In this document: positions 1 to 64,000 of the stretch, piece after piece
Layout of the letters: the number at the start of each line of letters is the position of its first letter
Numbering within the stretch: position 1 is the stretch's first letter
IMG/VR virus record: IMGVR_UViG_2841778323_000002
Span: 13,536-77,535 of that record
Length of the DNA stretch: 64,000 nt
From: a virus
Lineage: Duplodnaviria > Caudoviricetes
Reading direction: 5' to 3' (one strand)
Notes under the pieces: model-generated
The model's database searches: none
What the model was told of the DNA's origin: nothing
What the model saw: only the letters and a program-made list of their open reading frames with translations
Position numbers and translations under genes: made by a program

Positions 1-2
1 TT

Positions 3-500
3 ATTATAAGTCCGCTAACTTCTAAGTATTTCCCTGATAAATTTAGTTCTAGCTTGGCTGAATATTTTGGAATAATATTATCTGTAATAGTATTGGCATA
101 TTCTCTTGTTAATAACAATTCAAATTATAATATTAGAATTTATAATATAGAAAGTTCGTTGAATGAACTAAAGAACTTAAAAAGAAAGCTGGATACTGAA
201 GAACTTGATGAATGTATTAAAATCTATAATGAATTAACAGACAAAACAGAAAGAAGATCTGATGTAGATTTTTTTAATACCGTTAGACAATTAGCTCGAT
301 TACATGAAGTAAATATTTTTACTAAAACACAAAAAAAGAATAGCAATAAAGAAAATAATGAAGATAAAATCGAAGTTGTTAAGGGTTATTTATCTGAAAT
401 TAATGTACCTGTAGAAGTTGTAAAAGGAGCATTAGAATATATATGGTATATAATTTTATTTTTAATACCTATAGCTGTTTTTCTGATCTGCATAATTTAG
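3..500 (+). CDS. SLATT-like two-TM effector protein (5' end outside window)
   Basis: Frame open from position 3 (IISPLTSKYFPDKFSSSLAEYFGIILSVIVLAYSL); TM helix, then Y..R helical region, ERRSDVDFF motif and a C-terminal TM, resembling SLATT_5 architecture. Confidence 0.5.
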   Translation: MISPLTSKYFPDKFSSSLAEYFGIILSVIVLAYSLVNNNSNYNIRIYNIESSLNELKNLKRKLDTEELDECIKIYNELTDKTERRSDVDFFNTVRQLARLHEVNIFTKTQKKNSNKENNEDKIEVVKGYLSEINVPVEVVKGALEYIWYIILFLIPIAVFLICII

Positions 501-519
501 ATTAGAAAAAGTAGATGTC

Positions 520-594
520 ATTGCTAAGTTTACAGTGAAACAAAAGGCGTTTGCATACCTTTATATAGAGTTAATTAACCCAACAAGAGAATAA
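520..594 (+). pseudogene. Remnant of N-terminus of an SPP1-type small terminase
   Basis: Translates AKFTVKQKAFAYLYIELINPTRE*, like the KLT.KQK.FA..YI...NAT start of Terminase_2 proteins; no ATG, early stop. Confidence 0.5.
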
Positions 595-704
595 TAAAAA
601 ATTAAGAGATATAGGTTAAATAGATTAAACTTGACGAATTTAAAGGGAAAAGAAGGAAATCCTCGTTTTAAGTAGTATTTTATACTTGAAAGGGGTGTTC
701 AATT

Positions 705-881
705 ATGGAATATGAATTAAAGCATGATTTAAAAAAGTTAATAAATATAGCAACGGAGATAGAAAAGAAAACTGATGATGCAGCTAGTCAAGCGTCTTAT
801 GTCGATACAAATACATCATCAACTAATGAAAAACTAGATAAGATAATAAGATTATTAGAACAAATAGTTGAAAACCAATAA
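705..881 (+). CDS. Small hypothetical coiled-coil moron protein (58 aa)
   Basis: RBS AAGGGGTG, ATG 705, MEYELKHDLKKL...QIVENQ*, followed by a terminator. Confidence 0.65.
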   Translation: MEYELKHDLKKLINIATEIEKKTDDAASQASYVDTNTSSTNEKLDKIIRLLEQIVENQ

Positions 882-909
882 AAGAACTCTAGAAATAGGG
901 TTCTTTTTT
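882..909 (+). terminator. Intrinsic terminator
   Basis: AAGAACTCT-AGAAAT-AGGGTTCTT plus T-run; same core sequence at 40343. Confidence 0.75.
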
Positions 910-945
910 ACTTTTCAAAACAAACAAAACAAGCGAGGTGGTGGT

Positions 946-1635
946 ATGAATGAAATAAAAGTTGAAATAAAAAAAGACTATCTCAAAGGACTTAAACAAA
1001 AGGAAATATGTGATAAATATAATATTAGCATAAACACTTTAAAATCATGGATAAAACGTTATAAATGGGCAGAAGAGAAACGAAATAAGGGTGCACCTAA
1101 AAATAAAAGGGGTGCACCCTTTAATAATAAAAATTCAGTTGGACATGGAGCTCCCAAAGAAAATAAAAATGCTGAAAAGTTTGGTTTTTTCTCTAAGTAC
1201 CTGCCAGAAGAAACATTGGATTTAATGAAAGAAATATCAGAGAAAAATCAATTAGACATACTTTGGGAGCAAATAACAATTCAATATGCAGCAATAATAA
1301 GAGCTCAACGTATTATGTATGTTAAAAATAAAGAAGAAATGATAAAGGAACTTAAGAAGGAAGAAACTAGTGAATATGGCCAAAAGATAGAATATGAGTT
1401 CCAATTTGCTTGGGATAGACAAGCAACATTCTTAAATGCTCAAAGTAGAGCTATGGGAGAATTAAGGAGTTTAATTAAACAATATGAGTCTATGGTTAAT
1501 TCCAACTGGGATTTAATTACAGAAGAACAAAAAGCTAGACTAGATCTTATAAAAGCTCAAACTAATAAACTTACTGGTGATAATCAAGAAATAGAAGATA
1601 CTAGCGATATAGAGAGTGAAATATATGGCAATTAA
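946..1635 (+). CDS. Terminase small subunit (N-terminal HTH, PBSX/YqaS-like)
   Basis: RBS GAGGTGG before ATG 946; HTH (QKEICDKYNISINTLKSW), GAPxxNKNA repeats; directly upstream of TerL. Confidence 0.85.
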   Translation: MNEIKVEIKKDYLKGLKQKEICDKYNISINTLKSWIKRYKWAEEKRNKGAPKNKRGAPFNNKNSVGHGAPKENKNAEKFGFFSKYLPEETLDLMKEISEKNQLDILWEQITIQYAAIIRAQRIMYVKNKEEMIKELKKEETSEYGQKIEYEFQFAWDRQATFLNAQSRAMGELRSLIKQYESMVNSNWDLITEEQKARLDLIKAQTNKLTGDNQEIEDTSDIESEIYGN

Positions 1636-2962
1636 GAAAAAGAAAACTATTAATTTTAATTTCTCAGAAAAGCATAAAGATTATATAAGAGCTTGTGCTA
1701 ATAATACATATAATTTTGCAGAAGGAGCCGTAAGAGCTGGTAAAACCGTAGACAATGTATTTGCCTTTGCACATGAGTTAAAGAATACACAGGATAGAAT
1801 ACATTTAGCAAGTGGTTCAACAAGTGCTAATGCTAAGTTAAATATAGGTGATGCTAATGGATTTGGACTAGAGTACATATTTAGAGGTCAAAGTCATTGG
1901 GGAAAGTTTAAAGGTAATGAATGTCTTTATATTAAAGGTCCAGCAACAAATAATAAACAAAGGATAGTTATATTTGCTGGTGGGGCAAAGGCTGATAGTT
2001 ATAAAAAGATAAGGGGTAACTCTTATGGAATGTGGATAGCAACTGAAATAAATTTACATCATGATAATACTATTAAAGAAGTATTCAACAGAACTATAGC
2101 TGCTAAGAAAAGAAAGATATTTTGGGACCTTAACCCTGATAATCCAAATGCACCTATATATAAAGAGTATATAGATAATTATAAGAAAAAGTATGAAGAA
2201 GGAACTTTAAAAGGTGGATATAATTATCAACATTTTACTATAGATGATAATATTAATATCCCAGATGAAAGAAAAGAAGAGATTAAAAGTCAGTATGATA
2301 AAACATCTATATGGTATCAAAGAGATATATTAGGAAAAAGATGTATTGCAGAAGGTCTTATATATAGACAGTTTGCTAATGATACAAAGAAATATATTAT
2401 CTCTAATAGAGAAATTGCCAATTTAATTAAGATTACAATAGCTGTAGACTTTGGAGGTAATAAGTCAGGGCATGCATTTGTAGCGACTGGTATTACTGCT
2501 GGATATAAAGAATTAATAACATTAGCAAGTGAACGACATTTTGGTGATGATATAGATCCTGAAAAACTAGGGGAACTATTTACTAACTTTGTAAAGAAAA
2601 TAAATCATAAATATGGTTTTGCAGAAGTTGCTTACTGTGATAGTGCAGAGCAAGTGTTAATAAGAGGTTTAAGAAATACAGCTATAAAAGAAGGATTAAA
2701 TATAAGAGTTACTGATGCATGGAAAACTAGTGTTAATGACAGGATAAATGCTACTTCAAAGTTAATAGCTCAAGGTAGGTTTAAGTATACTGAAGATTGT
2801 GAAACGCTTAAAGATGCTTTATGTTCAGCTATATGGAACCCAAAGGAACTTAAAAATGAAAGGCTAGACGATGGTACATCTGATATAGATACTCTAGATG
2901 CTTTTGAATATAGTTTTGAAAGAGATATAAGACGTTTATTAGATGTATTTATACAAAGGTAA
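1625..2962 (+). CDS. Terminase large subunit, PBSX family
   Basis: Walker A GAVRAGKT, DLNPDNP motif, nuclease VDFGG...DTLDAFEY. Confidence 0.92.
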   Translation: MAIKKKKTINFNFSEKHKDYIRACANNTYNFAEGAVRAGKTVDNVFAFAHELKNTQDRIHLASGSTSANAKLNIGDANGFGLEYIFRGQSHWGKFKGNECLYIKGPATNNKQRIVIFAGGAKADSYKKIRGNSYGMWIATEINLHHDNTIKEVFNRTIAAKKRKIFWDLNPDNPNAPIYKEYIDNYKKKYEEGTLKGGYNYQHFTIDDNINIPDERKEEIKSQYDKTSIWYQRDILGKRCIAEGLIYRQFANDTKKYIISNREIANLIKITIAVDFGGNKSGHAFVATGITAGYKELITLASERHFGDDIDPEKLGELFTNFVKKINHKYGFAEVAYCDSAEQVLIRGLRNTAIKEGLNIRVTDAWKTSVNDRINATSKLIAQGRFKYTEDCETLKDALCSAIWNPKELKNERLDDGTSDIDTLDAFEYSFERDIRRLLDVFIQR

Positions 2963-3239
2963 AATTTAACTATCCACTAAATATGTATTTTAGGTATAGT
3001 TGAAAAGTATATTTAAGTAAAATGTTTAAATTTCAACGTTTATTAGTATTTTTATTAAAGGATTAAATTTGTTAAATTTAAGCTAAATATGAAAATTAAA
3101 TAAATAAAGTTAGTTAAAATCAATGTAAATAAACTAAAATATACATTTTGATTAAATAAATAAATGAAAATACAATTTATTTAACACAAAACTTTAATGT
3201 GTTATTTTACTAATGAAAATTAAAAAGAGGTATTTATTT

Positions 3240-4661
3240 ATGTTCTCAAAGTTAAAAAAAATGATTAAGGGGGTGGTTTATAACATGTTAAATAGAATTG
3301 ATATTGCTAAAGAATTAAATATAGAAATTGCAATGAATGATAATATGGCCAATGCGATTAACTTATGGAGCAATATGTATAATAATAGTCCCCCTTGGAT
3401 TAATGATGAAGTAGTTCCATTAGGTATTCCTGGAGCTATAGCTAATGAGTTAGCAAGACTGACTACTATAGAATTTAAAAGTGAAATAAATAATAATGAG
3501 GGTTTAAATGAAATCTATCAAGAGCTAATAGATGTATTAAGAATTAATACAGAATATGCATGTGCTAAAGGTGGATTAATATTTAAGCCCTATTTTAATG
3601 GAAAAAATATAGAGATAGATCTTATTCACCAAGATAACTTTTTACCTATTTCATATAATGCTATAGGAGAAATTACAGCAGCAGTTTTTTTAGAGTATAA
3701 AATTATTGGTGATAAAAAGTATACTAGATTAGAGTATCATGATTTTAAAGAAGGTAATTACACTATAAAGAACATAGCATATGTAAAAAGTAACCTTGTA
3801 AAAGACAATAGTCTAGGGAAAAGAACTATATTAGCAAGTGTTCCAGAATGGAGTCAATTACAAGAAGAGATAACAATAAATAATATCACAAGACCTTTAT
3901 TTAGTTATTTTAAGATACCACAGGCTAATGCTATAGATGTTAATAGTCCTTTAGGTGTATCATGTTATGCTAAAGCCAGTGATTTAATAAAGGAAGCAGA
4001 TAAACAATATTCTCGGATATTATGGGAATATGAAGCAACAGAAATAGCTATAAATGCATCTGAAAGCTTATTTGTAAGAAAAGAAGATGGTACATATGAA
4101 CTCCCAAAAGGTAAAGAAAGATTATATAGAGTATTTCCTTGGGAAGACAGAGAAGGAAAAAGAAATTTAGATACATTTAGTCCCGATATAAGGGATAGTA
4201 ATTTATTTAATGGACTTAATAATATATTAAGAAAGGTTGAGTTTAATTGTGGACTTGCTTATGGGACTTTAAGTGATATTAATGATGTATCTAAGACAGC
4301 AACAGAGATAAAGACATCTAGGCAAAGAAGTTATTCAACTGTTAAAGATATACAGAAATCTCTAGAAAAAGCTCTTAAAGACTTAATAGTGAGTATGAAT
4401 GATTTAGCAACTTTATATAAGTTAAATGTAAGTCCTATAGATATAGATAAAGATGTTAGTTTTGATTGGGATGATTCACTTGTACTTGATAAAGATAGTG
4501 AATTAGAATCAATGCGAAATGATGTTGCAGCTGGTATATTAAGACCTGAGATATATTTAGCTAAGAAATATGGAGTATCTGAAGAAGAAGCATTAAAAAT
4601 GATGCCTGATATTGAAGATAGCATAAAAACTAAATCTCCTTTCGATAATCTAGAGGAATAG
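3240..4661 (+). CDS. Portal protein, SPP1 gp6/A118-like
   Basis: Position after TerL; SPLGVS, KTATEI and FDWDDS motifs. Confidence 0.9.
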   Translation: MFSKLKKMIKGVVYNMLNRIDIAKELNIEIAMNDNMANAINLWSNMYNNSPPWINDEVVPLGIPGAIANELARLTTIEFKSEINNNEGLNEIYQELIDVLRINTEYACAKGGLIFKPYFNGKNIEIDLIHQDNFLPISYNAIGEITAAVFLEYKIIGDKKYTRLEYHDFKEGNYTIKNIAYVKSNLVKDNSLGKRTILASVPEWSQLQEEITINNITRPLFSYFKIPQANAIDVNSPLGVSCYAKASDLIKEADKQYSRILWEYEATEIAINASESLFVRKEDGTYELPKGKERLYRVFPWEDREGKRNLDTFSPDIRDSNLFNGLNNILRKVEFNCGLAYGTLSDINDVSKTATEIKTSRQRSYSTVKDIQKSLEKALKDLIVSMNDLATLYKLNVSPIDIDKDVSFDWDDSLVLDKDSELESMRNDVAAGILRPEIYLAKKYGVSEEEALKMMPDIEDSIKTKSPFDNLEE

Positions 4662-4662
4662 T

Positions 4663-6360
4663 ATGGCATTAACTCCAAAAGAATTAAAGTCTATACCTGA
4701 AAGGTTTATTAATTTATATCAGGAATTAGAAGACTTTATAATCTCCGATATAGCCAGAAGGATTGCTAAGGTTGGTAATTTAACAGATAGTGCTAAGCTA
4801 GAGACTATAAGAGCAAATGAGATAGGTATATCACTTAATCTCATAAAAGAAAAGATTAAAGAAATATCAGATATGACTGAAGAAAAGGTAAATGAAATAT
4901 TTAATGATATTAGTTTATATTCTATTGCAAAAGAAAATGAATTATATAGTGCTGCTGGATTAAATACTGTTAAAGTAACTGAAAATGTAGCATTAGCCAA
5001 TATAATAGAATCTGCTATAAAACAAACTTCAGGAGATCTATATAACTTAACTCAATCTATGGGATTTGCACAGAAAGTTAATGGAAAAGTAGTATATAAA
5101 CCTATAGCTAAATACTATCATGATGCAATGGATTTAGCTGTTATGCAAATTAAATCAGGATCAACAAATTATAATACAGCTATTAAACAAGCTGTAAATA
5201 GATTATGTGAAAGTGGTATAAGAAGTGTTGATTATGAAAGTGGAGTTGCAAATAGAATAGATGTTGCTGTTAGAAGAGCTGTTTTAACTGGATCTAATCA
5301 AATGTCACAAAAGTTAACTTTAGAAGGAATGAAAGAGACTGGAAATGACTTTGTAGAAACTACAGCGCACATTGGATCAAGGCAAAGTCATGCATTATGG
5401 CAAGGTAAAGTATTTTGTTATAGTGGAAACAGTAAAGAATATCCTCCTTTTATAGAAAGCACAGGCTATGGTACAGGTCCAGGACTTGGAGGATGGAACT
5501 GTAGACATAGTTTCTACCCTTTTATTCCAGGAATAAGTAAAAGAGCATATACAGATGAAGATTTAGAGAATATAGATCCACCGCCATTTACTTATAATGG
5601 GACAGAATATACTTATTATGAAGCAAGTCAACATCAAAGACTTATTGAAAGAAATATAAGAAAAACTAAAACTCAGCTAATAGGATATAAGGCTGCTGGA
5701 CTTACAGAGGAATTTACTAATACTAGTATTAAACTTAAACAACAAGAGAAGTATTATAGAGAATTTAGTAAGGCTGCTAATATACCTATAGAAAAGGATA
5801 GACTTCAAGTATATAAATTCAATAAAAGTATATCTCAAAAGGCTGTTTGGGCATCTAATAAGGTATTTGTTCAAAGTCTTAAGAATTTAGGAGTAGTAAA
5901 TCCACCTAGAAGTGAAAAAGAATTTGATAAGTTAGAGCGAACAAATCCTAGAGAATATAAGCTTTTGAATGGTTATATAAATGCTGTGAAAAAAGGAGAT
6001 ATTCCAGTATTGACAGGTTATGACTGTTATAAAGAAATAGCTTTTAGAATTGAAAGAGATATAGTTGGAATTACTACAAAAAATGGTATAATTATAAATA
6101 ACTATTCAACACATTTTATTGATAGAGTTATTGGGGAGTTTGAAGATAGCAACTATATACAAACTGGAAAGAGAAAAGGTGTTAAGTTAGATGATGTTAT
6201 AGATTCGTTAATAAATCCTATTCAAATAGGAGAAGTACAAGTCAGACAAGGTGTTTTTAAAAGTATTTTATTGACGGGAGATAAGTGTGGAGTTAGTATA
6301 AATCCAGACACGGGAACTTTAATTCAGACAAACCCAATAAGGAAAAAAGGCGGTAAGTAA
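4663..6360 (+). CDS. Minor capsid protein (Phage_min_cap2/MuF-like) with C-terminal putative RNase toxin extension
   Basis: H.GSR.SHALWQG and GWNCRHSFYPF motifs; ~170-aa extension with HFIDR...RKGV..DDVIDSL.NP...VSINPDTGTLIQ. Confidence 0.85.
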   Translation: MALTPKELKSIPERFINLYQELEDFIISDIARRIAKVGNLTDSAKLETIRANEIGISLNLIKEKIKEISDMTEEKVNEIFNDISLYSIAKENELYSAAGLNTVKVTENVALANIIESAIKQTSGDLYNLTQSMGFAQKVNGKVVYKPIAKYYHDAMDLAVMQIKSGSTNYNTAIKQAVNRLCESGIRSVDYESGVANRIDVAVRRAVLTGSNQMSQKLTLEGMKETGNDFVETTAHIGSRQSHALWQGKVFCYSGNSKEYPPFIESTGYGTGPGLGGWNCRHSFYPFIPGISKRAYTDEDLENIDPPPFTYNGTEYTYYEASQHQRLIERNIRKTKTQLIGYKAAGLTEEFTNTSIKLKQQEKYYREFSKAANIPIEKDRLQVYKFNKSISQKAVWASNKVFVQSLKNLGVVNPPRSEKEFDKLERTNPREYKLLNGYINAVKKGDIPVLTGYDCYKEIAFRIERDIVGITTKNGIIINNYSTHFIDRVIGEFEDSNYIQTGKRKGVKLDDVIDSLINPIQIGEVQVRQGVFKSILLTGDKCGVSINPDTGTLIQTNPIRKKGGK

Positions 6361-6362
6361 AA

Positions 6363-6584
6363 ATGATAAATTTAAATAAAGAAGAGAAAGATTTCATAAA
6401 AGAAAAATTTTCAAATTCAGATGAGCTTTTATCTACAGATGATGTAAATATACTTTTATTAAAATTAAATGAAGTTATAATGTCTGAAGGAATAGAATTA
6501 AACGAAAATATAGAAGATTATTACCTAAATGACTTTGGAAGAAGAGTCCAAAGGATGTATGACAATATATACAATAATAATTAA
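6363..6584 (+). CDS. Small acidic protein, putative immunity protein for the upstream toxin domain
   Basis: 73 aa, starts 2 nt after the upstream stop, followed by a terminator hairpin (6584-6617). Confidence 0.55.
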   Translation: MINLNKEEKDFIKEKFSNSDELLSTDDVNILLLKLNEVIMSEGIELNENIEDYYLNDFGRRVQRMYDNIYNNN

Positions 6585-6654
6585 GCACTTATTAATAAAA
6601 AATGGTAGGTGCTTTTATTATGCAAAAATTTAATTAAGAAAGGAATGACTATAG

Positions 6655-7260
6655 ATGGCAAAGTTAAGTGAAATATTAGGAGATAACTATAATACGTTAC
6701 CTGAGGATATAAAGAGTAAATATAAGGATATAGATTTAGTTGATGGTTCTAAATATGTTGAAAAGACTAAATTTGATGAAGTTAAGCAAGCTAAAAAACA
6801 ACTTGAAACAGATGTTAAAGATAGAGATACACAATTAGAAACTTTAAAGAAATCAGCTGGAGATAATGCTACTTTAAAGCAGCAAATTGAACAATTACAA
6901 AATGATAATAAAAAGAAAGATGAAGAATATCAAGCAGAGCTTAAAGATTTAAAATTAACTAACGCTATTAAGTTAGCTATAACTGATTCAGCACAAGATA
7001 TTGATTTAGTGACTGGATTAATAGATAAATCTAAGCTTATTTTATCTGAAGATGGAAAGGTTACAGGCTTAGATGAACAAGTAACTGGATTGAAAGAATC
7101 AAAAAGTTTCTTATTTAAATCAGAAGAATCCAATCAAAATACTAATATTCAATTTTCAAAGAGTACCAATTTAGGTAATAATGGAGCAACTACAAAGTCT
7201 CTAAGTGAGTTAATGCAAGCTAAAAATGCTAATCCAAATATGGAAGTTAGCTTTAAATAA
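6655..7260 (+). CDS. Capsid scaffolding protein (GP20-like)
   Basis: Coiled coil; GLDEQV..LKESKSFLF motif; upstream of MCP. Confidence 0.85.
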   Translation: MAKLSEILGDNYNTLPEDIKSKYKDIDLVDGSKYVEKTKFDEVKQAKKQLETDVKDRDTQLETLKKSAGDNATLKQQIEQLQNDNKKKDEEYQAELKDLKLTNAIKLAITDSAQDIDLVTGLIDKSKLILSEDGKVTGLDEQVTGLKESKSFLFKSEESNQNTNIQFSKSTNLGNNGATTKSLSELMQAKNANPNMEVSFK

Positions 7261-7292
7261 ATATAAATAAAAAATAATAAAAGAAAGAAGGA

Positions 7293-8381
7293 ATGACAAT
7301 GCCAAGTTTTGATGAAAAAATATTTAATGGTGAGGTATTTGGACAATACATGAATACAGTACCTAACTTAAATAGAAATGAGCTTATAAAGAGTAAAGCT
7401 ATAAGACAAAGACAAGATATAGCTAATTTATTTAGTGCACAAGTAGGTGGAAACTATGCAACTATACCTATAACTGGAAGAATAGGAGGAAAAGCACAAA
7501 ACTATGATGGAAAAACATCAGCAGAAGCACAAAAGTTAAAAACTTTTAGTCATAGTAGAGTTGTAGTGGGAAGACAGGCTGCTTGGGTAGAAACTGACTT
7601 TAGTTATGATATAACTGGAGGTAAAGATTTTATGGAGCAAGTAGGAGATCAAGTTGCTGAATACTGGGATGATGTAGATCAAGCTACATTATTATCAATA
7701 TTAAAAGGTATCTTTAGTATGACAGGTAAGGAAAACTTAAAGTTTGTAAATGAACATACTTATGATATAACAGCATCTAAAAATAAAGAAGAGCAAGTAT
7801 TTACTGCAACTACTTTAAATACAGCAATCCAAAAGGCTTTAGGAGACAATAAAGCTAAGTTTTCTATATCAATAATGCATTCAGCCGTATCAACTAATTT
7901 AGAGAACTTAAAATTAATATCATATATGAAGTATACTGATGGACAAGGTATAGAAAGAGATTTAACTTTAGGGACTTTAAATGGTAGAGTTGTTCTTATA
8001 GACGATAATATGCCAGTGGAACATGTAGAAGCTAAAGGAACTGAAGGACAGTCAGACTATGTACCAGCTTATAATAAGTATACTACTTATGTATTAGGTG
8101 ATGGTGCATTTGAATTTACAGACTGTGGAGCTAAAGTACCTAATGAAATGGCAAGAGATCCTAAAACAAATGGTGGAGAGACTACTTTATACAGTAGACA
8201 AAGAAAAGTATTATCTCCTTTTGGAATATCGTTTACTAAAGCATCTATGGCCAGTTTGTCTCCAACAGATGAAGAGTTAGAAATGGGAGCAAACTGGGAA
8301 TTATGTAATAATCAAGGAAAGACAAAGGAATACATAGATCATAGATTAGTTCCTATAGCTAGAGTAATAACTAGAGGATAG
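7293..8381 (+). CDS. Major capsid protein
   Basis: 362 aa after scaffold; FN.EVFG.Y start and NWE...PIAR.ITRG end typical of Firmicute phage coat proteins. Confidence 0.88.
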   Translation: MTMPSFDEKIFNGEVFGQYMNTVPNLNRNELIKSKAIRQRQDIANLFSAQVGGNYATIPITGRIGGKAQNYDGKTSAEAQKLKTFSHSRVVVGRQAAWVETDFSYDITGGKDFMEQVGDQVAEYWDDVDQATLLSILKGIFSMTGKENLKFVNEHTYDITASKNKEEQVFTATTLNTAIQKALGDNKAKFSISIMHSAVSTNLENLKLISYMKYTDGQGIERDLTLGTLNGRVVLIDDNMPVEHVEAKGTEGQSDYVPAYNKYTTYVLGDGAFEFTDCGAKVPNEMARDPKTNGGETTLYSRQRKVLSPFGISFTKASMASLSPTDEELEMGANWELCNNQGKTKEYIDHRLVPIARVITRG

Positions 8382-8385
8382 GGTT

Positions 8386-8727
8386 ATGGATAAATATGTA
8401 GATTATAAGTTTTATAGTGAAGTCTTTGGAGGAAAATTATCTTCCAAGGACTTTTCTTTATATGAATTTAAAGCTAGAAAATTTATAGATACTATAACCT
8501 TTAATAGAATCAATGAAAATAACTTAAATGATGATATAAAAATGGCTATATGTATATCTCTAGATAAATTAAAAAAATATGATGATGAAATAAGCTTTAA
8601 ATCAAGTGAAAGTGTAGGTAAACATAGTGTTTCTTACTCTGAAGAATTGGTAAAGAATTTCAAAGAAAATCTTTATAAAGAAATAAGTATATATTTACAA
8701 AATGATTTACTTTATAGAGGTGTGTAA
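8386..8727 (+). CDS. Head-tail connector protein
   Basis: SESVGKHSVSY and LLYRGV motifs; position. Confidence 0.75.
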   Translation: MDKYVDYKFYSEVFGGKLSSKDFSLYEFKARKFIDTITFNRINENNLNDDIKMAICISLDKLKKYDDEISFKSSESVGKHSVSYSEELVKNFKENLYKEISIYLQNDLLYRGV

Positions 8728-8729
8728 AT

Positions 8730-9155
8730 ATGGCTAATATGACTTTATTTAATAGTATATATAATCCGGAAACGGATCGTACAGAGTATATACGAACTTA
8801 TTTATATGATATTGACTGGCAAGGGGAGCAAGCTGTTACAGTAGGTGATAAAGGTTTATTAAGTGCTGATAAAATAACTTGTTTCATACCATTTACAGTT
8901 AATACAAAAGATAAAAAATATATATCTCCTGGAGAATTTAAGAAGTTGGATATAGAAGTAGCAAAGAAATTTTATACATTAAAAAAAGGTGATTTTATAG
9001 TAAAAGATGTAGTTGATTTTGAACTTTCTTCATATGAAAGAGGTAAGCAATTTAAAGATTTAGAACGTCTTTATACAGTTGGAACTATAGTAAGTGTAAT
9101 AAAAAATGATTTTGGAAGTGAATATTTACAACATTGGGAAGTAGGTGCTAAGTAA
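8730..9155 (+). CDS. Head closure protein
   Basis: Position; C-terminal DFGS...QHWEV motif. Confidence 0.65.
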   Translation: MANMTLFNSIYNPETDRTEYIRTYLYDIDWQGEQAVTVGDKGLLSADKITCFIPFTVNTKDKKYISPGEFKKLDIEVAKKFYTLKKGDFIVKDVVDFELSSYERGKQFKDLERLYTVGTIVSVIKNDFGSEYLQHWEVGAK

Positions 9156-9514
9156 TGCCACTTAATGTTACTTTTAAGATGGATGGAATAGAAAAGATTT
9201 TAGCTAAACGAAACCTTGAGGAAAGAGGAAAGGCCCAGGAATTTTTAACTAATGAAGTAGCTAGAATGGCTAACCCTTACGTACCATTTAAAACAGGGGC
9301 ATTAAAAGATACCCAGGTAGAAATTTCAAATGGGAAAATTGAATATAAAGCTCCTTATGCTCGTAAACAGTATTACAACAACTCAGGAAATGGAAAACAA
9401 GGAACAAATAAAGGTGGTATGAGAGGTAAGCGATGGATTGAAAGAATGTGGGCAGATAAAGGTCCGGAAATTGTAAAGTCTGTTGCTTCATTTGTAGGAG
9501 GGAAAGCTAAATAA
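9155..9514 (+). CDS. Neck protein (Minor_capsid_2-like)
   Basis: PYVPFKTGAL, APYARKQYY and RGKRW.ERM motifs. Confidence 0.75.
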   Translation: MPLNVTFKMDGIEKILAKRNLEERGKAQEFLTNEVARMANPYVPFKTGALKDTQVEISNGKIEYKAPYARKQYYNNSGNGKQGTNKGGMRGKRWIERMWADKGPEIVKSVASFVGGKAK

Positions 9515-9943
9515 ATGACTATTATAGAGAGCATAAGAAAATTTATAAAAAAATGCCCTTTTTTAGAAGAGTTTAATGGAGCTGTAAGAATAGGAGTTGA
9601 CTATTTAGATTCAGAAGCAACTACATATTCTATAGAAAAAGTTCCATGTAACCCTATTATAAAAAAGTATGTTGATGGATCTAGTAAAAGACAAGAACAA
9701 TTTATATTTGCAAGTAGAGAAAGTTATGGCGAAGATATATTTAATAACTTAGAGAATATCAATTTTTATGAAAAATTTGCAGAGTGGATTGAACAAAACA
9801 ACGATGAAGGTAATTTACCTATTTTAGATAATAAAGAGGCTTTATCAATAGAACTAACAAGCAATGGATATGCCTTTCAAACAGATATTGACAAAGCTCA
9901 ATATCAAATACAAATGAAATTAATTTATATGGAAGGGAAGTAG
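9515..9943 (+). CDS. Tail terminator/completion protein
   Basis: Position before major tail; YQIQMKLIY end. Confidence 0.65.
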   Translation: MTIIESIRKFIKKCPFLEEFNGAVRIGVDYLDSEATTYSIEKVPCNPIIKKYVDGSSKRQEQFIFASRESYGEDIFNNLENINFYEKFAEWIEQNNDEGNLPILDNKEALSIELTSNGYAFQTDIDKAQYQIQMKLIYMEGK

Positions 9944-9948
9944 ATAAA

Positions 9949-10434
9949 ATGGCTGTAAGAAAGAGAAAAACAGTAGCTGACTATTTAAAGGTTGGTAAGG
10001 AGTTTGTTTTTATGGGTGTAGGATTTACGGAGTTAAATGAAAGTCCAAGTGCTAAAACAAAAAGCAAACAATATATAAATGAACAATCAGCAACAACAAG
10101 TATAACAGGATATGAAACTGAATTTGGTTTTGAAACAGACCAGATAAGAGATGAAAAAGCCATAGATTTTATATGTAACATTGGAGAACTTCAAAAAATT
10201 GGAGCAGATGCTGAAACAGAATATATAAAGGTAGATTTAGATAAGCCTGCAAAAGCCGAGAATGGATTTAGAGCAAGAAAGTTTAAGGTAGCTGTATCTA
10301 TAGACGATTTTGAAGCTAAAGACAATGAAATGAGTGCTAAAGGGAAATTACTAGGTATGGGAGACTTAGTAGTAGGAACCTTTGATACATCTACTAAGAC
10401 CTTTACAGAAGGGTTTGAAGCTAAAACAGAATAA
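9949..10434 (+). CDS. Major tail (tube) protein
   Basis: MG.GFTELNESP start; GTFD..TKTF end; position. Confidence 0.8.
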   Translation: MAVRKRKTVADYLKVGKEFVFMGVGFTELNESPSAKTKSKQYINEQSATTSITGYETEFGFETDQIRDEKAIDFICNIGELQKIGADAETEYIKVDLDKPAKAENGFRARKFKVAVSIDDFEAKDNEMSAKGKLLGMGDLVVGTFDTSTKTFTEGFEAKTE

Positions 10435-10451
10435 TTAAAGGGGTGCATGTA

Positions 10452-10853
10452 ATGATAAAGATTTTAGGTGAAGATTTTGAATTAGATACAATGGATCTAG
10501 ATGTATCTGAAACTATAGAAAAGGAAATGAAAAAAGTTCCTGAAAAACTTAACAAATTAAGCAATAATGTAACTAGGATAGAAGCGATAAGAGAAACTGT
10601 AATTATAGTTTCAGAATGTATGGATAATATTTTAGGCAAAGGTGTAAGTGAAAGAATATTTAAGGGTAAAAGAAATCTTAAATTAGCTATGAAAGCATTT
10701 GAAGAGTTGGCTATAGGCATAAGTAAAGAAGATGAAAATGTTGAAAAAGAATTTCAACAATCTATAAATAAATATTCTTCAAATAGAGTTGCTAAAAGAC
10801 ATCCAAATCATCAAAATAAGAAAATTTATAATAAAAAGTATAATAAAAAATAA
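10452..10853 (+). CDS. Tail assembly chaperone
   Basis: Position after MTP; C-terminal NR..R basic tail. Confidence 0.7.
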   Translation: MIKILGEDFELDTMDLDVSETIEKEMKKVPEKLNKLSNNVTRIEAIRETVIIVSECMDNILGKGVSERIFKGKRNLKLAMKAFEELAIGISKEDENVEKEFQQSINKYSSNRVAKRHPNHQNKKIYNKKYNKK

Positions 10854-11473
10854 TGAATATACTTATTGATTTACTACCTACAAAAGTAGAAATAGGAAAG
10901 AAGATGTACAAAATTAATTCAGATTTTCGTACATCTATTTTATTTGAATTATTGATGTATGATGATTCTATTTCTGATGAATTTAAATGTATTCAAGCTT
11001 TAGAATTGTATTACCCTTCAATACCACCAGAAAGATACTTTGAAGACGCTATACATAAAATATTATGGTTTTATAGTTGCGGCAAAGAAACTGAGAATAA
11101 AGATAAAAATACTGAAAATAGCCATTCTAAGGTAGAGAGAGTATATTCTTATGAATATGATGATAGTTATATCTATAGTGCTTTTTTAAGTCAGTATAAT
11201 ATAGATTTACAAGATATAAACGATTTACATTGGTGGAAATTTAAAGCAATGTTTGAATCTTTAAAAGAAGATAATAAGATTTGTGAAATAATGAAATATA
11301 GAGCATCTGATTTATCTAAAATAAAGGATAAAGAAGAAAAAGCATTTTATAAAAAGATGAAACAAATATATAAACTTCCTGAGTATATAGATAAAGAGCA
11401 AAAAGAAAAAGAAGATGAAATTGCTAAAATATTAATGGGGGATGGAGTATTAGATCTTGATGTACTTACTTAA
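10853..11473 (+). CDS. Gp15-like (A118) tail chaperone
   Basis: INSDFR, IYSAF..QYNIDL and LHWWKFKAMF motifs. Confidence 0.85.
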   Translation: MNILIDLLPTKVEIGKKMYKINSDFRTSILFELLMYDDSISDEFKCIQALELYYPSIPPERYFEDAIHKILWFYSCGKETENKDKNTENSHSKVERVYSYEYDDSYIYSAFLSQYNIDLQDINDLHWWKFKAMFESLKEDNKICEIMKYRASDLSKIKDKEEKAFYKKMKQIYKLPEYIDKEQKEKEDEIAKILMGDGVLDLDVLT

Positions 11474-11525
11474 GAAATAGTAGGTATTTTTTTATACCCA
11501 AATTCAAATGAAAGGAGGGTGATAT

Positions 11526-14417
11526 ATGTCAGATGGAACTATTGTAATTGATACCAGGATAGATAGTTCTGGAGCGAGAAGAGGAACTAGAGAACTATAT
11601 CAAGAAGCTAATAGATTAGCTAATGAATATAAAAGAGCTGGAATGAGCTCTTCTCAAGCTTGGAAAAGAGCTTGGAGTGAAATAGAAGGTAGTAGTAGAC
11701 GAGGATCTTCTGAAGTAAAAGGAAATATAAGCTCTATATCCTCTATTGCAAAAAAATGTGCAGCTACTTTAGGTGGATTATTTATATTAGATAAAGTCAA
11801 AGATTATGCCACTGAAGTTGTTAAAACAGGAATTAGTTATAATGCTATGTCAGAACAAGCACAGGTTGCATGGGCGACTATTTTAGGAAGTCAATCAAAA
11901 GCGTCCCAGATGATGAAAGATATTGAAAAATATGCAGCTGAAACTCCTTTTACTAAAATGGGAGTAGATACAATGGCCAAACAATTAACTAATGCTGGAT
12001 TTCATGGGAAAGAATTGTTTGACCAATTAACTAAGTTTGGTAACATGGGTTCGGCCTTTGGAATACAAGAAGATAGTTTGAAAGAAATGGTTAGACAGTA
12101 TTCTCAAGTTCAACAAGCACAAGTTGCATATACTGAAGATTTAAATATACTTCAAGATAGAGGTATTCCAATATTTAAAGCCTTAGGTGAAGTTATGGGA
12201 GTTCCTGTTTCACAGGTTAAAAAACTAGCTAGTGAAGGTAAGGTTACAGCTGATGTTTATAATAAAGCAATAGATAGTATTGCAAGTCATACAACTGGAG
12301 CTATGGAGAATCAATCAAAAACTTTTTCAGGTATGATGTCAACATTAGAAGATAACTTATCAATGTTGGCTGGAGCATTGGCAAAACCTATATTTGATAA
12401 AATGAAATATGGATTACAAGGGTTAATGCCTAAACTAGAAGAGTTTACTACTTTAGTTGGTAAAGAAGGGATAGGGAATGCAATAAGTACTATGTTTCCT
12501 CAATTAAAGCCCTTAGTAGACTTTTTTACAAATTTGTCTAATGTATTAACTACCGTTGTTATACCAGCTCTTTTAAATTTTGGTGGATGGATAGCATCTA
12601 ATATTGGGACTATTTCATTTTTAGCAACAACCATTGGTGGAGCTGTGTTAGCATTTAAAGGTTTTATGATTGTAAAAGGCATTATTTCTGCATTTCAAGA
12701 AGCTCAATTAGCAATAGCTTTATTTTCAATGAATGCTGAAGGAGCTACTATAGCACAAGGAGCATTTAATGGAATGTTGACTCTAGGAGAAACAGTTGTT
12801 GCTTTACTTACTGGAAAAGTTACTTTAGCTACTTTAGCACAGGAGGCTTGGAATGCTGTAATGGAAATGAATCCTATAGGTTTATTAGTTATGGCCATAG
12901 GAGCTTTAGTAGCAGCTTTTATTTATTTTTGGAATACATCTGAAAGCTTTAGAAACTTTTGGATTGGATTATGGGATGCTGTAAAAAATGCTTGTATTAC
13001 AGCATGGAATTCAATATGCACATTTTTTACTGATACAATACCAAATGCATTTAATAGCATAATTAATTTTTTTAAATCTGATTGGAAAGAAATATTATTA
13101 TTTATAGTTAATCCATTTGCTGGAGCTTTTATGTTAGCTTATAAACACTGTGATGGCTTTAGAAACTTTATAAATAACTTAGTAAACAATATAAAGATGT
13201 TTTTTGTAAATGGTTTTAATAATATGAAAACTTCTGTAATTAACTTTGCCGCTAATGCATTACTTACAATACAAACATGGGGTACTAATGTATGGAACTT
13301 TTTTGTAGTAACAATTCCTTCATGGATTACTAATATTTTTAATTGGTTTAATGAATTACCAAATAAAATTGGATTCGCTTTAGGTTTTGTAGTAACTAAA
13401 ATTATTATGTGGGGAGTTGGAATTTGGAATTATTTAGTGACTAATGTACCCATTTGGATTAACAATGTAGGAACATGGTTTTCAGAACTTCCAGGTAAAA
13501 TATGGACTTGGTTGTGTGATTCAATAAATAAAGTGGCTGCCTGGGGTTCAGAGATGTGGAATAAAGCTACAACTATAGCTAGTCAATTTATTTCAGATTG
13601 TATAAATTATATATGTCAATTACCAGGTAAAATATGGACTTGGTTATGTATAACAATAAATAAAGTTTCTGCTTGGGGGTCTCAAATGTGGGCTAGGGCT
13701 AAAGCTATAGCCAGTCAATTTGTTTCAGATTGTATAAACTATATATGTCAGCTACCAGGTAAAATATGGACTTGGCTTTGTAATGCAATATCTAAAGTAG
13801 CAGCTTGGGGAAGTAACCTTTGGAATACGGGTAAAAATGCAGCTTTAAGACTAGTACATGCTGTTGTTGATACTGTTAGATCTATACCTGGAAAGATGGT
13901 TTCTATTGGTAGAAATATAGTTCATGGTGTATGGAACGGTATAACAGGAGCTGCAGGATGGTTTAAAAGTAAAATTCATGATTTTTTTGGTGGAATAGTT
14001 GATGGTGCAAAATCGGCTTTAGGAATCCATTCTCCAGCTAGAAAAATGATTCCTATAGGTAAATATACTGTAGAAGGTACAGAAGTTGGTATGTCTAAAC
14101 AATTCCCTAAGATGCAAGAAAAGTTTAAAGGTAAAGTACATGGACTTGTTTCTGACATGAAAGCTAAAGTACAATATGAATCTATTTCTTTAGGAAGTTC
14201 CATTTTATCAAAGAGCAATTTTGATATCATAGAAAAAAATAATGATAAAAATAATCATTCAGATGTTTCAGGAGTTATTTCATCTTTAAATAAAACTTTA
14301 AAATCTCTTGATCCAAAGATTTACTTAGATAGTGAAGAACTTATTTACTCTAAAGCTGAATTAATAAAAAATTCTTTAGATAGTAATGAACAAAGGAATC
14401 CTAAATTTGCATATTAA
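11526..14417 (+). CDS. Tape measure protein
   Basis: AAETPF tape-measure domain, TM segments, Trp-rich repeats, LGIHSP motif. Confidence 0.92.
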   Translation: MSDGTIVIDTRIDSSGARRGTRELYQEANRLANEYKRAGMSSSQAWKRAWSEIEGSSRRGSSEVKGNISSISSIAKKCAATLGGLFILDKVKDYATEVVKTGISYNAMSEQAQVAWATILGSQSKASQMMKDIEKYAAETPFTKMGVDTMAKQLTNAGFHGKELFDQLTKFGNMGSAFGIQEDSLKEMVRQYSQVQQAQVAYTEDLNILQDRGIPIFKALGEVMGVPVSQVKKLASEGKVTADVYNKAIDSIASHTTGAMENQSKTFSGMMSTLEDNLSMLAGALAKPIFDKMKYGLQGLMPKLEEFTTLVGKEGIGNAISTMFPQLKPLVDFFTNLSNVLTTVVIPALLNFGGWIASNIGTISFLATTIGGAVLAFKGFMIVKGIISAFQEAQLAIALFSMNAEGATIAQGAFNGMLTLGETVVALLTGKVTLATLAQEAWNAVMEMNPIGLLVMAIGALVAAFIYFWNTSESFRNFWIGLWDAVKNACITAWNSICTFFTDTIPNAFNSIINFFKSDWKEILLFIVNPFAGAFMLAYKHCDGFRNFINNLVNNIKMFFVNGFNNMKTSVINFAANALLTIQTWGTNVWNFFVVTIPSWITNIFNWFNELPNKIGFALGFVVTKIIMWGVGIWNYLVTNVPIWINNVGTWFSELPGKIWTWLCDSINKVAAWGSEMWNKATTIASQFISDCINYICQLPGKIWTWLCITINKVSAWGSQMWARAKAIASQFVSDCINYICQLPGKIWTWLCNAISKVAAWGSNLWNTGKNAALRLVHAVVDTVRSIPGKMVSIGRNIVHGVWNGITGAAGWFKSKIHDFFGGIVDGAKSALGIHSPARKMIPIGKYTVEGTEVGMSKQFPKMQEKFKGKVHGLVSDMKAKVQYESISLGSSILSKSNFDIIEKNNDKNNHSDVSGVISSLNKTLKSLDPKIYLDSEELIYSKAELIKNSLDSNEQRNPKFAY
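13491..13830 (+). repeat. 132-nt (44-aa) tandem repeats in the tape measure gene
   Basis: CCAGGTAAAATATGGACTTGG at 13491, 13623 and 13755 (LPGKIWTWLC...). Confidence 0.9.
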
Positions 14418-14434
14418 GGATTACTTTTTATATT

Positions 14435-15163
14435 ATGGGGGTGATAATTATTAAAGCATATATTCAAATAGATGGTATAAACTCTTTCTATAGCTTAGGG
14501 TTACATATGTATTTAATGGATATAGAAAGTATAAATGAAGATATAGAACATACTCCAGTAGAAGGTAGAAGTGGGACACTAACAGAAAGAAAAGGTACTT
14601 ATCCAGATAGAAAGTTACGTTTTGGGTTTGACTTAAAACGTAGATCAAATGAATCTCTTGAAAGCTTTTATAGTAGGATTTTTGATGTTGAAGAATGGAT
14701 TGATAATTCTATAGGTAAGGAATTAATTTGTTTTACGAACTGTAACTTTAAATATCTAATAAAAAGTGTTTCTAAAAAAACAGATCCTACAATGCATATG
14801 TGTTCAATAGAAATAGAATTTATATGTGATCCATTTAGATATTTAGCAAATGAAACTCCTATAGTTTTAAATTCAGGCACTAATATATTCTATGTAGGAA
14901 CGATACCAGGAGAATGCAATATAAAAATATATGGGCAAGGTAATGTACAGCTTACTATAAACTCAAATACCATTATAATCAATAATATTAATGATTATGT
15001 TGAGTTAGATAGTAAGCTTTTAGAGTGCACAGATAAAGATAGATTAAGCAAAACTAGAGATATGATTGGACATTTCTTCGTATTAACAAGAGGTGATAAT
15101 AAAATTAGTTGGGTAGGTAATGTATCTAAAATTGAGATACTACCAAGGACAGCATTTAAATAG
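14435..15163 (+). CDS. Distal tail protein (Dit)
   Basis: VEGRSGTL, F.CDPFRY and L..GDNKISW motifs; after TMP. Confidence 0.8.
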   Translation: MGVIIIKAYIQIDGINSFYSLGLHMYLMDIESINEDIEHTPVEGRSGTLTERKGTYPDRKLRFGFDLKRRSNESLESFYSRIFDVEEWIDNSIGKELICFTNCNFKYLIKSVSKKTDPTMHMCSIEIEFICDPFRYLANETPIVLNSGTNIFYVGTIPGECNIKIYGQGNVQLTINSNTIIINNINDYVELDSKLLECTDKDRLSKTRDMIGHFFVLTRGDNKISWVGNVSKIEILPRTAFK

Positions 15164-15174
15164 GAGTATATATT

Positions 15175-17766
15175 ATGAGTAATAAAAAAATAGTAAAAGT
15201 ATGTATCTTTAATCAAAATGCAAATCCAGATGAAGTTGTTTATTCAAATGGGGATAAGATACTTGATAATATAATAATAGAGGCTAAAACAGATGAACAT
15301 CTTTTAACTGGTGAGTATTATTTAGATTTAGTTTCTTTGATAGATAAAGAAGGAGTTCATGAATCTTTAATTGAGGAGGCTATTATCAAGGTCCAGTTAG
15401 ACTATGGAAATGAATATTTTAGAATAGCTAAAGTAAATAGAAGTAGTAGAGATGTAAAAGTATTTGCTAGACAAATTACAATATCTGAAATGCTTGATAT
15501 GTGGATTGAGGATACTAGACCAACAGATACTAGTGGGCAAGGTGCATTATCAGTGTTAAGACAAAAATCAATAGGTAAAAAAGATATACAACTCTTTTCA
15601 GATATAGAAAAGATTAACACAGCTTATTATATGAAAATGAATGTATATCAAGCTATATATGATTGTGATCAATCTTTTATAAATAGATGGGGTGGAGAAA
15701 CCTTAAGAAGAGGGTACACTGTTTCTATAAACAATAGAATAGGAGCAGATAGAGGTGTTCAAATACGTTCCAGAAAAAATCTAACTGGATTTGAAGCTAA
15801 AACAGATATAGATAATGTATGTACTAGAATTAAGCCAACTGGATTTGATGGTATAACTATAGATGGATATATAGATAGTCCTCTTATAAAGAAATATAGT
15901 GCTGTTAAGACGAAAGAAATTAAATATGAATCTGTAAAGGTAAGGGATGAAAAAAATCCTGATGAAGGATTTAACACACTTAAAGAAGCGCAAGAGGAAC
16001 TTAAGAGATTAGCGAAGTTAGAGTTTACACAAAAGCATATAGATGAATTAAGAGCATCATATAAAATTAACTTTGTACAACTTGAATATACAGAGGAATA
16101 TAAAAACTATGTACAAGCTGAAAGAGTCTATTTAGGTGATACAGTCAATGTATATGAAGAAAAACATAAAGTACATGTTAATGTTAGATGTATTAGAAAA
16201 AAATATGATGTTTTAAGACAAAGAACTATAGAAATTGAGCTATCAAATACAGATATAAGTCAAAAGTCTATAACTACTTCGGATATATTAGCAGAGCTAA
16301 ACTCTATAATAAAAGATACTAAAAATAATAACGTACAAGATATTATCCAAAGTATGATAAATTCAGGTATTAAAGACAGTTATGTAATTCCTAGACAAAA
16401 TGAAATTATAGTAGCTGACAATAAGGATTTAAATTTAGCTCAAAATGTTTGTAGATTAAATAAAAATGGATTGGCTTTTTCTAAAGATGGCTACAGAGGC
16501 AAATATAAGTATGGTTTTACTATAAATGGAGTTATAAACGCTAGTTTAATAGCAACTGGTATACTTAGTACAATAATGATTCAGAATAAGGATGGAAGCT
16601 TACAAATTGATTTATCTGGTACAAATGGAGTTAAGTTTTTAAAAAATGGAATTAGATCTATAGAATTAGCTGGAAATATAATGAATTTTTATGATTGGGA
16701 TGGAGTAGGCAATCCAATAGGAAAGTTATTTTCTGCAAGATTATTTAATACTGAAACTCCAGGAATAATATTAGCTAACACTGTAAATAGTTATTCAGGG
16801 ATAGCTTATGAAAACCCTGATGCTACAAATGGAAAATTCCCGTTTTATATTTTATTTGATAAATATAATAAAACAGGCGAAGCCCCATATCCAATAATGC
16901 TAAGAGAAGATATTTGCATAGATCATAAAAATTTAATCTTAGATAGAGACGGTTTAAATAAGATGTACACATCAGATAATAATGATTTTATAAATAAAGC
17001 AACTAATTACTGGGGCGTTGCAAATCAATCTAATGGTTATTGGAGAGTTAGGAATGGACATGAAACTTTTGAATTATTTCATGCCTTTTCAGGAAATAGA
17101 TATGGCTTAATTTCAGAGGCTGAAACGTTCTTTGCTAAAGATGGTCATAAATATGCTCGTTTCAATCCTGGTAAGTTTGCATTTTGGGATTCAATCGGTA
17201 ATGGATATTTTTTCGTATCTGATATCGGAACTTTAGTATCTAAGTTAAAGTTCATTGCAGATAATGGAATGCATATTAATGGAGATTTCACAGTATCTGG
17301 GAATAAAAACTGTGTTCAAAAGACTGAAAAATACGGTGAAAGATTATTCTATAGTGTAGAGGATTGCGAAAGTTATTTAACAGATAGAAGTATGCATTCA
17401 TTAACTGTAGAAGAAGTTAATCATGGTAATAAAGTTACATATGAAAGAGTAGTTATATTAGATAATATATTTAAAGATAGTGTTAATCTTGATTTAGATT
17501 ATACAGTTGAAATAATAAAGCAAGGCTGGGGAGATTACAGAATAAAGGAACAAACAAAAGATTATTTTATAGTTGAATCGGATAGAAAAGATTTTACCTT
17601 TAAATATGTTGTAACAGCTAAAAGACAAGGATTTGAAGAAGAAAGAAATAAAGAAGTATTTATAGATGCTTTAAAAGAAAATGATTTAAATAATAATATT
17701 ATTGAAAATAAAGAGTATTGGAGATTATATACAGAAAAAGAAGGTGATAGTATTGGCAGTAAATAA
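15175..17766 (+). CDS. Tail spike / Tal-like (prophage endopeptidase tail) protein
   Basis: SFINRWGGE, RKNLTG and LGDTV motifs. Confidence 0.8.
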   Translation: MSNKKIVKVCIFNQNANPDEVVYSNGDKILDNIIIEAKTDEHLLTGEYYLDLVSLIDKEGVHESLIEEAIIKVQLDYGNEYFRIAKVNRSSRDVKVFARQITISEMLDMWIEDTRPTDTSGQGALSVLRQKSIGKKDIQLFSDIEKINTAYYMKMNVYQAIYDCDQSFINRWGGETLRRGYTVSINNRIGADRGVQIRSRKNLTGFEAKTDIDNVCTRIKPTGFDGITIDGYIDSPLIKKYSAVKTKEIKYESVKVRDEKNPDEGFNTLKEAQEELKRLAKLEFTQKHIDELRASYKINFVQLEYTEEYKNYVQAERVYLGDTVNVYEEKHKVHVNVRCIRKKYDVLRQRTIEIELSNTDISQKSITTSDILAELNSIIKDTKNNNVQDIIQSMINSGIKDSYVIPRQNEIIVADNKDLNLAQNVCRLNKNGLAFSKDGYRGKYKYGFTINGVINASLIATGILSTIMIQNKDGSLQIDLSGTNGVKFLKNGIRSIELAGNIMNFYDWDGVGNPIGKLFSARLFNTETPGIILANTVNSYSGIAYENPDATNGKFPFYILFDKYNKTGEAPYPIMLREDICIDHKNLILDRDGLNKMYTSDNNDFINKATNYWGVANQSNGYWRVRNGHETFELFHAFSGNRYGLISEAETFFAKDGHKYARFNPGKFAFWDSIGNGYFFVSDIGTLVSKLKFIADNGMHINGDFTVSGNKNCVQKTEKYGERLFYSVEDCESYLTDRSMHSLTVEEVNHGNKVTYERVVILDNIFKDSVNLDLDYTVEIIKQGWGDYRIKEQTKDYFIVESDRKDFTFKYVVTAKRQGFEEERNKEVFIDALKENDLNNNIIENKEYWRLYTEKEGDSIGSK

Positions 17767-20434
17767 CTTTCATTTTAAGCTAGACATAGAAAGAGAAGAT
17801 CATATACCAAAGTTTAGATTAAAGCAGTATGACACTGCTATTTTTTATGCATCTTTATATAAAAATGGACTTCCTTATCATTTTGAAAATGAAAAAATTA
17901 AAATGTTTGTAAAAAAAGCAGATGGAACTATAGTATATCAAGAAGATAATATAACTATTCAAGATGATGAAGTTAAAATAAATGTAAAAAATCAAGCATT
18001 AACAGCAAGTGGATTAACTTATGCTGAACTAGAATTTAAGTCATTAAGTGGTCAAGTAACAACAGCTACATTTGTATTTGATGTAAGAGAAAAAGTAGGC
18101 TCTGATAAGGCTATAGAATCTGTTACAGATATATCTACATTGGAAAAACTTGATAAGTATATTGGACAAGCTAAGAAAGAACTTGATAAGTTTAAAAAAG
18201 ATTTAGCTAATTTAGAAGACCTTGTTGCTAATAAAAATACATTAGAAAAACAAAATACAGATGCTAGAGTTAATGTAGTTGAACTTGGAAAGATTGTAGA
18301 TCAAGCTAATGGAATAGTTTCTGATGCAGGGAAAAAAATAAATAAAAATAATATTGTAGTAGATACGGTAAATGGATATGTACAAGATATTTACTTTAAA
18401 GGTAAGACATTATTCAATATAATCCCTTTAGACCCTTCTAAATGGGTTTTAGGTAGTGGTACTGGTGGAGATTTAGGTATAAATGGATATTACCAAATTT
18501 TATTAAGTAGTCTACAAATAAAGCCTAATACCAACTACAGTTATAGATTATTTGGATTACCTGAAAAATATAACTCTCATTGGTTTCATTTAACAGCTTC
18601 AAACCGTAATACAAGTACACAAGGAACTTTTACATCCTTATCTGAAATAGGTGAATCATTTATTCATTTATATCCTAAAGAAGGTCAAAGGTTTACTTTA
18701 GATGATGTAAAAAATGTAAAAATTGTTTTAGTAGAAGGCAATGAAAAAATAGATACCTATTTTGAAGGTATTAAGTCTATAGGTGATGGTGTTGATAATA
18801 TAGAAATATCAACTTTTAAAGCTGAAAATAATTTATTTAACCCTAATGAATGTATAAATGGTAAATATGTAAGTGATGGTGGAGCTTTAGCTGTTCCATC
18901 TAGTCCTAATAACCCTAAAGACTATAATGTAGCTTTTATAAAAGTTCCAGAAGGTGATTTTTCAATAAATGTAAGTGGTTTAACTAATAGTGTTGTAACT
19001 GGAGATAAATTTGCCTACATGGGATTTTATGATAACAATAAAAATCCTATAGACTATAAATATTTTAATGTTAAAAATCCATACACTAAAACATTTACTA
19101 ATTCAGATATAGGATTTGTAGCTGTAACTGTTAAAAATGAAGATATTAAAAGTTTAAATATAACTCTTTCAACAGATTTAAAACCTTACACAGAAAGTAT
19201 ATATAGTAAAAAGAATTTATTATATTATGATCCTATAGATAAAGTATGGAAGAAGCCTATTGTAAGAGGTATTAATGATTCTTATTTTGATTATATATGT
19301 GAACGTAATGGAAAAACATATTATCATAAAAAATGTAAACGTAAAATTATAAGTGGTAGTGAAAACTGGGGTATTGATGCTGGGCAAAGCACAGGTACAA
19401 AAAGTAAAATGTTTGTACTTTTCCAAAGTGATTTAGGTAATAATGTTCCGTTAATATGTGATAAATTTCTAAATACTAGTATTTATGGAAAAGATAATAT
19501 AGAAGGTATTAGTATTGTAAGTGGAGCTATAAGAGTTAGAGTATTTAATAATAAACTAGTAAGTAACGATGAAGAAGGTTTTAAACAATTCTGTAAAAAA
19601 AATAATTTTGAAGTAGTATATCCAACAACTAAAGAAGAAGTATATGAATGCTTAGATGTATCACCTAGAGTATTTAGAAGTAAGACTTTATTTTCAATTA
19701 ATAGTGGAGCTATATCACCTAGAGAATTAAATTATTATGTTCCTATATCTTTTGCAGCAGCTGACAATAGTATTTGCGAAAAACTTGAAAATATAGACTT
19801 AAATAGCTTTGATTTAAATTCAATTAAATTACCTGGTTTAAATTTAAAAGATTCTTTAGATACAAAATACCTTAATATAAATAAAGGGGATATATTTAAC
19901 TTTAATGAAACTATTGAGCCTGGAAGATATTCTGTAGGATCAGAAACTACTTTACCTGGAGCACCTTTTCCGAATTCTATATATGGAAGTTTGATCGTTT
20001 TACCTAGAAGGGGAAAAGAAAAGCAACAAATATTTTTAACTATAGACGGTTATATTTCTTCAAGGTTTCTAAATTATCAAGGTAGTTGGAGTGATTGGTA
20101 TAGAATTCCTAAATTGAATGATTTTGAGGGAAAAAATAGCCAAACTAATGGGTATCAAAAATTTCCTAATGGTACGATAATACAGTGGGGAAGTACAATA
20201 ATAAAATTTGATGGTTATAGGGCACATGGTTATTTATACTATCCTATAGCATTTTCTGAATATGCACACTGTACAGGTAACGTAGCATCAAATAGCTACG
20301 GTGGATATTGTGAAACAACAGGAACTGTATCAGGTGATAATTTAACACGTGGATATGCAGAGGCTTTAGACTTTGAAAGTAAAAATGAAAATGGTAAAGA
20401 CGTAAGAATCCAGTGGATTGCAATTGGAAGATAG
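17753..20434 (+). CDS. BppU-domain baseplate/tail fibre (receptor-binding) protein
   Basis: TTG start with RBS AAGGTGA; BppU-like N-terminus (KQYDT...KKADG); gp53-like C-terminus NGYQKFPNGTIIQWG...WIAIG. Confidence 0.8.
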   Translation: MAVNNFHFKLDIEREDHIPKFRLKQYDTAIFYASLYKNGLPYHFENEKIKMFVKKADGTIVYQEDNITIQDDEVKINVKNQALTASGLTYAELEFKSLSGQVTTATFVFDVREKVGSDKAIESVTDISTLEKLDKYIGQAKKELDKFKKDLANLEDLVANKNTLEKQNTDARVNVVELGKIVDQANGIVSDAGKKINKNNIVVDTVNGYVQDIYFKGKTLFNIIPLDPSKWVLGSGTGGDLGINGYYQILLSSLQIKPNTNYSYRLFGLPEKYNSHWFHLTASNRNTSTQGTFTSLSEIGESFIHLYPKEGQRFTLDDVKNVKIVLVEGNEKIDTYFEGIKSIGDGVDNIEISTFKAENNLFNPNECINGKYVSDGGALAVPSSPNNPKDYNVAFIKVPEGDFSINVSGLTNSVVTGDKFAYMGFYDNNKNPIDYKYFNVKNPYTKTFTNSDIGFVAVTVKNEDIKSLNITLSTDLKPYTESIYSKKNLLYYDPIDKVWKKPIVRGINDSYFDYICERNGKTYYHKKCKRKIISGSENWGIDAGQSTGTKSKMFVLFQSDLGNNVPLICDKFLNTSIYGKDNIEGISIVSGAIRVRVFNNKLVSNDEEGFKQFCKKNNFEVVYPTTKEEVYECLDVSPRVFRSKTLFSINSGAISPRELNYYVPISFAAADNSICEKLENIDLNSFDLNSIKLPGLNLKDSLDTKYLNINKGDIFNFNETIEPGRYSVGSETTLPGAPFPNSIYGSLIVLPRRGKEKQQIFLTIDGYISSRFLNYQGSWSDWYRIPKLNDFEGKNSQTNGYQKFPNGTIIQWGSTIIKFDGYRAHGYLYYPIAFSEYAHCTGNVASNSYGGYCETTGTVSGDNLTRGYAEALDFESKNENGKDVRIQWIAIGR

Positions 20435-20445
20435 GAGGTTCTAAA

Positions 20446-20946
20446 TTGAAAATTTATTTACATTATAAAGAAGGTAGTTTTACTTTTAATGGGTTTTATT
20501 TAGATGAATATAATGAAGCTATTCCTAGCCCTAATATAATGATTAATCAACAATTATGGGAATATCTAAGATGCTTAACAAATGATTTTAAATTAAAAGA
20601 AAACTTTGAGTTAAAAGAACTTTATACAATTGAAGATAAAGATATATTTGAAATAATTCCTTTTAAGTATGAAAAGTCAAAGCCAACTAGAACTGATTTA
20701 TTAGAAAAACAAAATGCATTTTTAATAAAAGAAAGTCTAGAAAAAGATATTCAAATTAAGGAATTAAATATAAACTTAGCACAAGCAACTTTAAAATCAA
20801 TTAACAAAGATATTGAAATAAATAATTTAAATAGTAATATGGCTCAAACAACTTTAAATTTAGTTAATAAAGATATACAAGTTAAAGATATAGAAAAAGA
20901 TGTTGCTAATCTAATATTAAAATCATTAACATTAGGAGGTAATTAA
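20446..20946 (+). CDS. Tail-fibre-associated protein with coiled-coil repeats
   Basis: RBS AGGAGG before TTG; KDI(Q/E)I repeats; between fibre gene and xkdX. Confidence 0.6.
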   Translation: MKIYLHYKEGSFTFNGFYLDEYNEAIPSPNIMINQQLWEYLRCLTNDFKLKENFELKELYTIEDKDIFEIIPFKYEKSKPTRTDLLEKQNAFLIKESLEKDIQIKELNINLAQATLKSINKDIEINNLNSNMAQTTLNLVNKDIQVKDIEKDVANLILKSLTLGGN

Positions 20947-20948
20947 AA

Positions 20949-21134
20949 ATGGATAAATGGTATTTTGAAATGGCAAAGAAATATTTTGATTTAAAAATAT
21001 ATAAGGTAGATGATGTTAGGTTATTTGTTCAAGCTGAAAGAATAACAAAAGAACAGTTTAAAGAAATAACTGGCGAAGATTATGATAAGCCTATTAATAA
21101 TTTACCGATAAAGATAACTGAAGACAATAAATAA
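20949..21134 (+). CDS. XkdX family protein
   Basis: FV...ITKEQFKEITGEDY motif. Confidence 0.85.
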   Translation: MDKWYFEMAKKYFDLKIYKVDDVRLFVQAERITKEQFKEITGEDYDKPINNLPIKITEDNK

Positions 21135-21185
21135 TGAAGGACTATAAAAGATAGTTCTATTTTTATGCAATTTTTAGGAGGGTGT

Positions 21186-21419
21186 ATGAATAATGAAGTA
21201 GCAGACCATATGTTAGAAGCACATGAAAGACGTATTAATAATCATTCTGAAAGATTAGATAAATTAGAACAGAGTGATGCTAAAAGAGAAATACAAATAG
21301 ATAATTTATGTAAAAGTATAGAAGGACTTGTAAACACATTAAAATGGGGCTTTGGCTTTATATGTAGTGGTGTTATAGGTTTCTTTTTTTATGCAATACA
21401 AAATCATTTATTTAAATAA
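21186..21419 (+). CDS. XhlA-like membrane lysis protein
   Basis: Coiled coil plus C-terminal TM; lysis module. Confidence 0.75.
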   Translation: MNNEVADHMLEAHERRINNHSERLDKLEQSDAKREIQIDNLCKSIEGLVNTLKWGFGFICSGVIGFFFYAIQNHLFK

Positions 21420-21435
21420 AAAGGAGATAAGTTAA

Positions 21436-21687
21436 ATGGAAACAATAATTAAATTTGTACCTGAGCAGTTACTGATATTAGTAGCTGCTCTTTATGTTGT
21501 AGGAATGTTTTTAAAGAAAACACCAAAAGTAAAAGATTGGAGTATACCTTGGATTTTATTAGTTTTAGGTATTGGTTTTAGTATATCTATAATGGGATTG
21601 AATTCTACAAGTATTTTACAAGGTATAATTTGTAGCTTTGGGGCAATAGCAACAAACCAGATTGTAAAACAAACAATTAATAAGTAA
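21436..21687 (+). CDS. Holin
   Basis: Three TM segments; KDW.IP and NQIVKQ motifs. Confidence 0.85.
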   Translation: METIIKFVPEQLLILVAALYVVGMFLKKTPKVKDWSIPWILLVLGIGFSISIMGLNSTSILQGIICSFGAIATNQIVKQTINK

Positions 21688-21793
21688 TAAAATTTTTGTA
21701 ATCAAAAATAGTGTATACTAGGTTTTATTATAAAAAATAAGATATTTAAATAGCTATTTATATATAAAAAATAAATGTTAGGAGGAATTAATT

Positions 21794-22735
21794 ATGAAAA
21801 AAAATATGACAGATCCAGGACATGGAGGATATGATTCAGGGGCACCAGGAGTTCATGGATGTTTAGAGAAAGACATAGTTTTAGATGTGGCTAATAGGGT
21901 TGCTGAATATTTAAAAAATCAAAATATAGAGAATATAAATACTAGAACTACGGATGTATTTGTTACTTTAAATGATAGAACTAATGAAGCTAATAAATTA
22001 GGGGTAAACTCATTTGTATCAATACACTGTAATAGTTCTGAAAATCCTAATGCACAAGGGTTAGAAACTTATTGCTATAAGTTCAAATATAGAGATTTAG
22101 CTGATGTTGTGCACTCTGAATTAATAAAAGCAGGGCTTTACACTAAAGATAGAGGTGTAAAAGAAGGAAATTTACATGTAGTAAGAGAATCTAACATGCC
22201 TGCTTGTTTGGTTGAATTAGGATTTATAACTAATGAAGAGGACTATAATTTAATAATGAACAATAAAGATGGATTTGCTAAAGCAATAGCTAAAGGAATA
22301 TGTAAGTTCAATGGAGTTACTTGGAATGAATCCTCTGACATATTACCAAATAAAAATATTGATGTTACTTATCAAGTATATACAAATGGAAGATGGCTTC
22401 CTAATGTAACTAAAGCAAATGATTTTGCAGGAATTTTTGGAAGCCCTATACAAGCTATATATGCTAACTTAAATCAAGGAAGTATAAGCTATAGAGTCCA
22501 TACAGTAAATGGAACTTGGTTACCTTGGGTAAAAGATAGAAGTGATTATGCAGGTATATATGGTAAAAATATAGATGGGTTACAAATGCAATTAATAGGA
22601 TTAGATAACTATAGTGTTGAATATAGCGTATATGTAGAGGGTAGATGGCTTCCTTGGGTTATAGATTTAAATGACTATGCAGGTATATACGGTAAAGCTA
22701 TAGAAGCAATACAAGTACAAGTTATAAGAAAATAA
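21794..22735 (+). CDS. Endolysin: Amidase_3 domain plus Trp-rich (ChW-like) cell-wall-binding repeats
   Basis: DPGHGG, SIHCNS and LVELGF motifs; three WLP.V...D(Y/F)AGI repeats. Confidence 0.92.
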   Translation: MKKNMTDPGHGGYDSGAPGVHGCLEKDIVLDVANRVAEYLKNQNIENINTRTTDVFVTLNDRTNEANKLGVNSFVSIHCNSSENPNAQGLETYCYKFKYRDLADVVHSELIKAGLYTKDRGVKEGNLHVVRESNMPACLVELGFITNEEDYNLIMNNKDGFAKAIAKGICKFNGVTWNESSDILPNKNIDVTYQVYTNGRWLPNVTKANDFAGIFGSPIQAIYANLNQGSISYRVHTVNGTWLPWVKDRSDYAGIYGKNIDGLQMQLIGLDNYSVEYSVYVEGRWLPWVIDLNDYAGIYGKAIEAIQVQVIRK

Positions 22736-22742
22736 ATAGATA

Positions 22743-22782
22743 AAAAGAGTACCAAATAAAAAACTTATTTGGTACTCTTTTT
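22743..22782. terminator. Bidirectional terminator
   Basis: AAAAGAGTACCAAATAA...TTATTTGGTACTCTTTT between convergent genes. Confidence 0.85.
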
Positions 22783-23336
22783 TAATCTAAATCAGCACCA
22801 ATATTTGGTCCTGGGGTTGATGGTTCTGTTCCTGGAACATTGCTTATGTCCCCAGCATATCCATCATCTGCTAAGGAACCTCCATAACTATATGAACTTT
22901 GAGGATTATCACAAGGGATGTTTTTTTCTTGAGTAATTTTCTTTTCTAATGATGTTTCATCATTTTTTTGAATGTTTTTATAATCTGATTGATTTATATC
23001 TTTTTCTATATTTTTACTTTCTATAACTTTATGTTTTACTTCAGCTTGTGGTGTTTCTACAGGTTTTTTATTTTTAGAAGTTTCTGTTTTGATTTCTTCA
23101 GAATCCGTATTCTTACTATTTTCTGTTGCCTTTTCAACAACATCTTTATCTTTTTCTATTTTTTTAGAATCGTCTTTATTATCTTCTTTTTTATTCTTTT
23201 CTTCTTTTATTACTTTTTCCTGTTTAGTTTTTTCATTTTTATGTACATCTTTATTTGATGTATTCATATTACTTACAAAAAATCCAGAGCCTAAAATGAC
23301 AATACTACTTAATATACCGATTAACCCTTTTTTCAT
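22782..23336 (-). CDS. Exported/membrane-anchored low-complexity moron protein
   Basis: N-terminal signal/TM, K/E-rich linker, G/P-rich C-terminus. Confidence 0.7.
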   Translation of the reverse strand: MKKGLIGILSSIVILGSGFFVSNMNTSNKDVHKNEKTKQEKVIKEEKNKKEDNKDDSKKIEKDKDVVEKATENSKNTDSEEIKTETSKNKKPVETPQAEVKHKVIESKNIEKDINQSDYKNIQKNDETSLEKKITQEKNIPCDNPQSSYSYGGSLADDGYAGDISNVPGTEPSTPGPNIGADLD

Positions 23337-23770
23337 AATATCCCTCCTATATAATTCTATATTTATAATAACATAAATTTTTATTACAAAAAATGGAAAA
23401 TATATAAATAAATTACAATTTATCTTATTTGGTATAACTTCATAGCTAATTTAATCTAGGGCTACTTTAAGTCTTAATGTAAAAAACTATATATATTTAG
23501 TGAGGTACTGGGTATTGATATAAATTCATTAATTGAAGAAAGAAATAAATTAAAAATAAGTAAAATTGATTTGAACTTATAACTTGAACTTTAGTAATAT
23601 ATTTATATATATCAAATTCATTAAATATTCATGTAAGAACAAATAAAGGCATTGTTAAGTAGAAAGCACAGTTTTAAACTGTGACTTTTAGATGATTAAA
23701 AAAAGTAGATAGTTAATGGCTACTTTTTTAGTTATTTGCATATTAAAAATGTTAATAACCATATGGATAA

Positions 23771-23941
23771 GTATTAAATATTAGATATGCTAGAAGTACA
23801 GATTATAAAGTTATAGGATAAGTTAAATATGGAGATATAGTGAATTTACAATATTGTCTAAATAGATGGGTAAGCATAGAAGTATTTAAAGGAAAGAAAG
23901 GACTTGGGTATGTTAAGTCTGAGTTTTTAGAATTAATATAA
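23771..23941 (+). pseudogene. Decayed SH3b domain (endolysin C-terminus remnant)
   Basis: VLNIRYARSTDYKVIG*VKYGDIV...W..I...GLGYVKSEFL with an internal TAA at 23819; no start. Confidence 0.7.
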
Positions 23942-23951
23942 TGTGTTTAAT

Positions 23952-23981
23952 AAAAAGAGCATCTTAACTAGATGCTCTTTT
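23952..23981. terminator. Bidirectional terminator
   Basis: AAAAGAGCATCT-TAACT-AGATGCTCTTTT. Confidence 0.8.
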
Positions 23982-23985
23982 GGGT

Positions 23986-24582
23986 TTAATTAGTACTAGT
24001 ATATGAGTCTAATATTTCCATAAGCTCTTTGTTTTCTTTTTCTAACTTGTCGAGCTCTTCATCTCTGTAAGAGCAACATGTTTCTGGAGGTTTAAATATT
24101 TTTAATCCACCATGTCTATCCATAGGATAGAGGTTATGATGTCTATCTAGCCATACAATATAGAAAGTATTTCCTATTAAAAAACCATGAATACCACCTT
24201 TACTTTTACCTATACGTATCTGTCTACAATCGACTTGATCTAAAAAATCATCATCGAAGTTGAATTTATAATCAAGTTGATCCCAATCGTGAGGATGGCA
24301 TCTATAAGTTCCTTTCGTTAATGTTAAATCATTTCTAGTATAATTAGACACATTAGATAACATTTGAAACAGTTCAGGATACCATTTTTCACAAACTCCA
24401 CCTAAGTTGAAAGGTTCTGTTTTTAAATCTAAAAATCTAAAAGAAAACATTATCTTTTCTTTATTTCTATCTCTTAGGATTTGCATAGTTTCTTGATCTA
24501 TAGGAAAGTTTTTCTTTTTATCGGGTATATTAATCTTAGTAAATGTCTGTTTACCAAATTTGTTAGTTTTCTTCGGGTGCAT
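23986..24582 (-). CDS. Putative RelE-like RNase toxin paired with Panacea antitoxin
   Basis: FSFRFLD...IRI...IHGFL.GNTFYIVWLD.HH.LY motif; overlaps the antitoxin 3' end. Confidence 0.6.
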   Translation of the reverse strand: MHPKKTNKFGKQTFTKINIPDKKKNFPIDQETMQILRDRNKEKIMFSFRFLDLKTEPFNLGGVCEKWYPELFQMLSNVSNYTRNDLTLTKGTYRCHPHDWDQLDYKFNFDDDFLDQVDCRQIRIGKSKGGIHGFLIGNTFYIVWLDRHHNLYPMDRHGGLKIFKPPETCCSYRDEELDKLEKENKELMEILDSYTSTN

Positions 24583-25054
24583 ATATACTCCAATAATATT
24601 TTTTCATAAGTTCAGGGTCTATTTCCACATTGCATGGTTCCCACTCTTCATATCCAAGTCTAGCTTTAATCCAAGGATCTTCTGAATGAGTTAAAATTTC
24701 TAATTCATCACCATTAAAACCACCATAAGTATTAAATACAGTTTCTAAATGATCTATTATATCCTCATTTAATCCAGGAATATTTTTTATATTTAATGGT
24801 ATAAGATTTGCTCTAAAGTTTTTATATTTTGAATATAAGTCTCTAGACACTGGACCATGAACCCAAGCCTCGAAAGAAGAATTGATAAGAGGCTCTTTGT
24901 GTAGGGCTAAGTACCAAGCTTGAGCATAGTAACAAAGTTTTTGAAGTTTTTTATTTGTCATAGGCTCTTTGCTTAAGAAGTAATTAGCTATATCAAATAC
25001 ACTAAACATTTCTTTTTCCCCCTTGTTGTTAAATAAGTATGTAACCTTACCCAT
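24563..25054 (-). CDS. Panacea (DUF4065/SocA/GepA-like) antitoxin
   Basis: KLQKLCYYAQ, FEAWVHGPV and LTHSEDPW motifs. Confidence 0.85.
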   Translation of the reverse strand: MGKVTYLFNNKGEKEMFSVFDIANYFLSKEPMTNKKLQKLCYYAQAWYLALHKEPLINSSFEAWVHGPVSRDLYSKYKNFRANLIPLNIKNIPGLNEDIIDHLETVFNTYGGFNGDELEILTHSEDPWIKARLGYEEWEPCNVEIDPELMKKYYWSIYAPEEN

Positions 25055-25349
25055 TATATCACCTCTTATTCGATATTGGAATATAAATTCCCTTTTTTTA
25101 GAAATAATATTTGTAATTATTTCCTAAATATTATTTTATATTCATATTTATATGTAAATAGAATTATTAAATTTATACCTAGAACAAAAACAAACAAAAC
25201 ACTTATAAAGTTACTATTTTGATATAAATTTTGGTATTTTAGAGTTGATATAATCGGGTATAATATACATCTAATAAACCATAGTTGATAAAACTATTAA
25301 TTAGAAAAGGGATACTAGTGTCAACTAATACACCTTTTTATTACTTACT

Positions 25350-25538
25350 TTATTCCTTTTTTTTCCCATATTCTCTAATCATTGCACTTTCTTTTACAAC
25401 CCAGTCCCTACCAAATTTTTTACAATCTTCATCAGCTATTAATTTTCCAGTTTCAACTGCCTTTCTTAGTGTAGAATCTTTTAGTTCCCATAATTTAGTT
25501 GCCTCTGAAAATGAATATAATCCTTTAAAGCTACACAT
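25350..25538 (-). CDS. Small winged-HTH (excisionase-like) DNA-binding protein
   Basis: SFSEATKLW...STLRKA...KKFGRDWVV; RBS GGAGG. Confidence 0.75.
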   Translation of the reverse strand: MCSFKGLYSFSEATKLWELKDSTLRKAVETGKLIADEDCKKFGRDWVVKESAMIREYGKKKE

Positions 25539-25550
25539 AACTTTTACCTC

Positions 25551-25667
25551 CTATGAAAATAAATATTTTAATGCTAATACTACAAGAGCTATAGCTCCGA
25601 TGAATTTAATTAAAGCTAAAGTTAAATTAATTACACTTTTTACTAATTCTTTTTTATTATTTTTCAT
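25551..25667 (-). CDS. 38-aa hydrophobic peptide
   Basis: MKNNKKELVKSVINLTLALIKFIGAIALVVLALKYLFS*; its stop overlaps the RBS of the HTH gene. Confidence 0.6.
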   Translation of the reverse strand: MKNNKKELVKSVINLTLALIKFIGAIALVVLALKYLFS

Positions 25668-25734
25668 TGTAATTAAAATGGTCATATATTATTATAAAAG
25701 TAAGGGTGGTGGTAGGAACACCACCCTTAAGGAT

Positions 25735-25845
25735 TTATAGGCTTTCTAGTATCATTTTGATTACTGCTACTAGAGTTCCTATTTCAAGTGCGAGTTCCGT
25801 AAGTGTTTTAACCACTTCCGTGAACTCTTTTATTTTTTTGACCAT
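25735..25845 (-). CDS. 36-aa amphipathic peptide
   Basis: Strong RBS AAAGGAGG; MVKKIKEFTEVVKTLTELALEIGTLVAVIKMILESL*. Confidence 0.7.
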   Translation of the reverse strand: MVKKIKEFTEVVKTLTELALEIGTLVAVIKMILESL

Positions 25846-25870
25846 TTCTTTACCTCCTTTCTATATTTAT

Positions 25871-25899
25871 ATCATATCACGTATACGTGACACGAACAA
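25871..25899 (-). promoter_or_regulatory. SigA-like promoter with palindromic operator in the spacer
   Basis: TTGTTC-17-TATGAT on the minus strand; perfect palindrome TCACGTATACGTGA at 25877-25890. Confidence 0.65.
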
Positions 25900-26397
25900 T
25901 GCTTTTTAAAAACTTTTCCTTAATTTTTCCAAAAAAATATACTCCTTTGGGAGCATACTATTAACACATGTAAAATTATTAATAACTTTTAAAAATCTGT
26001 TGATAAGTTATGTAATTTATGGTGATAACTTTTAGGTATTGTCAAATGACTGATATAAATTATATATAATGCTTAAAACCATTAAAAATAAAGGGTTTTG
26101 TAAGCATAGGCATGAAATACATAGTTTTATGTTTAAAAAAATTATTTAAATAGTTAGATATAGTCATATGTCACAATTTTAAAGTTATGATAATGTACAC
26201 AAATAATAAAAACACCTAGCTTAAAAACTAAGTGTTTTAATATTAAGATTACGTATTACATAAAATTATGAAATAACTAATCCTATTTTGTATAATTAAA
26301 TCTCCGTTTATTAATTTTGTCAGTAGCAATTATATTTTAAAGTTTGAGTAGAAGTATTTTTATATTTTTTATTAAATCTTTTAATTTGATAGACATA

Positions 26398-26853
26398 TTA
26401 ATTACAATCTTCAAGTAAAGAGCTTCTTAAAAAGTAAAGAACTTTTGAGTAATAAGAAACTTGCTCATCAAATCCACTTATTAAGTTAGGTTCTGTATTG
26501 TCATTATCAAAAGATGCTATATCATATGCAGCTTTTCTAAGTGCTATAATATTTGATATAGCTAGGCATAAAACTTCTTTTTGAGAATAATTTCTAGAAG
26601 ATGAGATAGGAGGTATTTTTGAATTTTTTATAGCATCAGAAAGACTTCCTTTAGGAAATTCCTCTTGAAATCTTAATTGTTCAGCAGTCATGTCAATATA
26701 ATTATTTAAAGCATTATAAACTTGACCCAAATACTCATGTATAGATATAAAACTAGAATCTTTTATATTCCAATGTAAAATTTGAATATTTCTCTGGGCA
26801 ACAGTTAAATCCCATAATAGCATATTTATCATAGAGTATAAATCTTTGTTCAT
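26398..26853 (-). CDS. dps: Dps/ferritin-like protein
   Basis: LHWNI...F..IHEYL...Y......D..AEQLR ferroxidase-type motif. Confidence 0.75.
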   Translation of the reverse strand: MNKDLYSMINMLLWDLTVAQRNIQILHWNIKDSSFISIHEYLGQVYNALNNYIDMTAEQLRFQEEFPKGSLSDAIKNSKIPPISSSRNYSQKEVLCLAISNIIALRKAAYDIASFDNDNTEPNLISGFDEQVSYYSKVLYFLRSSLLEDCN

Positions 26854-27004
26854 AGTTGATATCTCTCCTTTCGTTTAAAATAAAATATGTTAATTAGTAT
26901 AAAAATGTTACAAATATATAATTTAGGGTATTTTTTTAATAAATTAAGTAATATTTTATAATATTGTTTTTAATTTAATATTGATTAGATGTTAATTGTT
27001 ATGT

Positions 27005-27051
27005 TAAAACAAAAGTAAGATAGTATAAATATCTATCTTACTTTTGTTTTA
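27005..27051. terminator. 19-bp perfect hairpin, probable bidirectional terminator
   Basis: TAAAACAAAAGTAAGATAG-9nt-CTATCTTACTTTTGTTTTA. Confidence 0.7.
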
Positions 27052-27112
27052 TATAAATTAAAAAATATTAAAAAAAATGCTTACTTTGAGAAGAAATAAT
27101 GGATAAATTTAT

Positions 27113-27269
27113 TATATAAAACTAGACAAATTAATTCTAAGATTAAAACAGATTTTTATAAGAAGATAATAAGATTCAATTAAAAGTTTGAGCGTAATCT
27201 GCATCAAAAATAGCACTTAAGCAATTATTGATATCTCAAAATTTAAACTTAATTTATGTAGTTATATAT
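27113..27269 (+). ncRNA. Putative structured ncRNA, copy 1 (unassigned family)
   Basis: Homologous to 62870-63018; 5'/3' ends pair; shared AAGATTAAAACAGA and TAAAAGTTTGAGCGT.ATCTG. Confidence 0.6.
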
Positions 27270-27280
27270 ATAAATATTAA

Positions 27281-27315
27281 CTGTTATCATAAAACTGACT
27301 ATTGAATATCGGTTC
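27281..27315. other. Right attachment junction of prophage 1
   Basis: Host-like ABC SBP frame stops abruptly at ...VRTDIQ-TAG; sequence beyond it is non-coding phage-like DNA. Confidence 0.65.
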
Positions 27316-27856
27316 TAACGTTTACTTTATCGTTTTGAGTATCAGTTCCTATAGTTAGACCATTTTTTTTCATAACATACTCTAATGTCATTTCAGGAAC
27401 CCCACCTTTTCTACCACCTAAAACCTCTTTACCTTTTAAATCCTCAAAAGAAAAACTATCAGTATTTTCACGAGCAACTAAAAAGCTTCCATCTTTTTGA
27501 GTTAATTGCGCAAAATTTACTGCATAATTTGAATTCCCTTTATTATATACATAAATAGATGCTTCTGGTCCCATAAGTCCTATATCTGCTTCTCCAGAAA
27601 GAAGTGCAGCCATTGTTTTATCTGCTCCCTGAGTATTTATAAGGTCTAACTCAATGCCCTCTTCCTCAAAAAAACCTTGAGTTATAGCTGCATATTGTGG
27701 AGCATAAAATACTGAATGGGTTACCTCTGCAACAGTTAGCTTATTTAAATTTTTAGATTTAATACTTTGAGATTTAGGAGTACATCCAATGAGAAGTAAA
27801 GATAGGCTAGTAATTAAAGTTATTAATATTATTAATTTTTTTAGCAAAAAAATCAC
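27299..27856 (-). pseudogene. ytlA: 5' fragment of ABC transporter substrate-binding lipoprotein (NitT/TauT, YtlA-like), interrupted by prophage 1
   Basis: Lipobox LIGC; VAEVTHSVFYAPQY, GADKTM, NFAQLTQKDGSFLV and GGRKGGVP motifs; only 185 aa, whereas such proteins are ~330-340 aa. Confidence 0.8.
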
Positions 27857-28027
27857 CCCTTAAAATTAAAGATAATGTATATTATTAAAAAATAAATTGA
27901 TTGGTGATAAAACCATTTTAGATATTTGTAAAAATACTATAGTTGTCAGGAAAATGTTTGCTTTGTGTTGATTTTGGGTATAAAAAATATAAAATAAAAT
28001 TTAATATAACTTTAGGGAGGGGAAATT

Positions 28028-28840
28028 ATGAATTACAAATATCTTATATCCAATAAAAGGTCAGTAAGGAAATTTAAAAATCAAGAAATAAAAAAATCAG
28101 ATTTCAGAATAATAGAAGAATATATAAATATGTCTAAAAAACTTGTACCAGAAATAAGTACTGAAGTTAAAGTTTTTAATAAAGATAAATTATATCCAAA
28201 ACTTGATAAAATAGCAGGATATAATGGACATATGATAGAAGCACCAAACTATGTAATCATTTTATCTGATACAGATAAAGGATACATAGAAAATTCAGGA
28301 TATATAGGAGAAAACTTAACTCTAAAGGCCATGGACTTAGGAATCGACTCATGTTGGGTTACCTTTAAAGAGAGTTCGCTTATAAAAGAAAAGCTTGAAA
28401 TTTTATCAGATAAGGAAGTTACAGCAATTATTGCACTAGGTTATGGAGATACTGTAAAAACTAAATCAGCTACTGGTGATTCATCTAGATTAGGTGTAGA
28501 AAAGATCGTTTATCTAGATAAATGGGGAGAAAATGCAACCATAGAATTATTAGAAGAAAGAGGATTATTAGATGCATTTAGTTTTGCTAGAATGGCACCA
28601 TCTACATTAAATAGACAACCTTGGAGATTTATAATTGATGGAGGCAAAGTGATTCTTGCAGTAAGAAAAGATGAATTTGCAAGTGAGTATGAAGGTAAAG
28701 TTGATGTAGGGATAGTTATGCTATACTTTTCATTAATAATTGATACGACTATGTTTGATTTAAAATGGACTTTAGAAAACGGTAATAGAAATTATGACGT
28801 ACCAACAGATTATGAAATAATAGGATATTGTAATATATAA
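28028..28840 (+). CDS. Nitroreductase family protein (host)
   Basis: RSVRKF, LGIDSCWV and APSTLNRQPWRF motifs. Confidence 0.88.
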   Translation: MNYKYLISNKRSVRKFKNQEIKKSDFRIIEEYINMSKKLVPEISTEVKVFNKDKLYPKLDKIAGYNGHMIEAPNYVIILSDTDKGYIENSGYIGENLTLKAMDLGIDSCWVTFKESSLIKEKLEILSDKEVTAIIALGYGDTVKTKSATGDSSRLGVEKIVYLDKWGENATIELLEERGLLDAFSFARMAPSTLNRQPWRFIIDGGKVILAVRKDEFASEYEGKVDVGIVMLYFSLIIDTTMFDLKWTLENGNRNYDVPTDYEIIGYCNI

Positions 28841-28842
28841 AA

Positions 28843-28890
28843 AATAACTGAGTTCAAGCCTGTTTATAACAAACTTGAACTCAGTTATTT
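28843..28890. terminator. Bidirectional terminator
   Basis: AAATAACTGAGTTCAAG...CTTGAACTCAGTTATTT. Confidence 0.88.
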
Positions 28891-28907
28891 TGTTTTTATA
28901 TTAAATT

Positions 28908-29711
28908 TTATCTTTTACTTTTATAAATTTTTTCTGCTATATTTAAAACTTGATACATAATTAAAGCACAAAGGGCTAATACTATTACTCCCATCATTAC
29001 TAAATCTAATTTGAAAACTTGGCCACCATAAACTATTAAGTACCCAAGACCATATCTAGATACTAAGAATTCACCTACTATTACGCCAACCCAAGCCATA
29101 CCTATATTAATTTTAGTTAAATTTATTAAATTTCCTATGTTAGAAGGAAATATTAATTTTGTAAGAATTTGAAGTTTTGATGCTCCAAAACTTTTAAGCA
29201 TTTTGACTTTTTCCTCATCAACACTTATAAAATAATTATAGGCGGATAATATAGTAACAACAACAGATATAGTAATAGCTATAACTATTATTCCATTTAC
29301 ACCAGCTCCAGCCCAAACTATTAAAATTGGTGCTAATGCTGTTTTAGGAAGTGCATTTAGTACAACCAAAAATGGATCAAGTATTTTAGACAATCTTTCT
29401 GACCACCAAAGCATTATAGCTACTAATATTCCAAGAATTGTACCAACTGCTAATCCAACTATTGTCTCATAGCTAGATATTAATATATGCTTAAATAATT
29501 CTCCATTTTGAATATATTTTATAAAAAGATTGTAAATATCACTAGGTTTGCTAAATAGAAATACATCTATTATATTAAGTCTAGCAAGTAATTCCCAAAG
29601 AGCTATAAATCCAACCAATATAAATATTTGATAAAAAAAGATTAGATTCTTTTCTTTTTTTAGCGATTTTAAATATTGTTTATGACCTTGTGATACATTA
29701 TTTTGTTTCAC
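28908..29711 (-). CDS. ytlD: ABC transporter permease (NitT/TauT, YtlD-like)
   Basis: GTG start 29711 with RBS AAGGAG; LNALPKTALAP, EAA-like loop and GEFLVSRYGLGY motifs. Confidence 0.88.
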   Translation of the reverse strand: MKQNNVSQGHKQYLKSLKKEKNLIFFYQIFILVGFIALWELLARLNIIDVFLFSKPSDIYNLFIKYIQNGELFKHILISSYETIVGLAVGTILGILVAIMLWWSERLSKILDPFLVVLNALPKTALAPILIVWAGAGVNGIIVIAITISVVVTILSAYNYFISVDEEKVKMLKSFGASKLQILTKLIFPSNIGNLINLTKINIGMAWVGVIVGEFLVSRYGLGYLIVYGGQVFKLDLVMMGVIVLALCALIMYQVLNIAEKIYKSKR

Positions 29712-29889
29712 TAGAATCAATCTCCTTCCACAAGATATTAAAATAGTCTTTAAAATTTTCAGCACTTCTTGATATTATAGGAGTTCTAGTTTCTGATATT
29801 TTTAAATCTATATTATAGATACTTTTTATAGATGCAGGACGTTTGGATAAAACTGCGACCTTATCTGACATAGAAATAGCTTCAGATAA
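29698..29889 (-). pseudogene. ytlC: 3' fragment of ABC ATP-binding gene (YtlC-like), split by prophage 2
   Basis: Translates LSEAISMSDKVAVLSKRPASIK...YFNILWKEIDSSETK*, the segment right after the VTHD H-loop; overlaps the permease start. Confidence 0.85.
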
Positions 29890-29905
29890 ATGTATTAAAG
29901 TTCCT
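29880..29905. other. Left attachment junction of prophage 2
   Basis: ATPase homology ends at ~29890, 14 nt beyond the integrase stop codon. Confidence 0.75.
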
Positions 29906-31496
29906 ATTTACCTGAAGCTATAGTATTACTTGAATTGATACCTATTAGGTTTACCTTTATTGTGTCTGTATCAGAGTCCCATGTCATGTAATCTACTACT
30001 GTAGATAGTAACAGTCTCTTCTTATTGATATCAGAGGTATCAATTTCTTTATTGAATTTATTTAAATTATCTATAAGCATATTTATATTAATATCAACTT
30101 GATTATTTTCCATAGACATAGTATTTAAAGATTCTAATTGTGATTTTAAATTAGATAAGTCATTATTTAAAGATTCTAATTTATTGATTATAAAAGTAGA
30201 TGCAGAGCTTTCGGTAACCTTGGCTAGTTGCATAACTAAATTATCAATGTATGTTTCCTTTTCTTTAATTTGATTATTTATTGAGTTTATCTCAGTTTTT
30301 ATATTTTTACTATTCTTAGAGTTTTCTAACTTGCTATCTTTATAACTTGACATTATAGATTTAATACTTTTATTTTTTAATTCATCTATAACTTTAGATT
30401 CAGCCTTATCAGATCTGATATTTCTACAATCACAAGCTGATACTCCTAAAGATTTCTTTGTTCCACATATGTAATAATAGATAGTGCCGCTTTTAGAGTT
30501 TTTATAAGTAATTCTCATATTAGAGCCACACTTAGAACATTTTAAAAGACCTGATAATAATGCTTTACTTCCAGTTCCAGCTCTAGGAGCTTTAGCCTTA
30601 TTTGCATTAAGTAGCCTTTGTGCTTCAATCCATTTATCCGAGTCTATAACACCTTTATGTTTAGCAACAGCAGCTATAGGACTATCTGTATTTTTAGCAT
30701 AAGTTAGGATACCATGTATATTGTCTATATCTCCCATAACATCTATATTAGACTTTCTTAGATAATCAACTACACTTTTATCAGCTTTAACATATGCTGG
30801 ATTTTTTAGGATTAAAGATAAGGCACTAGGATCAAGGTTACCTCCACGAGTTCCTTTAATTCCATTCTCATACATATATTTATAAAGTTTTGAAAGTGAT
30901 CTAAGCTCTAAATATTTATCAAATATCAATTTAACAATTTCTATTGTATCTTCATCAACTTTAAGTTTATACATTTTTCTTTGGTTCATATTTTCATCAT
31001 AGTAGTTAATTTGAGTACTAATAAAACCATATGGAGGCATACCTCCTAGCCATCTTCCTGTTCTAGCTAACTCATACATATTATCTCTAACACGTTCAGC
31101 TATAGTTTCTCGTTCTAACTGAGCAAATACAGATGATATATACATCATAGCACGTCCCATAGGAGTACTAGTATCAAATTGTTCTTTAATTGATACAAAA
31201 GATATATTAAGCTTATTTAGATCTTCTATAAGAGTAGAGAAGTCAGAAACATTACGGGATATTCTATCTAATCTATAACATATTAAATAATCAAACTTTT
31301 TATCTTTAGCATCTTTAAGCATTTCTTTAAACTTTGGTCTATCCATAGATTTACCAGAGAAACCTTCATCTTCGTATACTAAAAATTCATTAACTCCTAG
31401 GTTCTTAGCATAGTCCATGCAAAGTTGTATTTGGTTTTCTATAGATTCACCTTTTCCAGTAAATTTTGATTTTCTTGAATAAATTGCTGCAATCAT
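29904..31496 (-). CDS. Large serine integrase
   Basis: YSRKS catalytic motif, DEGFSG, RLDRISRN, recombinase domain, CxxC...C zinc ribbon, coiled coil. Confidence 0.95.
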   Translation of the reverse strand: MIAAIYSRKSKFTGKGESIENQIQLCMDYAKNLGVNEFLVYEDEGFSGKSMDRPKFKEMLKDAKDKKFDYLICYRLDRISRNVSDFSTLIEDLNKLNISFVSIKEQFDTSTPMGRAMMYISSVFAQLERETIAERVRDNMYELARTGRWLGGMPPYGFISTQINYYDENMNQRKMYKLKVDEDTIEIVKLIFDKYLELRSLSKLYKYMYENGIKGTRGGNLDPSALSLILKNPAYVKADKSVVDYLRKSNIDVMGDIDNIHGILTYAKNTDSPIAAVAKHKGVIDSDKWIEAQRLLNANKAKAPRAGTGSKALLSGLLKCSKCGSNMRITYKNSKSGTIYYYICGTKKSLGVSACDCRNIRSDKAESKVIDELKNKSIKSIMSSYKDSKLENSKNSKNIKTEINSINNQIKEKETYIDNLVMQLAKVTESSASTFIINKLESLNNDLSNLKSQLESLNTMSMENNQVDININMLIDNLNKFNKEIDTSDINKKRLLLSTVVDYMTWDSDTDTIKVNLIGINSSNTIASGK

Positions 31497-31551
31497 AAGA
31501 TTCCCCCTTCTTATATATAGTACAACAATATAGTAAACATATGGTAGGTTA

Positions 31552-32013
31552 TTAATTAAAATTTAAGTGGGTAAACTTATAAGAAATAAACTCGCTAGGA
31601 ACACCAAAGTATTTACTTAATTCATCAATTGTAATTAGATTATTTACCTCCATAATATCGATAAGCATATTATCATCTATCAATAACTCCGCTGTGAATT
31701 TATTTGCTTCATTTTCATATCTATCTGTAACTGAAAATGTATAGTGCTTTAAAAAGCAAACATTAAGATCTTTATGTAAAATTGCATGACCAAGCTCATG
31801 AGAAATAACACACTTAATCTCATGTTCATCTAAATTAGAATTTAAATGAATTATAGGAGTATTAAGTGTATTTTGAAAGAAGCCTTTAATATTGCCTAAA
31901 GGCTCATGAAGAATAGGGATGTTTAAGTAGTCACATAATTCAAATGGATTTCTTGTTTTAAACTTAGTTACTAAATTATTTACTGTATTTTTAATGCTAC
32001 TCAAATTTAACAC
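31552..32013 (-). CDS. ImmA/IrrE-family metalloprotease (anti-repressor)
   Basis: HELGH and ENEANKF motifs; next to the repressor. Confidence 0.9.
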   Translation of the reverse strand: MLNLSSIKNTVNNLVTKFKTRNPFELCDYLNIPILHEPLGNIKGFFQNTLNTPIIHLNSNLDEHEIKCVISHELGHAILHKDLNVCFLKHYTFSVTDRYENEANKFTAELLIDDNMLIDIMEVNNLITIDELSKYFGVPSEFISYKFTHLNFN

Positions 32014-32017
32014 CTCC

Positions 32018-32446
32018 TTATTTCTTAGACTTTTGCATAGTTTTAGCTAATTCAATTCCATTTCTAATTGCATTTCTTAAAAGAACAAGGTCATTATCAT
32101 CAACTATTTGTCCGTTAAGCATAAGACCTTTTTGATCCAAAATTTGAGACATAGTTTCTTCTAATAATTGTTCTACATCCTTTTCTTGATCATTTAGGAT
32201 GACTTTATTATCTGAATTAATTTTTCCTAACATAGTTAACAATTCATCTAGAGATAAATTTATAGCAGTACTAATTTTTTCTAATGCATCTAGTGTTGGT
32301 TCTACTGGCTTTTGGCTTCTAGGATCAACACCTTTCTCTAATTTATCTATATAAGTATGACTAAGTCCGCACTTCTTAGAAAATTCTCTAAGAGATAAGT
32401 CATTATCAAGTCTATATTTTTTTATTATATCTCCTAAGCTTTGCAT
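32018..32446 (-). CDS. CI/ImmR-like XRE repressor
   Basis: N-terminal HTH LSLREFSKKCGLSHTYIDKLEKG. Confidence 0.88.
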   Translation of the reverse strand: MQSLGDIIKKYRLDNDLSLREFSKKCGLSHTYIDKLEKGVDPRSQKPVEPTLDALEKISTAINLSLDELLTMLGKINSDNKVILNDQEKDVEQLLEETMSQILDQKGLMLNGQIVDDNDLVLLRNAIRNGIELAKTMQKSKK

Positions 32447-32492
32447 TATATCACTCCTTTATTAAGTATTTAGTTAAATTATATCAAAAATA

Positions 32493-32808
32493 TGTTAACG
32501 ATAGTTTACAAAAATAAACAAAGTTGTAAAACATAGTTGACTAATAAAAAGAAATGTTGTAAACTATGGTTAACAAGATAGATAAGGAGGATGATCAATA
32601 TTAGAAATAATTTATTTCATATTAGAAAAGAATTAAAAATATCTCAAGAAAATTTAGCAAAAAAAGTAGGTATATCAAGAACATATCTATCTAAAATAGA
32701 AAATGGACATTCTAATCCATCTACAGAAATTACCTACAAAATAGCTAATGTATTAAATACAAGTATAGAGGATATATTTTTTAAGAAGTATGTAAACCAT
32801 AATTAACA
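32493..32808. promoter_or_regulatory. Four 18-bp palindromic operators of the lysogeny switch
   Basis: TGTTAACGATAGTTTACA (32493), TGTAAAACATAGTTGACT (32525), TGTAAACTATGGTTAACA (32558), TGTAAACCATAATTAACA (32791). Confidence 0.8.
32591..32806 (+). CDS. Cro-like XRE HTH protein
   Basis: SQENLAKKVGISRTYLSKIENG; divergent from the repressor. Confidence 0.88.
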   Translation: MINIRNNLFHIRKELKISQENLAKKVGISRTYLSKIENGHSNPSTEITYKIANVLNTSIEDIFFKKYVNHN

Positions 32809-32821
32809 AAGAGGTGTTAGT

Positions 32822-33361
32822 ATGAAGATACTAGATAAAAGAGAAATTTTAGGACAATATGTAACTACATTTGGAAGTTTAGTAAATCCATTATTTTTAG
32901 CTAAGGATGTAGCTAAGTGGATAGATCATAATAAACCAAGTGAAATGATTGCTAACGTTGATAAGAATGAAAAGCTGAAGGCGATAGTATCGCTCTCAGG
33001 TCAGTCGAGAGAAATGTGGTTTTTAACAGAAGATGGGCTTTATGAAGTTTTAATGCAAAGTAGAAAACCTATCGCTAAGAAGTTAAAAAAGGAAATTAAG
33101 AAAATATTAAAACAGATACGACTTACTGGTGGATATATTCCAATATCTATCGAAGATGATGAAAAAATAATCTTAGAAAAAGCTGTAAAAATATTAAATA
33201 AAACTCTAGAAAGCAAAGAAATTCTTTTAAAGCAAAAAGAAGAAGAGTTAGAGGTTTTAAGATTGAGAAATTATATCAAAACAATTGTAATAGCAGAACA
33301 AAGAGAAGAACTTGAAAAATCAAAAGTTACTGTAAAAGTAGATTTGGAAGTTAGTAAATAA
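32822..33361 (+). CDS. Bro-N domain antirepressor
   Basis: PLFLAKDVA and FLTEDGLYEVLMQSRKPIAK motifs. Confidence 0.85.
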   Translation: MKILDKREILGQYVTTFGSLVNPLFLAKDVAKWIDHNKPSEMIANVDKNEKLKAIVSLSGQSREMWFLTEDGLYEVLMQSRKPIAKKLKKEIKKILKQIRLTGGYIPISIEDDEKIILEKAVKILNKTLESKEILLKQKEEELEVLRLRNYIKTIVIAEQREELEKSKVTVKVDLEVSK

Positions 33362-33418
33362 AGATAAATTGCATAGGACAATTTTCAATAAACATAAAAT
33401 TTAGTGGGGGTGGTTGCA

Positions 33419-33670
33419 ATGGCACCAAGAAAAAGCAGAGAAATAAAAGTTGAGGTAGTTTACCCAGAAGATCCATATTGGATTGAGGAAATAGAAAGAA
33501 GAAAAGCTAAATGGATACTTGATAGACAAAGAGAAAAATATGGGGATGAAGCATTGAGTATAGCTTACCCAATATGGATAAGAACAAAGGAATTAGAAGA
33601 AACTGGTTTGAGTTATGAAGAAGCTAAAGAAATAGCAATTAAAGAATATAACGATAAACAAGGAGCTTAG
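33419..33670 (+). CDS. Hypothetical early protein
   Basis: ORF with RBS in the early operon. Confidence 0.65.
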   Translation: MAPRKSREIKVEVVYPEDPYWIEEIERRKAKWILDRQREKYGDEALSIAYPIWIRTKELEETGLSYEEAKEIAIKEYNDKQGA

Positions 33671-33709
33671 GCTCTTTGGCAATGAAAATTTGTACAAGGA
33701 GTGAGTTAA

Positions 33710-33832
33710 ATGAGTATAAAAATACTTCAAAGTTTTATGAAAAAATATAGTTATTTAGGACAAGAACTAGATAATAAATTTGATGAATTAAAAGCTTATA
33801 GTAAGCAAAAAGAGGACAAGCAACATTGTTAA
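33710..33832 (+). CDS. Small hypothetical protein (40 aa)
   Basis: RBS AAGGAGTG; MSIKILQSFMKKYSYLGQ... Confidence 0.55.
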   Translation: MSIKILQSFMKKYSYLGQELDNKFDELKAYSKQKEDKQHC

Positions 33833-33969
33833 ATACAGTATTTCAAAACATTAATTTAATGAAAATAAAAAAAGAGTCCAGAAGGACCCAATAAAAAATT
33901 CCAATTTAATTATATACGTAGATAAAGATAACTACAAGTAAAACTTATAAATTAATAGATTTAAATAAA

Positions 33970-34653
33970 GTGGGGGTGAGTTTCTTGGAGTATAGCATAC
34001 ATGGATTTAGCCAAGAAAAAGCAATAGAACTTGAATTAGATGATAGAGATCTATTGATACTAAAATGGTTTGTAAAATTTAAAGATAGTGAAAGAATGAT
34101 ATCAAAGATCATTTCAGATGATAAGTACTATTGGATTAAGTATGATGGTGTAACAGAGGATATACCTATTACAAAGATGAAGAAGGATACAGTCTATAGA
34201 AGACTAAAGAAAATGTGTAAGATAGGAATATTAAAACATAAAACAGTAAAAATAGGAGGGACATATTCTTATTATGCTCTAGGTAGAAACTATAAATTAT
34301 TAATAGATACTAACTATAGGACATCGGATTTAAATCCGAAGCTATCGGAAATGAATCCCGAGGGTACGGATATAAATCCTTACGGTACGGATTTAAATCC
34401 CGAACAAAAGACCCTATTACCATATCCTAATACTATATCTATTGATAGAGTAACTAGTGTAAATTTATCCACAGATTTGAATAGTATAAAAGATATGTAT
34501 AAATTATCTGATAGTGAACTAAAAAGTATAGTTTTAGCAGTAGATATATCTGTTGAAGATGGAACAATTAAATCACCAAAAGGCAGCGAGGGATATTGGA
34601 AGTATATACATAAAATATGCAAAGACAAGTTAAGTTCAAAAAAAGGAAATTAG
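33970..34653 (+). CDS. Replication initiator (winged-HTH N-terminus)
   Basis: YSIHGFSQEK...YYWIKY...VYRRLKK motif; internal iterons. Confidence 0.75.
   Translation: MGVSFLEYSIHGFSQEKAIELELDDRDLLILKWFVKFKDSERMISKIISDDKYYWIKYDGVTEDIPITKMKKDTVYRRLKKMCKIGILKHKTVKIGGTYSYYALGRNYKLLIDTNYRTSDLNPKLSEMNPEGTDINPYGTDLNPEQKTLLPYPNTISIDRVTSVNLSTDLNSIKDMYKLSDSELKSIVLAVDISVEDGTIKSPKGSEGYWKYIHKICKDKLSSKKGN
34324..34402. repeat. Four ~21-bp iterons, probable replication origin
   Basis: CGGATTTAAATCC / CGGAAATGAATCC / CGGATATAAATCC / CGGATTTAAATCC at ~21-nt spacing. Confidence 0.75.
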
Positions 34654-34667
34654 GAGTGATATAAACT

Positions 34668-34799
34668 ATGGGAATAATAGAAGCAGCTAAGATTCTTAGA
34701 GACATAGCAAAGCAGATTGCTAAAGATAGAGGTATAACAGAACAAGAAGCATGGTTAGAAGCTTTAGAGGTATTCAAAAGAGAATATAGAGTTTGGTAA
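34668..34799 (+). CDS. Small hypothetical protein (43 aa)
   Basis: RBS AGGAGTG; MGIIEAAKILRDIAKQIAKDRGITEQEAW... Confidence 0.65.
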   Translation: MGIIEAAKILRDIAKQIAKDRGITEQEAWLEALEVFKREYRVW

Positions 34800-34872
34800 G
34801 TTTATATTTAAGGTTAGAATAAAAAATACCTAGTAGAGATAGCATTGCAATTAATATAAGAAAAGCGAGAAC

Positions 34873-35328
34873 CTACTGTTTCGCTTTTCCTATAGTGTTT
34901 CTCAAGGTTGATGAAGAGTTATAACCTAAAGAAAAAGAAGTTATTGAATCTATTAATCTATCAGCATCATTCTTATCTATATAAACCTTTATATTTATTA
35001 TAGAAATTTTGTAATAGTTTAATATGACCTGCATGGATAGGATAACATCATTATCTTCTTTAGAAAGCTTTGAAGTTTTATTAGTTAGACTATCGATTAA
35101 TGTTTCTATAAATTTAATATCTTTATTGGCTTTAGCAGGATCAATGTTTTTTGTAGCAACAGATTGTACCAATAAATACATATAATTATCTATTATTTCT
35201 AATTCTTTAATATATTCGTTTTGAATTGGATTCGGAGCTAGAGAATTAAATGCATATGTTGTATTTATATTTATTGTAAATAGAATTAATACAATTGAAA
35301 ATACAATACTTAATTTCTTTATAAACAT
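34873..35328 (-). CDS. Secreted helical moron protein
   Basis: RBS AAGGAGG; signal peptide ending TYA; own terminator at 34861-34888; SigG-like promoter upstream. Confidence 0.7.
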   Translation of the reverse strand: MFIKKLSIVFSIVLILFTININTTYAFNSLAPNPIQNEYIKELEIIDNYMYLLVQSVATKNIDPAKANKDIKFIETLIDSLTNKTSKLSKEDNDVILSMQVILNYYKISIINIKVYIDKNDADRLIDSITSFSLGYNSSSTLRNTIGKAKQ

Positions 35329-35426
35329 ATATTCACCTCCTTTATACAACTATTATGTGTAGATGAAAAACTATAAATTCAGAATATGTAATAAAAATTT
35401 ATATAAAAAAGAAAAGTTAAATAGGG

Positions 35427-35951
35427 GTGATAAGAGTGAAATATTCTAATTCTTATGATTTTGATTTTACAGATAACTATATGGCTTTATTAGCTTGCAT
35501 ATTAAATCCAAGTTTAACTATAGGAAAAGCTATTAAACAGATAACTCTTTATGATCCTAAGGATGATAAAGGAGGATATTATAGAAAGGTTAAACCTAAA
35601 CAGAATCATAATTATAAAGTTAAGGTTTTAGATGAAGTTGAAAAGAAAGAAATAGAATTTGATGAACTAGATGATTGTTGTAAATTTCTAGATATGAGAA
35701 GGGCAGATATAACAACTTATATAAAGCACAATAGATTGTTTAGAAAGATATTTAGGATACAAGCTTTAGAAACTATAAGAGAAGTTGAAAGAAAGCCGTT
35801 GATAGTTATAGATAAATTAAAAAATGAGACTATAGAGTTTGAGAGTGTTAATAAAGCATGTGACTATTTAAATGCTAGCAGAGGCAATTTAAATCAAGCC
35901 ATAGAAGCTAAAAGACTTTTTAGAAAGGATATAAACTTGAGTATAAAATAA
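35427..35951 (+). CDS. Protein with two NUMOD1/IENR1-like HTH repeats
   Basis: IEFDELDDCCKFL and IEFESVNKACDYL repeats. Confidence 0.6.
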   Translation: MIRVKYSNSYDFDFTDNYMALLACILNPSLTIGKAIKQITLYDPKDDKGGYYRKVKPKQNHNYKVKVLDEVEKKEIEFDELDDCCKFLDMRRADITTYIKHNRLFRKIFRIQALETIREVERKPLIVIDKLKNETIEFESVNKACDYLNASRGNLNQAIEAKRLFRKDINLSIK

Positions 35952-35963
35952 GGGGTGATAAGA

Positions 35964-36185
35964 ATGAGTAAATCAACAGAGTTAAAGTATGTTGAAATAG
36001 AACTTAGTATACCCAGTGTAAAAGAAATATTCTTTAAAGCAAGTGACTATAAAACATATACAAATTATATGGCACTAGCACAATGTATATGTGGTAAAGA
36101 GATCAATGGAAAATTAAGGTTTCCAGAAAGTGCAGATAAAATAATGAGTGCTTGGGGGATCAGAGGTGGAAATAAGGAGGAATAA
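35964..36185 (+). CDS. Hypothetical protein
   Basis: RBS AGGGGTG; NYMALAQCI motif shared with the upstream gene. Confidence 0.6.
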   Translation: MSKSTELKYVEIELSIPSVKEIFFKASDYKTYTNYMALAQCICGKEINGKLRFPESADKIMSAWGIRGGNKEE

Positions 36186-36228
36186 ATTTATGGATTAAAA
36201 GAAAGATAAGTTATAGGTGGTGGAAAAT

Positions 36229-36327
36229 ATGAAAAATCGAGATAAATTGTTTATATTAATTGCTATAGTTATAGCTATTATAATTTTAATTTGTTTTAAG
36301 CTATTTGCTAGTATAGGTATAAGTTGA
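36229..36327 (+). CDS. 32-aa single-TM peptide
   Basis: RBS AGGTGG; MKNRDKLFILIAIVIAIIILICFKLFASIGIS*; bidirectional terminator at 36350-36377. Confidence 0.55.
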   Translation: MKNRDKLFILIAIVIAIIILICFKLFASIGIS

Positions 36328-36708
36328 GAATATTTTTTATTTAGAGTTAAAAAGGACTAGCGTTAACTAGTCCTTTTGGGAATTGGATATTGAGAGTTAA
36401 AATTTGAAAATAGTCTAAATAAACTGCATTTAAACTGTTAAAGGGTAAAATCTATTGATATCTTCAAATGTCAATTTTATTATTTGTCTATTTATTGAAA
36501 AATATTCAAAAACTCAGTAAATTTAAATATAAAATTTAAATTTATTATGAAAGTTTATATAAATTTTATTTTAATTAAGTAAAAATTAAGAATAAGGGTA
36601 TATAATAATTAATCATATAGATATACAAGGGTTACCTTAGATGATAAATATATTTATATAGGTAGTTTTATTGATAGAAATTGTTAGAAATATGTTAGGA
36701 GTGATAGT

Positions 36709-36966
36709 ATGAATGGCAAAAATAATAAAGGCATTGTGAGAAATATCGATTCACTAGGAAGAATCGTAATACCAAAGGAATTTAGAAAAATGTTAAATAT
36801 AAATGAAAATGATCCAGTTGAAATATTATGTGAAAACGGAACTATTAAGCTTAAAAAACATAATAATTCGTGTATTTTATGTGGATCAAAAGAAAATTTA
36901 AAAAACATCAAAAATATTTTTATATGTGAAAAATGTCTAGAAGAAATGAAAGATATTATTGATTAA
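36709..36966 (+). CDS. abrB: AbrB-family transition-state regulator homologue
   Basis: GIVRNIDSLGRIVIPKEFR; C-terminal CILCG...ICEKC. Confidence 0.85.
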   Translation: MNGKNNKGIVRNIDSLGRIVIPKEFRKMLNINENDPVEILCENGTIKLKKHNNSCILCGSKENLKNIKNIFICEKCLEEMKDIID

Positions 36967-36990
36967 AAGAAAAACGGGAAGTGACTGCCT

Positions 36991-37494
36991 ATGGAGAAAA
37001 AAGAATTATTTAAAAAAGTAGAATTAAGATTGCATAATTATAAGTTTCTAGAAACTCAAATAAATAATATAGAATTAGATATAAAGAAAGAGAAAATGAG
37101 ATATAGAGGTTGTGGAGCTATAAATTATGATGAAAGAACAAGTGAAACTTATAATATTTCTAGAATTGTTGAAAAAGAGGTTATAGATAAAGAGAAGAAA
37201 ATAGATAAATTGATGCAAAGTAAATTAGAAAAAGAAATAGAGAAAGCGAAAATAGAAAACTCATTAAGTTGCTTAGATGTTAATGAAACTAATTTCTTTG
37301 AATTATTTTATAATAGCAAAAATAAAAATAATATGAAATATATAAGCCTTAAGCTACACATGGATCGCAGTCATTGCTACACAGTAAGAGAGCGATTAGT
37401 TTATAAAATTATGGGTATGTTGTATCCAAATTATGAAGAACTACCATTATTTAATGAAAATAATAGCAAAGCCAACACTTTGGCTACATTTTAG
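36991..37494 (+). CDS. ArpU/RinA-like late transcription activator
   Basis: FKKVE..L.NYK, AINYDE motifs, C-terminal HTH; position at end of the early region. Confidence 0.75.
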   Translation: MEKKELFKKVELRLHNYKFLETQINNIELDIKKEKMRYRGCGAINYDERTSETYNISRIVEKEVIDKEKKIDKLMQSKLEKEIEKAKIENSLSCLDVNETNFFELFYNSKNKNNMKYISLKLHMDRSHCYTVRERLVYKIMGMLYPNYEELPLFNENNSKANTLATF

Positions 37495-37540
37495 CGACAA
37501 AGTAAAGATTTTTTATACATTCAGAGGTGGTAATATAGTA
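37468..37540 (+). promoter_or_regulatory. Probable late promoter with activator-binding repeats
   Basis: GCCAACA/GCTACA/GCGACA repeats at the 3' end of the activator gene; TG-G-TAATAT extended -10. Confidence 0.45.
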
Positions 37541-37629
37541 GTATAGGAAATTTAAGATAACTCAATTGCTTATTTCCTAATAACCCCCTCTTTATATAAT
37601 GACTAGGGTATAAATTTACCCTAGCAACG

Positions 37630-37703
37630 TGAGGATATAGTTTAATGGCAAAATAGCTATTTATTTAGAAGATAAGAGGTTCGATTCCTTTTAACCCTCA
37701 CCA
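37630..37703 (+). pseudogene. Degenerate tRNA / tRNA-like element
   Basis: Acceptor TGAGG...CCTCA-CCA, D-loop TAGTTTAATGGCAAAA, T-arm GAGGTTCGATTCCTT; anticodon arm does not pair cleanly. Confidence 0.65.
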
Positions 37704-37945
37704 ATATAACTTTACGGCTCTTAAGAGCACTCTGTAGCGGTATGGAGTATAAACTAGTTACATTTATTAGATTTATTAGCAACAACTTATTACGTTCAAA
37801 AAAGTCAGGACTTTCTCACCTGGCTTTTTTATTTTATATTTACTTTATTTAAATTAGTGTGGGTATATTATAAATTATGTATAATTTAAATATAAGCTAT
37901 TGAACAATAGTAATAAATTATTAATACTTAAGTGGGGGAGATATT

Positions 37946-38146
37946 ATGAGGAAGTGTTTAAGATGCAATGAAATTATGGTTGAAGACTACATGCTGAAAA
38001 CTGAAAATTTTACAGCTCAAGCGTCAGTAGTATTAGGAAAAGGAAGTGGGGTTTTTTCATCAAATAAAGGAAAGATAAAGGCTTCCGTATGCCCAAATTG
38101 TGGAGAAATTTCAATATTTTTTGATAAGCTAGATAAAATTAAATAG
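37946..38146 (+). CDS. Zn-ribbon small protein
   Basis: CLRC ... CPNCG. Confidence 0.75.
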   Translation: MRKCLRCNEIMVEDYMLKTENFTAQASVVLGKGSGVFSSNKGKIKASVCPNCGEISIFFDKLDKIK

Positions 38147-38241
38147 TGTATTCATATTAAAAGTATATGAATTTAAAGTGGACAATTAGGGTCCATTTTT
38201 TTTATAGGTTTGTATTCAAATGAGATTTGAGGTGGGGAGAT

Positions 38242-38790
38242 ATGAACTATGTAGAACCTATTAGAAATTTAGATACATTAGAAAATATGTGTTCCTATTT
38301 AAAAAAGACAAATGAAAGAGACTACCTTCTATTTATGATGGGTATATATACAGGTCTTAGAGTATCAGATATATTAAAGTTTAGAATATATGATGTAAAA
38401 GATAAAAGGCAAATAGTCTTAAGAGAAAAGAAAACAGGGAAACAAAAATTCATAGAGATAAACCCAATACTGAAAAGAGCAATTAAAGATTATGTAGAGA
38501 ACAAGGATCCTGATGATTTTTTAATTAAATCACGTAAAAACTATAATAGACCTATCTCTAGAGAAAGGGCATATGTAATTTTAAAAGAGTTGGGAGAATT
38601 ATTTGATGTTCCTTGTTTAGGAACTCATAGTATGAGAAAAACATGGGGATATCATTACTATAAGCAAACCAAAGATATAGCATTACTTCAGAAGATATTT
38701 AACCATTCATCTCCAGCTGTAACCTTACATTATATAGGTATAGACCAAGACAGAATGAATAAAGCTTATACGAGCTTTAGATATTTTTAA
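38242..38790 (+). CDS. Small tyrosine recombinase (catalytic domain only)
   Basis: TGLRVSD, EKKTGK, HSMRKT, NHSS and HYIG catalytic residues. Confidence 0.9.
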   Translation: MNYVEPIRNLDTLENMCSYLKKTNERDYLLFMMGIYTGLRVSDILKFRIYDVKDKRQIVLREKKTGKQKFIEINPILKRAIKDYVENKDPDDFLIKSRKNYNRPISRERAYVILKELGELFDVPCLGTHSMRKTWGYHYYKQTKDIALLQKIFNHSSPAVTLHYIGIDQDRMNKAYTSFRYF

Positions 38791-38805
38791 CTTAATTTTA
38801 TCTAG

Positions 38806-38947
38806 AATATAACATAAAAAGAGAATGTTATATTGGTTTATTTTACATAGAAAAAATAAAGGTTGAAGTCATTGAAAATACTAAGTCTACAGTGGTATAT
38901 AAGTTGATAAAATGAATATAACACACTATTAGATATGTTATGTTCAT
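38806..38947. repeat. Two related inverted-repeat sites, candidate recombinase sites
   Basis: AATATAACA-11-TGTTATATT (38806-38834) and AATATAACA-12-TGTTATGTT (38915-38944). Confidence 0.65.
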
Positions 38948-39056
38948 AAGGCATTTATAATCAATTTAAACATCTAATAAATTATAGAAAAATTTGTATA
39001 TTACCAAAGCTTAAGGGAAATTATAATTACTAATTATGATTTTGGAGGTATAGTTG

Positions 39057-39737
39057 ATGTTTAAACATGATAAAAAATTGTTAAGAGAAGTAAAAGTAGA
39101 AAGACCAAATCCTCAATATGCAGTTTTAATGCAAGAGCAATTAGGAGGAGGAAATGGAGAGTTAAAAGCAGCAATGCAATATTTATCTCAAAGCTTTAGA
39201 ATAAAAGATAAAGAGATAAAAGATTTATTTCTAGATATAGCAGCTGAAGAACTTAGCCATATGGAAATGGTTGCTCAAACAATAAATTTATTAAATGGAC
39301 ATGATGTTGATTATAAAGCAGTTGATTCTGGAGAAATAGAAACTCATGTATTAAGTGGATTATCACCATTTTTAATAAACTCTTCAGGAGCACCTTGGAC
39401 TGCTGATTATGTTACTGTAACAGGAGACTTAGTTGCAGATCTATTATCAAATATAGCATCAGAGCAAAGAGCAAAAGTTGTATATGAATATTTATATAGA
39501 CAAATTGACGATAAATATGTAAGAGAAACAATAGACTTCTTACTTAACAGAGAAGAAGCTCATAATGCTTTATTTAGAGATGCATTAAATAAGATTAAAG
39601 ATACAGGTTCAAATAGAGACTTTGGAGTTACTGAAGACTCTAAACTATACTTTGACTTATCTAGTCCGGGACCTAACAATCATAATACAAAGATAGATAT
39701 TAATCCGCCTTCTTTCAATGAACCAGTAAAAAAATAG
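39057..39737 (+). CDS. Manganese catalase family protein
   Basis: EQLGG..GEL.AAMQY, DIAAEELSHMEM, NIASEQRA and REEAH motifs. Confidence 0.9.
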   Translation: MFKHDKKLLREVKVERPNPQYAVLMQEQLGGGNGELKAAMQYLSQSFRIKDKEIKDLFLDIAAEELSHMEMVAQTINLLNGHDVDYKAVDSGEIETHVLSGLSPFLINSSGAPWTADYVTVTGDLVADLLSNIASEQRAKVVYEYLYRQIDDKYVRETIDFLLNREEAHNALFRDALNKIKDTGSNRDFGVTEDSKLYFDLSSPGPNNHNTKIDINPPSFNEPVKK

Positions 39738-39742
39738 TAAAT

Positions 39743-39773
39743 AAAAAAGAACTCTTTAAAAGGGTTCTTTTTT
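39743..39773 (+). terminator. Intrinsic terminator
   Basis: AAAAAAGAACTCT-TTAAA-AGGGTTCTTTTTT. Confidence 0.8.
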
Positions 39774-39886
39774 ATTTAGCTAAAGATTTATAATACTTAT
39801 TTAATTCACTAAATATTACGAATTGGTAAAAATAGGTAGATTAAAACTTAAGGTAACCGTATTATATACTTTGGAGGTGTATTAAA

Positions 39887-40300
39887 ATGAAGAAAATATC
39901 AGGTTTACTTTTGATTGTTGTTATGATTGTTTTACTAGTTGGATGTGGATATAAGCACGAAGCCAAAAACGATAATAAAAACCCACCAAAAAGTAAATAT
40001 GAAATAGATAACAAGGGGTCTATTTCAATGACAGACAAAGATTTTGAAAAATTCTACATTAGATCAAAAAAGGAAGCTTTAAAAACTATTGATACTTTAG
40101 ATGAAAATGACTATTTAGAAGCAAATAAATCTGCAATGGTTATTTTCGAAAATAACGCAATGGCATTTTTATTGCATGCAATTGATAAGCCAGGTGTAAA
40201 TGACAATACTGTTTTAGTAACATATGAATATGATAGTAAAGAAGATAAGTATGTAAAAGGACCTATTCAATATAATCACCATCTATATGAAGATATGTAA
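39887..40300 (+). CDS. Lipoprotein moron
   Basis: Lipobox LVGC; RBS GGAGG. Confidence 0.75.
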   Translation: MKKISGLLLIVVMIVLLVGCGYKHEAKNDNKNPPKSKYEIDNKGSISMTDKDFEKFYIRSKKEALKTIDTLDENDYLEANKSAMVIFENNAMAFLLHAIDKPGVNDNTVLVTYEYDSKEDKYVKGPIQYNHHLYEDM

Positions 40301-40443
40301 ATAAAAAGTGTAAAAAGAAACTAAAATATAAAGTATTTAGATGAACTCTAGAAATAGGGTTCTTTTTTATTTTTAAAACTAGGAATAAGTTGGGTAGTAA
40401 CATGAAATATATATTTATTAAACTGAAAACTTAATTAAAAGAG

Positions 40444-40866
40444 ATGATAAATTTGTTAAAGAAGTTTTGTAGATGTGGGAAAATTATTTCCCAAGAAATT
40501 TCTATGTGCTCTGAATGTGAAGCTAAATTTAATAATAGACAACAGAAAGTATATAAGGATTATAGAAAGAAAAGAGTAGACTTTAAAGAACAGAAATTTT
40601 ATTGTAGTAAAGAATGGAAGTTTACTAGAGATTCTGTAAGGCAAAGAGATGATGGTATATGTAAGTTATGTGATGATAACTTAAGTGATGTAGTACATCA
40701 TATAGAGACTTTAAAAGATTGCTGGAGCAAGAGATTAAATATGAATAACCTTATATGTTTATGAGATAGGTGTCATAAGAAGGTACATAGAATGTACGAT
40801 AAAGGAGAAGCATCTAAAATTAAGATGCAAAATGAACTAAAAGAATTGATAAAAGAAAATTATTAA
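40444..40866 (+). pseudogene. Packaging HNH endonuclease with in-frame TGA at 40762-40764
   Basis: FY.SKEW, RDDGICKLC and VHHI motifs; ...NLICL*DRCHKKVH...KENY* stays in frame. Confidence 0.85.
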
Positions 40867-40950
40867 AGGGTAGGGGGGTAGTCAAAAAGTTTTTAGCTTT
40901 TGACGTAAGTCCACGGTTGCAGTTTTTTTCCGCGGAAACTCCCCACTGAA
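40866..40950. other. Probable cos region
   Basis: GC-rich block (GGGGGGTAG...CCACGGTTGC...CCGCGGAAA) between HNH and TerS, the usual cos position; exact overhang not determinable. Confidence 0.55.
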
Positions 40951-40981
40951 AAATTTGAACAGGGATAGGAGGGAAAATAAG

Positions 40982-41443
40982 GTGGCAGGCAAAAAACAAC
41001 CAATTGAATTAGTAGTGGCAAATGGTAAGAAACACCTTACAAAAGCTGAGATTGAACAAAGAAAAAGTACAGAAGTAAAAGCAAATTCAGATAAAATAAA
41101 ACCTCCTACTCACTTAACAAAAGAAGAGAAAAAACAGTTTAAAAAGATATCAAAAGAGCTAATAGATATAGGCATAATGGGTAATCCAGATTGCAACTCA
41201 TTAGCTACATATATAAAAGCTTATAGTAGATATGTAAAGGTAGCTATTAAATTAGACTCATTAGATCCACAGGAAGATTTTGAAGAATATAATAAACTAT
41301 CAATAATTGAAGATAGACATATTAAACAATGCAGAAGCTTTGCTTCAGATATGGGGTTAACTATATCTAGCAGATGCAGATTGGTTATACCTAAACCAAG
41401 TACAGATGAAAAGAAAAACAAGTTTTCTAAGTTTGCAAAATAG
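40982..41443 (+). CDS. Terminase small subunit, P27 family
   Basis: PPTHL, LATY and MGLTISSRCRL motifs. Confidence 0.88.
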   Translation: MAGKKQPIELVVANGKKHLTKAEIEQRKSTEVKANSDKIKPPTHLTKEEKKQFKKISKELIDIGIMGNPDCNSLATYIKAYSRYVKVAIKLDSLDPQEDFEEYNKLSIIEDRHIKQCRSFASDMGLTISSRCRLVIPKPSTDEKKNKFSKFAK

Positions 41444-41456
41444 GGGGTGATTTTAT

Positions 41457-43178
41457 GTGAATTTAGATAGGGTTACTCAATATGCGGTAGATGTAGTAGA
41501 AGGAAAAATTATAGCTGGAAGACCTGCAATCCTAGCATGTAAAAGACATTTAGATGACTTAGAGAAGTCTAAATTAAATGCATATAAGCATGAGTTTGAT
41601 ATAGAAAAGGCAAATGATATTTTAGATTTTGCAGAAACACTTACAATAGCAGAGGGTGAGGAAGAAATCCCTGTAAATTTAGAAGGATTTCAAGTATTCA
41701 TATTAGGATGTCTAAATGGATGGGTTACAAAAGGTACTGGATATAGAAGATTTAGAACATCGTATGTTCAGCTAGGTAGACAAAATGGTAAATCATTTTT
41801 AAATGGTATTTTAGGTACATATTATGGAGCTTTTAGTGGATATAAATATGGACAACTATATTGTACGGCCACTAAGTCAGATCAAGCTAAAATAGTATTA
41901 AATGAAATGATTAAGTTTATTAACTCTGATGAAGATCTATCAGAGTTTTTTAAGGTTAAGGAACATGATAATACAATAATAGCTTTAAATACTAATTCTA
42001 TAATAAGAGCATTAGGAAGAGATACAAAATCAATAGATGGTTTTAGACCGTTGCTTGGTATAGTCGATGAATATCACGCCCATAAGAACAATCAAATGTA
42101 TAAGTTGCTTGAGGGTGGTACAAGAAAAATGAAACAGTGTTTAATTTCAGTAATAACTACTGCTGGATTTGAATTAAACTGTCCTTGTTTTAAGCTGTAT
42201 GAATACTGTAAAAACATTTTAGAAAATGTATTTACTAATGATGCTCAATTTGTGTATATAGCTGAAATGGATGAAGAAGATGATATTTGGAACTCTAAAA
42301 ATTGGATAAAAGCTAATCCACTAGTATGTAAAGATGCAGAAGATCTTGAAAATTTAAAAAGAGTAGGAGATTCTGCAAGAGATATGGGTGGAGATGATTT
42401 AAGAGATTTTCTAACAAAAGCATTAAATATATGGATTCAATTTACAGATGATCAATATATAAAGCCTAAGTTTTGGAAGGAATGTGAAAGTGAAAGAACT
42501 CTAGAAGATTTTAGGGGGCAAAAATGTTATGTAGGATTAGACTTAAGTTCCGGAGGAGACTTAACTTCAATAGCGTTGGTGTTTGTATATTATGTTGATG
42601 GGGTTAAGAAGTATTATATTCATTCTCATAGTTTTATACCAAAAATGAAAGTAGAGGAACATATCAAAAGTGACGATGCACCATATAATTTATGGATTAA
42701 AGATGAATTATTGACAGTTACAGAAACTTTAGGAGGTATTAAAACTGACTATAAATATATAATTAAATATTTAAAGGATCTTATTGAAAAATACGACCTT
42801 AAAATTGAACAGCTAGGCTATGATCCACATAATGCAGATGCTTTTTTAAGTGATTTATCAGAATTAGGATTTGATTGTATAGAAATTTATCAAACTCACA
42901 AATGGCTTAATGATCCTACTGAGGACTTTGAACTTGAGGTTAGAGCGAAAAATATTGAGTATAACAAAGAAAATGAGTTACTTTCATGGTCAGCCTTAAA
43001 TGCAAAAACTGTATCTAATCCAAATGGAGAAATTAAGATAGATAAAGATAGAAGAAATAAAAGAATAGACCCAATAGATGCTATTATAGATGCATATAAG
43101 TTAGCATTTAAAGAAGAAAGATTAGTAAATGTAAATGAATCAGTTGATAAGTATCTAGATATGATGGGATGGAATTAG
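41457..43178 (+). CDS. Terminase large subunit (Terminase_1)
   Basis: GRQNGKS, VDEYH, GLDLSSGGD and IDPIDA motifs. Confidence 0.95.
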   Translation: MNLDRVTQYAVDVVEGKIIAGRPAILACKRHLDDLEKSKLNAYKHEFDIEKANDILDFAETLTIAEGEEEIPVNLEGFQVFILGCLNGWVTKGTGYRRFRTSYVQLGRQNGKSFLNGILGTYYGAFSGYKYGQLYCTATKSDQAKIVLNEMIKFINSDEDLSEFFKVKEHDNTIIALNTNSIIRALGRDTKSIDGFRPLLGIVDEYHAHKNNQMYKLLEGGTRKMKQCLISVITTAGFELNCPCFKLYEYCKNILENVFTNDAQFVYIAEMDEEDDIWNSKNWIKANPLVCKDAEDLENLKRVGDSARDMGGDDLRDFLTKALNIWIQFTDDQYIKPKFWKECESERTLEDFRGQKCYVGLDLSSGGDLTSIALVFVYYVDGVKKYYIHSHSFIPKMKVEEHIKSDDAPYNLWIKDELLTVTETLGGIKTDYKYIIKYLKDLIEKYDLKIEQLGYDPHNADAFLSDLSELGFDCIEIYQTHKWLNDPTEDFELEVRAKNIEYNKENELLSWSALNAKTVSNPNGEIKIDKDRRNKRIDPIDAIIDAYKLAFKEERLVNVNESVDKYLDMMGWN

Positions 43179-43193
43179 AAGGGAGGTGTAAAA

Positions 43194-44456
43194 ATGAACC
43201 TTATAAAAAGTTTAAAAAATCTAATAATGCCTAAACCACAAACTGTTGATATGAGAAGTGAAAAGTTATTAGAGTGGCTAGGGATAACAACTAGAAATAA
43301 AAATATCTTAAGTGAAGTTACTTATTTTACTTGCTTAAAAATGTTATCTGAGACATTAGGTAAAATGCCTATTAAAATGTATCAAGAAACTGAAAAAGGG
43401 GTAATAAGAGCAGCCCCCAATAAAGTATATGATTTATTAAAGGTTAGACCTAACCCTTATATGACACCATCGATATTTTGGGCAACTGTAGAAAACAATA
43501 GAAATCACTTTGGAAATTCCTATGTCTATATAAGAAAAGAGTTTAAACGTGAAAAATATGGGGCTACATATGAAATAAAAGATTTGTGGATTATGCCAAG
43601 TAATGATGTACAAGTTATTATGGACAATAAAGGTATATTTGGAATTAAAGATGCACTTTGGTATATCTATACTGATAGATACACAGGCGAACAATTTGTA
43701 TTTAAAAATGAAGAAGTGCTACACTTTAAAACTTCATTTACCTTTGATGGGATACTAGGTGAGCCAGTTAGTAAAATTTTAAAATATACACTTGAGGGTG
43801 GAGTTGAAAGTCAAAACTTTATTAATAACCTTTATAAAACAGGACTTACTGCAAAGGCTACACTAGAATATACAGGTGATTTAGATAAGTCAAAAGAAGA
43901 TAAATTAATAGAAGGTATTTCAAGGTTTGCTAATGGTTCAGATAATGCAGGTAAAATAATTCCTATACCATTAGGTATGAAAATAACACCTTTAAATATA
44001 AAGCTAACAGATAGCCAATTTTATGAATTAAAGAAATTTTCATCACTTCAAATAGCAGGAGCATTTGGAATAAAGCCAAATCAAATAAATAACTATGAAA
44101 AATCTAGTTATTCAAGTGGAGAAATGCAACAACTTAGCTTTTATGTAGATACAGAACAATTTATATTAAAACAATATGAAGAGGAAATCTGCTATAAATT
44201 ATTAAGTGATGAAGAGAAAAATGAAAATAAGTATTATAAATTCAATGAAAAAGCTATTTTACGAACAGATGCAAAAACACAAGCAGAGTGCTTAACATCA
44301 TTTGTAAATAATGCTATATACACTCCAAATAATGCTAGAGATATTTTAGATATGCCAGCAATAGAAGGTGGAGACGTATTAATTTGTAATGGTAACTATA
44401 TACCTATCACAGATGTAGGAAAGCAATATTCGAAAGGAGGCGAAAACAGTGAATAA
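43194..44456 (+). CDS. Portal protein, HK97 family
   Basis: RPNPYMT, FGNSY and IAGAFGIKP motifs. Confidence 0.93.
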   Translation: MNLIKSLKNLIMPKPQTVDMRSEKLLEWLGITTRNKNILSEVTYFTCLKMLSETLGKMPIKMYQETEKGVIRAAPNKVYDLLKVRPNPYMTPSIFWATVENNRNHFGNSYVYIRKEFKREKYGATYEIKDLWIMPSNDVQVIMDNKGIFGIKDALWYIYTDRYTGEQFVFKNEEVLHFKTSFTFDGILGEPVSKILKYTLEGGVESQNFINNLYKTGLTAKATLEYTGDLDKSKEDKLIEGISRFANGSDNAGKIIPIPLGMKITPLNIKLTDSQFYELKKFSSLQIAGAFGIKPNQINNYEKSSYSSGEMQQLSFYVDTEQFILKQYEEEICYKLLSDEEKNENKYYKFNEKAILRTDAKTQAECLTSFVNNAIYTPNNARDILDMPAIEGGDVLICNGNYIPITDVGKQYSKGGENSE

Positions 44457-45294
44457 AATATTAAATTTACAAAATAAAGATACTAAAACTGGAGAATTAA
44501 AAAATGTTGGTAAGATAGAAATAAAAAATCAAACAGAAGAAAAAGCAGAGCTTTATTTCTATGGAGATATAGTTTCAGACAGTTGGAGTAGCTGGTGGGC
44601 AGACGAAGATAAATGCCCTCAAGATGTAAGTGACTTTCTTAAAGAACTAGAGAATTCACAAAATGTAGATATATATATCAACTCTGGCGGTGGGTCTGTA
44701 TTTGGTGGAATAGCAATTTATAGTATGTTAAAAAGACATAAAGGCAAAAAGACTGTTCATGTTGATGGATTAGCAGCAAGTATAGCTAGTGTAATAGCAC
44801 TTGCAGGAGATGAAGTTATAGTCCCTAAATATGCTAGCTTTATGATTCATAATCCTTTATGTATGCTATGGAACTCATATAATGCATCAGACTTAAGGAA
44901 AATTGCTAGTACATTGGATAGTTGCAAAGAAAGCATACTAAATATTTATATGGAAAATGCAAAAGAAGGAGTTACTAAAGAAGAATTGTCAGCCTTAATG
45001 GATGAAGAAAAGTGGTTTACTGGAGAAAGTGCAGCGGAACTATTTAATATAAAAGTTGAGGATGAATTTGAATTAGTAGCTTGCTCATCAGAGTTTTTAG
45101 ATAAATATAAAAATACTCCTAAAAACTTATTTGAAGAAAATAAAAAAAGTGATGAAAATCAAAAATTAGATATAGAAGAAATTGCAAATAAAGTACTTTT
45201 ACATCTACAGAATAAAAAAGAAGATGATAAAAAAGTAGAAAATACAATTGAAAAAGAAAAGAAAGATATATTGAAGGATTTAGATTTATACTAA
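44449..45294 (+). CDS. ClpP-like prohead protease
   Basis: INSGGGSVF, DGLAASIAS and MIHNP motifs. Confidence 0.93.
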   Translation: MNKILNLQNKDTKTGELKNVGKIEIKNQTEEKAELYFYGDIVSDSWSSWWADEDKCPQDVSDFLKELENSQNVDIYINSGGGSVFGGIAIYSMLKRHKGKKTVHVDGLAASIASVIALAGDEVIVPKYASFMIHNPLCMLWNSYNASDLRKIASTLDSCKESILNIYMENAKEGVTKEELSALMDEEKWFTGESAAELFNIKVEDEFELVACSSEFLDKYKNTPKNLFEENKKSDENQKLDIEEIANKVLLHLQNKKEDDKKVENTIEKEKKDILKDLDLY

Positions 45295-45346
45295 ATCTTT
45301 TTTTATTGTCAAAATCCAAAAATATATATAAAAGTGAGGAATAAAA

Positions 45347-46501
45347 ATGTCAAAAGAATTATTAGAATTAATGAATAAGATAAAAGCTCAAAAAGAATTA
45401 GTAAAGAATTTAGCTAATGAAAATAAACTAGAGGAAGCGAAAGCTGCTAAAGAAGAATTAAAAAATTTAAGTGATAAATTTGACCTTCTTTATGACTTAG
45501 AGGCTGGAGAAAATGAAGAAGCAAAAAATAAAATTAAAGATGGAGAAGGGATAAAAGTTACTCCAGAAAACAAAGATTCAATTGTTGAATTTGCTAATGC
45601 TGCAAGAAATGGATTTAAAATAGATAATAAAATGTCAGTTGGAACTCCAGCAGAGGGTGGATATACTGTTCCAGAAGATATATTAACTAAAATAAATACA
45701 TATAAAGAATCTAAAAAGTCTTTAAAGGATCTAGTAACAGTTGAAAAAGTTACTACTGATAAAGGACAAAGAACTTTCAAAAAGAGATCTCAACAAACTG
45801 GATTTGTTAAAGTAGGTGAAGGAGGTAAAATAGGTGAAAAAAATACACCTCAATTTGAGAGATTAAAATATGAAATTGAAAAATATGCAGGATATTTTAC
45901 TGTAACGAATGAATTACTTGCAGATTCAGACCAAAATATAGTTAATACTTTAATAGAATGGATAGGTGATGAATCAAGAGTAACTCAAAATAAATTAATA
46001 TTAGAACAAATAAAAACAATAGATGAGACAAAATTAAATGGATTAGATGATATTAAGAAGGCTTTAAATGTTGCTTTAGGGACTACTTTTAAGCCAACTA
46101 GTAAAATAATTACAAATGATGATGGATTACAATATTTAGATACACTAAAAGATTCAGATGGAAAATATATTTTACAACCAGATCCAAAAGAACCTATGGC
46201 ACTTAAATTATGTGCTGGATCATCAACTATACCAGTTGAAGTTTGTCCAAATAGTGATTTATCTACTACAGGAAATAAAATACCTTTTATAATAGGAGAT
46301 TTAAAAGAAGGTATAGTTTTCTGGGATAGATCTTTAATGAATATAAAAATGTCTGATACGGCAGCTATAGGAGAATTAAATGCATTTGAAGAAGATTTAA
46401 CTTTATTTAGAGCTATAGAAAGAGAAGATGTAACAATAAAAGATAAAGCTGCAATTGTTAATGGATATATAGATACAACTGTAGTAAGTTCAGAGCATTA
46501 A
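45347..46501 (+). CDS. Major capsid protein, HK97 family
   Basis: GGYTVPEDI and LKDSDGKYILQ motifs; N-terminal delta-domain coiled coil. Confidence 0.93.
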   Translation: MSKELLELMNKIKAQKELVKNLANENKLEEAKAAKEELKNLSDKFDLLYDLEAGENEEAKNKIKDGEGIKVTPENKDSIVEFANAARNGFKIDNKMSVGTPAEGGYTVPEDILTKINTYKESKKSLKDLVTVEKVTTDKGQRTFKKRSQQTGFVKVGEGGKIGEKNTPQFERLKYEIEKYAGYFTVTNELLADSDQNIVNTLIEWIGDESRVTQNKLILEQIKTIDETKLNGLDDIKKALNVALGTTFKPTSKIITNDDGLQYLDTLKDSDGKYILQPDPKEPMALKLCAGSSTIPVEVCPNSDLSTTGNKIPFIIGDLKEGIVFWDRSLMNIKMSDTAAIGELNAFEEDLTLFRAIEREDVTIKDKAAIVNGYIDTTVVSSEH

Positions 46502-46645
46502 TAAAAAATTAAAGTAAAAAATATTTTAGACTAATAATACGTTGAAATTACAAGGCATTATTAGTCTATTAAAGTTTTTGAAACACCTTAGAATCGATTT
46601 AAAAAGGTCGTTTTTTTAGCTATTTTTTAAGAAATGAGGGATTAA

Positions 46646-46921
46646 ATGATTCTAAATTTAGAAGAGGCTAAAAAGTTCTTAAAAGTAGATTTTGACGATG
46701 ATGATGAAGAAATTCAAGACTGTATAGATGTAGCTGAGGAATATCTAAAAGATGCTACTGGAAAAGAATTTACTAGCGAAAATAAAAGAGCTAAAAGATA
46801 TTGTAAAATATTAGTCAATGAATGGTACAAAGATAAAGGATTAATGGAAGAAGAAAAAAGGAAAAAAAGAGTGAGATTTTCACTACAAACTATTATAACT
46901 CAGTTAAAGTATGGTGATTAA
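46646..46921 (+). CDS. Head-tail connector (gp6-like)
   Basis: LEEAKKFLKVD and WY motifs. Confidence 0.85.
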   Translation: MILNLEEAKKFLKVDFDDDDEEIQDCIDVAEEYLKDATGKEFTSENKRAKRYCKILVNEWYKDKGLMEEEKRKKRVRFSLQTIITQLKYGD

Positions 46922-47269
46922 ATGGCTGAATGTAGATTAACAGAAAGAATAAAAATAGAAAAATTATCAGATTCAAAGGAAACTAATGAAAATGGATTTG
47001 ATGAAGAAGTTTGGAAAGAACATTATAAATGTTGGAGTGGCTATAAAAGAGTATCTGGAAAAGAATATATAGCTGCTAAAGCAAATAATAGTGAAAATAT
47101 AGTTACATTTACAGTTAGATACTGTAATAAGGTAAAAGAGTTACTAGATCCAGGAGCAAGTAAAATATTTATAATAGAATATAAAGGTTTTTATTATGAT
47201 ATTTTAGATGTTTTGGACTTTGAAAATAGGCATGAATTTGTAGATATTAAAGCTAAAATAAATTGTTAG
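46922..47269 (+). CDS. Head closure/head-tail adaptor
   Basis: RIKIE, SGKEY.AA and FTVRY motifs. Confidence 0.85.
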   Translation: MAECRLTERIKIEKLSDSKETNENGFDEEVWKEHYKCWSGYKRVSGKEYIAAKANNSENIVTFTVRYCNKVKELLDPGASKIFIIEYKGFYYDILDVLDFENRHEFVDIKAKINC

Positions 47270-47320
47270 ATTTCCAATTATTACCTTTTAGGTTATAATA
47301 TAGCTTGGAGGTGCTATGAC

Positions 47321-48130
47321 ATGAAAAAAATATTTATTTCAGCATTAATAATTATATCAATTATAGCTTTAGTAGGATGTTCAAACAAGAAAGAAGAAAC
47401 TAAAGTATACAAGCAAGGAGAAAAGGTAATAGTTAAGGATAAAAATGGTACAGATATGTATTCATTAACAATTGATTCAGTAAAAAGAGTTAATGACTTT
47501 GAATACAAAGAAGAGTTTAATAATCCACAAGAAATTATTGAAGTTACATATACATATGATAATTTAAATAAAGAAGATAAAAATTTATATATACATGGAC
47601 AAGACTTAACTGTATTAGATTCAAAAAATTCAGCAGCTGATGGAAGCTCTATGTTTCCAAAAGGTAAACCAAAAGAACTACCTAAGGGGGCAAATTGCAC
47701 AGTAGATGCTTATTATGGATTAAAAAATAAAAGTGATGAAGTTAAAATACTATTTGAGAGTAATCAATATGGACAAAAAGTAGAATTTAAAATACCAATT
47801 AAACAAAATTCAACTTCTCAAGATGAATTAAATAAAAAAATTGCTAAAGAAGCAGTTAAAGCTGATTTTATTAAAATAAATGATAATAAAATGTATGGTG
47901 AATCTGTTTTCGCGACTGGAGAAGTTTCAAATATAATTCCAGATGCAGTTTTCCCTACATTTACTTTAAAAGTACCAGAAGACGATGGATATGGAGTATA
48001 TGAAATTTCATTAGTAGATAAGGCAATGTTAAAAGATATTGAAGAAGGTAAAACGATAACGGTGTATGGTAAGGTAATGGATAGAAATGATTCTGGAATG
48101 CCTAGAATAAGTGGTAATTTAATAAAATAA
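47321..48130 (+). CDS. Lipoprotein moron inserted in the neck module
   Basis: Lipobox LVGC; beta-rich domain plus OB-like C-terminal domain; own TATAAT, RBS and terminator. Confidence 0.75.
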   Translation: MKKIFISALIIISIIALVGCSNKKEETKVYKQGEKVIVKDKNGTDMYSLTIDSVKRVNDFEYKEEFNNPQEIIEVTYTYDNLNKEDKNLYIHGQDLTVLDSKNSAADGSSMFPKGKPKELPKGANCTVDAYYGLKNKSDEVKILFESNQYGQKVEFKIPIKQNSTSQDELNKKIAKEAVKADFIKINDNKMYGESVFATGEVSNIIPDAVFPTFTLKVPEDDGYGVYEISLVDKAMLKDIEEGKTITVYGKVMDRNDSGMPRISGNLIK

Positions 48131-48183
48131 TAAAAGATAAAAAAGGAAGCTATAGAGCTTTCTTTTTTTATTTGGAGGTGTAT

Positions 48184-48546
48184 ATGTCAAGTACTATAGA
48201 ACTTGAGGGATTTGAAGAGTTTGAGGAATATGTAAAAAATATGGCTTTAGATACAGTTATAAAAAGGCAAGCTGTAAGGTCAGGTATAAAAATAATTGGA
48301 AAAGGATTAGAAAATGATACTCCAGAAGGACCAACAGGAGAACTTGCTGAAATAAAAGTATCTGTTAAAGAAAATGCTTTAGCAACAGAAGGAACTGCAA
48401 AAAGTAAAGCATTCTATGATATATTTCAAGAGTATGGAACAAGTGAACAAAAGGCTCATGTAGGATACTTTGAAAGAAGTGTTGAAGAAAACACAGAGGA
48501 AGCTATTTCAAAGGTAGCTCAAACGATATTTAGAAAAATGGGGTGA
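48184..48546 (+). CDS. HK97 gp10-like tail component
   Basis: TP..TGEL and FQEYGTS motifs. Confidence 0.82.
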   Translation: MSSTIELEGFEEFEEYVKNMALDTVIKRQAVRSGIKIIGKGLENDTPEGPTGELAEIKVSVKENALATEGTAKSKAFYDIFQEYGTSEQKAHVGYFERSVEENTEEAISKVAQTIFRKMG

Positions 48547-48550
48547 TATT

Positions 48551-48934
48551 TTGGAAAGTAATATAAAAATAGATGCCTCGATTATAAAAAAGAAATTAAA
48601 AGAAGTTTTAAACGATAAAGATATATTAGATTTAACAAGTGATAAAAAAGTATATTTTATTCATGCTAATAATCCTAAACCTCCATATATAGAGTATCAA
48701 GTTATTAGATCCAGAGGAAGTGAATATAGTGAGGGTAATATAGATTATTTAAATCACTTAGTCCAAATTGATATTTTTAGTTTAGGAGATTATACAAACT
48801 TAGAAACAATTATAATTAATAAATTTATCAAAGCTGGATTTGAATATAATGCAGGGAGTCCAGATTTATTTGAAGAAAAAACAGGATTAAAACATAAACC
48901 TTTGAGGTTTAATATTGATTTACCAACTAGCTAA
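48551..48934 (+). CDS. Tail terminator protein
   Basis: PPYI.Y, QIDIFS and HK.LRF motifs. Confidence 0.75.
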   Translation: MESNIKIDASIIKKKLKEVLNDKDILDLTSDKKVYFIHANNPKPPYIEYQVIRSRGSEYSEGNIDYLNHLVQIDIFSLGDYTNLETIIINKFIKAGFEYNAGSPDLFEEKTGLKHKPLRFNIDLPTS

Positions 48935-48978
48935 TCTAAGCTAGTTTTTTTATTTATAAAAGAAAGGAATGATGCAGA

Positions 48979-49587
48979 ATGTCAGCACCACAAAAAATAT
49001 TACCAGTTGTAAACGTAAGTAAGTTATATGTAGCTCATTTAAACACTGAAACTGATGGGGACATAACTTTTGATACTCCTAGATACTTAGAAGGGGTTAA
49101 ACAAATAGGAATAAAACCAAAACAAAATAGTGATCCATACTATCACGAAGGAAGAAAAGTTTTAGAGGAACAAACTTTACAAGATGTAAAGGTAACTTTA
49201 AATGTAACAGATTTACAAGATGAAGATGAATGTTACGTTATGGGGCACAAGTTAGCTAAAACAGGCGGAGTAATAAAAAATGATAATGATATAGCTCCAA
49301 CACTTGCTATTTTATATAAAGCAGAGAAGGCTCAAGGAATAGATAAATATGGGATATTATATGCTGGAACATTTGGATTATCAGATGAAGATTTAAAAGC
49401 TAAGGAAGGTAAAGCAAACTTCCAAGCTAAGAAAATAGAAGCAAGTTTTAGACCTTTAATAAATGGATTATGGCAATACAATGTATGTAGTGATTCTCCT
49501 AATGTAACTAAAGAGTTTTTAAGTAAATTCTTTGAAAAAGTTACTATACCTGAAGAAAAAACAGATGTAGTTAGTTCTGAACATTAA
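48979..49587 (+). CDS. Major tail protein (phi13-like)
   Basis: Position; N.SKLYVA start; APTLAILY motif. Confidence 0.82.
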   Translation: MSAPQKILPVVNVSKLYVAHLNTETDGDITFDTPRYLEGVKQIGIKPKQNSDPYYHEGRKVLEEQTLQDVKVTLNVTDLQDEDECYVMGHKLAKTGGVIKNDNDIAPTLAILYKAEKAQGIDKYGILYAGTFGLSDEDLKAKEGKANFQAKKIEASFRPLINGLWQYNVCSDSPNVTKEFLSKFFEKVTIPEEKTDVVSSEH

Positions 49588-49612
49588 TATAAATAATAGG
49601 GAGTGAAGTTAA

Positions 49613-49978
49613 ATGAAAAGAAAATTTAAAGTAGGTAATGAAAATTTAGCTTTTGAAATGACAAATAAGACTATATTTGATATAGATGAAAGATTTGATA
49701 ACTTTGGAGATGTCATAAACGGAGTTATGTATGGTAAAAACTTATATAACAATGCTTTAAAAGTTATGGTATGTTCTTGTATATCAAAAAGACTTGATGA
49801 AGAACAAAATGAAAATCCATTAACTATAGATGAATTAAAAGAAAAATTGACTCCAGATCAAGTTATGGATGAAATAATACCTTTTGCAACAGATTTATAC
49901 TTTGATTACAGAGGGGTTAAAACATCTGATACTACTACTGATGAAGATAAATCAGAAGATGAAAGTAAAAAAAAATAG
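49613..49978 (+). CDS. Tail assembly chaperone G
   Basis: Position; ends in an A9 slippery run. Confidence 0.75.
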   Translation: MKRKFKVGNENLAFEMTNKTIFDIDERFDNFGDVINGVMYGKNLYNNALKVMVCSCISKRLDEEQNENPLTIDELKEKLTPDQVMDEIIPFATDLYFDYRGVKTSDTTTDEDKSEDESKKK

Positions 49979-50193
49979 ATTTAAATGAAAAGCCCTTTGA
50001 TATAAATAGGCTTTTTTTTATTGCAAAAACACAACTAAATTTCACAAGACAAGAGTTCTTCGATAGCACATTCAAAGAAATTGTTATGTTAATCGGAGAG
50101 CTCAATAAAACATATGAAGAGCAAACTCAATCAGCTTCAAATGATGGATATGTTGAAAAAGTTGTAAGTATAGATGAAGTACCTTTCCTATAG
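49975..50193 (+). CDS. -1 frameshift extension of the tail chaperone (GT)
   Basis: Open -1 frame IDLNEKPFDINRLFFIAKTQLNFTRQEFFDSTFKE...VPFL* with no start of its own. Confidence 0.7.
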   Translation: MDLNEKPFDINRLFFIAKTQLNFTRQEFFDSTFKEIVMLIGELNKTYEEQTQSASNDGYVEKVVSIDEVPFL

Positions 50194-50211
50194 AAACAGA
50201 AAGGAGGGTAA

Positions 50212-51354
50212 ATGGGTGATACAGAAAAACGAATAACCGCAAAGATGATACTTGATGATTCTGGATATTCTAGTACTTTAAAAGGTATGAATTCAGAAAT
50301 TAAAAATAATAAAAGTGAATTAAAAGCAGCTCAAAGTGGTTTAGAAGCATTTGGTAAATCTACCGAAGGTGTAAATAGGGTACAAAGCTCATTGCAAAAA
50401 CAATTAGATTTACAAAATAAGAAGTTAGAAACTTATAAAAAAAGTGTTCACGATGCTACTGAAACACTACAAAAAAATATAAGTGAAAGAGATAAATTAG
50501 CAAGTTCTCTTTCTAAAGCTGAAAAAGCACATGAAAATGCTATAAAAAACTATGGTAAAGAAAGTAAAGAAGCTAAAGAAACTGAAAAAGCTTTAGAAGA
50601 ATTACAAAAAGAACATGATAAGCTAGATAGAACTGTAGAAAATAATGCTAAGACATTACAGAACTATGAAACTCAAATGAATAAAGCAGAGGAAGAAGTA
50701 AATAAAGCTCAATCTGCGGTAAATAAATTCAATAGAGAAGTAGAAAATACTCATGGTGTAGGTAATGCATCTAAAAAGCTTGAAGATTTAGGAAATAACT
50801 TTAAAAAGGTAGGTAGTAAAGCTCAAGAGATAGGTGGAAAACTTACTACTCATGTTTCGTTACCTTTAACTGGAATAGGGGTAGCCGCCGCTCATGTAGG
50901 TATGGAATATGAGGCTCAAATAGATAAGGTAGCAGCTATTTCTGGTGCTACTGGTGATGACCTTAAAAATTTAGAAAATAAGGCTCAAGAAATGGGAGCT
51001 AAAACTAAATTTAGTGCTGCAGAAGCAGGCGAAGGTATGGAGTATATGGCAATGGCTGGTTGGAAAACCGGTGATATGCTCGAAGGTATAGAACCTATAC
51101 TAAATTTAGCAATTGCATCTAATGAGGAACTCGGAACTACTTCTGATATTGTTACAGATGCATTAACAGGATTTGGATTAAAAGCTAAAGATGCTGGTAT
51201 GTTTAGTGATGTATTAGCAGCTGCTTCATCTAATGCCAATACTAACGTTGGTATGATGGGAGAAACTTTTAAATATGCCGCTCCTGTAGCTGGTGCATTA
51301 GGATATAGTGTTCAAGATACTTCTTTAGCTATAGGATTAATGGCTAACTCGGGT
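50212..51354 (+). CDS. Tape measure protein, exon 1
   Basis: TP901-type TMP core, ending ...IGLMANSG. Confidence 0.9.
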
Positions 51355-52617
51355 AAACTTATATGCTCGGTTACTAAGAAATTAGTATCATAAACTACTG
51401 CTTTAATTCGGTAGAACTCTAAGTTGTATTAAAAAGTATGGGATATAGATATATAATTATTATAAGAGGTGATTATATGAAGAAATTATCCCATGATGAA
51501 TTTGTAAAAAAAGTTAATGAAGCTCATGGTAAAGATATAGAAATATTAGGTAAATATATAAATAAAAGAACAAAAGTACTGGTAAAACATAAATGTGGAT
51601 ATACCTGGGAAACTAATCCACAAACTTTATATAAAGGGCATGGATGTCCTTTATGTGGAGGTAATGTAAAAAAAAATACAACTACAATAAAAAAAGAAAT
51701 TTTTGAATTAGTTGGTGATGAATATGAACTATTAGATGAATATATAAATACAAATACTCCAATTTTATTCAAGCATAATATTTGTGGAAACATATTTAAA
51801 ATGTCTCCAAAAGCTTTTATAGTATCTGGACAACGATGCCCAAAAGAAAGGTATATTAAAAGTGCTAAATCAAATAGTACACCTTTTTATAAAATAAAAA
51901 TGAAAATTGAATCCTTAGGAAAGGGTGATTATGAAATAGTAAGTGAGTATGTTAAATCAAGTCAAAAAGTAACTTTTTTACACCATTCTTGTGGAAAAAC
52001 TTTTGAATTGCAGCCTACAAGATTTATACAAGGTGGAATAAGGTGCCCTTATTGCTATAGGTCGAAAGGTGAAGAGGTTATAAGTGATTATCTTAAATCA
52101 AATAATATAAAATTTAAAGAACAATATAAAATACAAGAATGTAAAAATAAAAGACCATTACCATTTGATTTTGCAATATTTGAAGATGATAAATTAAAGT
52201 GCTTGATTGAATATGATGGATCTCAACACTATCAAGCTAAATTTGGAGTAGGTAAAGATGAATATCTAAAAATTAAATATAATGATACTATAAAAAATAA
52301 TTACTGTAAGGAAAATAACATTATATTAATTAGAATTAAATATGTAAGAAGTGAAAATCCTAATATTTTTAAAAGTAAAGTAATAAAAAAGCTAGAAAAT
52401 GAGTTTGAAAAATACAATATGACAATACCGAGCCAAGTCAATAAGGAAACTTTTGAAAGGTGTAACGACTAGATAAAGTAAGCTAAGTAATTATTTATAT
52501 GCTGAAATATCCACGAAAGGGCAGAGCCTTAACAAGTAAAGTTGAAGGTTAAGATATAGTCTGAACTATATGGAAACATATAGAGGTTAGGATAAAGAGC
52601 CTAACGATAACAAAATG
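51355..52617 (+). ncRNA. Group I self-splicing intron (1263 nt)
   Basis: 5' exon ends in U, intron ends in G; P AATTCGGTAGAA, Q AATACCGAG, R AACGACTA, S AAGATATAGTC; removal restores MANSG-IKASQAGT. Confidence 0.92.
51477..52472 (+). CDS. Intron-encoded homing endonuclease: Cys/His repeats plus Vsr-like PD-(D/E)XK domain
   Basis: Three H..CG...P...G..CP repeats; LPFDF...IEYDGSQH...D..KN.YC...LIRIKY; RBS AGAGGTG. Confidence 0.85.
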   Translation: MKKLSHDEFVKKVNEAHGKDIEILGKYINKRTKVLVKHKCGYTWETNPQTLYKGHGCPLCGGNVKKNTTTIKKEIFELVGDEYELLDEYINTNTPILFKHNICGNIFKMSPKAFIVSGQRCPKERYIKSAKSNSTPFYKIKMKIESLGKGDYEIVSEYVKSSQKVTFLHHSCGKTFELQPTRFIQGGIRCPYCYRSKGEEVISDYLKSNNIKFKEQYKIQECKNKRPLPFDFAIFEDDKLKCLIEYDGSQHYQAKFGVGKDEYLKIKYNDTIKNNYCKENNIILIRIKYVRSENPNIFKSKVIKKLENEFEKYNMTIPSQVNKETFERCND

Positions 52618-54999
52618 ATAAAAGCTAGTCAAGCTGGTACTGCACTTAGAGCAGGATTAACTAACTTAGTAAAGCCTACAGATAAAATGGCTGATATGAT
52701 GGAGAAGTATGGAATATCTGTAGAAAATAGTGATGGTAAGATGAAAAGCTTTAGAGAAGTAATGTCTGACCTTAGAGAAAAAATGGGGGGGGTAGATGAA
52801 GCTACTCAAGCCAGTGCCGTTGCAACTATCTTTGGGAAGGAAGCCATGTCCGGATGGCTTTCAATCATAAACGCTAGTGAAGGAGATTTTAATAAATTAG
52901 CAAATGCTATAGACAACAGTGAAGGTGCTACTGCTAAAATGGCTAAAACTATGAGTCAAAATGCAAAGGGTAGTTTAGCAGAAATGAAAAGTGCACTAGA
53001 AGGTGCAGCAATAAAAGTTTTCCAAGCATTAGCTCCAGCTATAACAAGTGTTGCTAAAGATATTACTAAATTAGCAACTAGCTTTAGTAATTTAAGTCCG
53101 CATACTCAAGAATTTATAGTTAAAGCAGGAATGGCTGCTATTGCTATGGGGCCTGTAACTAGTGGCTTAGGTCATGTAACAAGTGGGATAGGTGGATTAA
53201 TTGGAACTGTTGGAAAGTTTAAAGCATTAAAAGCCGCTGCTACATTTAAAGACTTTTCTAAAATACTATTAGGACTTGCTCCAGCAGCAGAAACTGCAGG
53301 AGCTGGATTAGCAGGAGCAGAAGTTGCTGGTGCTGGATTTGGAGCAACTGTTATAGGCTCTTTAGGACCAATTGCATTAGGTGTTGCCGCAGTAGCTGCC
53401 GTTGGATATGCAGGATATAAAGTTGCTGAACACTTAAATAAAAGTGCAACACCTGCGGTAGATTTATTTGCAGATAAAGTTGAAGTTTCAAGAGATAAGT
53501 TTGGAAACTATGCACAAGCTACAGAAAAAGATGTAATTAAAATATCTAAAGCAACAAAAGATAATGTGCAATCTTATTTAGATTTAGATAAAAAAGCTAG
53601 TGAGTCTATGATGAATTTAAAAATGAACTCAAATAAATTCTCAAAAGAAGCAAAAGATACTGTAGTTAAAAACTTTACAGAAATGAGTAAAAAATCTAGT
53701 AGTCTATCTAAGGATCAAAGAGAAAAAATGACTGTAGACTTTAAAAAACTTGTAACTGATACTGGAGTTTTAACTAGTAAAAATAAAAATGAGATAATAA
53801 AACAATATACTGCAATGGTTAATGGTACTAAAGGTTTAACTCAAAAACAAAAGGACCAAACTATAAAAGATTTTAAAGATACATTAACTAAAAGTGTTGG
53901 ATTAACAAAAAAACAATCTCAGGATATGCAAAAAATTTATACAGATATGGCTACTAAAATTAAAACTGGTATGGATAAAAAAAGGGATGAAGAGTTAAAA
54001 AGTCAAAAAGATTTCTTTTCTAAAACGAACGTTCTTTCAGCTAAAGAAAAAGAAGATGCTTTAAAACAAACTGAAAGCCATTGGACTCAACAAAAACAAA
54101 AGATAGATGAAGCTCAAAATAAGATTAATGCAATATATCAAAAAGCAGCAAATGAACATAGACAAGTAAAGAAAGAAGAATATGACGAGATTGATAAAAT
54201 TCAAAAAGATATGAAAACTAGTGCTGTAAAAACTTTATCTGATAAAGAAGTTGAAGCTAAGGTTATTCTTGAAAGAATGAAAGACAATGACGAAAACATA
54301 ACTGCTGAAATGGCATCTAAACATATAAAAGAATTAAATACATCTAGAGATAAAGCTATTGAAGCAGCTAATGATGAATGTGATAAAAGAATAGCTGAAG
54401 CATATAGAATGGAAAAAGAGACTGGTTCGATAAGTGAAACACAAAGGGATAAACTTATTGAAGATGCAAAGAAACAAAGAGATGATACTGTACAGGCTGC
54501 CAAGGATACAAGAGATAGTGCAGTTAAAGAAATTACTTCAATGAATAAAACTATAACAGAAGATGTTGATACATCTACTGGAAAAATGAAAAGTTCATTT
54601 GAAAAGTTTTGTGATTGGTGGAACAATGTCTTCCATCTAGAACCAAAAACTGCAACAGTAAAAACTAAATATGTAAATGAAGGGAAAAAGCCTGGAGGTA
54701 ACTGGACAGGTAACTCACACTTTGAAGGTGGTTTAACATATCTTCATGAAAGAGGATATGAGTTATATGATTTACCAAGTGGAACTAAAATATATAACCA
54801 TGAGTCAAGTGAACAAATGGTTTTAGAAACTGCAAGACAAACTGCACAAGGGGTTATAAATTCTATGATGAAAAATAAAGGTGGTTCTGATGGAAATATT
54901 ATAATACCTATTAATATTGCAGGAGAAGAAATAGATAGGGTTGTAGTCCCAAGAGTTTCAAATAAACTTGCTTTAAATACAATGAGAAGAAGGAGGTAA
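52618..54999 (+). CDS. Tape measure protein, exon 2
   Basis: Begins IKASQAGTALR; helical repeats; C-terminal HERGYE motif. Confidence 0.9.
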   Translation: MKASQAGTALRAGLTNLVKPTDKMADMMEKYGISVENSDGKMKSFREVMSDLREKMGGVDEATQASAVATIFGKEAMSGWLSIINASEGDFNKLANAIDNSEGATAKMAKTMSQNAKGSLAEMKSALEGAAIKVFQALAPAITSVAKDITKLATSFSNLSPHTQEFIVKAGMAAIAMGPVTSGLGHVTSGIGGLIGTVGKFKALKAAATFKDFSKILLGLAPAAETAGAGLAGAEVAGAGFGATVIGSLGPIALGVAAVAAVGYAGYKVAEHLNKSATPAVDLFADKVEVSRDKFGNYAQATEKDVIKISKATKDNVQSYLDLDKKASESMMNLKMNSNKFSKEAKDTVVKNFTEMSKKSSSLSKDQREKMTVDFKKLVTDTGVLTSKNKNEIIKQYTAMVNGTKGLTQKQKDQTIKDFKDTLTKSVGLTKKQSQDMQKIYTDMATKIKTGMDKKRDEELKSQKDFFSKTNVLSAKEKEDALKQTESHWTQQKQKIDEAQNKINAIYQKAANEHRQVKKEEYDEIDKIQKDMKTSAVKTLSDKEVEAKVILERMKDNDENITAEMASKHIKELNTSRDKAIEAANDECDKRIAEAYRMEKETGSISETQRDKLIEDAKKQRDDTVQAAKDTRDSAVKEITSMNKTITEDVDTSTGKMKSSFEKFCDWWNNVFHLEPKTATVKTKYVNEGKKPGGNWTGNSHFEGGLTYLHERGYELYDLPSGTKIYNHESSEQMVLETARQTAQGVINSMMKNKGGSDGNIIIPINIAGEEIDRVVVPRVSNKLALNTMRRRR

Positions 55000-55002
55000 T
55001 CA

Positions 55003-55707
55003 ATGCTTATAAATAATATAAATATAGAAAGGTTTAATGCTAGAGTTTTAGATGTTGATATTCAAAACTCTAGCATTAATAATTTAAAAGACTTTGAAGG
55101 TAAAAATACATTATTACCTCTTTTCTTTGAATCAAAAGTATCTTTAAACTTAATTACAGTTACTCTTTTAGTAAACTCTTTAACTAAAAAGAGATATTAT
55201 TTAGATAAAAGTGATTTATTAAGTAATATGGTAAAACCATTTGAAGTTTACTTTAAAGATAGAAACTTAAGGTTTAAGTGTATTTTAAGTGGAAATTCAG
55301 ATCAAGCCAGTTTAAGACAAATAAGAGGAAGATTACAATTAAGTTTAATAGGTTATAACGTAGAAAATGAAGTAGTAGAAACTATTGCAAGTGGAGTTAC
55401 AAGTGCAACTATATATGGAGAAGGTAATACAAAAGTATCTGTAATTTTAGAAATAACTCCTACTATAGATATGATTGATTTAAGAATAACAGGATTAAGT
55501 GAAGATACTCTTGTTATAAAGAATTTAAAAGGGAATAAAACTATAGTTATAGATGGAATTGAGGGAACTGTTACACAAGGAGGTATTAATAAATTTGATG
55601 ATACTGATATGTGGGAGTTTCCTTTTTTAGTTCCAGGAAGTAATTTAATTACATTAAGTAAGAACACTTGCAATATAAAAATTAAATATAATCCAAGATT
55701 TATATAG
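55003..55707 (+). CDS. Distal tail protein (Dit)
   Basis: WEFPFLVPGSN motif; after TMP. Confidence 0.8.
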   Translation: MLINNINIERFNARVLDVDIQNSSINNLKDFEGKNTLLPLFFESKVSLNLITVTLLVNSLTKKRYYLDKSDLLSNMVKPFEVYFKDRNLRFKCILSGNSDQASLRQIRGRLQLSLIGYNVENEVVETIASGVTSATIYGEGNTKVSVILEITPTIDMIDLRITGLSEDTLVIKNLKGNKTIVIDGIEGTVTQGGINKFDDTDMWEFPFLVPGSNLITLSKNTCNIKIKYNPRFI

Positions 55708-55721
55708 AAAGGATGATATAA

Positions 55722-55952
55722 ATGTTAAATACAAATAAAACAATAAATATATCTGGAACATCATCAATAGATGGACAAGTAGTTGTATATATGAGTGCTA
55801 GTTTAAGTACAGATGGAACTACACAAGAGAATATAAATAAATCAGTACAAAATCAAGACCTATATAGTAAAAATAAAGAAGCTATAAGAAAAGATATGAG
55901 GGACTTTGAAGATCTAGTATATGCTGAACAAGATAAACTAGCAAATAAATAA
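55722..55952 (+). CDS. Small tail-region protein
   Basis: RBS; ORF between Dit and the spike gene. Confidence 0.65.
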   Translation: MLNTNKTINISGTSSIDGQVVVYMSASLSTDGTTQENINKSVQNQDLYSKNKEAIRKDMRDFEDLVYAEQDKLANK

Positions 55953-55983
55953 TAAATATATTTTTAAAAGGGAGTTAAGTATT

Positions 55984-56376
55984 ATGAAGATATCATTAAG
56001 AAGGTTAGTAACTGAATCTCAACAATTAAGCAATATAGCTTTTAAACAAGGTTTACCTTGTAAAATGTCTTATGCACTAGCTAAGAATATAAAGAAGATT
56101 GAAAGTGAATTACAAATATATAACTCTGAAAGACAAAAAATAATAGAAAAATATTGTGTTAAGGATAAAGATGGAAAATTAAAATTAAATGAAAATAATA
56201 CATATGATATTAAGCCAGAATTTATAAATATATGTAATGAAGAAGCAAATGCACTTTTAGATATAGAAGTTGATATAGACATCCATAAATTTAATATAAA
56301 TGATTATTATAATAGCAATTGTGATATGTCTCCAGCCGAATTAATGGTTATAGACTATATGATAGATGAAGAATAA
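55984..56376 (+). CDS. Hypothetical phage protein (DUF1617-like)
   Basis: LP.KMSYALAKN and IIEKYC.KD.DG motifs. Confidence 0.65.
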   Translation: MKISLRRLVTESQQLSNIAFKQGLPCKMSYALAKNIKKIESELQIYNSERQKIIEKYCVKDKDGKLKLNENNTYDIKPEFINICNEEANALLDIEVDIDIHKFNINDYYNSNCDMSPAELMVIDYMIDEE

Positions 56377-56415
56377 TTAATTAGTTAAATTTATAAGAAA
56401 GGAGGAAAGCCTCTT

Positions 56416-59400
56416 TTGATTCATTTACGTACTAGAAATAAGAAAAAAATAGCTGGTTTAGTTGGTTATAAAGATTTATATATAGAAAGTGAGTTGCAGA
56501 GTGGAGAAAAAACACTCTGCTTTTCTTATCCTAAAAAAGCCCCTTATTACAAGGATATAGTTGAAGAGTGTTATATAACTACTAAAGAAAATGAGTATGT
56601 CATTAAAGAAAGAACTGTTCAAGATGAATATACTGAGTTTAAATGTATTTTAAATTTAGAAGATATAGAAGGTAAGCCATTTTTTAAGTTTGAAAGTAAG
56701 GAACAACCAATTGATAAAGCTTTAGCTCTTGCTCTAGCTGGTACTGGTTGGATTGTAGGTAATTGTGATTTAAAGAAAAAAAGAACTGTTAGAATGGCTA
56801 ACTGCTCCAGTTTGGAAATAATAAAAGAAATTAAAAAAATATATAGATGTGATATGGTTTTTAATACTTTAACTAAAACAATAGATGTATTTGAACATTT
56901 AGGAGAAGATAAAGGAGTTTATTTTATAGATTCTTTAAATTTAAAATCATTAGGTATTCAAGGGAATTCATATGAGTATTTTACAAGATTAATACCTGTT
57001 GGAAAAGATGATTTAAAGATTACTGATATAAATGATAAAAAAGAATATGTAGAAAACTACCAGTATTCTAATAAAGTTAAAACTGCATATTGGGTAGATG
57101 ATAGATATACAATTAAGGAAAATCTTAAAGAAGATGCTATAGCTAAGTTAAATGAAATATCAAAACCCTTTAGATCTTATTCTGCTGCAGTTTTTAATCT
57201 AGCAAAACTTAATAAAAAATATAAAAATATTTTAGATTATAAGTTAGGAGATACTATAACTCTTATATCTAAAGAAGATAGGTTTAAAGATAAACAAAGA
57301 ATAGTTAAAACAATAGAATTTCCAGATGAACATGAAAAAGATAGTGTAGAACTAGCTAACACTACCTTATGCTTTGAGGATATCCAAACTCAATTTCAAG
57401 AAGCAGCTGATACAGTAGAAAATATAACTACTGATAATGGAACTGTAAAAGGTTCCACTATAGATGGTATAGAAACTAAACAAATAAAAGATTTTCATCA
57501 AGAAGTAGTTTCAGCTACAAATATTAAAGCTATAAATGCTCAAATAGTTAATTTAGAAGCTCATAATGTTACTATATCTGGACAGTTAGCTGCAGTAAAT
57601 GCTCAAATAGGAAACCTTGCAGCTAATGTTGCTACAATCGATAAACTAACAGTAACTCACACAGCACAAATAAATAATTTAGTAGCTACAAGTGCTACAA
57701 TAACAGACCTACATGCAATAAATGCACTTATAAATGTATTAGAAGCTAATGTAGGAAGAATAGACACACTTGTTAATGGGAATTTATCATCAGAAAATAT
57801 TCAAGCTGGAGGAATTACATCAGATAAATTAACTATTGAAAATGGATTTATTAAAAATGCAATGATTTCTGATTTAGATGTTTCTAAAATTAATGCTGGA
57901 GATATATCTACTAATAAATTTAAAATTAAATCTGATGATGGCGGAATTGAAATTGTAGGAGCTACTCAACAGTTTAAAGATAAGAATAATAAAGTTCGTA
58001 TCCAGATGGGAAAAGATGCTAAAGGAGATTTTAACTTTATCATTCGTGGTGAAGATGGAACTACTACATTAATAGATCATACTGGAGTAAAAGAAAAAGC
58101 TATAGCTGACGATTTGATAAAATCTAACATGATTGCTAGTAATTCAGTAGGAGAAAAGCAAATAGATTATTCTAGTTTCTCAGAAGGATTTAATAGAGAT
58201 ACAAATACACATACATTAAAGGCAACAAAAATTAAATTAAATAATCAGAATCACACTTTAGATGTTGCTTTTAATCAGTTAAAAACACAAACAGATGAAA
58301 ATAAAACTATAACTGAAAGTAATAGTACAACTATAAGGGTTATGCAAGGACAAATTAATACTGCTATTAATAATACTCAGATAGTAAAAGATGGACAAAT
58401 AATACTATTAAAAGATGATTATAATAGAACTGCTCAGACTGTAAATAGCATGCACAGTATTTTAGGAGAACATACAACTACTTTAAATCAACATACAGGT
58501 GAGATAACAGGTTTTACAGCTAGAGTTAATGAAATAGTAAGAAATTTAGAAGGTATAACAGCTAGGGTATCCTCAACAGAAACTAAGCTTGATAATATTC
58601 AAGGTAGAAACTTAGCACTTCAATCTAATAAATTATTAGCGGGTAGTCCAGCACAAGGTATAGTAACTAGTATAGAGTCAGATGGGGCTTTAAAGATAAT
58701 TTCTTCGCCTAACAATAATAACTGGTTTACAAGCTGGTATTCCAGTGAAGAAGGCATAAATGATAAGTTAAAAGAAGGAGATACATTTACAATTTCCTTT
58801 ACTATGAAATCTCCTAATTCTACCTCAATACCAAAAATTTATATTAAAACTGGTATGGGTTATTATCCTATGAAAGGAAATCTAAGTCCAGAGTATAGTA
58901 CAGTTTACTATACAGGAACTTGGAAATCTGAACATGAAGTAAATATTCACTTAGGATTTGGTTCAGTTATAGGTATTTATTATATTAAGAATTGGAAGAT
59001 AGAAAAAGGAGATAAAGCAACAGATTGGTCACCTGCTCCAGAAGATATAGATGATAAAATAGGTATACTTGAGGCTAGAGTACATGAAGCTGAGGTAAAG
59101 GTAACGTCTAAAGCTATAATAGCTACTGTAGGGTCAACCTTCTATAATAAAAATGAAGCTGATAGTAGATATGCAGCACAGTCTCAGATAGAACAACTAT
59201 CACATCAAATAACTAGTAAAGTTGATGTAAATGGGGTTAAATCAATAATTCAACAAAATTCAAGTGACGTAATGATTGGATTTAATGGTATAAACAATCG
59301 TATTAATATAAACCCTCGTTCAATGGATTTTACAGCTACTAATGGATATAGAGATATGTCATTATATGGTGGCCAATTATGTACTTTTAATAGTGGTACA

Positions 59401-60210
59401 AATCAATTTTTAGGTACATTAGGTTCAATTATAGCACCTAATTATAATATTAACGGAGCAGGATTTATTTTATCTAAGTATTGTAATCACTTTCTAATAG
59501 GTAGGGATGCTAATTGGGATGATATATTTACAAACAGATCACCTAAGCCTACACATTATCTAGATATAGACTTTGATAATTTCCAAATTAAGTTAGGATT
59601 AGCATTATTAACGGGTGATGTGAATTTAAGAGGAAACTCGTTGTATGATGCACAGGTTGGTTATATCAAGGACTGGTTTGGGTTTGGGTGGAGACTTCAC
59701 TCAGATGGACATCAACTTATATATGCAGATGGGCATAGATTGAAATTTAATGTGCCAGTAAGTTTTGATGGTAATGAACTTATGAATCCTAAGTTATATA
59801 CTAATGCATTTTACTTTACTAATGGACATCAAGCATTTTGCCAAGCTAGTAATGGAGCTAATATTATGATGAATGGACTACATTGGGATTTTAATGGATT
59901 TAATATAGTAAATGCTAGACTTGAGGGCTGCCAAATGGGATATTCTTTAATGGCTACATCGCCAGGAATATCAGTAGGAGCTGATACTGCAAGTATAGAA
60001 ACAATGTTATTACAAGAAGACTTTTCTAAGTATGATGAATTAAATAATGAAGTTATAGTGGATATGAATGAGGGATTTAAGTCAGTATATGCAAAAAGTA
60101 AAAAACTAGAAAATGAAAACGAGCAGATAAAACAAGAAAAAGAAAATTTAATTAAAGAACTAGATATGACTAAAAATGCACTTGATAATCTATTGATGGG
60201 AGTGAGTTAA
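56416..60210 (+). CDS. Tail spike/host-specificity protein (Tal-RBP fusion)
   Basis: Endopeptidase-tail N-terminus (LGDTI), coiled coils, carbohydrate-binding-like module ending KIEKGDKATDWSPAPED. Confidence 0.85.
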   Translation: MIHLRTRNKKKIAGLVGYKDLYIESELQSGEKTLCFSYPKKAPYYKDIVEECYITTKENEYVIKERTVQDEYTEFKCILNLEDIEGKPFFKFESKEQPIDKALALALAGTGWIVGNCDLKKKRTVRMANCSSLEIIKEIKKIYRCDMVFNTLTKTIDVFEHLGEDKGVYFIDSLNLKSLGIQGNSYEYFTRLIPVGKDDLKITDINDKKEYVENYQYSNKVKTAYWVDDRYTIKENLKEDAIAKLNEISKPFRSYSAAVFNLAKLNKKYKNILDYKLGDTITLISKEDRFKDKQRIVKTIEFPDEHEKDSVELANTTLCFEDIQTQFQEAADTVENITTDNGTVKGSTIDGIETKQIKDFHQEVVSATNIKAINAQIVNLEAHNVTISGQLAAVNAQIGNLAANVATIDKLTVTHTAQINNLVATSATITDLHAINALINVLEANVGRIDTLVNGNLSSENIQAGGITSDKLTIENGFIKNAMISDLDVSKINAGDISTNKFKIKSDDGGIEIVGATQQFKDKNNKVRIQMGKDAKGDFNFIIRGEDGTTTLIDHTGVKEKAIADDLIKSNMIASNSVGEKQIDYSSFSEGFNRDTNTHTLKATKIKLNNQNHTLDVAFNQLKTQTDENKTITESNSTTIRVMQGQINTAINNTQIVKDGQIILLKDDYNRTAQTVNSMHSILGEHTTTLNQHTGEITGFTARVNEIVRNLEGITARVSSTETKLDNIQGRNLALQSNKLLAGSPAQGIVTSIESDGALKIISSPNNNNWFTSWYSSEEGINDKLKEGDTFTISFTMKSPNSTSIPKIYIKTGMGYYPMKGNLSPEYSTVYYTGTWKSEHEVNIHLGFGSVIGIYYIKNWKIEKGDKATDWSPAPEDIDDKIGILEARVHEAEVKVTSKAIIATVGSTFYNKNEADSRYAAQSQIEQLSHQITSKVDVNGVKSIIQQNSSDVMIGFNGINNRININPRSMDFTATNGYRDMSLYGGQLCTFNSGTNQFLGTLGSIIAPNYNINGAGFILSKYCNHFLIGRDANWDDIFTNRSPKPTHYLDIDFDNFQIKLGLALLTGDVNLRGNSLYDAQVGYIKDWFGFGWRLHSDGHQLIYADGHRLKFNVPVSFDGNELMNPKLYTNAFYFTNGHQAFCQASNGANIMMNGLHWDFNGFNIVNARLEGCQMGYSLMATSPGISVGADTASIETMLLQEDFSKYDELNNEVIVDMNEGFKSVYAKSKKLENENEQIKQEKENLIKELDMTKNALDNLLMGVS

Positions 60211-60369
60211 ATGGCTTTATATATAGCAAATAGAATTATAGAAAAAGCAAATGGTGGAGATGGATTAGAATATAAATTAATAGTTCCAAAATGGATGAAG
60301 TACAAAGATGAAATAGATAAAATTTTAATATCAGAAGGCAGAGGAGATTTAATAGAAGATATAAAGTAA
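60211..60369 (+). CDS. Small tail-associated protein (52 aa, XkdX position)
   Basis: MALYIANRIIEKANGGDGLEY...EGRGDLI; adjacent to the spike stop. Confidence 0.65.
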   Translation: MALYIANRIIEKANGGDGLEYKLIVPKWMKYKDEIDKILISEGRGDLIEDIK

Positions 60370-60497
60370 AAAAAATAAATAATTTTTACATAAAGTGCAA
60401 TTAATTTATACGTAACCATATATTAATAGATGAGGTGATAAATTTCTTTATAAATGTAAAATTTAAATAGGTAAAAATATGAAAATTTTGAAAGAAG

Positions 60498-60707
60498 GTG
60501 AAAAATATGTTGTGGGAAGCTCCTAAATCTGATATACATCCTATAAGTACTGAGACTCTTGAACTTGTAGCAAAACATAAACAAATAACACTATCAATGT
60601 TACATAGTTTGGATAAAGATATATCTTTAGATTTTCATCTACAAAAGCTAGAAGAAGCAGGGAAAATAAAAATCGAAGGCGAATTAGTAACTTTTCTTAA
60701 GTACTAA
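60498..60707 (+). CDS. Small moron protein (possible winged helix)
   Basis: ORF with own terminator at 60717-60744. Confidence 0.55.
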   Translation: MKNMLWEAPKSDIHPISTETLELVAKHKQITLSMLHSLDKDISLDFHLQKLEEAGKIKIEGELVTFLKY

Positions 60708-60767
60708 TAAATATAAGAAGGATCTACAACTGTAGGTCCTTCTTTAATATACAAACAAGGAGGTTCT

Positions 60768-61064
60768 ATGAATATAGAGGTTACAGTTATATGTACAATT
60801 GTAGGTGCAATTGTAGGCTATATGAGTTATCAAAAAAAGACTGCTCATGATATAGAAGATGATGCATCTCAAAAAACAGTAGTTGCTACAAAGTTAGATT
60901 ACATAAGTAAAGGAGTTGATGATATAAGACTTGATATAAAAGCTCAAGATACAAAAATAAGTAATGTTGTAGAAAGACTTATAAAAGTTGAAGAAAGCAC
61001 AAAATCAGCACATCACAGAATAGATACAATAGGAAAAAAAGGAGATGTTTTATATAAAAAATAG
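60768..61064 (+). CDS. Holin-associated membrane protein
   Basis: N-terminal TM, coiled coil, SAHHRID motif. Confidence 0.75.
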   Translation: MNIEVTVICTIVGAIVGYMSYQKKTAHDIEDDASQKTVVATKLDYISKGVDDIRLDIKAQDTKISNVVERLIKVEESTKSAHHRIDTIGKKGDVLYKK

Positions 61065-61272
61065 AGTAAAAAACCCATACTTTTGGCTAGGATTAGGCGG
61101 AGTAATATTTAGTGCCGCTGGAGTAGATTTTAAAACTTTAACTAGTTGGAATCTTTTAGGTAGTGCTTTATTAGATATATTAGCTAATCCAGTTGCAGTT
61201 GTAGCTGTAGCAGCAGCAATTATAGGTGTAGTTGTAGATCCATCTACAAAAGGTTTAAAAGATAATAAATAA
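61045..61272 (+). CDS. Holin (phi LC3-like)
   Basis: R.KNPYFW and GVVVDPSTKGLKD motifs. Confidence 0.85.
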   Translation: MFYIKNRVKNPYFWLGLGGVIFSAAGVDFKTLTSWNLLGSALLDILANPVAVVAVAAAIIGVVVDPSTKGLKDNK

Positions 61273-61426
61273 TTTATATTAAATTTAAAAATAATGTTTA
61301 TAAAAATTATATATAAATTAAAATTAATTTTAAATTAAGTTAAATAAAATGCAGTAAATTAGACTCTTTGAAGTCTTTTTTTATTGCCTTTTTAAATATA
61401 AAAATATAAATTTTGGAGGTATTAAA

Positions 61427-62305
61427 ATGTTAAATATAAAAAGAAAAATAAGTCCATATAACCACTATGAAGGAAACAACATAAAATATATTGTAATTCA
61501 CTATACTGGTAATATAAACGATACTGCAAAGAATAATGCCGACTATTTCTTTGGAGGAAATAGAAATGCATCAGCACATTACTTTGTAGATGATAATGAA
61601 ATATATCAAGTAGTAGAAGATTATAACGGTGCTTGGCATTGTGGAGATGGTAATAATAAATATGGTATAAATAATAGAAATTCTATAGCTATAGAAATGT
61701 GTGGTACTGATAACGGAAGAATCTCAGAAAAAACAGTAGAAAATACTTTAGAATTAACAAAATGCCTTATGAAAAAATATGGAATAGATGAAGATCACGT
61801 TGTAAGACACTATGATGCATCTAGAAAAGATTGTCCATCTGCTTTTCATGATAATAATTGGGCTAGATGGTGGAATTTTAAAAATAGATTAGTTGGATGT
61901 TCTGAAAGTGTCTCTATAAATAAAAATATTGATGTAACTTATCAAGTCCATGCAAAAGGAAGATGGTTACCTAATGTAACTAATATAACTGATTATGCAG
62001 GTATTTATGGCAAACCAATACAAGGAGTATACGCTAATTTAAGTAGTGGTTCTATAAGATATAGAGTTCATACAGTAGATGGTAAATGGCTACCTTGGGT
62101 TACTGATAGACAAGATTATGCTGGTATATTAAGTAAAAATATAGATGCTTTAGAAATGCAATTAGTAGGATTAGACAACTATAGTGTTCAATATAGAGCA
62201 TATGTAGGGGGTAGATGGCTACCTTGGGTTACTGATTTAACTGATTACGCTGGTATATATGGTAAACCTATAGAAGGGATACAAGTACAAGTTATAAAAA
62301 AATAA
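61427..62305 (+). CDS. Endolysin: Amidase_2 domain plus Trp-rich (ChW-like) binding repeats
   Basis: IVIHYTG, SAHYFVD, AWHCG and RHYDA..K.CP motifs. Confidence 0.92.
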   Translation: MLNIKRKISPYNHYEGNNIKYIVIHYTGNINDTAKNNADYFFGGNRNASAHYFVDDNEIYQVVEDYNGAWHCGDGNNKYGINNRNSIAIEMCGTDNGRISEKTVENTLELTKCLMKKYGIDEDHVVRHYDASRKDCPSAFHDNNWARWWNFKNRLVGCSESVSINKNIDVTYQVHAKGRWLPNVTNITDYAGIYGKPIQGVYANLSSGSIRYRVHTVDGKWLPWVTDRQDYAGILSKNIDALEMQLVGLDNYSVQYRAYVGGRWLPWVTDLTDYAGIYGKPIEGIQVQVIKK

Positions 62306-62596
62306 TATGAATATACAATTTGAATTACATAGAAATATGTAATCGTATCTATTTAAAATTAAAATAATTAAAAATTTTAAATTTTGATATAATTAAATTG
62401 ATCCTACTATTATATTGATAACAAATTTTTTTAACCTAAAACTAACAAAAAAGACTAATTGGAATCCGCCTATAAAGTATTTCAATTAGTCTTTTTTACT
62501 ATCAAAATATATTTCTTAGGAGTATTTTTAAAAATCCTTGATTCATTAATAAATTTTAAAAATTTGTGGGTAAATTATATATCAAGGCATTTTTTC

Positions 62597-62743
62597 ATAA
62601 ATAGTAGTATTAATTATTAGAAATAGATATATTTAAATCTAAAAGATAACTAGTTCTTTATTTATAATAAATAGTAGTATTAATTATTAGAAATAGATAT
62701 ATTTAAATCTAAAAGATAACTAGTTCTTTATTTATAATAAATA
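62597..62743. repeat. Perfect 70-bp tandem duplication
   Basis: Unit ATAAATAGTAGTATT...TTTATA at 62597 and 62667, plus a partial third start. Confidence 0.9.
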
Positions 62744-62869
62744 TTGAATTTACTATAATTATATTAGAAGTTGATGTATATAATGAATATTTTTAAACGG
62801 ACACTATTTCTATTTAAAAATTTAAAAGAAAATGTTTACAATCGATAAAATAAGGTATAAATATATTAT

Positions 62870-63018
62870 AGAAAACTAAACAAATCAAATTTAAGATTAA
62901 AACAGAGCTCCCTAAGGAGATAAAAATACTCTATGTAAAAGTTTGAGCGTCATCTGAATTAACACTCTCACTTAATTATTGCCATTTCAAAATCTAGATT
63001 TGATTTATTTAGTTTTCT
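62870..63018 (+). ncRNA. Putative structured ncRNA, copy 2 (unassigned family)
   Basis: Long terminal stem followed by a T-run; conserved core shared with 27113-27269. Confidence 0.62.
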
Positions 63019-63181
63019 TTTTTATATTTATAGAATTTATAATTAAATTCAAATCCATTAAAATTGCAAATCTTTTATCTATAATATGTATCTTTACTTA
63101 TATACCTTGAATTTATTTACAATTTTTTCCAAATGTTATGTTATTATATAGTTATCAACTAAGTTATAAGGAGAATAAAAA

Positions 63182-64000
63182 ATGAATTTAAAGTTTAAAG
63201 CTACTTTACAAAAAGAATGGATTTTATTAGATGATAAGATAATTTATGGAGGTAGAGAGATATTACTTACTGATATAGAATCAGTGGATTTAATGTTTAA
63301 GTCATCAGTTGGTTCAAATGGCCTAATAAATATTGTAGCAAATGGAAAAAAAGTAAGACTAATATATCCTGATAAATCTAAAGAAAATGCAGAAAAAGCT
63401 TTGGTATACTTACTAGATAATTGCGGAACTGAAGAAGAAAAATTAAAATATAAAAAGAAATTAGAATATAAAAGAAGTACTCAAGATGTAAAAGATGAAA
63501 TAAATACTTTACCATATAAAAGTGTATGGGGTACTAGAAAAGAAGTATCTGAGTTACCTACGATTCTTGGTGAAGATGAACACATTAAAGCTATTACAAG
63601 CGGTCTTACTGATGGGAAAACTTGGCTTATAGTATGTACAACTAAACGTGTATTAATGTTAGATAGAGGAATGATCGGATTGACATTAATAGATACTCCT
63701 TTAGATAAAATTAATACAATAACTCATACAAAGGGATTATTATTTGGTAAAATTTTAATTACAGATGGAGCTACTACAAGAGCTATAGAAAATATACCTA
63801 ATAAAACAATAAGTTTTTTTGCTGATACTGTAAATAACGAAGTAGAAGTATATACAAGAAGTAAGAATACATTTACAACTCAAGTTGTAAATGATGTATC
63901 TCCAGCAGATGAACTAATTAAATACAAACAACTACTAGATATGGGTGCATTAACAGAAGAAGAGTTTGATATAAAGAAAAAAGAAATATTAGGATTATAA
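63182..64000 (+). CDS. Bacterial PH-domain plus SHOCT protein
   Basis: LIVCTTKRVLML PH domain; C-terminal ADELIKYKQLLDMGALTEEEFDIKKKEILG SHOCT. Confidence 0.85.
   Translation: MNLKFKATLQKEWILLDDKIIYGGREILLTDIESVDLMFKSSVGSNGLINIVANGKKVRLIYPDKSKENAEKALVYLLDNCGTEEEKLKYKKKLEYKRSTQDVKDEINTLPYKSVWGTRKEVSELPTILGEDEHIKAITSGLTDGKTWLIVCTTKRVLMLDRGMIGLTLIDTPLDKINTITHTKGLLFGKILITDGATTRAIENIPNKTISFFADTVNNEVEVYTRSKNTFTTQVVNDVSPADELIKYKQLLDMGALTEEEFDIKKKEILGL

What the first reader, a model, noticed from the sequence alone, without database searches (positions are those of the whole stretch)
27113..27269. Unassigned ~150-nt structured RNA-like element conserved in both prophages (copy 1; copy 2 at 62870-63018)
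Two prophages with unrelated head modules carry a homologous non-coding block after the lysis module. Invariant blocks are AAGATTAAAACAGA, TAAAAGTTTGAGCGT.ATCTG, CACTTAA, AATTATTG and TCAAAAT. The terminal stem shows compensatory change (AAATTAA/TTAATTT vs AAATCAA/TTGATTT). There is an inner CAGA/TCTG helix, a small hairpin (CTCC-CTAA-GGAG vs TTTT-ATAA-GAAG) and a possible pseudoknot of TTTGAG with CTCAAA or TTCAAA. No shared ORF, and the flanking genes differ, so it looks like a stand-alone sRNA or ribozyme. I do not recognise it as a riboswitch, 6S, hammerhead or retron RNA. Copy 1 ends ~30 nt from the att junction, so it could also act across attP like lambda sib (inference).
Basis: partly seen in the sequence, partly recalled or inferred. 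Interest (0 to 1): 0.85.

Follow-up and report, generated by a model that had tools for sequence, protein, structure and literature searches.

The report
Small RNA gene shared by prophages and host
The two blocks are copies of an undescribed ~155-base non-coding RNA gene that some Clostridia carry once in their chromosome and their prophages carry after the lysis genes; its function is still unknown.

Summary
The two blocks are real homologues (76% identity, E 7.7e-37). They match no Rfam family.

I found 26 loci in all:
- 2 in the window
- 14 in viral contigs
- 3 in metagenome contigs
- 7 in four related species genomes

Three of the genomic copies sit in a syntenic, non-phage chromosomal slot (dUTPase - RNA - fluoride-riboswitch CLC channel). 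So this is a host RNA gene with prophage paralogues, not a phage-only element.

Features shared by the family:
- an upstream promoter-like block (GTTTA-N15-GGTATAAAT)
- a 24-27 bp helix pairing the 5' and 3' ends, usually followed by a U-run
- a small hairpin (P2) with a YUAA loop
- a variable central domain

P1 and P2 are 96.5% paired in 21 sequences, and 6 pairs changed on both sides. P2 is rewritten in L109 with its loop kept.

The TTTGAG pseudoknot is not supported outside the window's own clade. No ORF is conserved. Tests for 6S RNA, Y RNA, type I toxin-antitoxin and MITE were not met, and a sib-like role fits only copy 1.

RNA-library contigs cover copy 2, which is only a weak hint of expression.

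Verdict: a genuine new small-RNA family with a narrow host range. Its mechanism is inferred, not shown. Interest is moderate.

The parts
27079..27108 (+). Copy 1: conserved promoter-like block (GCTTA ... TGGATAAAT)
   Evidence: It aligns with the block GTTTA-N15-GGTATA(A/T)AT found upstream of every family member, while the spacer sequence differs. Promoter function is inferred, not shown.
27116..27144 (+). Copy 1: 5' arm of the end-to-end helix P1
   Evidence: RNAalifold and pair counts.
27152..27167 (+). Copy 1: hairpin P2 (AUUUUU-AUAA-GAAGAU)
   Evidence: Pair counts. Compared with copy 2 it changes C-G to U-A and C-G to U-G.
27168..27239 (+). Copy 1: variable central domain
   Evidence: It aligns within the window's clade but is replaced in the second clade and partly deleted in L081. 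Its fold in this clade is not settled.
27240..27267 (+). Copy 1: 3' arm of P1. There is no clear U-run, and the prophage end / host junction follows within about 30 nt.
   Evidence: The truncated host gene ends at 27299.
62834..62862 (+). Copy 2: conserved promoter-like block GTTTA-N15-GGTATAAAT
62870..62898 (+). Copy 2: 5' arm of P1
62906..62921 (+). Copy 2: hairpin P2 (CUCC-CUAA-GGAG core)
62922..62990 (+). Copy 2: variable central domain
62991..63023 (+). Copy 2: 3' arm of P1 followed by the U-run (CUUUUUU, 63017-63023)
   Evidence: In the 20-row alignment, 17 rows end the arm in GTTTTCTTTTT; the three without are copy 1, L013 and L035. L109 also has it.
62781..63006 (.). Stretch covered by short contigs of two RNA libraries from different studies (226 nt at 62781-63006; 187 nt at 62792-62978)
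   Evidence: The contigs give no strand and no level. They start about 85 nt upstream of P1.

Best explanation
Each block is a small non-coding RNA gene of about 155-160 nt, read on the + strand as its own transcription unit. It belongs to an undescribed family with a narrow range: four species of one Clostridia genus and their prophages.

Anatomy:
- The RNA is closed by a 24-27 bp helix between its 5' and 3' ends (P1). In most members a U-run follows P1, so P1 also looks like the terminator.
- Inside sit a short A-rich joiner, a hairpin P2 with a YUAA loop whose 3' arm reads AAGGAGA, and a variable central hairpin domain.

Distribution:
- Hosts carry one chromosomal copy, between a dUTPase gene and a fluoride-riboswitch CLC channel gene.
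- Temperate phages carry paralogues in the accessory-gene slot after the lysis genes, sometimes right at the prophage end.

Most likely mode of action (inferred):
- It is a stable trans-acting RNA.
- The constant part (P1, the joiner and P2) is a scaffold that seals both ends against exonucleases and is recognised by a host protein or RNase III.
- The central domain carries the specificity.
- A prophage copy therefore adds to, or competes with, the host RNA in lysogens.

Shown: homology, non-coding nature, conserved helices, two kinds of genomic context.
Inferred: promoter use, strand, trans action, scaffold role.
For: Homology and family size:
- The two copies match at 76% identity, E 7.7e-37.
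- There are 26 loci.

Not a known family:
- 0 Rfam matches at the element, even at E up to 10.

Structure:
- In 21 distinct sequences, P1 and P2 are 96.5% paired.
- 6 pairs changed on both sides, and 0 of 500 shuffles reach that number. Slid controls pair at 29-53%.
- In L109, P2 is rewritten (UAGCCCCC/GGGGGUUA instead of AUCUCC/GGAGAU) with the loop CUAA kept. That RNA folds at z -8.7.
- In the second clade the central hairpin shows CG/UA/UG and GC/AU exchanges.

Strand:
- A promoter-like block with a constant 15-nt spacing but a variable spacer sequence precedes the members of both clades; copy 1, L013 and L035 have a longer spacing and L109 lacks the block.
- In the 20-row alignment 17 rows carry a + strand U-run; L109 has one too.
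- There are 16 G-U cells against 5 A-C cells in P1 and P2.

Non-coding:
- No ORF with a ribosome-binding site is shared. Of 14 members tested, 10 have none.

Context:
- L080, L084 and L081 are syntenic and chromosomal: dUTPase, then the RNA, then a convergent CLC gene with a fluoride riboswitch. The surrounding genes encode transporters, oxidoreductases and regulators.
- Four related species have the dUTPase gene followed only by a plain terminator.
- Prophage copies lie about 150 nt after Amidase_3 or Amidase_2 lysins, or among accessory genes.

Expression hint:
- In two RNA libraries from different studies, the only contigs on a 1.2-kb stretch are short ones that cover copy 2.
Against: - No direct proof of a transcript. 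The RNA-library data are contigs with no strand and a depth of about 4-5, and DNA carry-over is not excluded.
- Those contigs start at 62781 and 62792, about 75-85 nt upstream of the start site implied by the conserved block. Either another promoter (TTTATA-17-TATAAT at 62731-62759) is used, or the block is not the promoter.
- A third RNA run's 1197-nt contig runs through the element and about 1 kb beyond it. This fits read-through or an antisense mRNA.
- The minus strand folds as well or better.
- A conserved C opposite A inside P1 (17 of 20 sequences) would be a G-U pair on the minus strand.
- Most P1 pairs never vary. The sequences come from a few close lineages, so relatedness inflates the shuffle statistics.
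- P1 arm sequences are conserved beyond what pairing needs. This also fits a DNA-level or protein-binding site.
- Copy 1, L013 and L035 lack a U-run.
- L081 has lost 24 nt of the interior and L122 is decayed, so the interior is not strictly required.
- No target stands out among 138 gene starts of the record when compared with shuffled RNAs.
Confidence: 0.55

Rival explanations
1. It is mainly a bidirectional transcription terminator or insulator. A long AT-rich hairpin with flanking T/A runs stops convergent transcription at gene-cassette borders and prophage ends. The interior is a passenger and the RNA has no role of its own.
For: - P1 followed by a U-run is the most conserved part, and the interior can be deleted (L081) or decay (L122).
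- In many contexts a convergent gene ends at or within about 150 nt of the 3' arm. Examples are the CLC gene in the chromosome, the truncated host gene at copy 1, and the 65-76-aa and 173-184-aa ORFs after the common prophage type.
- In related species the same chromosomal slot holds a plain terminator.
Against: - A terminator does not need a 100-nt interior.
- It does not explain a conserved hairpin P2 with a fixed loop that is kept through complete rewriting of its stem.
- It does not explain a conserved upstream promoter-like block with fixed spacing.
- Copy 2, L079, L082 and L083 have no convergent gene.
- The simple terminator scan finds none here, because the stem has too few G-C pairs and the loop is far too long.
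Confidence: 0.13
2. It is a cis-acting antisense or RNase III control element for transcripts that cross it. This includes a lambda-sib-like site that destabilises integrase or other read-through mRNA once the prophage ends are joined.
For: - P1 is a long duplex of 24-27 bp, which is RNase III substrate size (established knowledge; not tested here), and it forms on either strand.
- Copy 1 and L013 lie within about 30 nt of the prophage/host junction.
- In L109 a strong opposite-strand promoter (TTGACT-17-TATAAT with a palindrome in the spacer) drives a transcript that crosses the whole element before the next gene.
- One RNA-library contig runs through the element.
Against: - Copy 2 and the common prophage type are not at a junction.
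- The chromosomal copies have no phage context.
- Every copy keeps the + strand promoter-like block.
- The L109 arrangement was seen in 1 of 26 loci.
Confidence: 0.12
3. It is a miniature inverted-repeat mobile element or another decayed mobile DNA remnant. The 'helix' is a pair of terminal inverted repeats recognised by a transposase.
For: - There are near-perfect 27-nt inverted repeats whose sequence is conserved more than pairing needs.
- The interior varies and includes a deletion derivative.
- There are 1-3 copies per genome in different contexts.
Against: - Conservation continues about 60 nt beyond the left repeat, with promoter-like spacing, and stops at the U-run.
- I saw no target-site duplication in the flanks printed.
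- Copy number is low, and the position after the lysin gene recurs in prophages.
- G-U pairs outnumber A-C oppositions 16 to 5, as expected for RNA and not for DNA repeats.
- P2 covaries.
Confidence: 0.05
4. It encodes a small protein, or it is one half of a type I toxin-antitoxin pair.
For: - A minus-strand 30-34-aa ORF exists in copy 1 and in the common prophage type.
- L109 has a 34-aa opposite-strand ORF with a GGAGG ribosome-binding site and its own promoter.
- The three chromosomal copies have a TTG ORF after the AAGGAGA of P2.
Against: - These are three different ORFs in different places and frames.
- The first is broken in copy 2 and absent in L035.
- The chromosomal ORFs are 36, 18 and 30 aa long, and L081 reads a different peptide.
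- 10 of 14 members have no ORF of at least 18 aa with a ribosome-binding site.
- The L109 small ORFs match no Pfam family.
Confidence: 0.04

Closest known systems
Prophage-encoded trans-acting small RNAs of enterobacteria: DicF of the Qin prophage (PMC5069750, abstract seen) and the anti-sRNAs AsxR/AgvB of EHEC prophages (PMC4104026, abstract seen)
   Same: - A short non-coding unit carried among accessory genes of a temperate phage, separate from the structural operons.
- It is expected to act on host regulation in lysogens.
- The idea of a phage RNA that interferes with a host RNA pathway.
   Different: - No sequence or Rfam relation.
- The host is a Clostridia genus. A 2025 review of phage small RNAs has no occurrence of 'Clostridi', 'Gram-positive' or 'Bacillus' (PMC12197685, term search only).
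- This RNA has a homologous chromosomal gene in the host.
- It is closed by a 24-27 bp end-to-end helix.
- No target or chaperone is known.
6S RNA (Rfam RF00013)
   Same: - Similar size class.
- A rod-like RNA whose 5' and 3' ends pair in a long closing stem around a partly open interior.
- An independent gene.
   Different: - No match to RF00013 at E up to 10.
- All four host genomes have one canonical 6S gene elsewhere at 87-93 bits.
- The interior is a multi-hairpin junction, not a central bubble followed by a terminal stem.
Bacterial Y RNAs (Ro60-bound; recalled from the literature)
   Same: - A conserved stem formed by the 5' and 3' ends with a variable second module.
- Y RNAs also occur in phages (recalled).
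   Different: - No Ro60/TROVE protein in 0 of 4 host genomes, while the control genomes rang.
- No Rfam match.
Lambda sib retroregulation site (recalled textbook knowledge)
   Same: - A long hairpin of RNase III size beside the attachment site, at the prophage end opposite to the integrase. This applies to copy 1 and L013 only.
   Different: - It has its own conserved promoter-like block.
- It has a structured 100-nt interior.
- It occurs away from att sites and in the host chromosome.
phi29 packaging RNA (pRNA; recalled; an Rfam family exists)
   Same: - A phage RNA of similar size with a 5'/3' helix and a multi-helix junction.
   Different: - No Rfam match.
- These prophages have tail tape-measure-type tails and serine integrases, unlike phi29-type phages.
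- A chromosomal copy makes a packaging role unlikely.

Membership tests
Any Rfam 15 family | Covariance-model match at or near the gathering score | tested here: not met
   - Whole window at gathering score: only a tRNA at 37631-37699.
- Both copies with flanks at E up to 10: only a chance SurA terminator match outside the element.
- Seven genomic loci at E up to 5: nothing on the element apart from a chance CRISPR-DR40 match overlapping its first 15 bases in L080 (E 3.4, 26.5 bits against a 42-bit gathering score).
6S RNA | Match to RF00013, and being the genome's 6S gene | tested here: not met
   No RF00013 match at the element. A canonical 6S gene is found elsewhere in 4 of 4 host genomes.
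Y RNA / Ro60 system | A Ro60 (TROVE domain) protein encoded in the genome | tested here: not met
   PF05731 was found in 0 of 4 genomes. The control rang in Deinococcus and Bacteroides.
Type I toxin-antitoxin | A conserved small ORF overlapped by, or adjacent to, the antisense RNA | tested here: not met
   No ORF is shared. 10 of 14 members have no ORF of at least 18 aa with a ribosome-binding site, and the others have three unrelated ORFs.
MITE | Homology confined between terminal inverted repeats, target-site duplications, and many dispersed copies | tested here: not met
   - Homology extends about 60 nt beyond the left repeat.
- No duplication was seen in the flanks (by eye).
- There are 1-3 copies per genome.
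Lambda-sib-type retroregulator | Located across the attachment site from the integrase, and read only as the tail of a longer mRNA | tested here: not met
   - Only copy 1 and L013 abut a junction.
- Copy 2, the copies that directly follow a lysin gene and the chromosomal copies do not.
- All carry the promoter-like block.
Lambda-sib-type retroregulator | Cleavage of the hairpin by RNase III | not testable with these tools
   P1 has the length of an RNase III substrate. Cleavage needs an experiment.
Cis-regulatory leader / riboswitch | A regulated gene directly downstream on the same strand in most members | tested here: not met
   The chromosomal copies, copy 1 and the common prophage type are followed by a convergent gene or a junction.
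Prophage-encoded trans-acting small RNA (kind, not a sequence family) | A non-coding, self-contained unit inside a prophage | tested here: met
   A promoter-like block and a U-run bound the conserved stretch, and there is no shared ORF. It lies after the lysis genes in prophages.
Prophage-encoded trans-acting small RNA (kind, not a sequence family) | A discrete transcript in lysogens | tested here: inconclusive
   Short contigs of two RNA libraries cover copy 2 and nothing else on the 1.2 kb laid. They give no strand, the depth is low, and the 5' edge lies upstream of the predicted start.
Prophage-encoded trans-acting small RNA (kind, not a sequence family) | An identifiable base-pairing target | tested here: inconclusive
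   Duplex scan against 138 gene starts of the record: the best energies were -27.8 and -32.4 kcal/mol. These fall within the range of shuffled RNAs, whose best values reached -30.3 and -34.0. Host genomes were not scanned.

The most novel reading that the evidence does not exclude
Temperate phages of this genus carry a decoy version of a host structural RNA. The decoy keeps the host RNA's protein-binding scaffold (the end-to-end helix, the A-rich joiner and the YUAA hairpin) but swaps the central effector domain. This lets the prophage capture or re-aim a host ribonucleoprotein in lysogens. The action might take place in the forespore, because the shared upstream block (GTTTA-15-GG...) has the conserved G before the -10 box that a paper on C. 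difficile reports for sigma-F promoters (PMC3789822, passages seen; the logo and tables were not seen). That would be a protein-level analogue of the anti-sRNA sponges, and the first phage-host RNA mimicry system described in Clostridia.
Probability: 0.1. Interest if true: 0.75.

Novelty: new member of a known kind. Interest (0 to 1): 0.45.

Why it matters
The phage-encoded small RNAs I found cited are from enterobacteria. The one recent review I searched never mentions Clostridia or Gram-positive hosts (term search only).

A family that exists both as a host chromosomal gene and as prophage paralogues in a fixed slot after the lysis genes offers a clean system. It could show how phages acquire host regulatory RNAs, or donate them, and whether a prophage copy reinforces or subverts the host copy.

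The family is small and narrow in range, and its function is unknown. Its present value is as a well-delimited candidate for Rfam and for a Northern blot or deletion study. It does not answer an open question.

Tried and rejected
Searches that found nothing useful:
- BLAST of both copies against 50,697 cultured phage records. Copy 1 gave 24 records, all Staphylococcus phages, matching 23% of the query inside exonuclease genes at E 5e-3, which I read as chance. Copy 2 gave none.
- Core-motif scan of species genomes. 16 stretches were found, all unrelated on inspection. The tool may leave out the window's own or near genomes.
- Metagenome scan. 22 stretches were found. 3 were true and all 3 were near-identical to known types.
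- Further viral scans. Pattern 3 gave 20 stretches, of which 10 were chance. Pattern 4 gave 12, of which 2 were new and both chance. Pattern 5 gave 1, with no model match. Pattern 6 gave 34, of which 24 were new and 2 real: L109, and the decayed L122.
- Model R2 over 151 genomes sampled from the order. Only the two already known genomes matched.
- In the genus, 4 of 11 genomes have full matches. A fifth 59-nt match (G446) is a plain hairpin.

Tests that were uninformative or negative:
- Sigma-70 and terminator consensus scans were uninformative in this AT-rich DNA. They found 10 sites against 7.0 expected and 3 against 5.0 expected, and no terminators.
- Folding energy does not tell the strands apart.
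- The target scan was negative.
- The 162-aa ORF after L082 is not a dUTPase relative.
- The central-domain fold in the window's own clade stays unsettled.
- Sigma-F likeness could not be checked letter by letter. The consensus in PMC3789822 is in a figure and in supplementary tables that I could not see.
- A search for CsfG gave no usable paper. A search for sordellii + small RNA + prophage gave 4 papers, none about such an RNA (listing and abstracts only).
- Parts of the 1.2-kb stretch without RNA-contig cover are not used as evidence.
- The scan's earlier notes held no look-alike finding on other DNA that bears on this.

Full report
**What is there**

The window is part of a 77.5-kb provirus record. 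The two blocks lie at 27113-27272 and 62867-63023, both on the + strand. They align at 76% identity over about 200 bases (E 7.7e-37). They are the only two full copies in the record.

**Context in the window**

Copy 1:
- It lies 4.4 kb after the Amidase_3 lysin of the first prophage, beyond a set of accessory genes. These include a SocA/Panacea-domain protein and a ferritin-like protein that matches a phage 'DNA binding protein' family.
- It ends about 30 nt before a truncated host NMT1-type binding-protein gene.

Copy 2:
- It lies 560 nt after the Amidase_2 lysin of the second prophage.
- It precedes a bPH_3/SHOCT protein gene.

**Known families**

- Rfam 15 gives nothing at either copy, at gathering scores or at E up to 10.
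- It also gives nothing real on the seven genomic homologues; the only overlap is a chance CRISPR-DR40 match at E 3.4 touching the first 15 bases of the element in L080.
- Cultured phage records hold no homologue.

**The family**

Motif scans of viral contigs found 12 close homologues. All are in provirus records of isolate genomes. A later scan added a divergent member (L109) and a decayed one (L122). Metagenome contigs added 3 near-identical copies.

To reach host genomes I placed the host by its nitroreductase gene:
- G445 belongs to a family of 112 species representatives within the class Clostridia. The class follows from the titled Oliverpabstia genome that I used as a starting point.

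A covariance model built from 13 sequences found 7 more copies in 4 of these 112 genomes. A second model found the same 4 among the 11 genomes of the genus, and nothing new in 151 genomes sampled from the order. The family is real, but its range is narrow.

**Two kinds of home**

Chromosomal:
- L080, L084 and L081 come from three species and are syntenic. The order is an oxidoreductase or methyltransferase gene, a dUTPase gene, the RNA, then a convergent CLC channel gene. In L080 and L084 a fluoride riboswitch precedes the CLC gene.
- Eighteen kilobases around the G445 copy encode ABC and MFS transporters, oxidoreductases, a MerR regulator and a LytTR two-component system. No phage genes are present.
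- Four further species of the genus have the dUTPase gene (86-91% identity), but only a plain terminator follows it. The RNA gene was therefore gained or lost at this slot within the genus.

Prophage:
- The other genomic copies and all viral copies lie in prophage contexts.
- Most often they sit about 150 nt after an Amidase_3/SH3 lysin. Otherwise they lie among accessory genes that match phage protein families.

**Anatomy**

*Upstream block.* Members of both clades are preceded by G(T/C)TTA, then 15 nt, then GGTATA(A/T)AT; copy 1, L013 and L035 have a slightly longer spacing and TGGATAAAT, and L109 lacks this block. The spacer differs freely between members. That pattern is what a promoter shows.

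*P1.* The 5' and 3' ends pair over 24-27 bp. In the 20-row alignment 17 rows end in GTTTTCTTTTT, so P1 looks like the terminator; L109 ends the same way.

*P2.* After an A-rich joiner comes hairpin P2, with loop YUAA. Its 3' arm reads AAGGAGA.

*Pair counts.* On 21 distinct sequences aligned to the model, the counts are as follows:
- P1 and P2 are 96.5% paired.
- 6 pairs changed on both sides. 0 of 500 shuffles reach this.
- Slid controls pair at 29-53%.

This alignment is fitted to the structure. The structure-blind MAFFT alignment of 20 sequences gives 96.2% paired and 4 such pairs.

*Best single piece of evidence.* In L109 the P2 stem is rewritten from AUCUCC/GGAGAU to UAGCCCCC/GGGGGUUA while the loop CUAA stays. 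The whole L109 RNA folds at z -8.7.

*Central domain.* It varies between clades.
- In the second clade it is an extended hairpin with exchanges such as CG/UA/UG and GC/AU.
- In L081 24 nt of it are deleted, leaving a short hairpin.
- In the window's own clade I could not settle its fold.

The pseudoknot has only wobble-compatible variants in one clade and no counterpart in the other.

**Strand and coding**

For the + strand:
- the upstream block
- the U-run
- 16 G-U cells against 5 A-C cells in P1 and P2

Against the + strand:
- The minus strand folds as well or better.
- A conserved C opposite A inside P1 would be a G-U pair on the other strand.

No reading frame is shared:
- A minus-strand 30-34-aa ORF seen in two types is broken in copy 2 and absent in L035.
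- The chromosomal copies have TTG ORFs of 36, 18 and 30 aa, with differing peptides.
- L109 alone has a 34-aa opposite-strand ORF with a strong ribosome-binding site.
- 10 of the 14 members tested have no ORF with a ribosome-binding site.

**Expression**

Of the 12 public runs that hold part of copy 2's neighbourhood, 6 are RNA libraries. I laid four of them on 1.2 kb.
- Two runs, from different studies, each give a single short contig: 226 nt at 62781-63006 and 187 nt at 62792-62978. They give nothing on the rest of the stretch.
- A third run gives a 1197-nt contig of the common prophage type. It runs through the element and beyond.
- A fourth run covers only the downstream gene.

Contigs show neither strand nor level, and the depths are about 4-5, so this is a weak hint of a discrete abundant RNA.

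The contigs begin about 75-85 nt upstream of the start implied by the conserved block. A sigma-70-like site at 62731-62759 could explain that for copy 2. The true 5' end is therefore open.

**What it most likely does**

The constant part (P1, the joiner, P2) is conserved in sequence beyond what pairing needs, while the central domain drifts. That is the pattern of a scaffold recognised by a protein or nuclease, joined to a variable functional module.

Pairing of both ends would shield the RNA from exonucleases, and a duplex of this length is the size that RNase III cuts. Both points come from established knowledge and were not tested here.

I therefore read it as a stable trans-acting RNA of the host. 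Prophage paralogues add to it or compete with it in lysogens. The position of copy 1 at the very end of its prophage fits capture of a host gene by imprecise excision, but the direction of transfer is not resolved.

I give 0.55 to this whole reading. The narrower claim that it is a genuine non-coding RNA gene family deserves more.

**Rivals**

- A pure bidirectional terminator or insulator (0.13) explains P1 and the frequent convergent genes. It does not explain P2, the interior or the upstream block.
- A cis-antisense or sib-like RNase III site (0.12) fits copy 1 and the unusual L109 arrangement, but not the other contexts.
- A MITE (0.05) is contradicted by homology outside the repeats, low copy number and G-U pairs.
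- A small protein or type I toxin-antitoxin pair (0.04) lacks a shared frame.

**Comparison with known systems**

- It works most like the prophage-encoded small RNAs of enterobacteria (DicF; AsxR/AgvB), but it is unrelated in sequence and has a host paralogue.
- It is not 6S RNA. Canonical 6S genes exist elsewhere in all four hosts.
- It is not a Y RNA. No Ro60 gene was found in 0 of 4 hosts.
- It is not a pRNA.
- It is not a general sib analogue.

**Verdict**

This is a real, previously uncatalogued small-RNA family of narrow range, found both as a host gene and as prophage cargo. It is a new member of a known kind. It is moderately interesting and experimentally easy to settle.

Noticed in passing
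window 62597-62743: A perfect 70-bp tandem duplication (2.1 copies, 100% match) lies between the prophage-2 lysin and copy 2. A sigma-70-like site (62731-62759) overlaps its end, and the RNA-library contigs start just downstream.
   Followed up: partly
window 27011-27054: A strong AT-rich hairpin with A/T runs on both sides lies between the ferritin-like gene and copy 1. It looks like a bidirectional terminator. It gave a chance match to the terminator part of the SurA model.
   Followed up: no
window 23986-25054 (- strand): A SocA/Panacea-domain protein (163 aa) overlaps the end of a 198-aa ORF of unknown function. This may be a toxin-antitoxin pair among the accessory genes of prophage 1.
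   Followed up: no
L109 1303-2094: On the strand opposite to the RNA lies a near-consensus promoter (TTGACT-17-TATAAT) with a palindrome (ATTGCA-C-TGCAAT) in its spacer. It drives a 34-aa ORF that overlaps the RNA gene, followed by a 74-aa ORF. A 62-aa ORF upstream looks similar to the 74-aa one by eye. None of them has a Pfam match.
   Followed up: partly
L084 3037-3098 and L080 3092-3153: Fluoride riboswitches (55-59 bits) precede the CLC channel gene that converges on the chromosomal RNA copy. This is the known pairing of a fluoride riboswitch with a fluoride channel.
   Followed up: no
L082 32-76: A PreQ1 riboswitch match (40.6 bits, just over the gathering score) lies in a prophage-like neighbourhood.
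   Followed up: no
L122 13154-13291: A decayed copy of the RNA gene (42 bits). The promoter-like block and the 3' arm are kept, but the 5' arm and P2 are degraded. Prophage copies can therefore become pseudogenes.
   Followed up: partly
window 27299-31496: A short host segment separates the two prophages. It holds the binding-protein fragment, a nitroreductase and an ABC permease. The second prophage starts with a serine recombinase at 29904-31496 on the - strand.
   Followed up: partly

Follow-up and report, generated by a model that had tools for sequence, protein, structure and literature searches.

Two prophages in two genes of one ABC importer: a recurrent integration hotspot and its possible rebuilding by mother-cell excision

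Why do two different prophages sit in two genes of the same ABC importer, and are these genes lost or only set aside? The locus lies in the 64,000 nt analysed here (the window), which belong to a 77.5-kb provirus record that comprises two complete prophages on either side of a 2.6-kb host island. The original prediction held that each prophage splits a different subunit gene and offered two explanations: a transporter that works only after both prophages have excised, or an integration hotspot that is neutral during growth. We lean, with a little better than even confidence, towards two site-specific prophages in one spore-stage importer whose genes would be rebuilt by mother-cell excision, as is the case with SPbeta.

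Anatomy of the host island and its two junctions

The host island (27301-29883) holds a nitroreductase gene and an intact permease gene together with two gene pieces: the 5' half of a binding-protein gene and the final 60 codons of an ATPase gene. Genome G046 carries a near-identical, phage-free locus (L109), which matches window positions 27301-29891 with 98.2% identity and shows no homology beyond them. Its binding-protein and ATPase genes are both full length. Because this locus holds whole genes, both breaks in the window are insertion junctions and not chance stops. The junctions and the comparison with G046 confirm that two prophages split two subunit genes, and they answer the objection that phage-free relatives might share the short gene.

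Binding protein (NMT1-type), permease (BPD_transp_1) and ABC ATPase are encoded together according to Pfam, with the full operon present in relatives. Judged from these domains, the transporter is an ABC importer whose ATPase is of the NitT/TauT type. The label YtlACD denotes a putative orthology, based on the name "ytlC" used for CD1927 in PMC3789822 and on the regulon list in PMC3416734. The permease gene (28908..29765, minus strand; PF00528, E 4.6e-23) is whole and the fragments contain no internal stop, both as originally noted. The permease shares 85-89% amino acid identity with those of named Paraclostridium and Paeniclostridium species, and relatives were gathered through permease similarity. 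A TM1586-type nitroreductase gene of the host (28028..28840, plus strand; PF14512, E 1.1e-36), absent from the original prediction, sits between the permease and binding-protein genes and occupies this position in L005, L007, and L109 as well. No deposited phage gave a near-identical match to the island.

The binding-protein fragment (27299..27856, minus strand) comprises 185 codons of an NMT1-type gene and ends ...VRTDIQ*. As the product covers positions 5-118 alone of the 216-position NMT1 profile, it represents the 5' half; full-length binding proteins of relatives have 345 aa. The TAG stop is formed at the phage junction itself. Host sequence stops at the shared core CAAT (27301..27304, minus strand), which was defined from aligned intact, left-junction, and right-junction sequences; homology to G046 ends at 27301, and phage DNA runs from 27300. 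The 185-aa reading frame ends where prophage 1 begins, as proposed. The phage-side half of the junction (27279..27300, minus strand) is an attP-derived arm. This arm (..AATCAGT..ATGATAACAGT..) also borders the split binding-protein gene of three Paraclostridium genomes, in which the arm at the far junction is its inverted partner.

The window holds the right-hand 27.3 kb of prophage 1 (1..27300, plus strand), which according to PHROGs matches encodes terminase, portal, capsid, tail, tape measure, and endolysin, followed by accessory genes on the minus strand. The prophage begins 13.5 kb before the window, at base 1 of the contig, with its own large serine recombinase, int1 (contig bases 4-1524; Resolvase, Recombinase, and Zn-ribbon domains). 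The early region also lies before the window. The match for a candidate excision helper in prophage 1 (contig 7068-7268) was weak (E 0.026).

At the other junction, a start-less 3' fragment of the ABC ATPase gene (29698..29883, minus strand) comprises 60 codons and a stop at 29698. Its host codons start with E-A-I-S-M-S-D-K, just past the H-loop motif THD of intact relatives, and the core is GAAGC (29879-29883). An attP-derived arm (29884..29903, minus strand) follows as the phage-side half; it is unlike the intact gene in G046 and other relatives. The stop codon of int2 lies 20 bases upstream of the fragment, so that the fragment adjoins the serine integrase of prophage 2 as first described. 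The 530-aa recombinase int2 (29904..31496, minus strand; Resolvase, Recombinase, and Zn_ribbon_recom domains) shares 58% identity with its counterpart at this site in C. difficile-titled loci and 24% with int1. It stands in line with a lysogeny module of an ImmA-type metalloprotease and an XRE repressor (31552..32446, minus strand; PHROGs), as for an ordinary phage integrase.

Prophage 2 (29884..64000, plus strand) spans at least 34.1 kb and includes early genes, terminase, portal, protease, capsid, tail, tape measure, and endolysin (PHROGs). An 83-aa ORF (33419..33667, plus strand) is a candidate recombination directionality factor for int2 by homology to two small ORFs: one of 58 aa beside the int2-type recombinase in C. 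difficile-like loci and one of 82 aa in a Romboutsia element. This family of small ORFs accompanies the int2-type recombinase, and none of its members tested against Pfam matched a family.

Both elements interrupt a transporter coding sequence, carry their own large serine recombinase at the element end, and contain lysogeny, replication, packaging, head, tail, and lysis modules. Domains and modules identify them as complete serine-integrase prophages, the right end of prophage 2 lying past the record. We identified no sporulation promoter in the two prophages. The record itself starts at the stop codon of int1 and ends inside prophage 2 (window position 64000), before either missing gene half (3' of the binding-protein gene, 5' of the ATPase gene).

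Recurrence of both insertion sites in relatives

We surveyed 112 genomes of the family Peptostreptococcaceae, of which 79 have the binding-protein gene and 80 the ATPase gene. The binding-protein gene is split at the same codon (residues 183-188) in 14 of the 79, with examples in P. bifermentans, P. dentum, P. tenue, C. difficile-titled loci, and Terrisporobacter mayombei. The ATPase gene is split at the same site in 16 of the 80; its tail lies in an open frame of just 63-81 aa, and the 5' half was recovered in all ten split genomes searched. The attachment sites are CAAT in codon 183 of the binding-protein gene and GAAGC in the S/G-E-A codons after the ATPase H-loop. Two unrelated families of large serine recombinases are each tied to one site, and both sites are used across at least four named genera. 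The hotspot that the original prediction offered as its second option is thus borne out, and on this genomic evidence both junctions are established as a recurrent integration hotspot. In six C. difficile-like genomes, both genes are split, by small non-phage islands.

If two prophage contigs had been mis-joined through a short host segment, the double insertion would be an artefact, and the cut of the record at gene boundaries is in keeping with this. However, 10 further provirus contigs show the same tandem order, and the junctions lie exactly at attachment cores used in other genomes. We rejected mis-assembly because of the tandem integrase order and regard an artefact as extremely improbable. 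On these contigs (at least ten), the integrases are about 41 kb apart where this was checked; the int2-type integrases are at least 97% and the int1-type integrases 84-98% identical. Among five related provirus records searched for the far gene halves, ATPase 3' fragments alone were present, and all int1-type records stop 3 bases past the integrase match.

Permanent inactivation is a second alternative, in which the prophages are fixed passengers of a decaying pseudogene cluster. The complementary halves are not in the record, which ends before them, genome G096 has a 10.2-kb insert without a recombinase at the ATPase site, and in G039 only residues 226-345 remain of the 3' half of the binding-protein gene, all of which is compatible with decay. 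However, the three island genes and both fragments are stop-free, the island and the intact G046 locus share 98.2% identity, and int1 and int2 are full length with all domains. We therefore consider permanent inactivation improbable.

A stronger competitor is a neutral hotspot only: conserved sites in a gene dispensable for growth, excision just on ordinary induction, and lysogens that sporulate without the transporter. All ten of the closest species-level genomes have a whole ATPase gene and just three a split binding-protein gene, so the insertions in this lineage are recent and sporadic, which fits neutrality. Therefore, no selection argument can be made within the Paraclostridium group. 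Since at least ten provirus records hold both integrases on one contig, double disruption is tolerated. Both phages are complete, with standard repressor, ImmA, and integrase modules, and the permease gene of the C. difficile-like genome G015 is frameshifted; these points favour the neutral hotspot as well. What speaks against it comes from the split genes themselves, from their promoters, from a transcript, and from the small ORF of prophage 2 that travels with the int2-type recombinase family.

Restoration, selection, and sigma-K control

In-silico excision restored the reading frame in 19 of 19 cases (binding-protein gene 10/10, ATPase gene 9/9), all of them relatives with the same cores. 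Selection was measured in eight C. difficile-like species-level genomes, six of them with split binding-protein genes. Here, dN/dS is 0.03-0.08 for both halves of both genes, which indicates strong purifying selection. The ATPase gene gave 0.034 (0.031 for its 3' fragment alone) and the six split binding-protein genes 0.057, while dS in this comparison reached 0.39-0.80. For the recombinase in these genomes, dN/dS is 0.18, and dS correlates with that of the host gene (r 0.86). Purifying selection on both halves at dS 0.2-0.8 argues against a merely neutral hotspot.

The link between ytl genes and sigma-K that the original prediction drew holds in print. The list in PMC3416734 places ytlA, ytlC, and ytlD in the B. 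subtilis sigma-K regulon. In C. difficile 630, PMC3789822 reports lower expression of CD1927 ("ytlC"), CD1904, and CD1891 in a sigK mutant and sigma-K-type promoters mapped ahead of both 5' fragments. This evidence concerns orthologues in C. difficile 630 and B. subtilis. In L099 and L102, the 5' half is preceded by the promoter string published for CD1927. The regions ahead of the Paraclostridium genes look similar to the C. difficile promoters, with the strict sigma-K pattern (AC, 15-18 bases, CATA..T) present at one locus alone. As it matched only L002, the strict pattern was rejected as a promoter test. Sigma-K promoters retained before both 5' fragments are not what a neutral hotspot would lead one to expect.

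A search of sequencing runs with a C. difficile-like locus listed no RNA run. Four RNA-seq runs, chosen by species label and irrespective of growth stage, were searched for rejoining at the ATPase element alone. In run X13, seven reads with four start points, all in sense orientation, carry the exact rejoined ATPase junction. They join base 585 of L134 to base 19144 within the shared GAAGCA and skip 18,558 bases. The junction was not seen in runs X1, X7, and X16, which carries no weight in runs taken irrespective of growth state. The one positive run of the four comes from a C. difficile-labelled organism of another genus, in which the element is a non-phage island. A rejoined sense transcript counts against the neutral hotspot, which we judge doubtful but a serious contender.

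We favour, instead, the following sequence of events. Two complete temperate phages have integrated site-specifically into two genes of one ABC importer, each via its own large serine recombinase, and disruption of the transporter would cost nothing during growth. As for SPbeta in spsM, the forespore would keep the prophages, and the terminal mother cell would excise them. Precise excision should rebuild each gene, the binding-protein gene and the ATPase gene, and excision of prophage 2 should also set the permease gene behind the ATPase promoter. As each of the two genes would be rebuilt by its own excision, a working transporter would need both. Several of the observations above speak against this reading: the position of int2 in line with the repressor, the lack of an identified sporulation promoter in the prophages, the sporadic insertions among close relatives, the few rejoined reads from one run of four, the frameshifted permease of G015, the recombinase-free insert of G096, and the poor fit of the Paraclostridium upstream regions to the strict sigma-K pattern.

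Developmental excision is likely in the C. difficile-like genomes, and we infer that these two prophages also excise in sporulating cells of the present host. The AND gate of the original prediction has only indirect support, from the six doubly split C. difficile-like genomes, whose gene halves are under purifying selection, and from the one RNA run with a rejoined ATPase transcript. That two independent DNA rearrangements, run by two unrelated recombinase lineages and present both as live phages and as domesticated islands, gate a single transporter under sigma-K control is a tentative reading to which we give somewhat less than an even chance.

Comparison with known gene-splitting elements

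To our knowledge, gene-splitting elements that are excised in the mother cell are known for few sporulation genes, with one element each. Here, two unrelated recombinase families target a single transporter, each at its own exact codon and in several genera, and the series runs from live phages to small fixed islands.

The likeness is greatest to SPbeta in B. subtilis spsM, for which PMC4191935 describes the recombinase SprA and the directionality factor SprB. There, a complete, active prophage that carries a large serine recombinase interrupts a gene under sigma-K control, and excision rebuilds spsM; mother-cell excision is what we propose here. In both cases, the integrase gene lies at the element end beside the gene fragment. 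In contrast to SPbeta, two unrelated phages occupy two subunit genes, and the target is a transporter instead of a spore-envelope enzyme.

The skin elements in sigK (SpoIVCA in B. subtilis; CD1231 with CD1234 in C. difficile), as presented in PMC5025042, resemble the C. difficile-like islands: at both sites these are short non-phage elements with vertical inheritance, they retain an intact recombinase next to the 3' gene piece, and the genes they split are under selection. Unlike skin, the islands hit a member of the sigma-K regulon and not sigK, and their cargo is an ethanolamine-utilisation operon or an AraC/PadR/ECF-sigma/ABC module.

The elements gin in gerE of B. cereus (PMC5595907) and yin in yabG of C. 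botulinum (PMC10747680) are likewise serine-recombinase elements in late mother-cell genes, with phage and non-phage forms. As described in these reports, they are single elements in single genes of one or few strains, whereas the present case involves two sites in one operon system and at least four named genera. The C. tetani site-A prophages lie in sigK (PMC5553647); presumably these are the phiCT...A records, whose serine recombinases, like that of C. perfringens PhiS63, are 43-46% identical to int1 among the matches listed, with a different target gene. We found no papers on ytlA- or ytlC-type genes split by mobile elements or on the C. difficile-like islands, subscription journals being outside the search.

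If both excisions are developmental, the locus would be a natural two-input DNA switch. Two unrecognised rearrangements would then join the sporulation programme of C. difficile, and strain 630 would have two skin-like elements beyond skin. The CD1905 recombinase would run an element with the eut operon between two ytlC pieces, and CD1882 would run one that separates the two parts of the binding-protein gene. Rebuilding the transporter would then cost the mother cell its ethanolamine-utilisation operon. Each of the two sites also comes with a recombinase and a candidate helper protein, which gives two new matched sets. One caution is that "sporulation genes in phages" can be pieces of host genes trapped at the ends of a prophage, as in the present record.

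Two prophages and the split genes of a host transporter

The source record is a single provirus of 77,535 bases, of which the window covers bases 13536–77535. It opens, ahead of the window, at the stop codon of int1, the 507-aa serine recombinase of prophage 1 (contig bases 4–1524, minus strand). Behind int1, the first 13.5 kb of the record hold a gene for a Cap4-type nuclease, an ImmA/XRE pair, and then YqaJ, RecT, and RusA genes. Within the window, prophage 1 encodes terminase, portal, capsid, tail, tape measure, and endolysin proteins as far as about 22.7 kb; minus-strand accessory genes follow. Prophage 2 starts at 29904 with its recombinase int2, followed by ImmA, repressor, anti-repressor, and replication genes and then terminase through endolysin; the record stops within it at window base 64000.

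Both prophages carry further features. In prophage 1, the Cap4-type dsDNA nuclease gene right behind int1 and a 549-aa neighbour without a family (contig bases 1935–4659, L135) may form an anti-phage accessory pair. Its right-end accessory region encodes a SocA/Panacea-type antitoxin domain protein that overlaps a 198-aa ORF without a Pfam family (23986–25054, minus strand), and a ferritin/Dps-like protein (26398–26853, minus strand). In prophage 2, an ORF of 187 aa (38227–38790) matches tyrosine-integrase PHROGs (phrog_216, E 2e-65), at a length below that expected of a complete integrase. Prophage 2 also has a divided tape measure gene, whose parts (50212–51393 and 52615–54999) match consecutive stretches of one PHROG profile; with an HNH homing-endonuclease ORF in the gap (51438–52472), the arrangement resembles a homing insertion, either of the intron type or free-standing.

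A host island of 2.6 kb separates the prophages and carries genes of a YtlACD-like ABC importer. The binding-protein ORF (27299–27856, minus strand) has 185 codons and covers the first half only of the NMT1 profile. The host part of the start-less ATPase fragment runs from the codons for E-A-I-S-M-S-D-K to a stop at 29698, with the int2 stop codon 20 bases upstream. The permease gene is whole, and a TM1586-type nitroreductase gene sits between it and the binding-protein gene. The near relative G046 is 98.2% identical to the window over 27301–29891, with no identity beyond, and has full binding-protein and ATPase genes. Thus, the original prediction described the split genes correctly, and the short genes are not common to a phage-free near relative. 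In all ten of the nearest species-level genomes the ATPase gene is uninterrupted, and in only three of them is the binding-protein gene split. The insertions look recent in this host's lineage.

Integrases 97–100% identical to int2 occur in 17 provirus records. Int1-type integrases occur in 11 records at 97–98% identity and in three at 84%, and all of these records end 3 bases after the integrase. Double lysogeny is nonetheless common, with both types present together on ten contigs. A search for the far gene halves in five provirus records found the ATPase 3′ fragment alone.

Junctions were defined by alignment of intact and split genes. At the binding-protein site, four intact relatives read ...GAT(A/G)T(N)CAAT and run on into TT(T/C)AA(T/C)G. 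In the window and three Paraclostridium genomes, the sequence after CAAT switches to (A/T)(A/G)TCAGT..ATGAT(A/G)ACAGT. At their far junctions, the same three genomes have the inverted counterpart, ACTGT(T/C)ATCAT..AACTGATAACCAAT, immediately behind the stop codon of an int1-type recombinase gene. Such a pair of imperfect inverted arms round a short core is typical of a serine-integrase attP. At the ATPase site, the common core GAAGC lies in the codons after the H-loop (THD-I/L-S/G-E-A). The arms in C. difficile-titled loci are AGTTGCACTTT...GAAGC...AAAGTGCAAC, and the window has its own arm with the same core.

Restoration of the split genes in relatives and published sigma-K control

Excision rebuilds the genes, in silico for relatives and in RNA for one island. 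When the gene halves were joined computationally at the shared core, one continuous frame of 345 codons resulted for the binding-protein gene in 10 of 10 genomes (G001, G002, G003, G010–G015, G092) and one of 249–253 codons for the ATPase gene in 9 of 9 (G009–G016, G096). The split genomes outside this test were G031, G039, G041, and G102 for the binding protein and G029, G033, G076, G089, G097, G098, and G099 for the ATPase.

Selection was assessed by pairwise Nei-Gojobori dN/dS over eight C. difficile-like genomes; as genome pairs share ancestry, the values are descriptive and not independent tests. For the ATPase gene, dN/dS is 0.034 overall, 0.035 in the 5′ part, and 0.031 in the 3′ fragment (mean dS 0.22, maximum 0.39). 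The binding-protein gene has 0.068 over the eight genomes and 0.057 among the six in which it is split, where dS reaches at most 0.58 across the full gene and 0.80 within its 3′ part. The permease value is 0.038 (seven genomes, 15 usable of 21 pairs); G015 was left out because its permease gene is broken. The break leaves pieces of 173 and 100 codons (L125 2093–2900), either by sequencing error or at the onset of decay, and the two split neighbour genes of G015 are still intact. The ATPase-site recombinase has a dN/dS of 0.18, and its dS correlates with ATPase-gene dS (r 0.86, 28 pairs); a 58-aa ORF beside it has 0.44. Unless it is translated within a whole protein, a start-less 58-codon fragment at a dN/dS of 0.03 would be hard to explain.

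The ytlA, ytlC, and ytlD genes are listed under the sigma-K regulon among conserved sporulation genes in the accessible part of Miller et al. (PMC3416734). For C. difficile, the accessible sections of Saujet et al. (PMC3789822) give expression ratios relative to the parent strain and a mapped start site with a sigma-K-type promoter for both 5′ fragments. The CD1904 permease has ratios of 0.26 in the sigE mutant and 0.13 in the sigK mutant, with no mapped start site listed; the gene fragments are not discussed in those sections. The published CD1927 promoter string stands unchanged upstream of the ATPase 5′ half in the loci L099 and L102, and the CD1891 string is found in L017 with a few changes. 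According to the accessible part of Emerson et al. (PMC2784873), CD1905 and CD1882 were cloned among seven conserved recombinases and proved inactive on the cwpV switch. We infer from their numbering and the gene order that these are the two split-site recombinases.

Four RNA-seq runs from four studies, C. difficile by species label, were mapped to L134, a 20-kb stretch of G010 with both ATPase junctions, and reads were counted from 88% likeness. In run X13, seven reads with four start points join base 585 to base 19144, skipping 18,558 bases, with 6 letters that fit either side. The joint, ...GGTGAAGCA followed directly by ATAAGC..., is exactly that of the predicted rebuilt ATPase gene. The run is stranded, and the first mate of all seven reads is on the plus strand, the same as other reads over the transporter genes. 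In that orientation, the 5′ half is covered to a depth of 10.4 and the 3′ fragment with the permease to 4.9, against 0.5–1.2 for the recombinase gene and 0 just within the other element end; hence, most permease-reaching transcripts in this culture come from the rejoined form. The joint comes from one run with few reads and from an organism other than the window's host, and a template-switch artefact at the 6-base homology is possible. Runs X1, X7, and X16, mapped to the same locus, gave no joint.

A tie between excision and sporulation would rest on the sigma-K promoters, the selection on the halves, and the analogy with SPbeta and skin. We consider sporulation-linked excision slightly the more probable case for the window's two live phages. 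In the accessible part of PMC10747680, recent lists of intervening elements name sigK, spsM, spoVFB, gerE, and yabG only. The literature searched, with most subscription journals outside its coverage, gave no description of elements splitting the ytl transporter.

Recurrence of the insertions across relatives

We regard the anatomy and the integration hotspot as settled. The species-representative collection holds 261 permease relatives. Among the best 80 of these 261 loci, which were examined, the closest named relatives are Paraclostridium and Paeniclostridium species (85–89% amino-acid identity). Split ATPase genes with an adjoining int2-type recombinase were found in four C. difficile-titled records and one Romboutsia, and two Tepidibacter loci have the fragment without such a recombinase. 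The binding-protein gene is split in P. bifermentans, P. dentum, P. tenue, two C. difficile-titled records, and Terrisporobacter mayombei. In the Clostridium loci (C. tetani, C. argentinense, and others), both genes are whole.

Split genes were then counted in 112 genomes of the family around one named permease relative. The binding-protein gene was matched in 79, with full length in 62, a 5′ half ending at residues 183–188 in 14, the 3′ half alone in one, and short pieces, maybe contig-end cuts, in two. Thirteen of the 14 split genomes have the whole 3′ half elsewhere; in G039, it is truncated to residues 226–345. Where an insert lies on a single contig, its length is 7 to 54 kb. The ATPase tail was matched in 80 genomes; its open frame is only 63–81 aa in 16, is 115–123 aa in two of ambiguous status, and is cut by a contig end in three. 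The ATPase 5′ half was found in all ten of the 16 split genomes that were searched, and inserts are 4.3 to 28 kb where both halves share a contig (nine of ten). Both genes are split in six genomes (G010–G015), and the ATPase gene alone in G009 and G016.

Some loci hold extra gene parts. G092 (C1:679954–682686) has one binding-protein 5′ half and then two 3′ halves about 2 kb apart, which points to elements entering the site one after another. In Romboutsia timonensis, an additional ATPase 5′ half (residues 1–193) precedes a complete gene by 6 kb (L018 2685–10056), and in P. tenue additional N-terminal fragments lie 2.3 kb ahead of the whole gene (L005 6769–7112). Both cases may be scars left by earlier elements or by ones that supply a replacement gene part.

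Recombinases and cargo of the elements

Int1 is 70–78% identical to the binding-protein-site recombinases of three Paraclostridium genomes and 54–56% to those of C. difficile-like genomes. Int2 shares 58% identity with the ATPase-site recombinase of C. difficile-titled loci and 66% with that of Romboutsia; identity between the two families is about 24%. The nearest deposited phages by recombinase are two Terrisporobacter phages (48% and 51%). Int1 also resembles, at 43–46% identity, the recombinases of C. tetani phages phiCT453A, phiCT9441A, phiCT19406A, and phiCTC2A and of C. perfringens PhiS63. The C. tetani site-A prophages are located in sigK (PMC5553647, accessible part).

At the binding-protein site, C. 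difficile-like genomes carry a 7–15 kb island without phage genes, comprising a recombinase, an AraC-type regulator, PadR, an ECF-type sigma factor, and an ABC exporter. At the ATPase site of two C. difficile-titled loci (L017 1–9870; L016 1–9860), ethanolamine-utilisation genes (eutG, S, P, V, W, A, B onward) come after the recombinase within the splitting element. The whole insert is 18.5–28 kb in six C. difficile-like genomes and only 4.3 kb in two; G013, the one inspected, has a release-factor-3-type gene instead of eut. G096 has a 10.2-kb insert at the same core (L111 2500–12700) with attP-like inverted arms and no recombinase gene, carrying a PLP enzyme, a sigma-54 activator, an aminotransferase, RidA, and an antiporter. 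The short ATPase tail frame is common to four related genomes, G096–G099.

The 58-aa ORF lies divergent beside the int2-type recombinase in all C. difficile-like loci examined. Its homologues have 82 aa in the Romboutsia element and 83 aa in prophage 2 (33419–33667; tblastn E 3e-6, 14 invariant alignment columns). For int1-type recombinases, the C. difficile-like islands carry a 93-aa ORF that weakly matches two other elements (E 4e-7 and 2.5e-4) and, at E 0.026, prophage 1 (contig bases 7119–7187). A Pfam search of the small ORFs beside the recombinases gave no family. Judged by size, position, and co-occurrence, our guess is that they are candidate directionality factors.

The accessible part of a paper on sporulation genes in gut phages (PMC10294663) counts ytlC (K02049) among phage-borne genes. 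Provirus calls such as the present record take in host ytlC-type end fragments, which could inflate counts of phage-borne sporulation genes.
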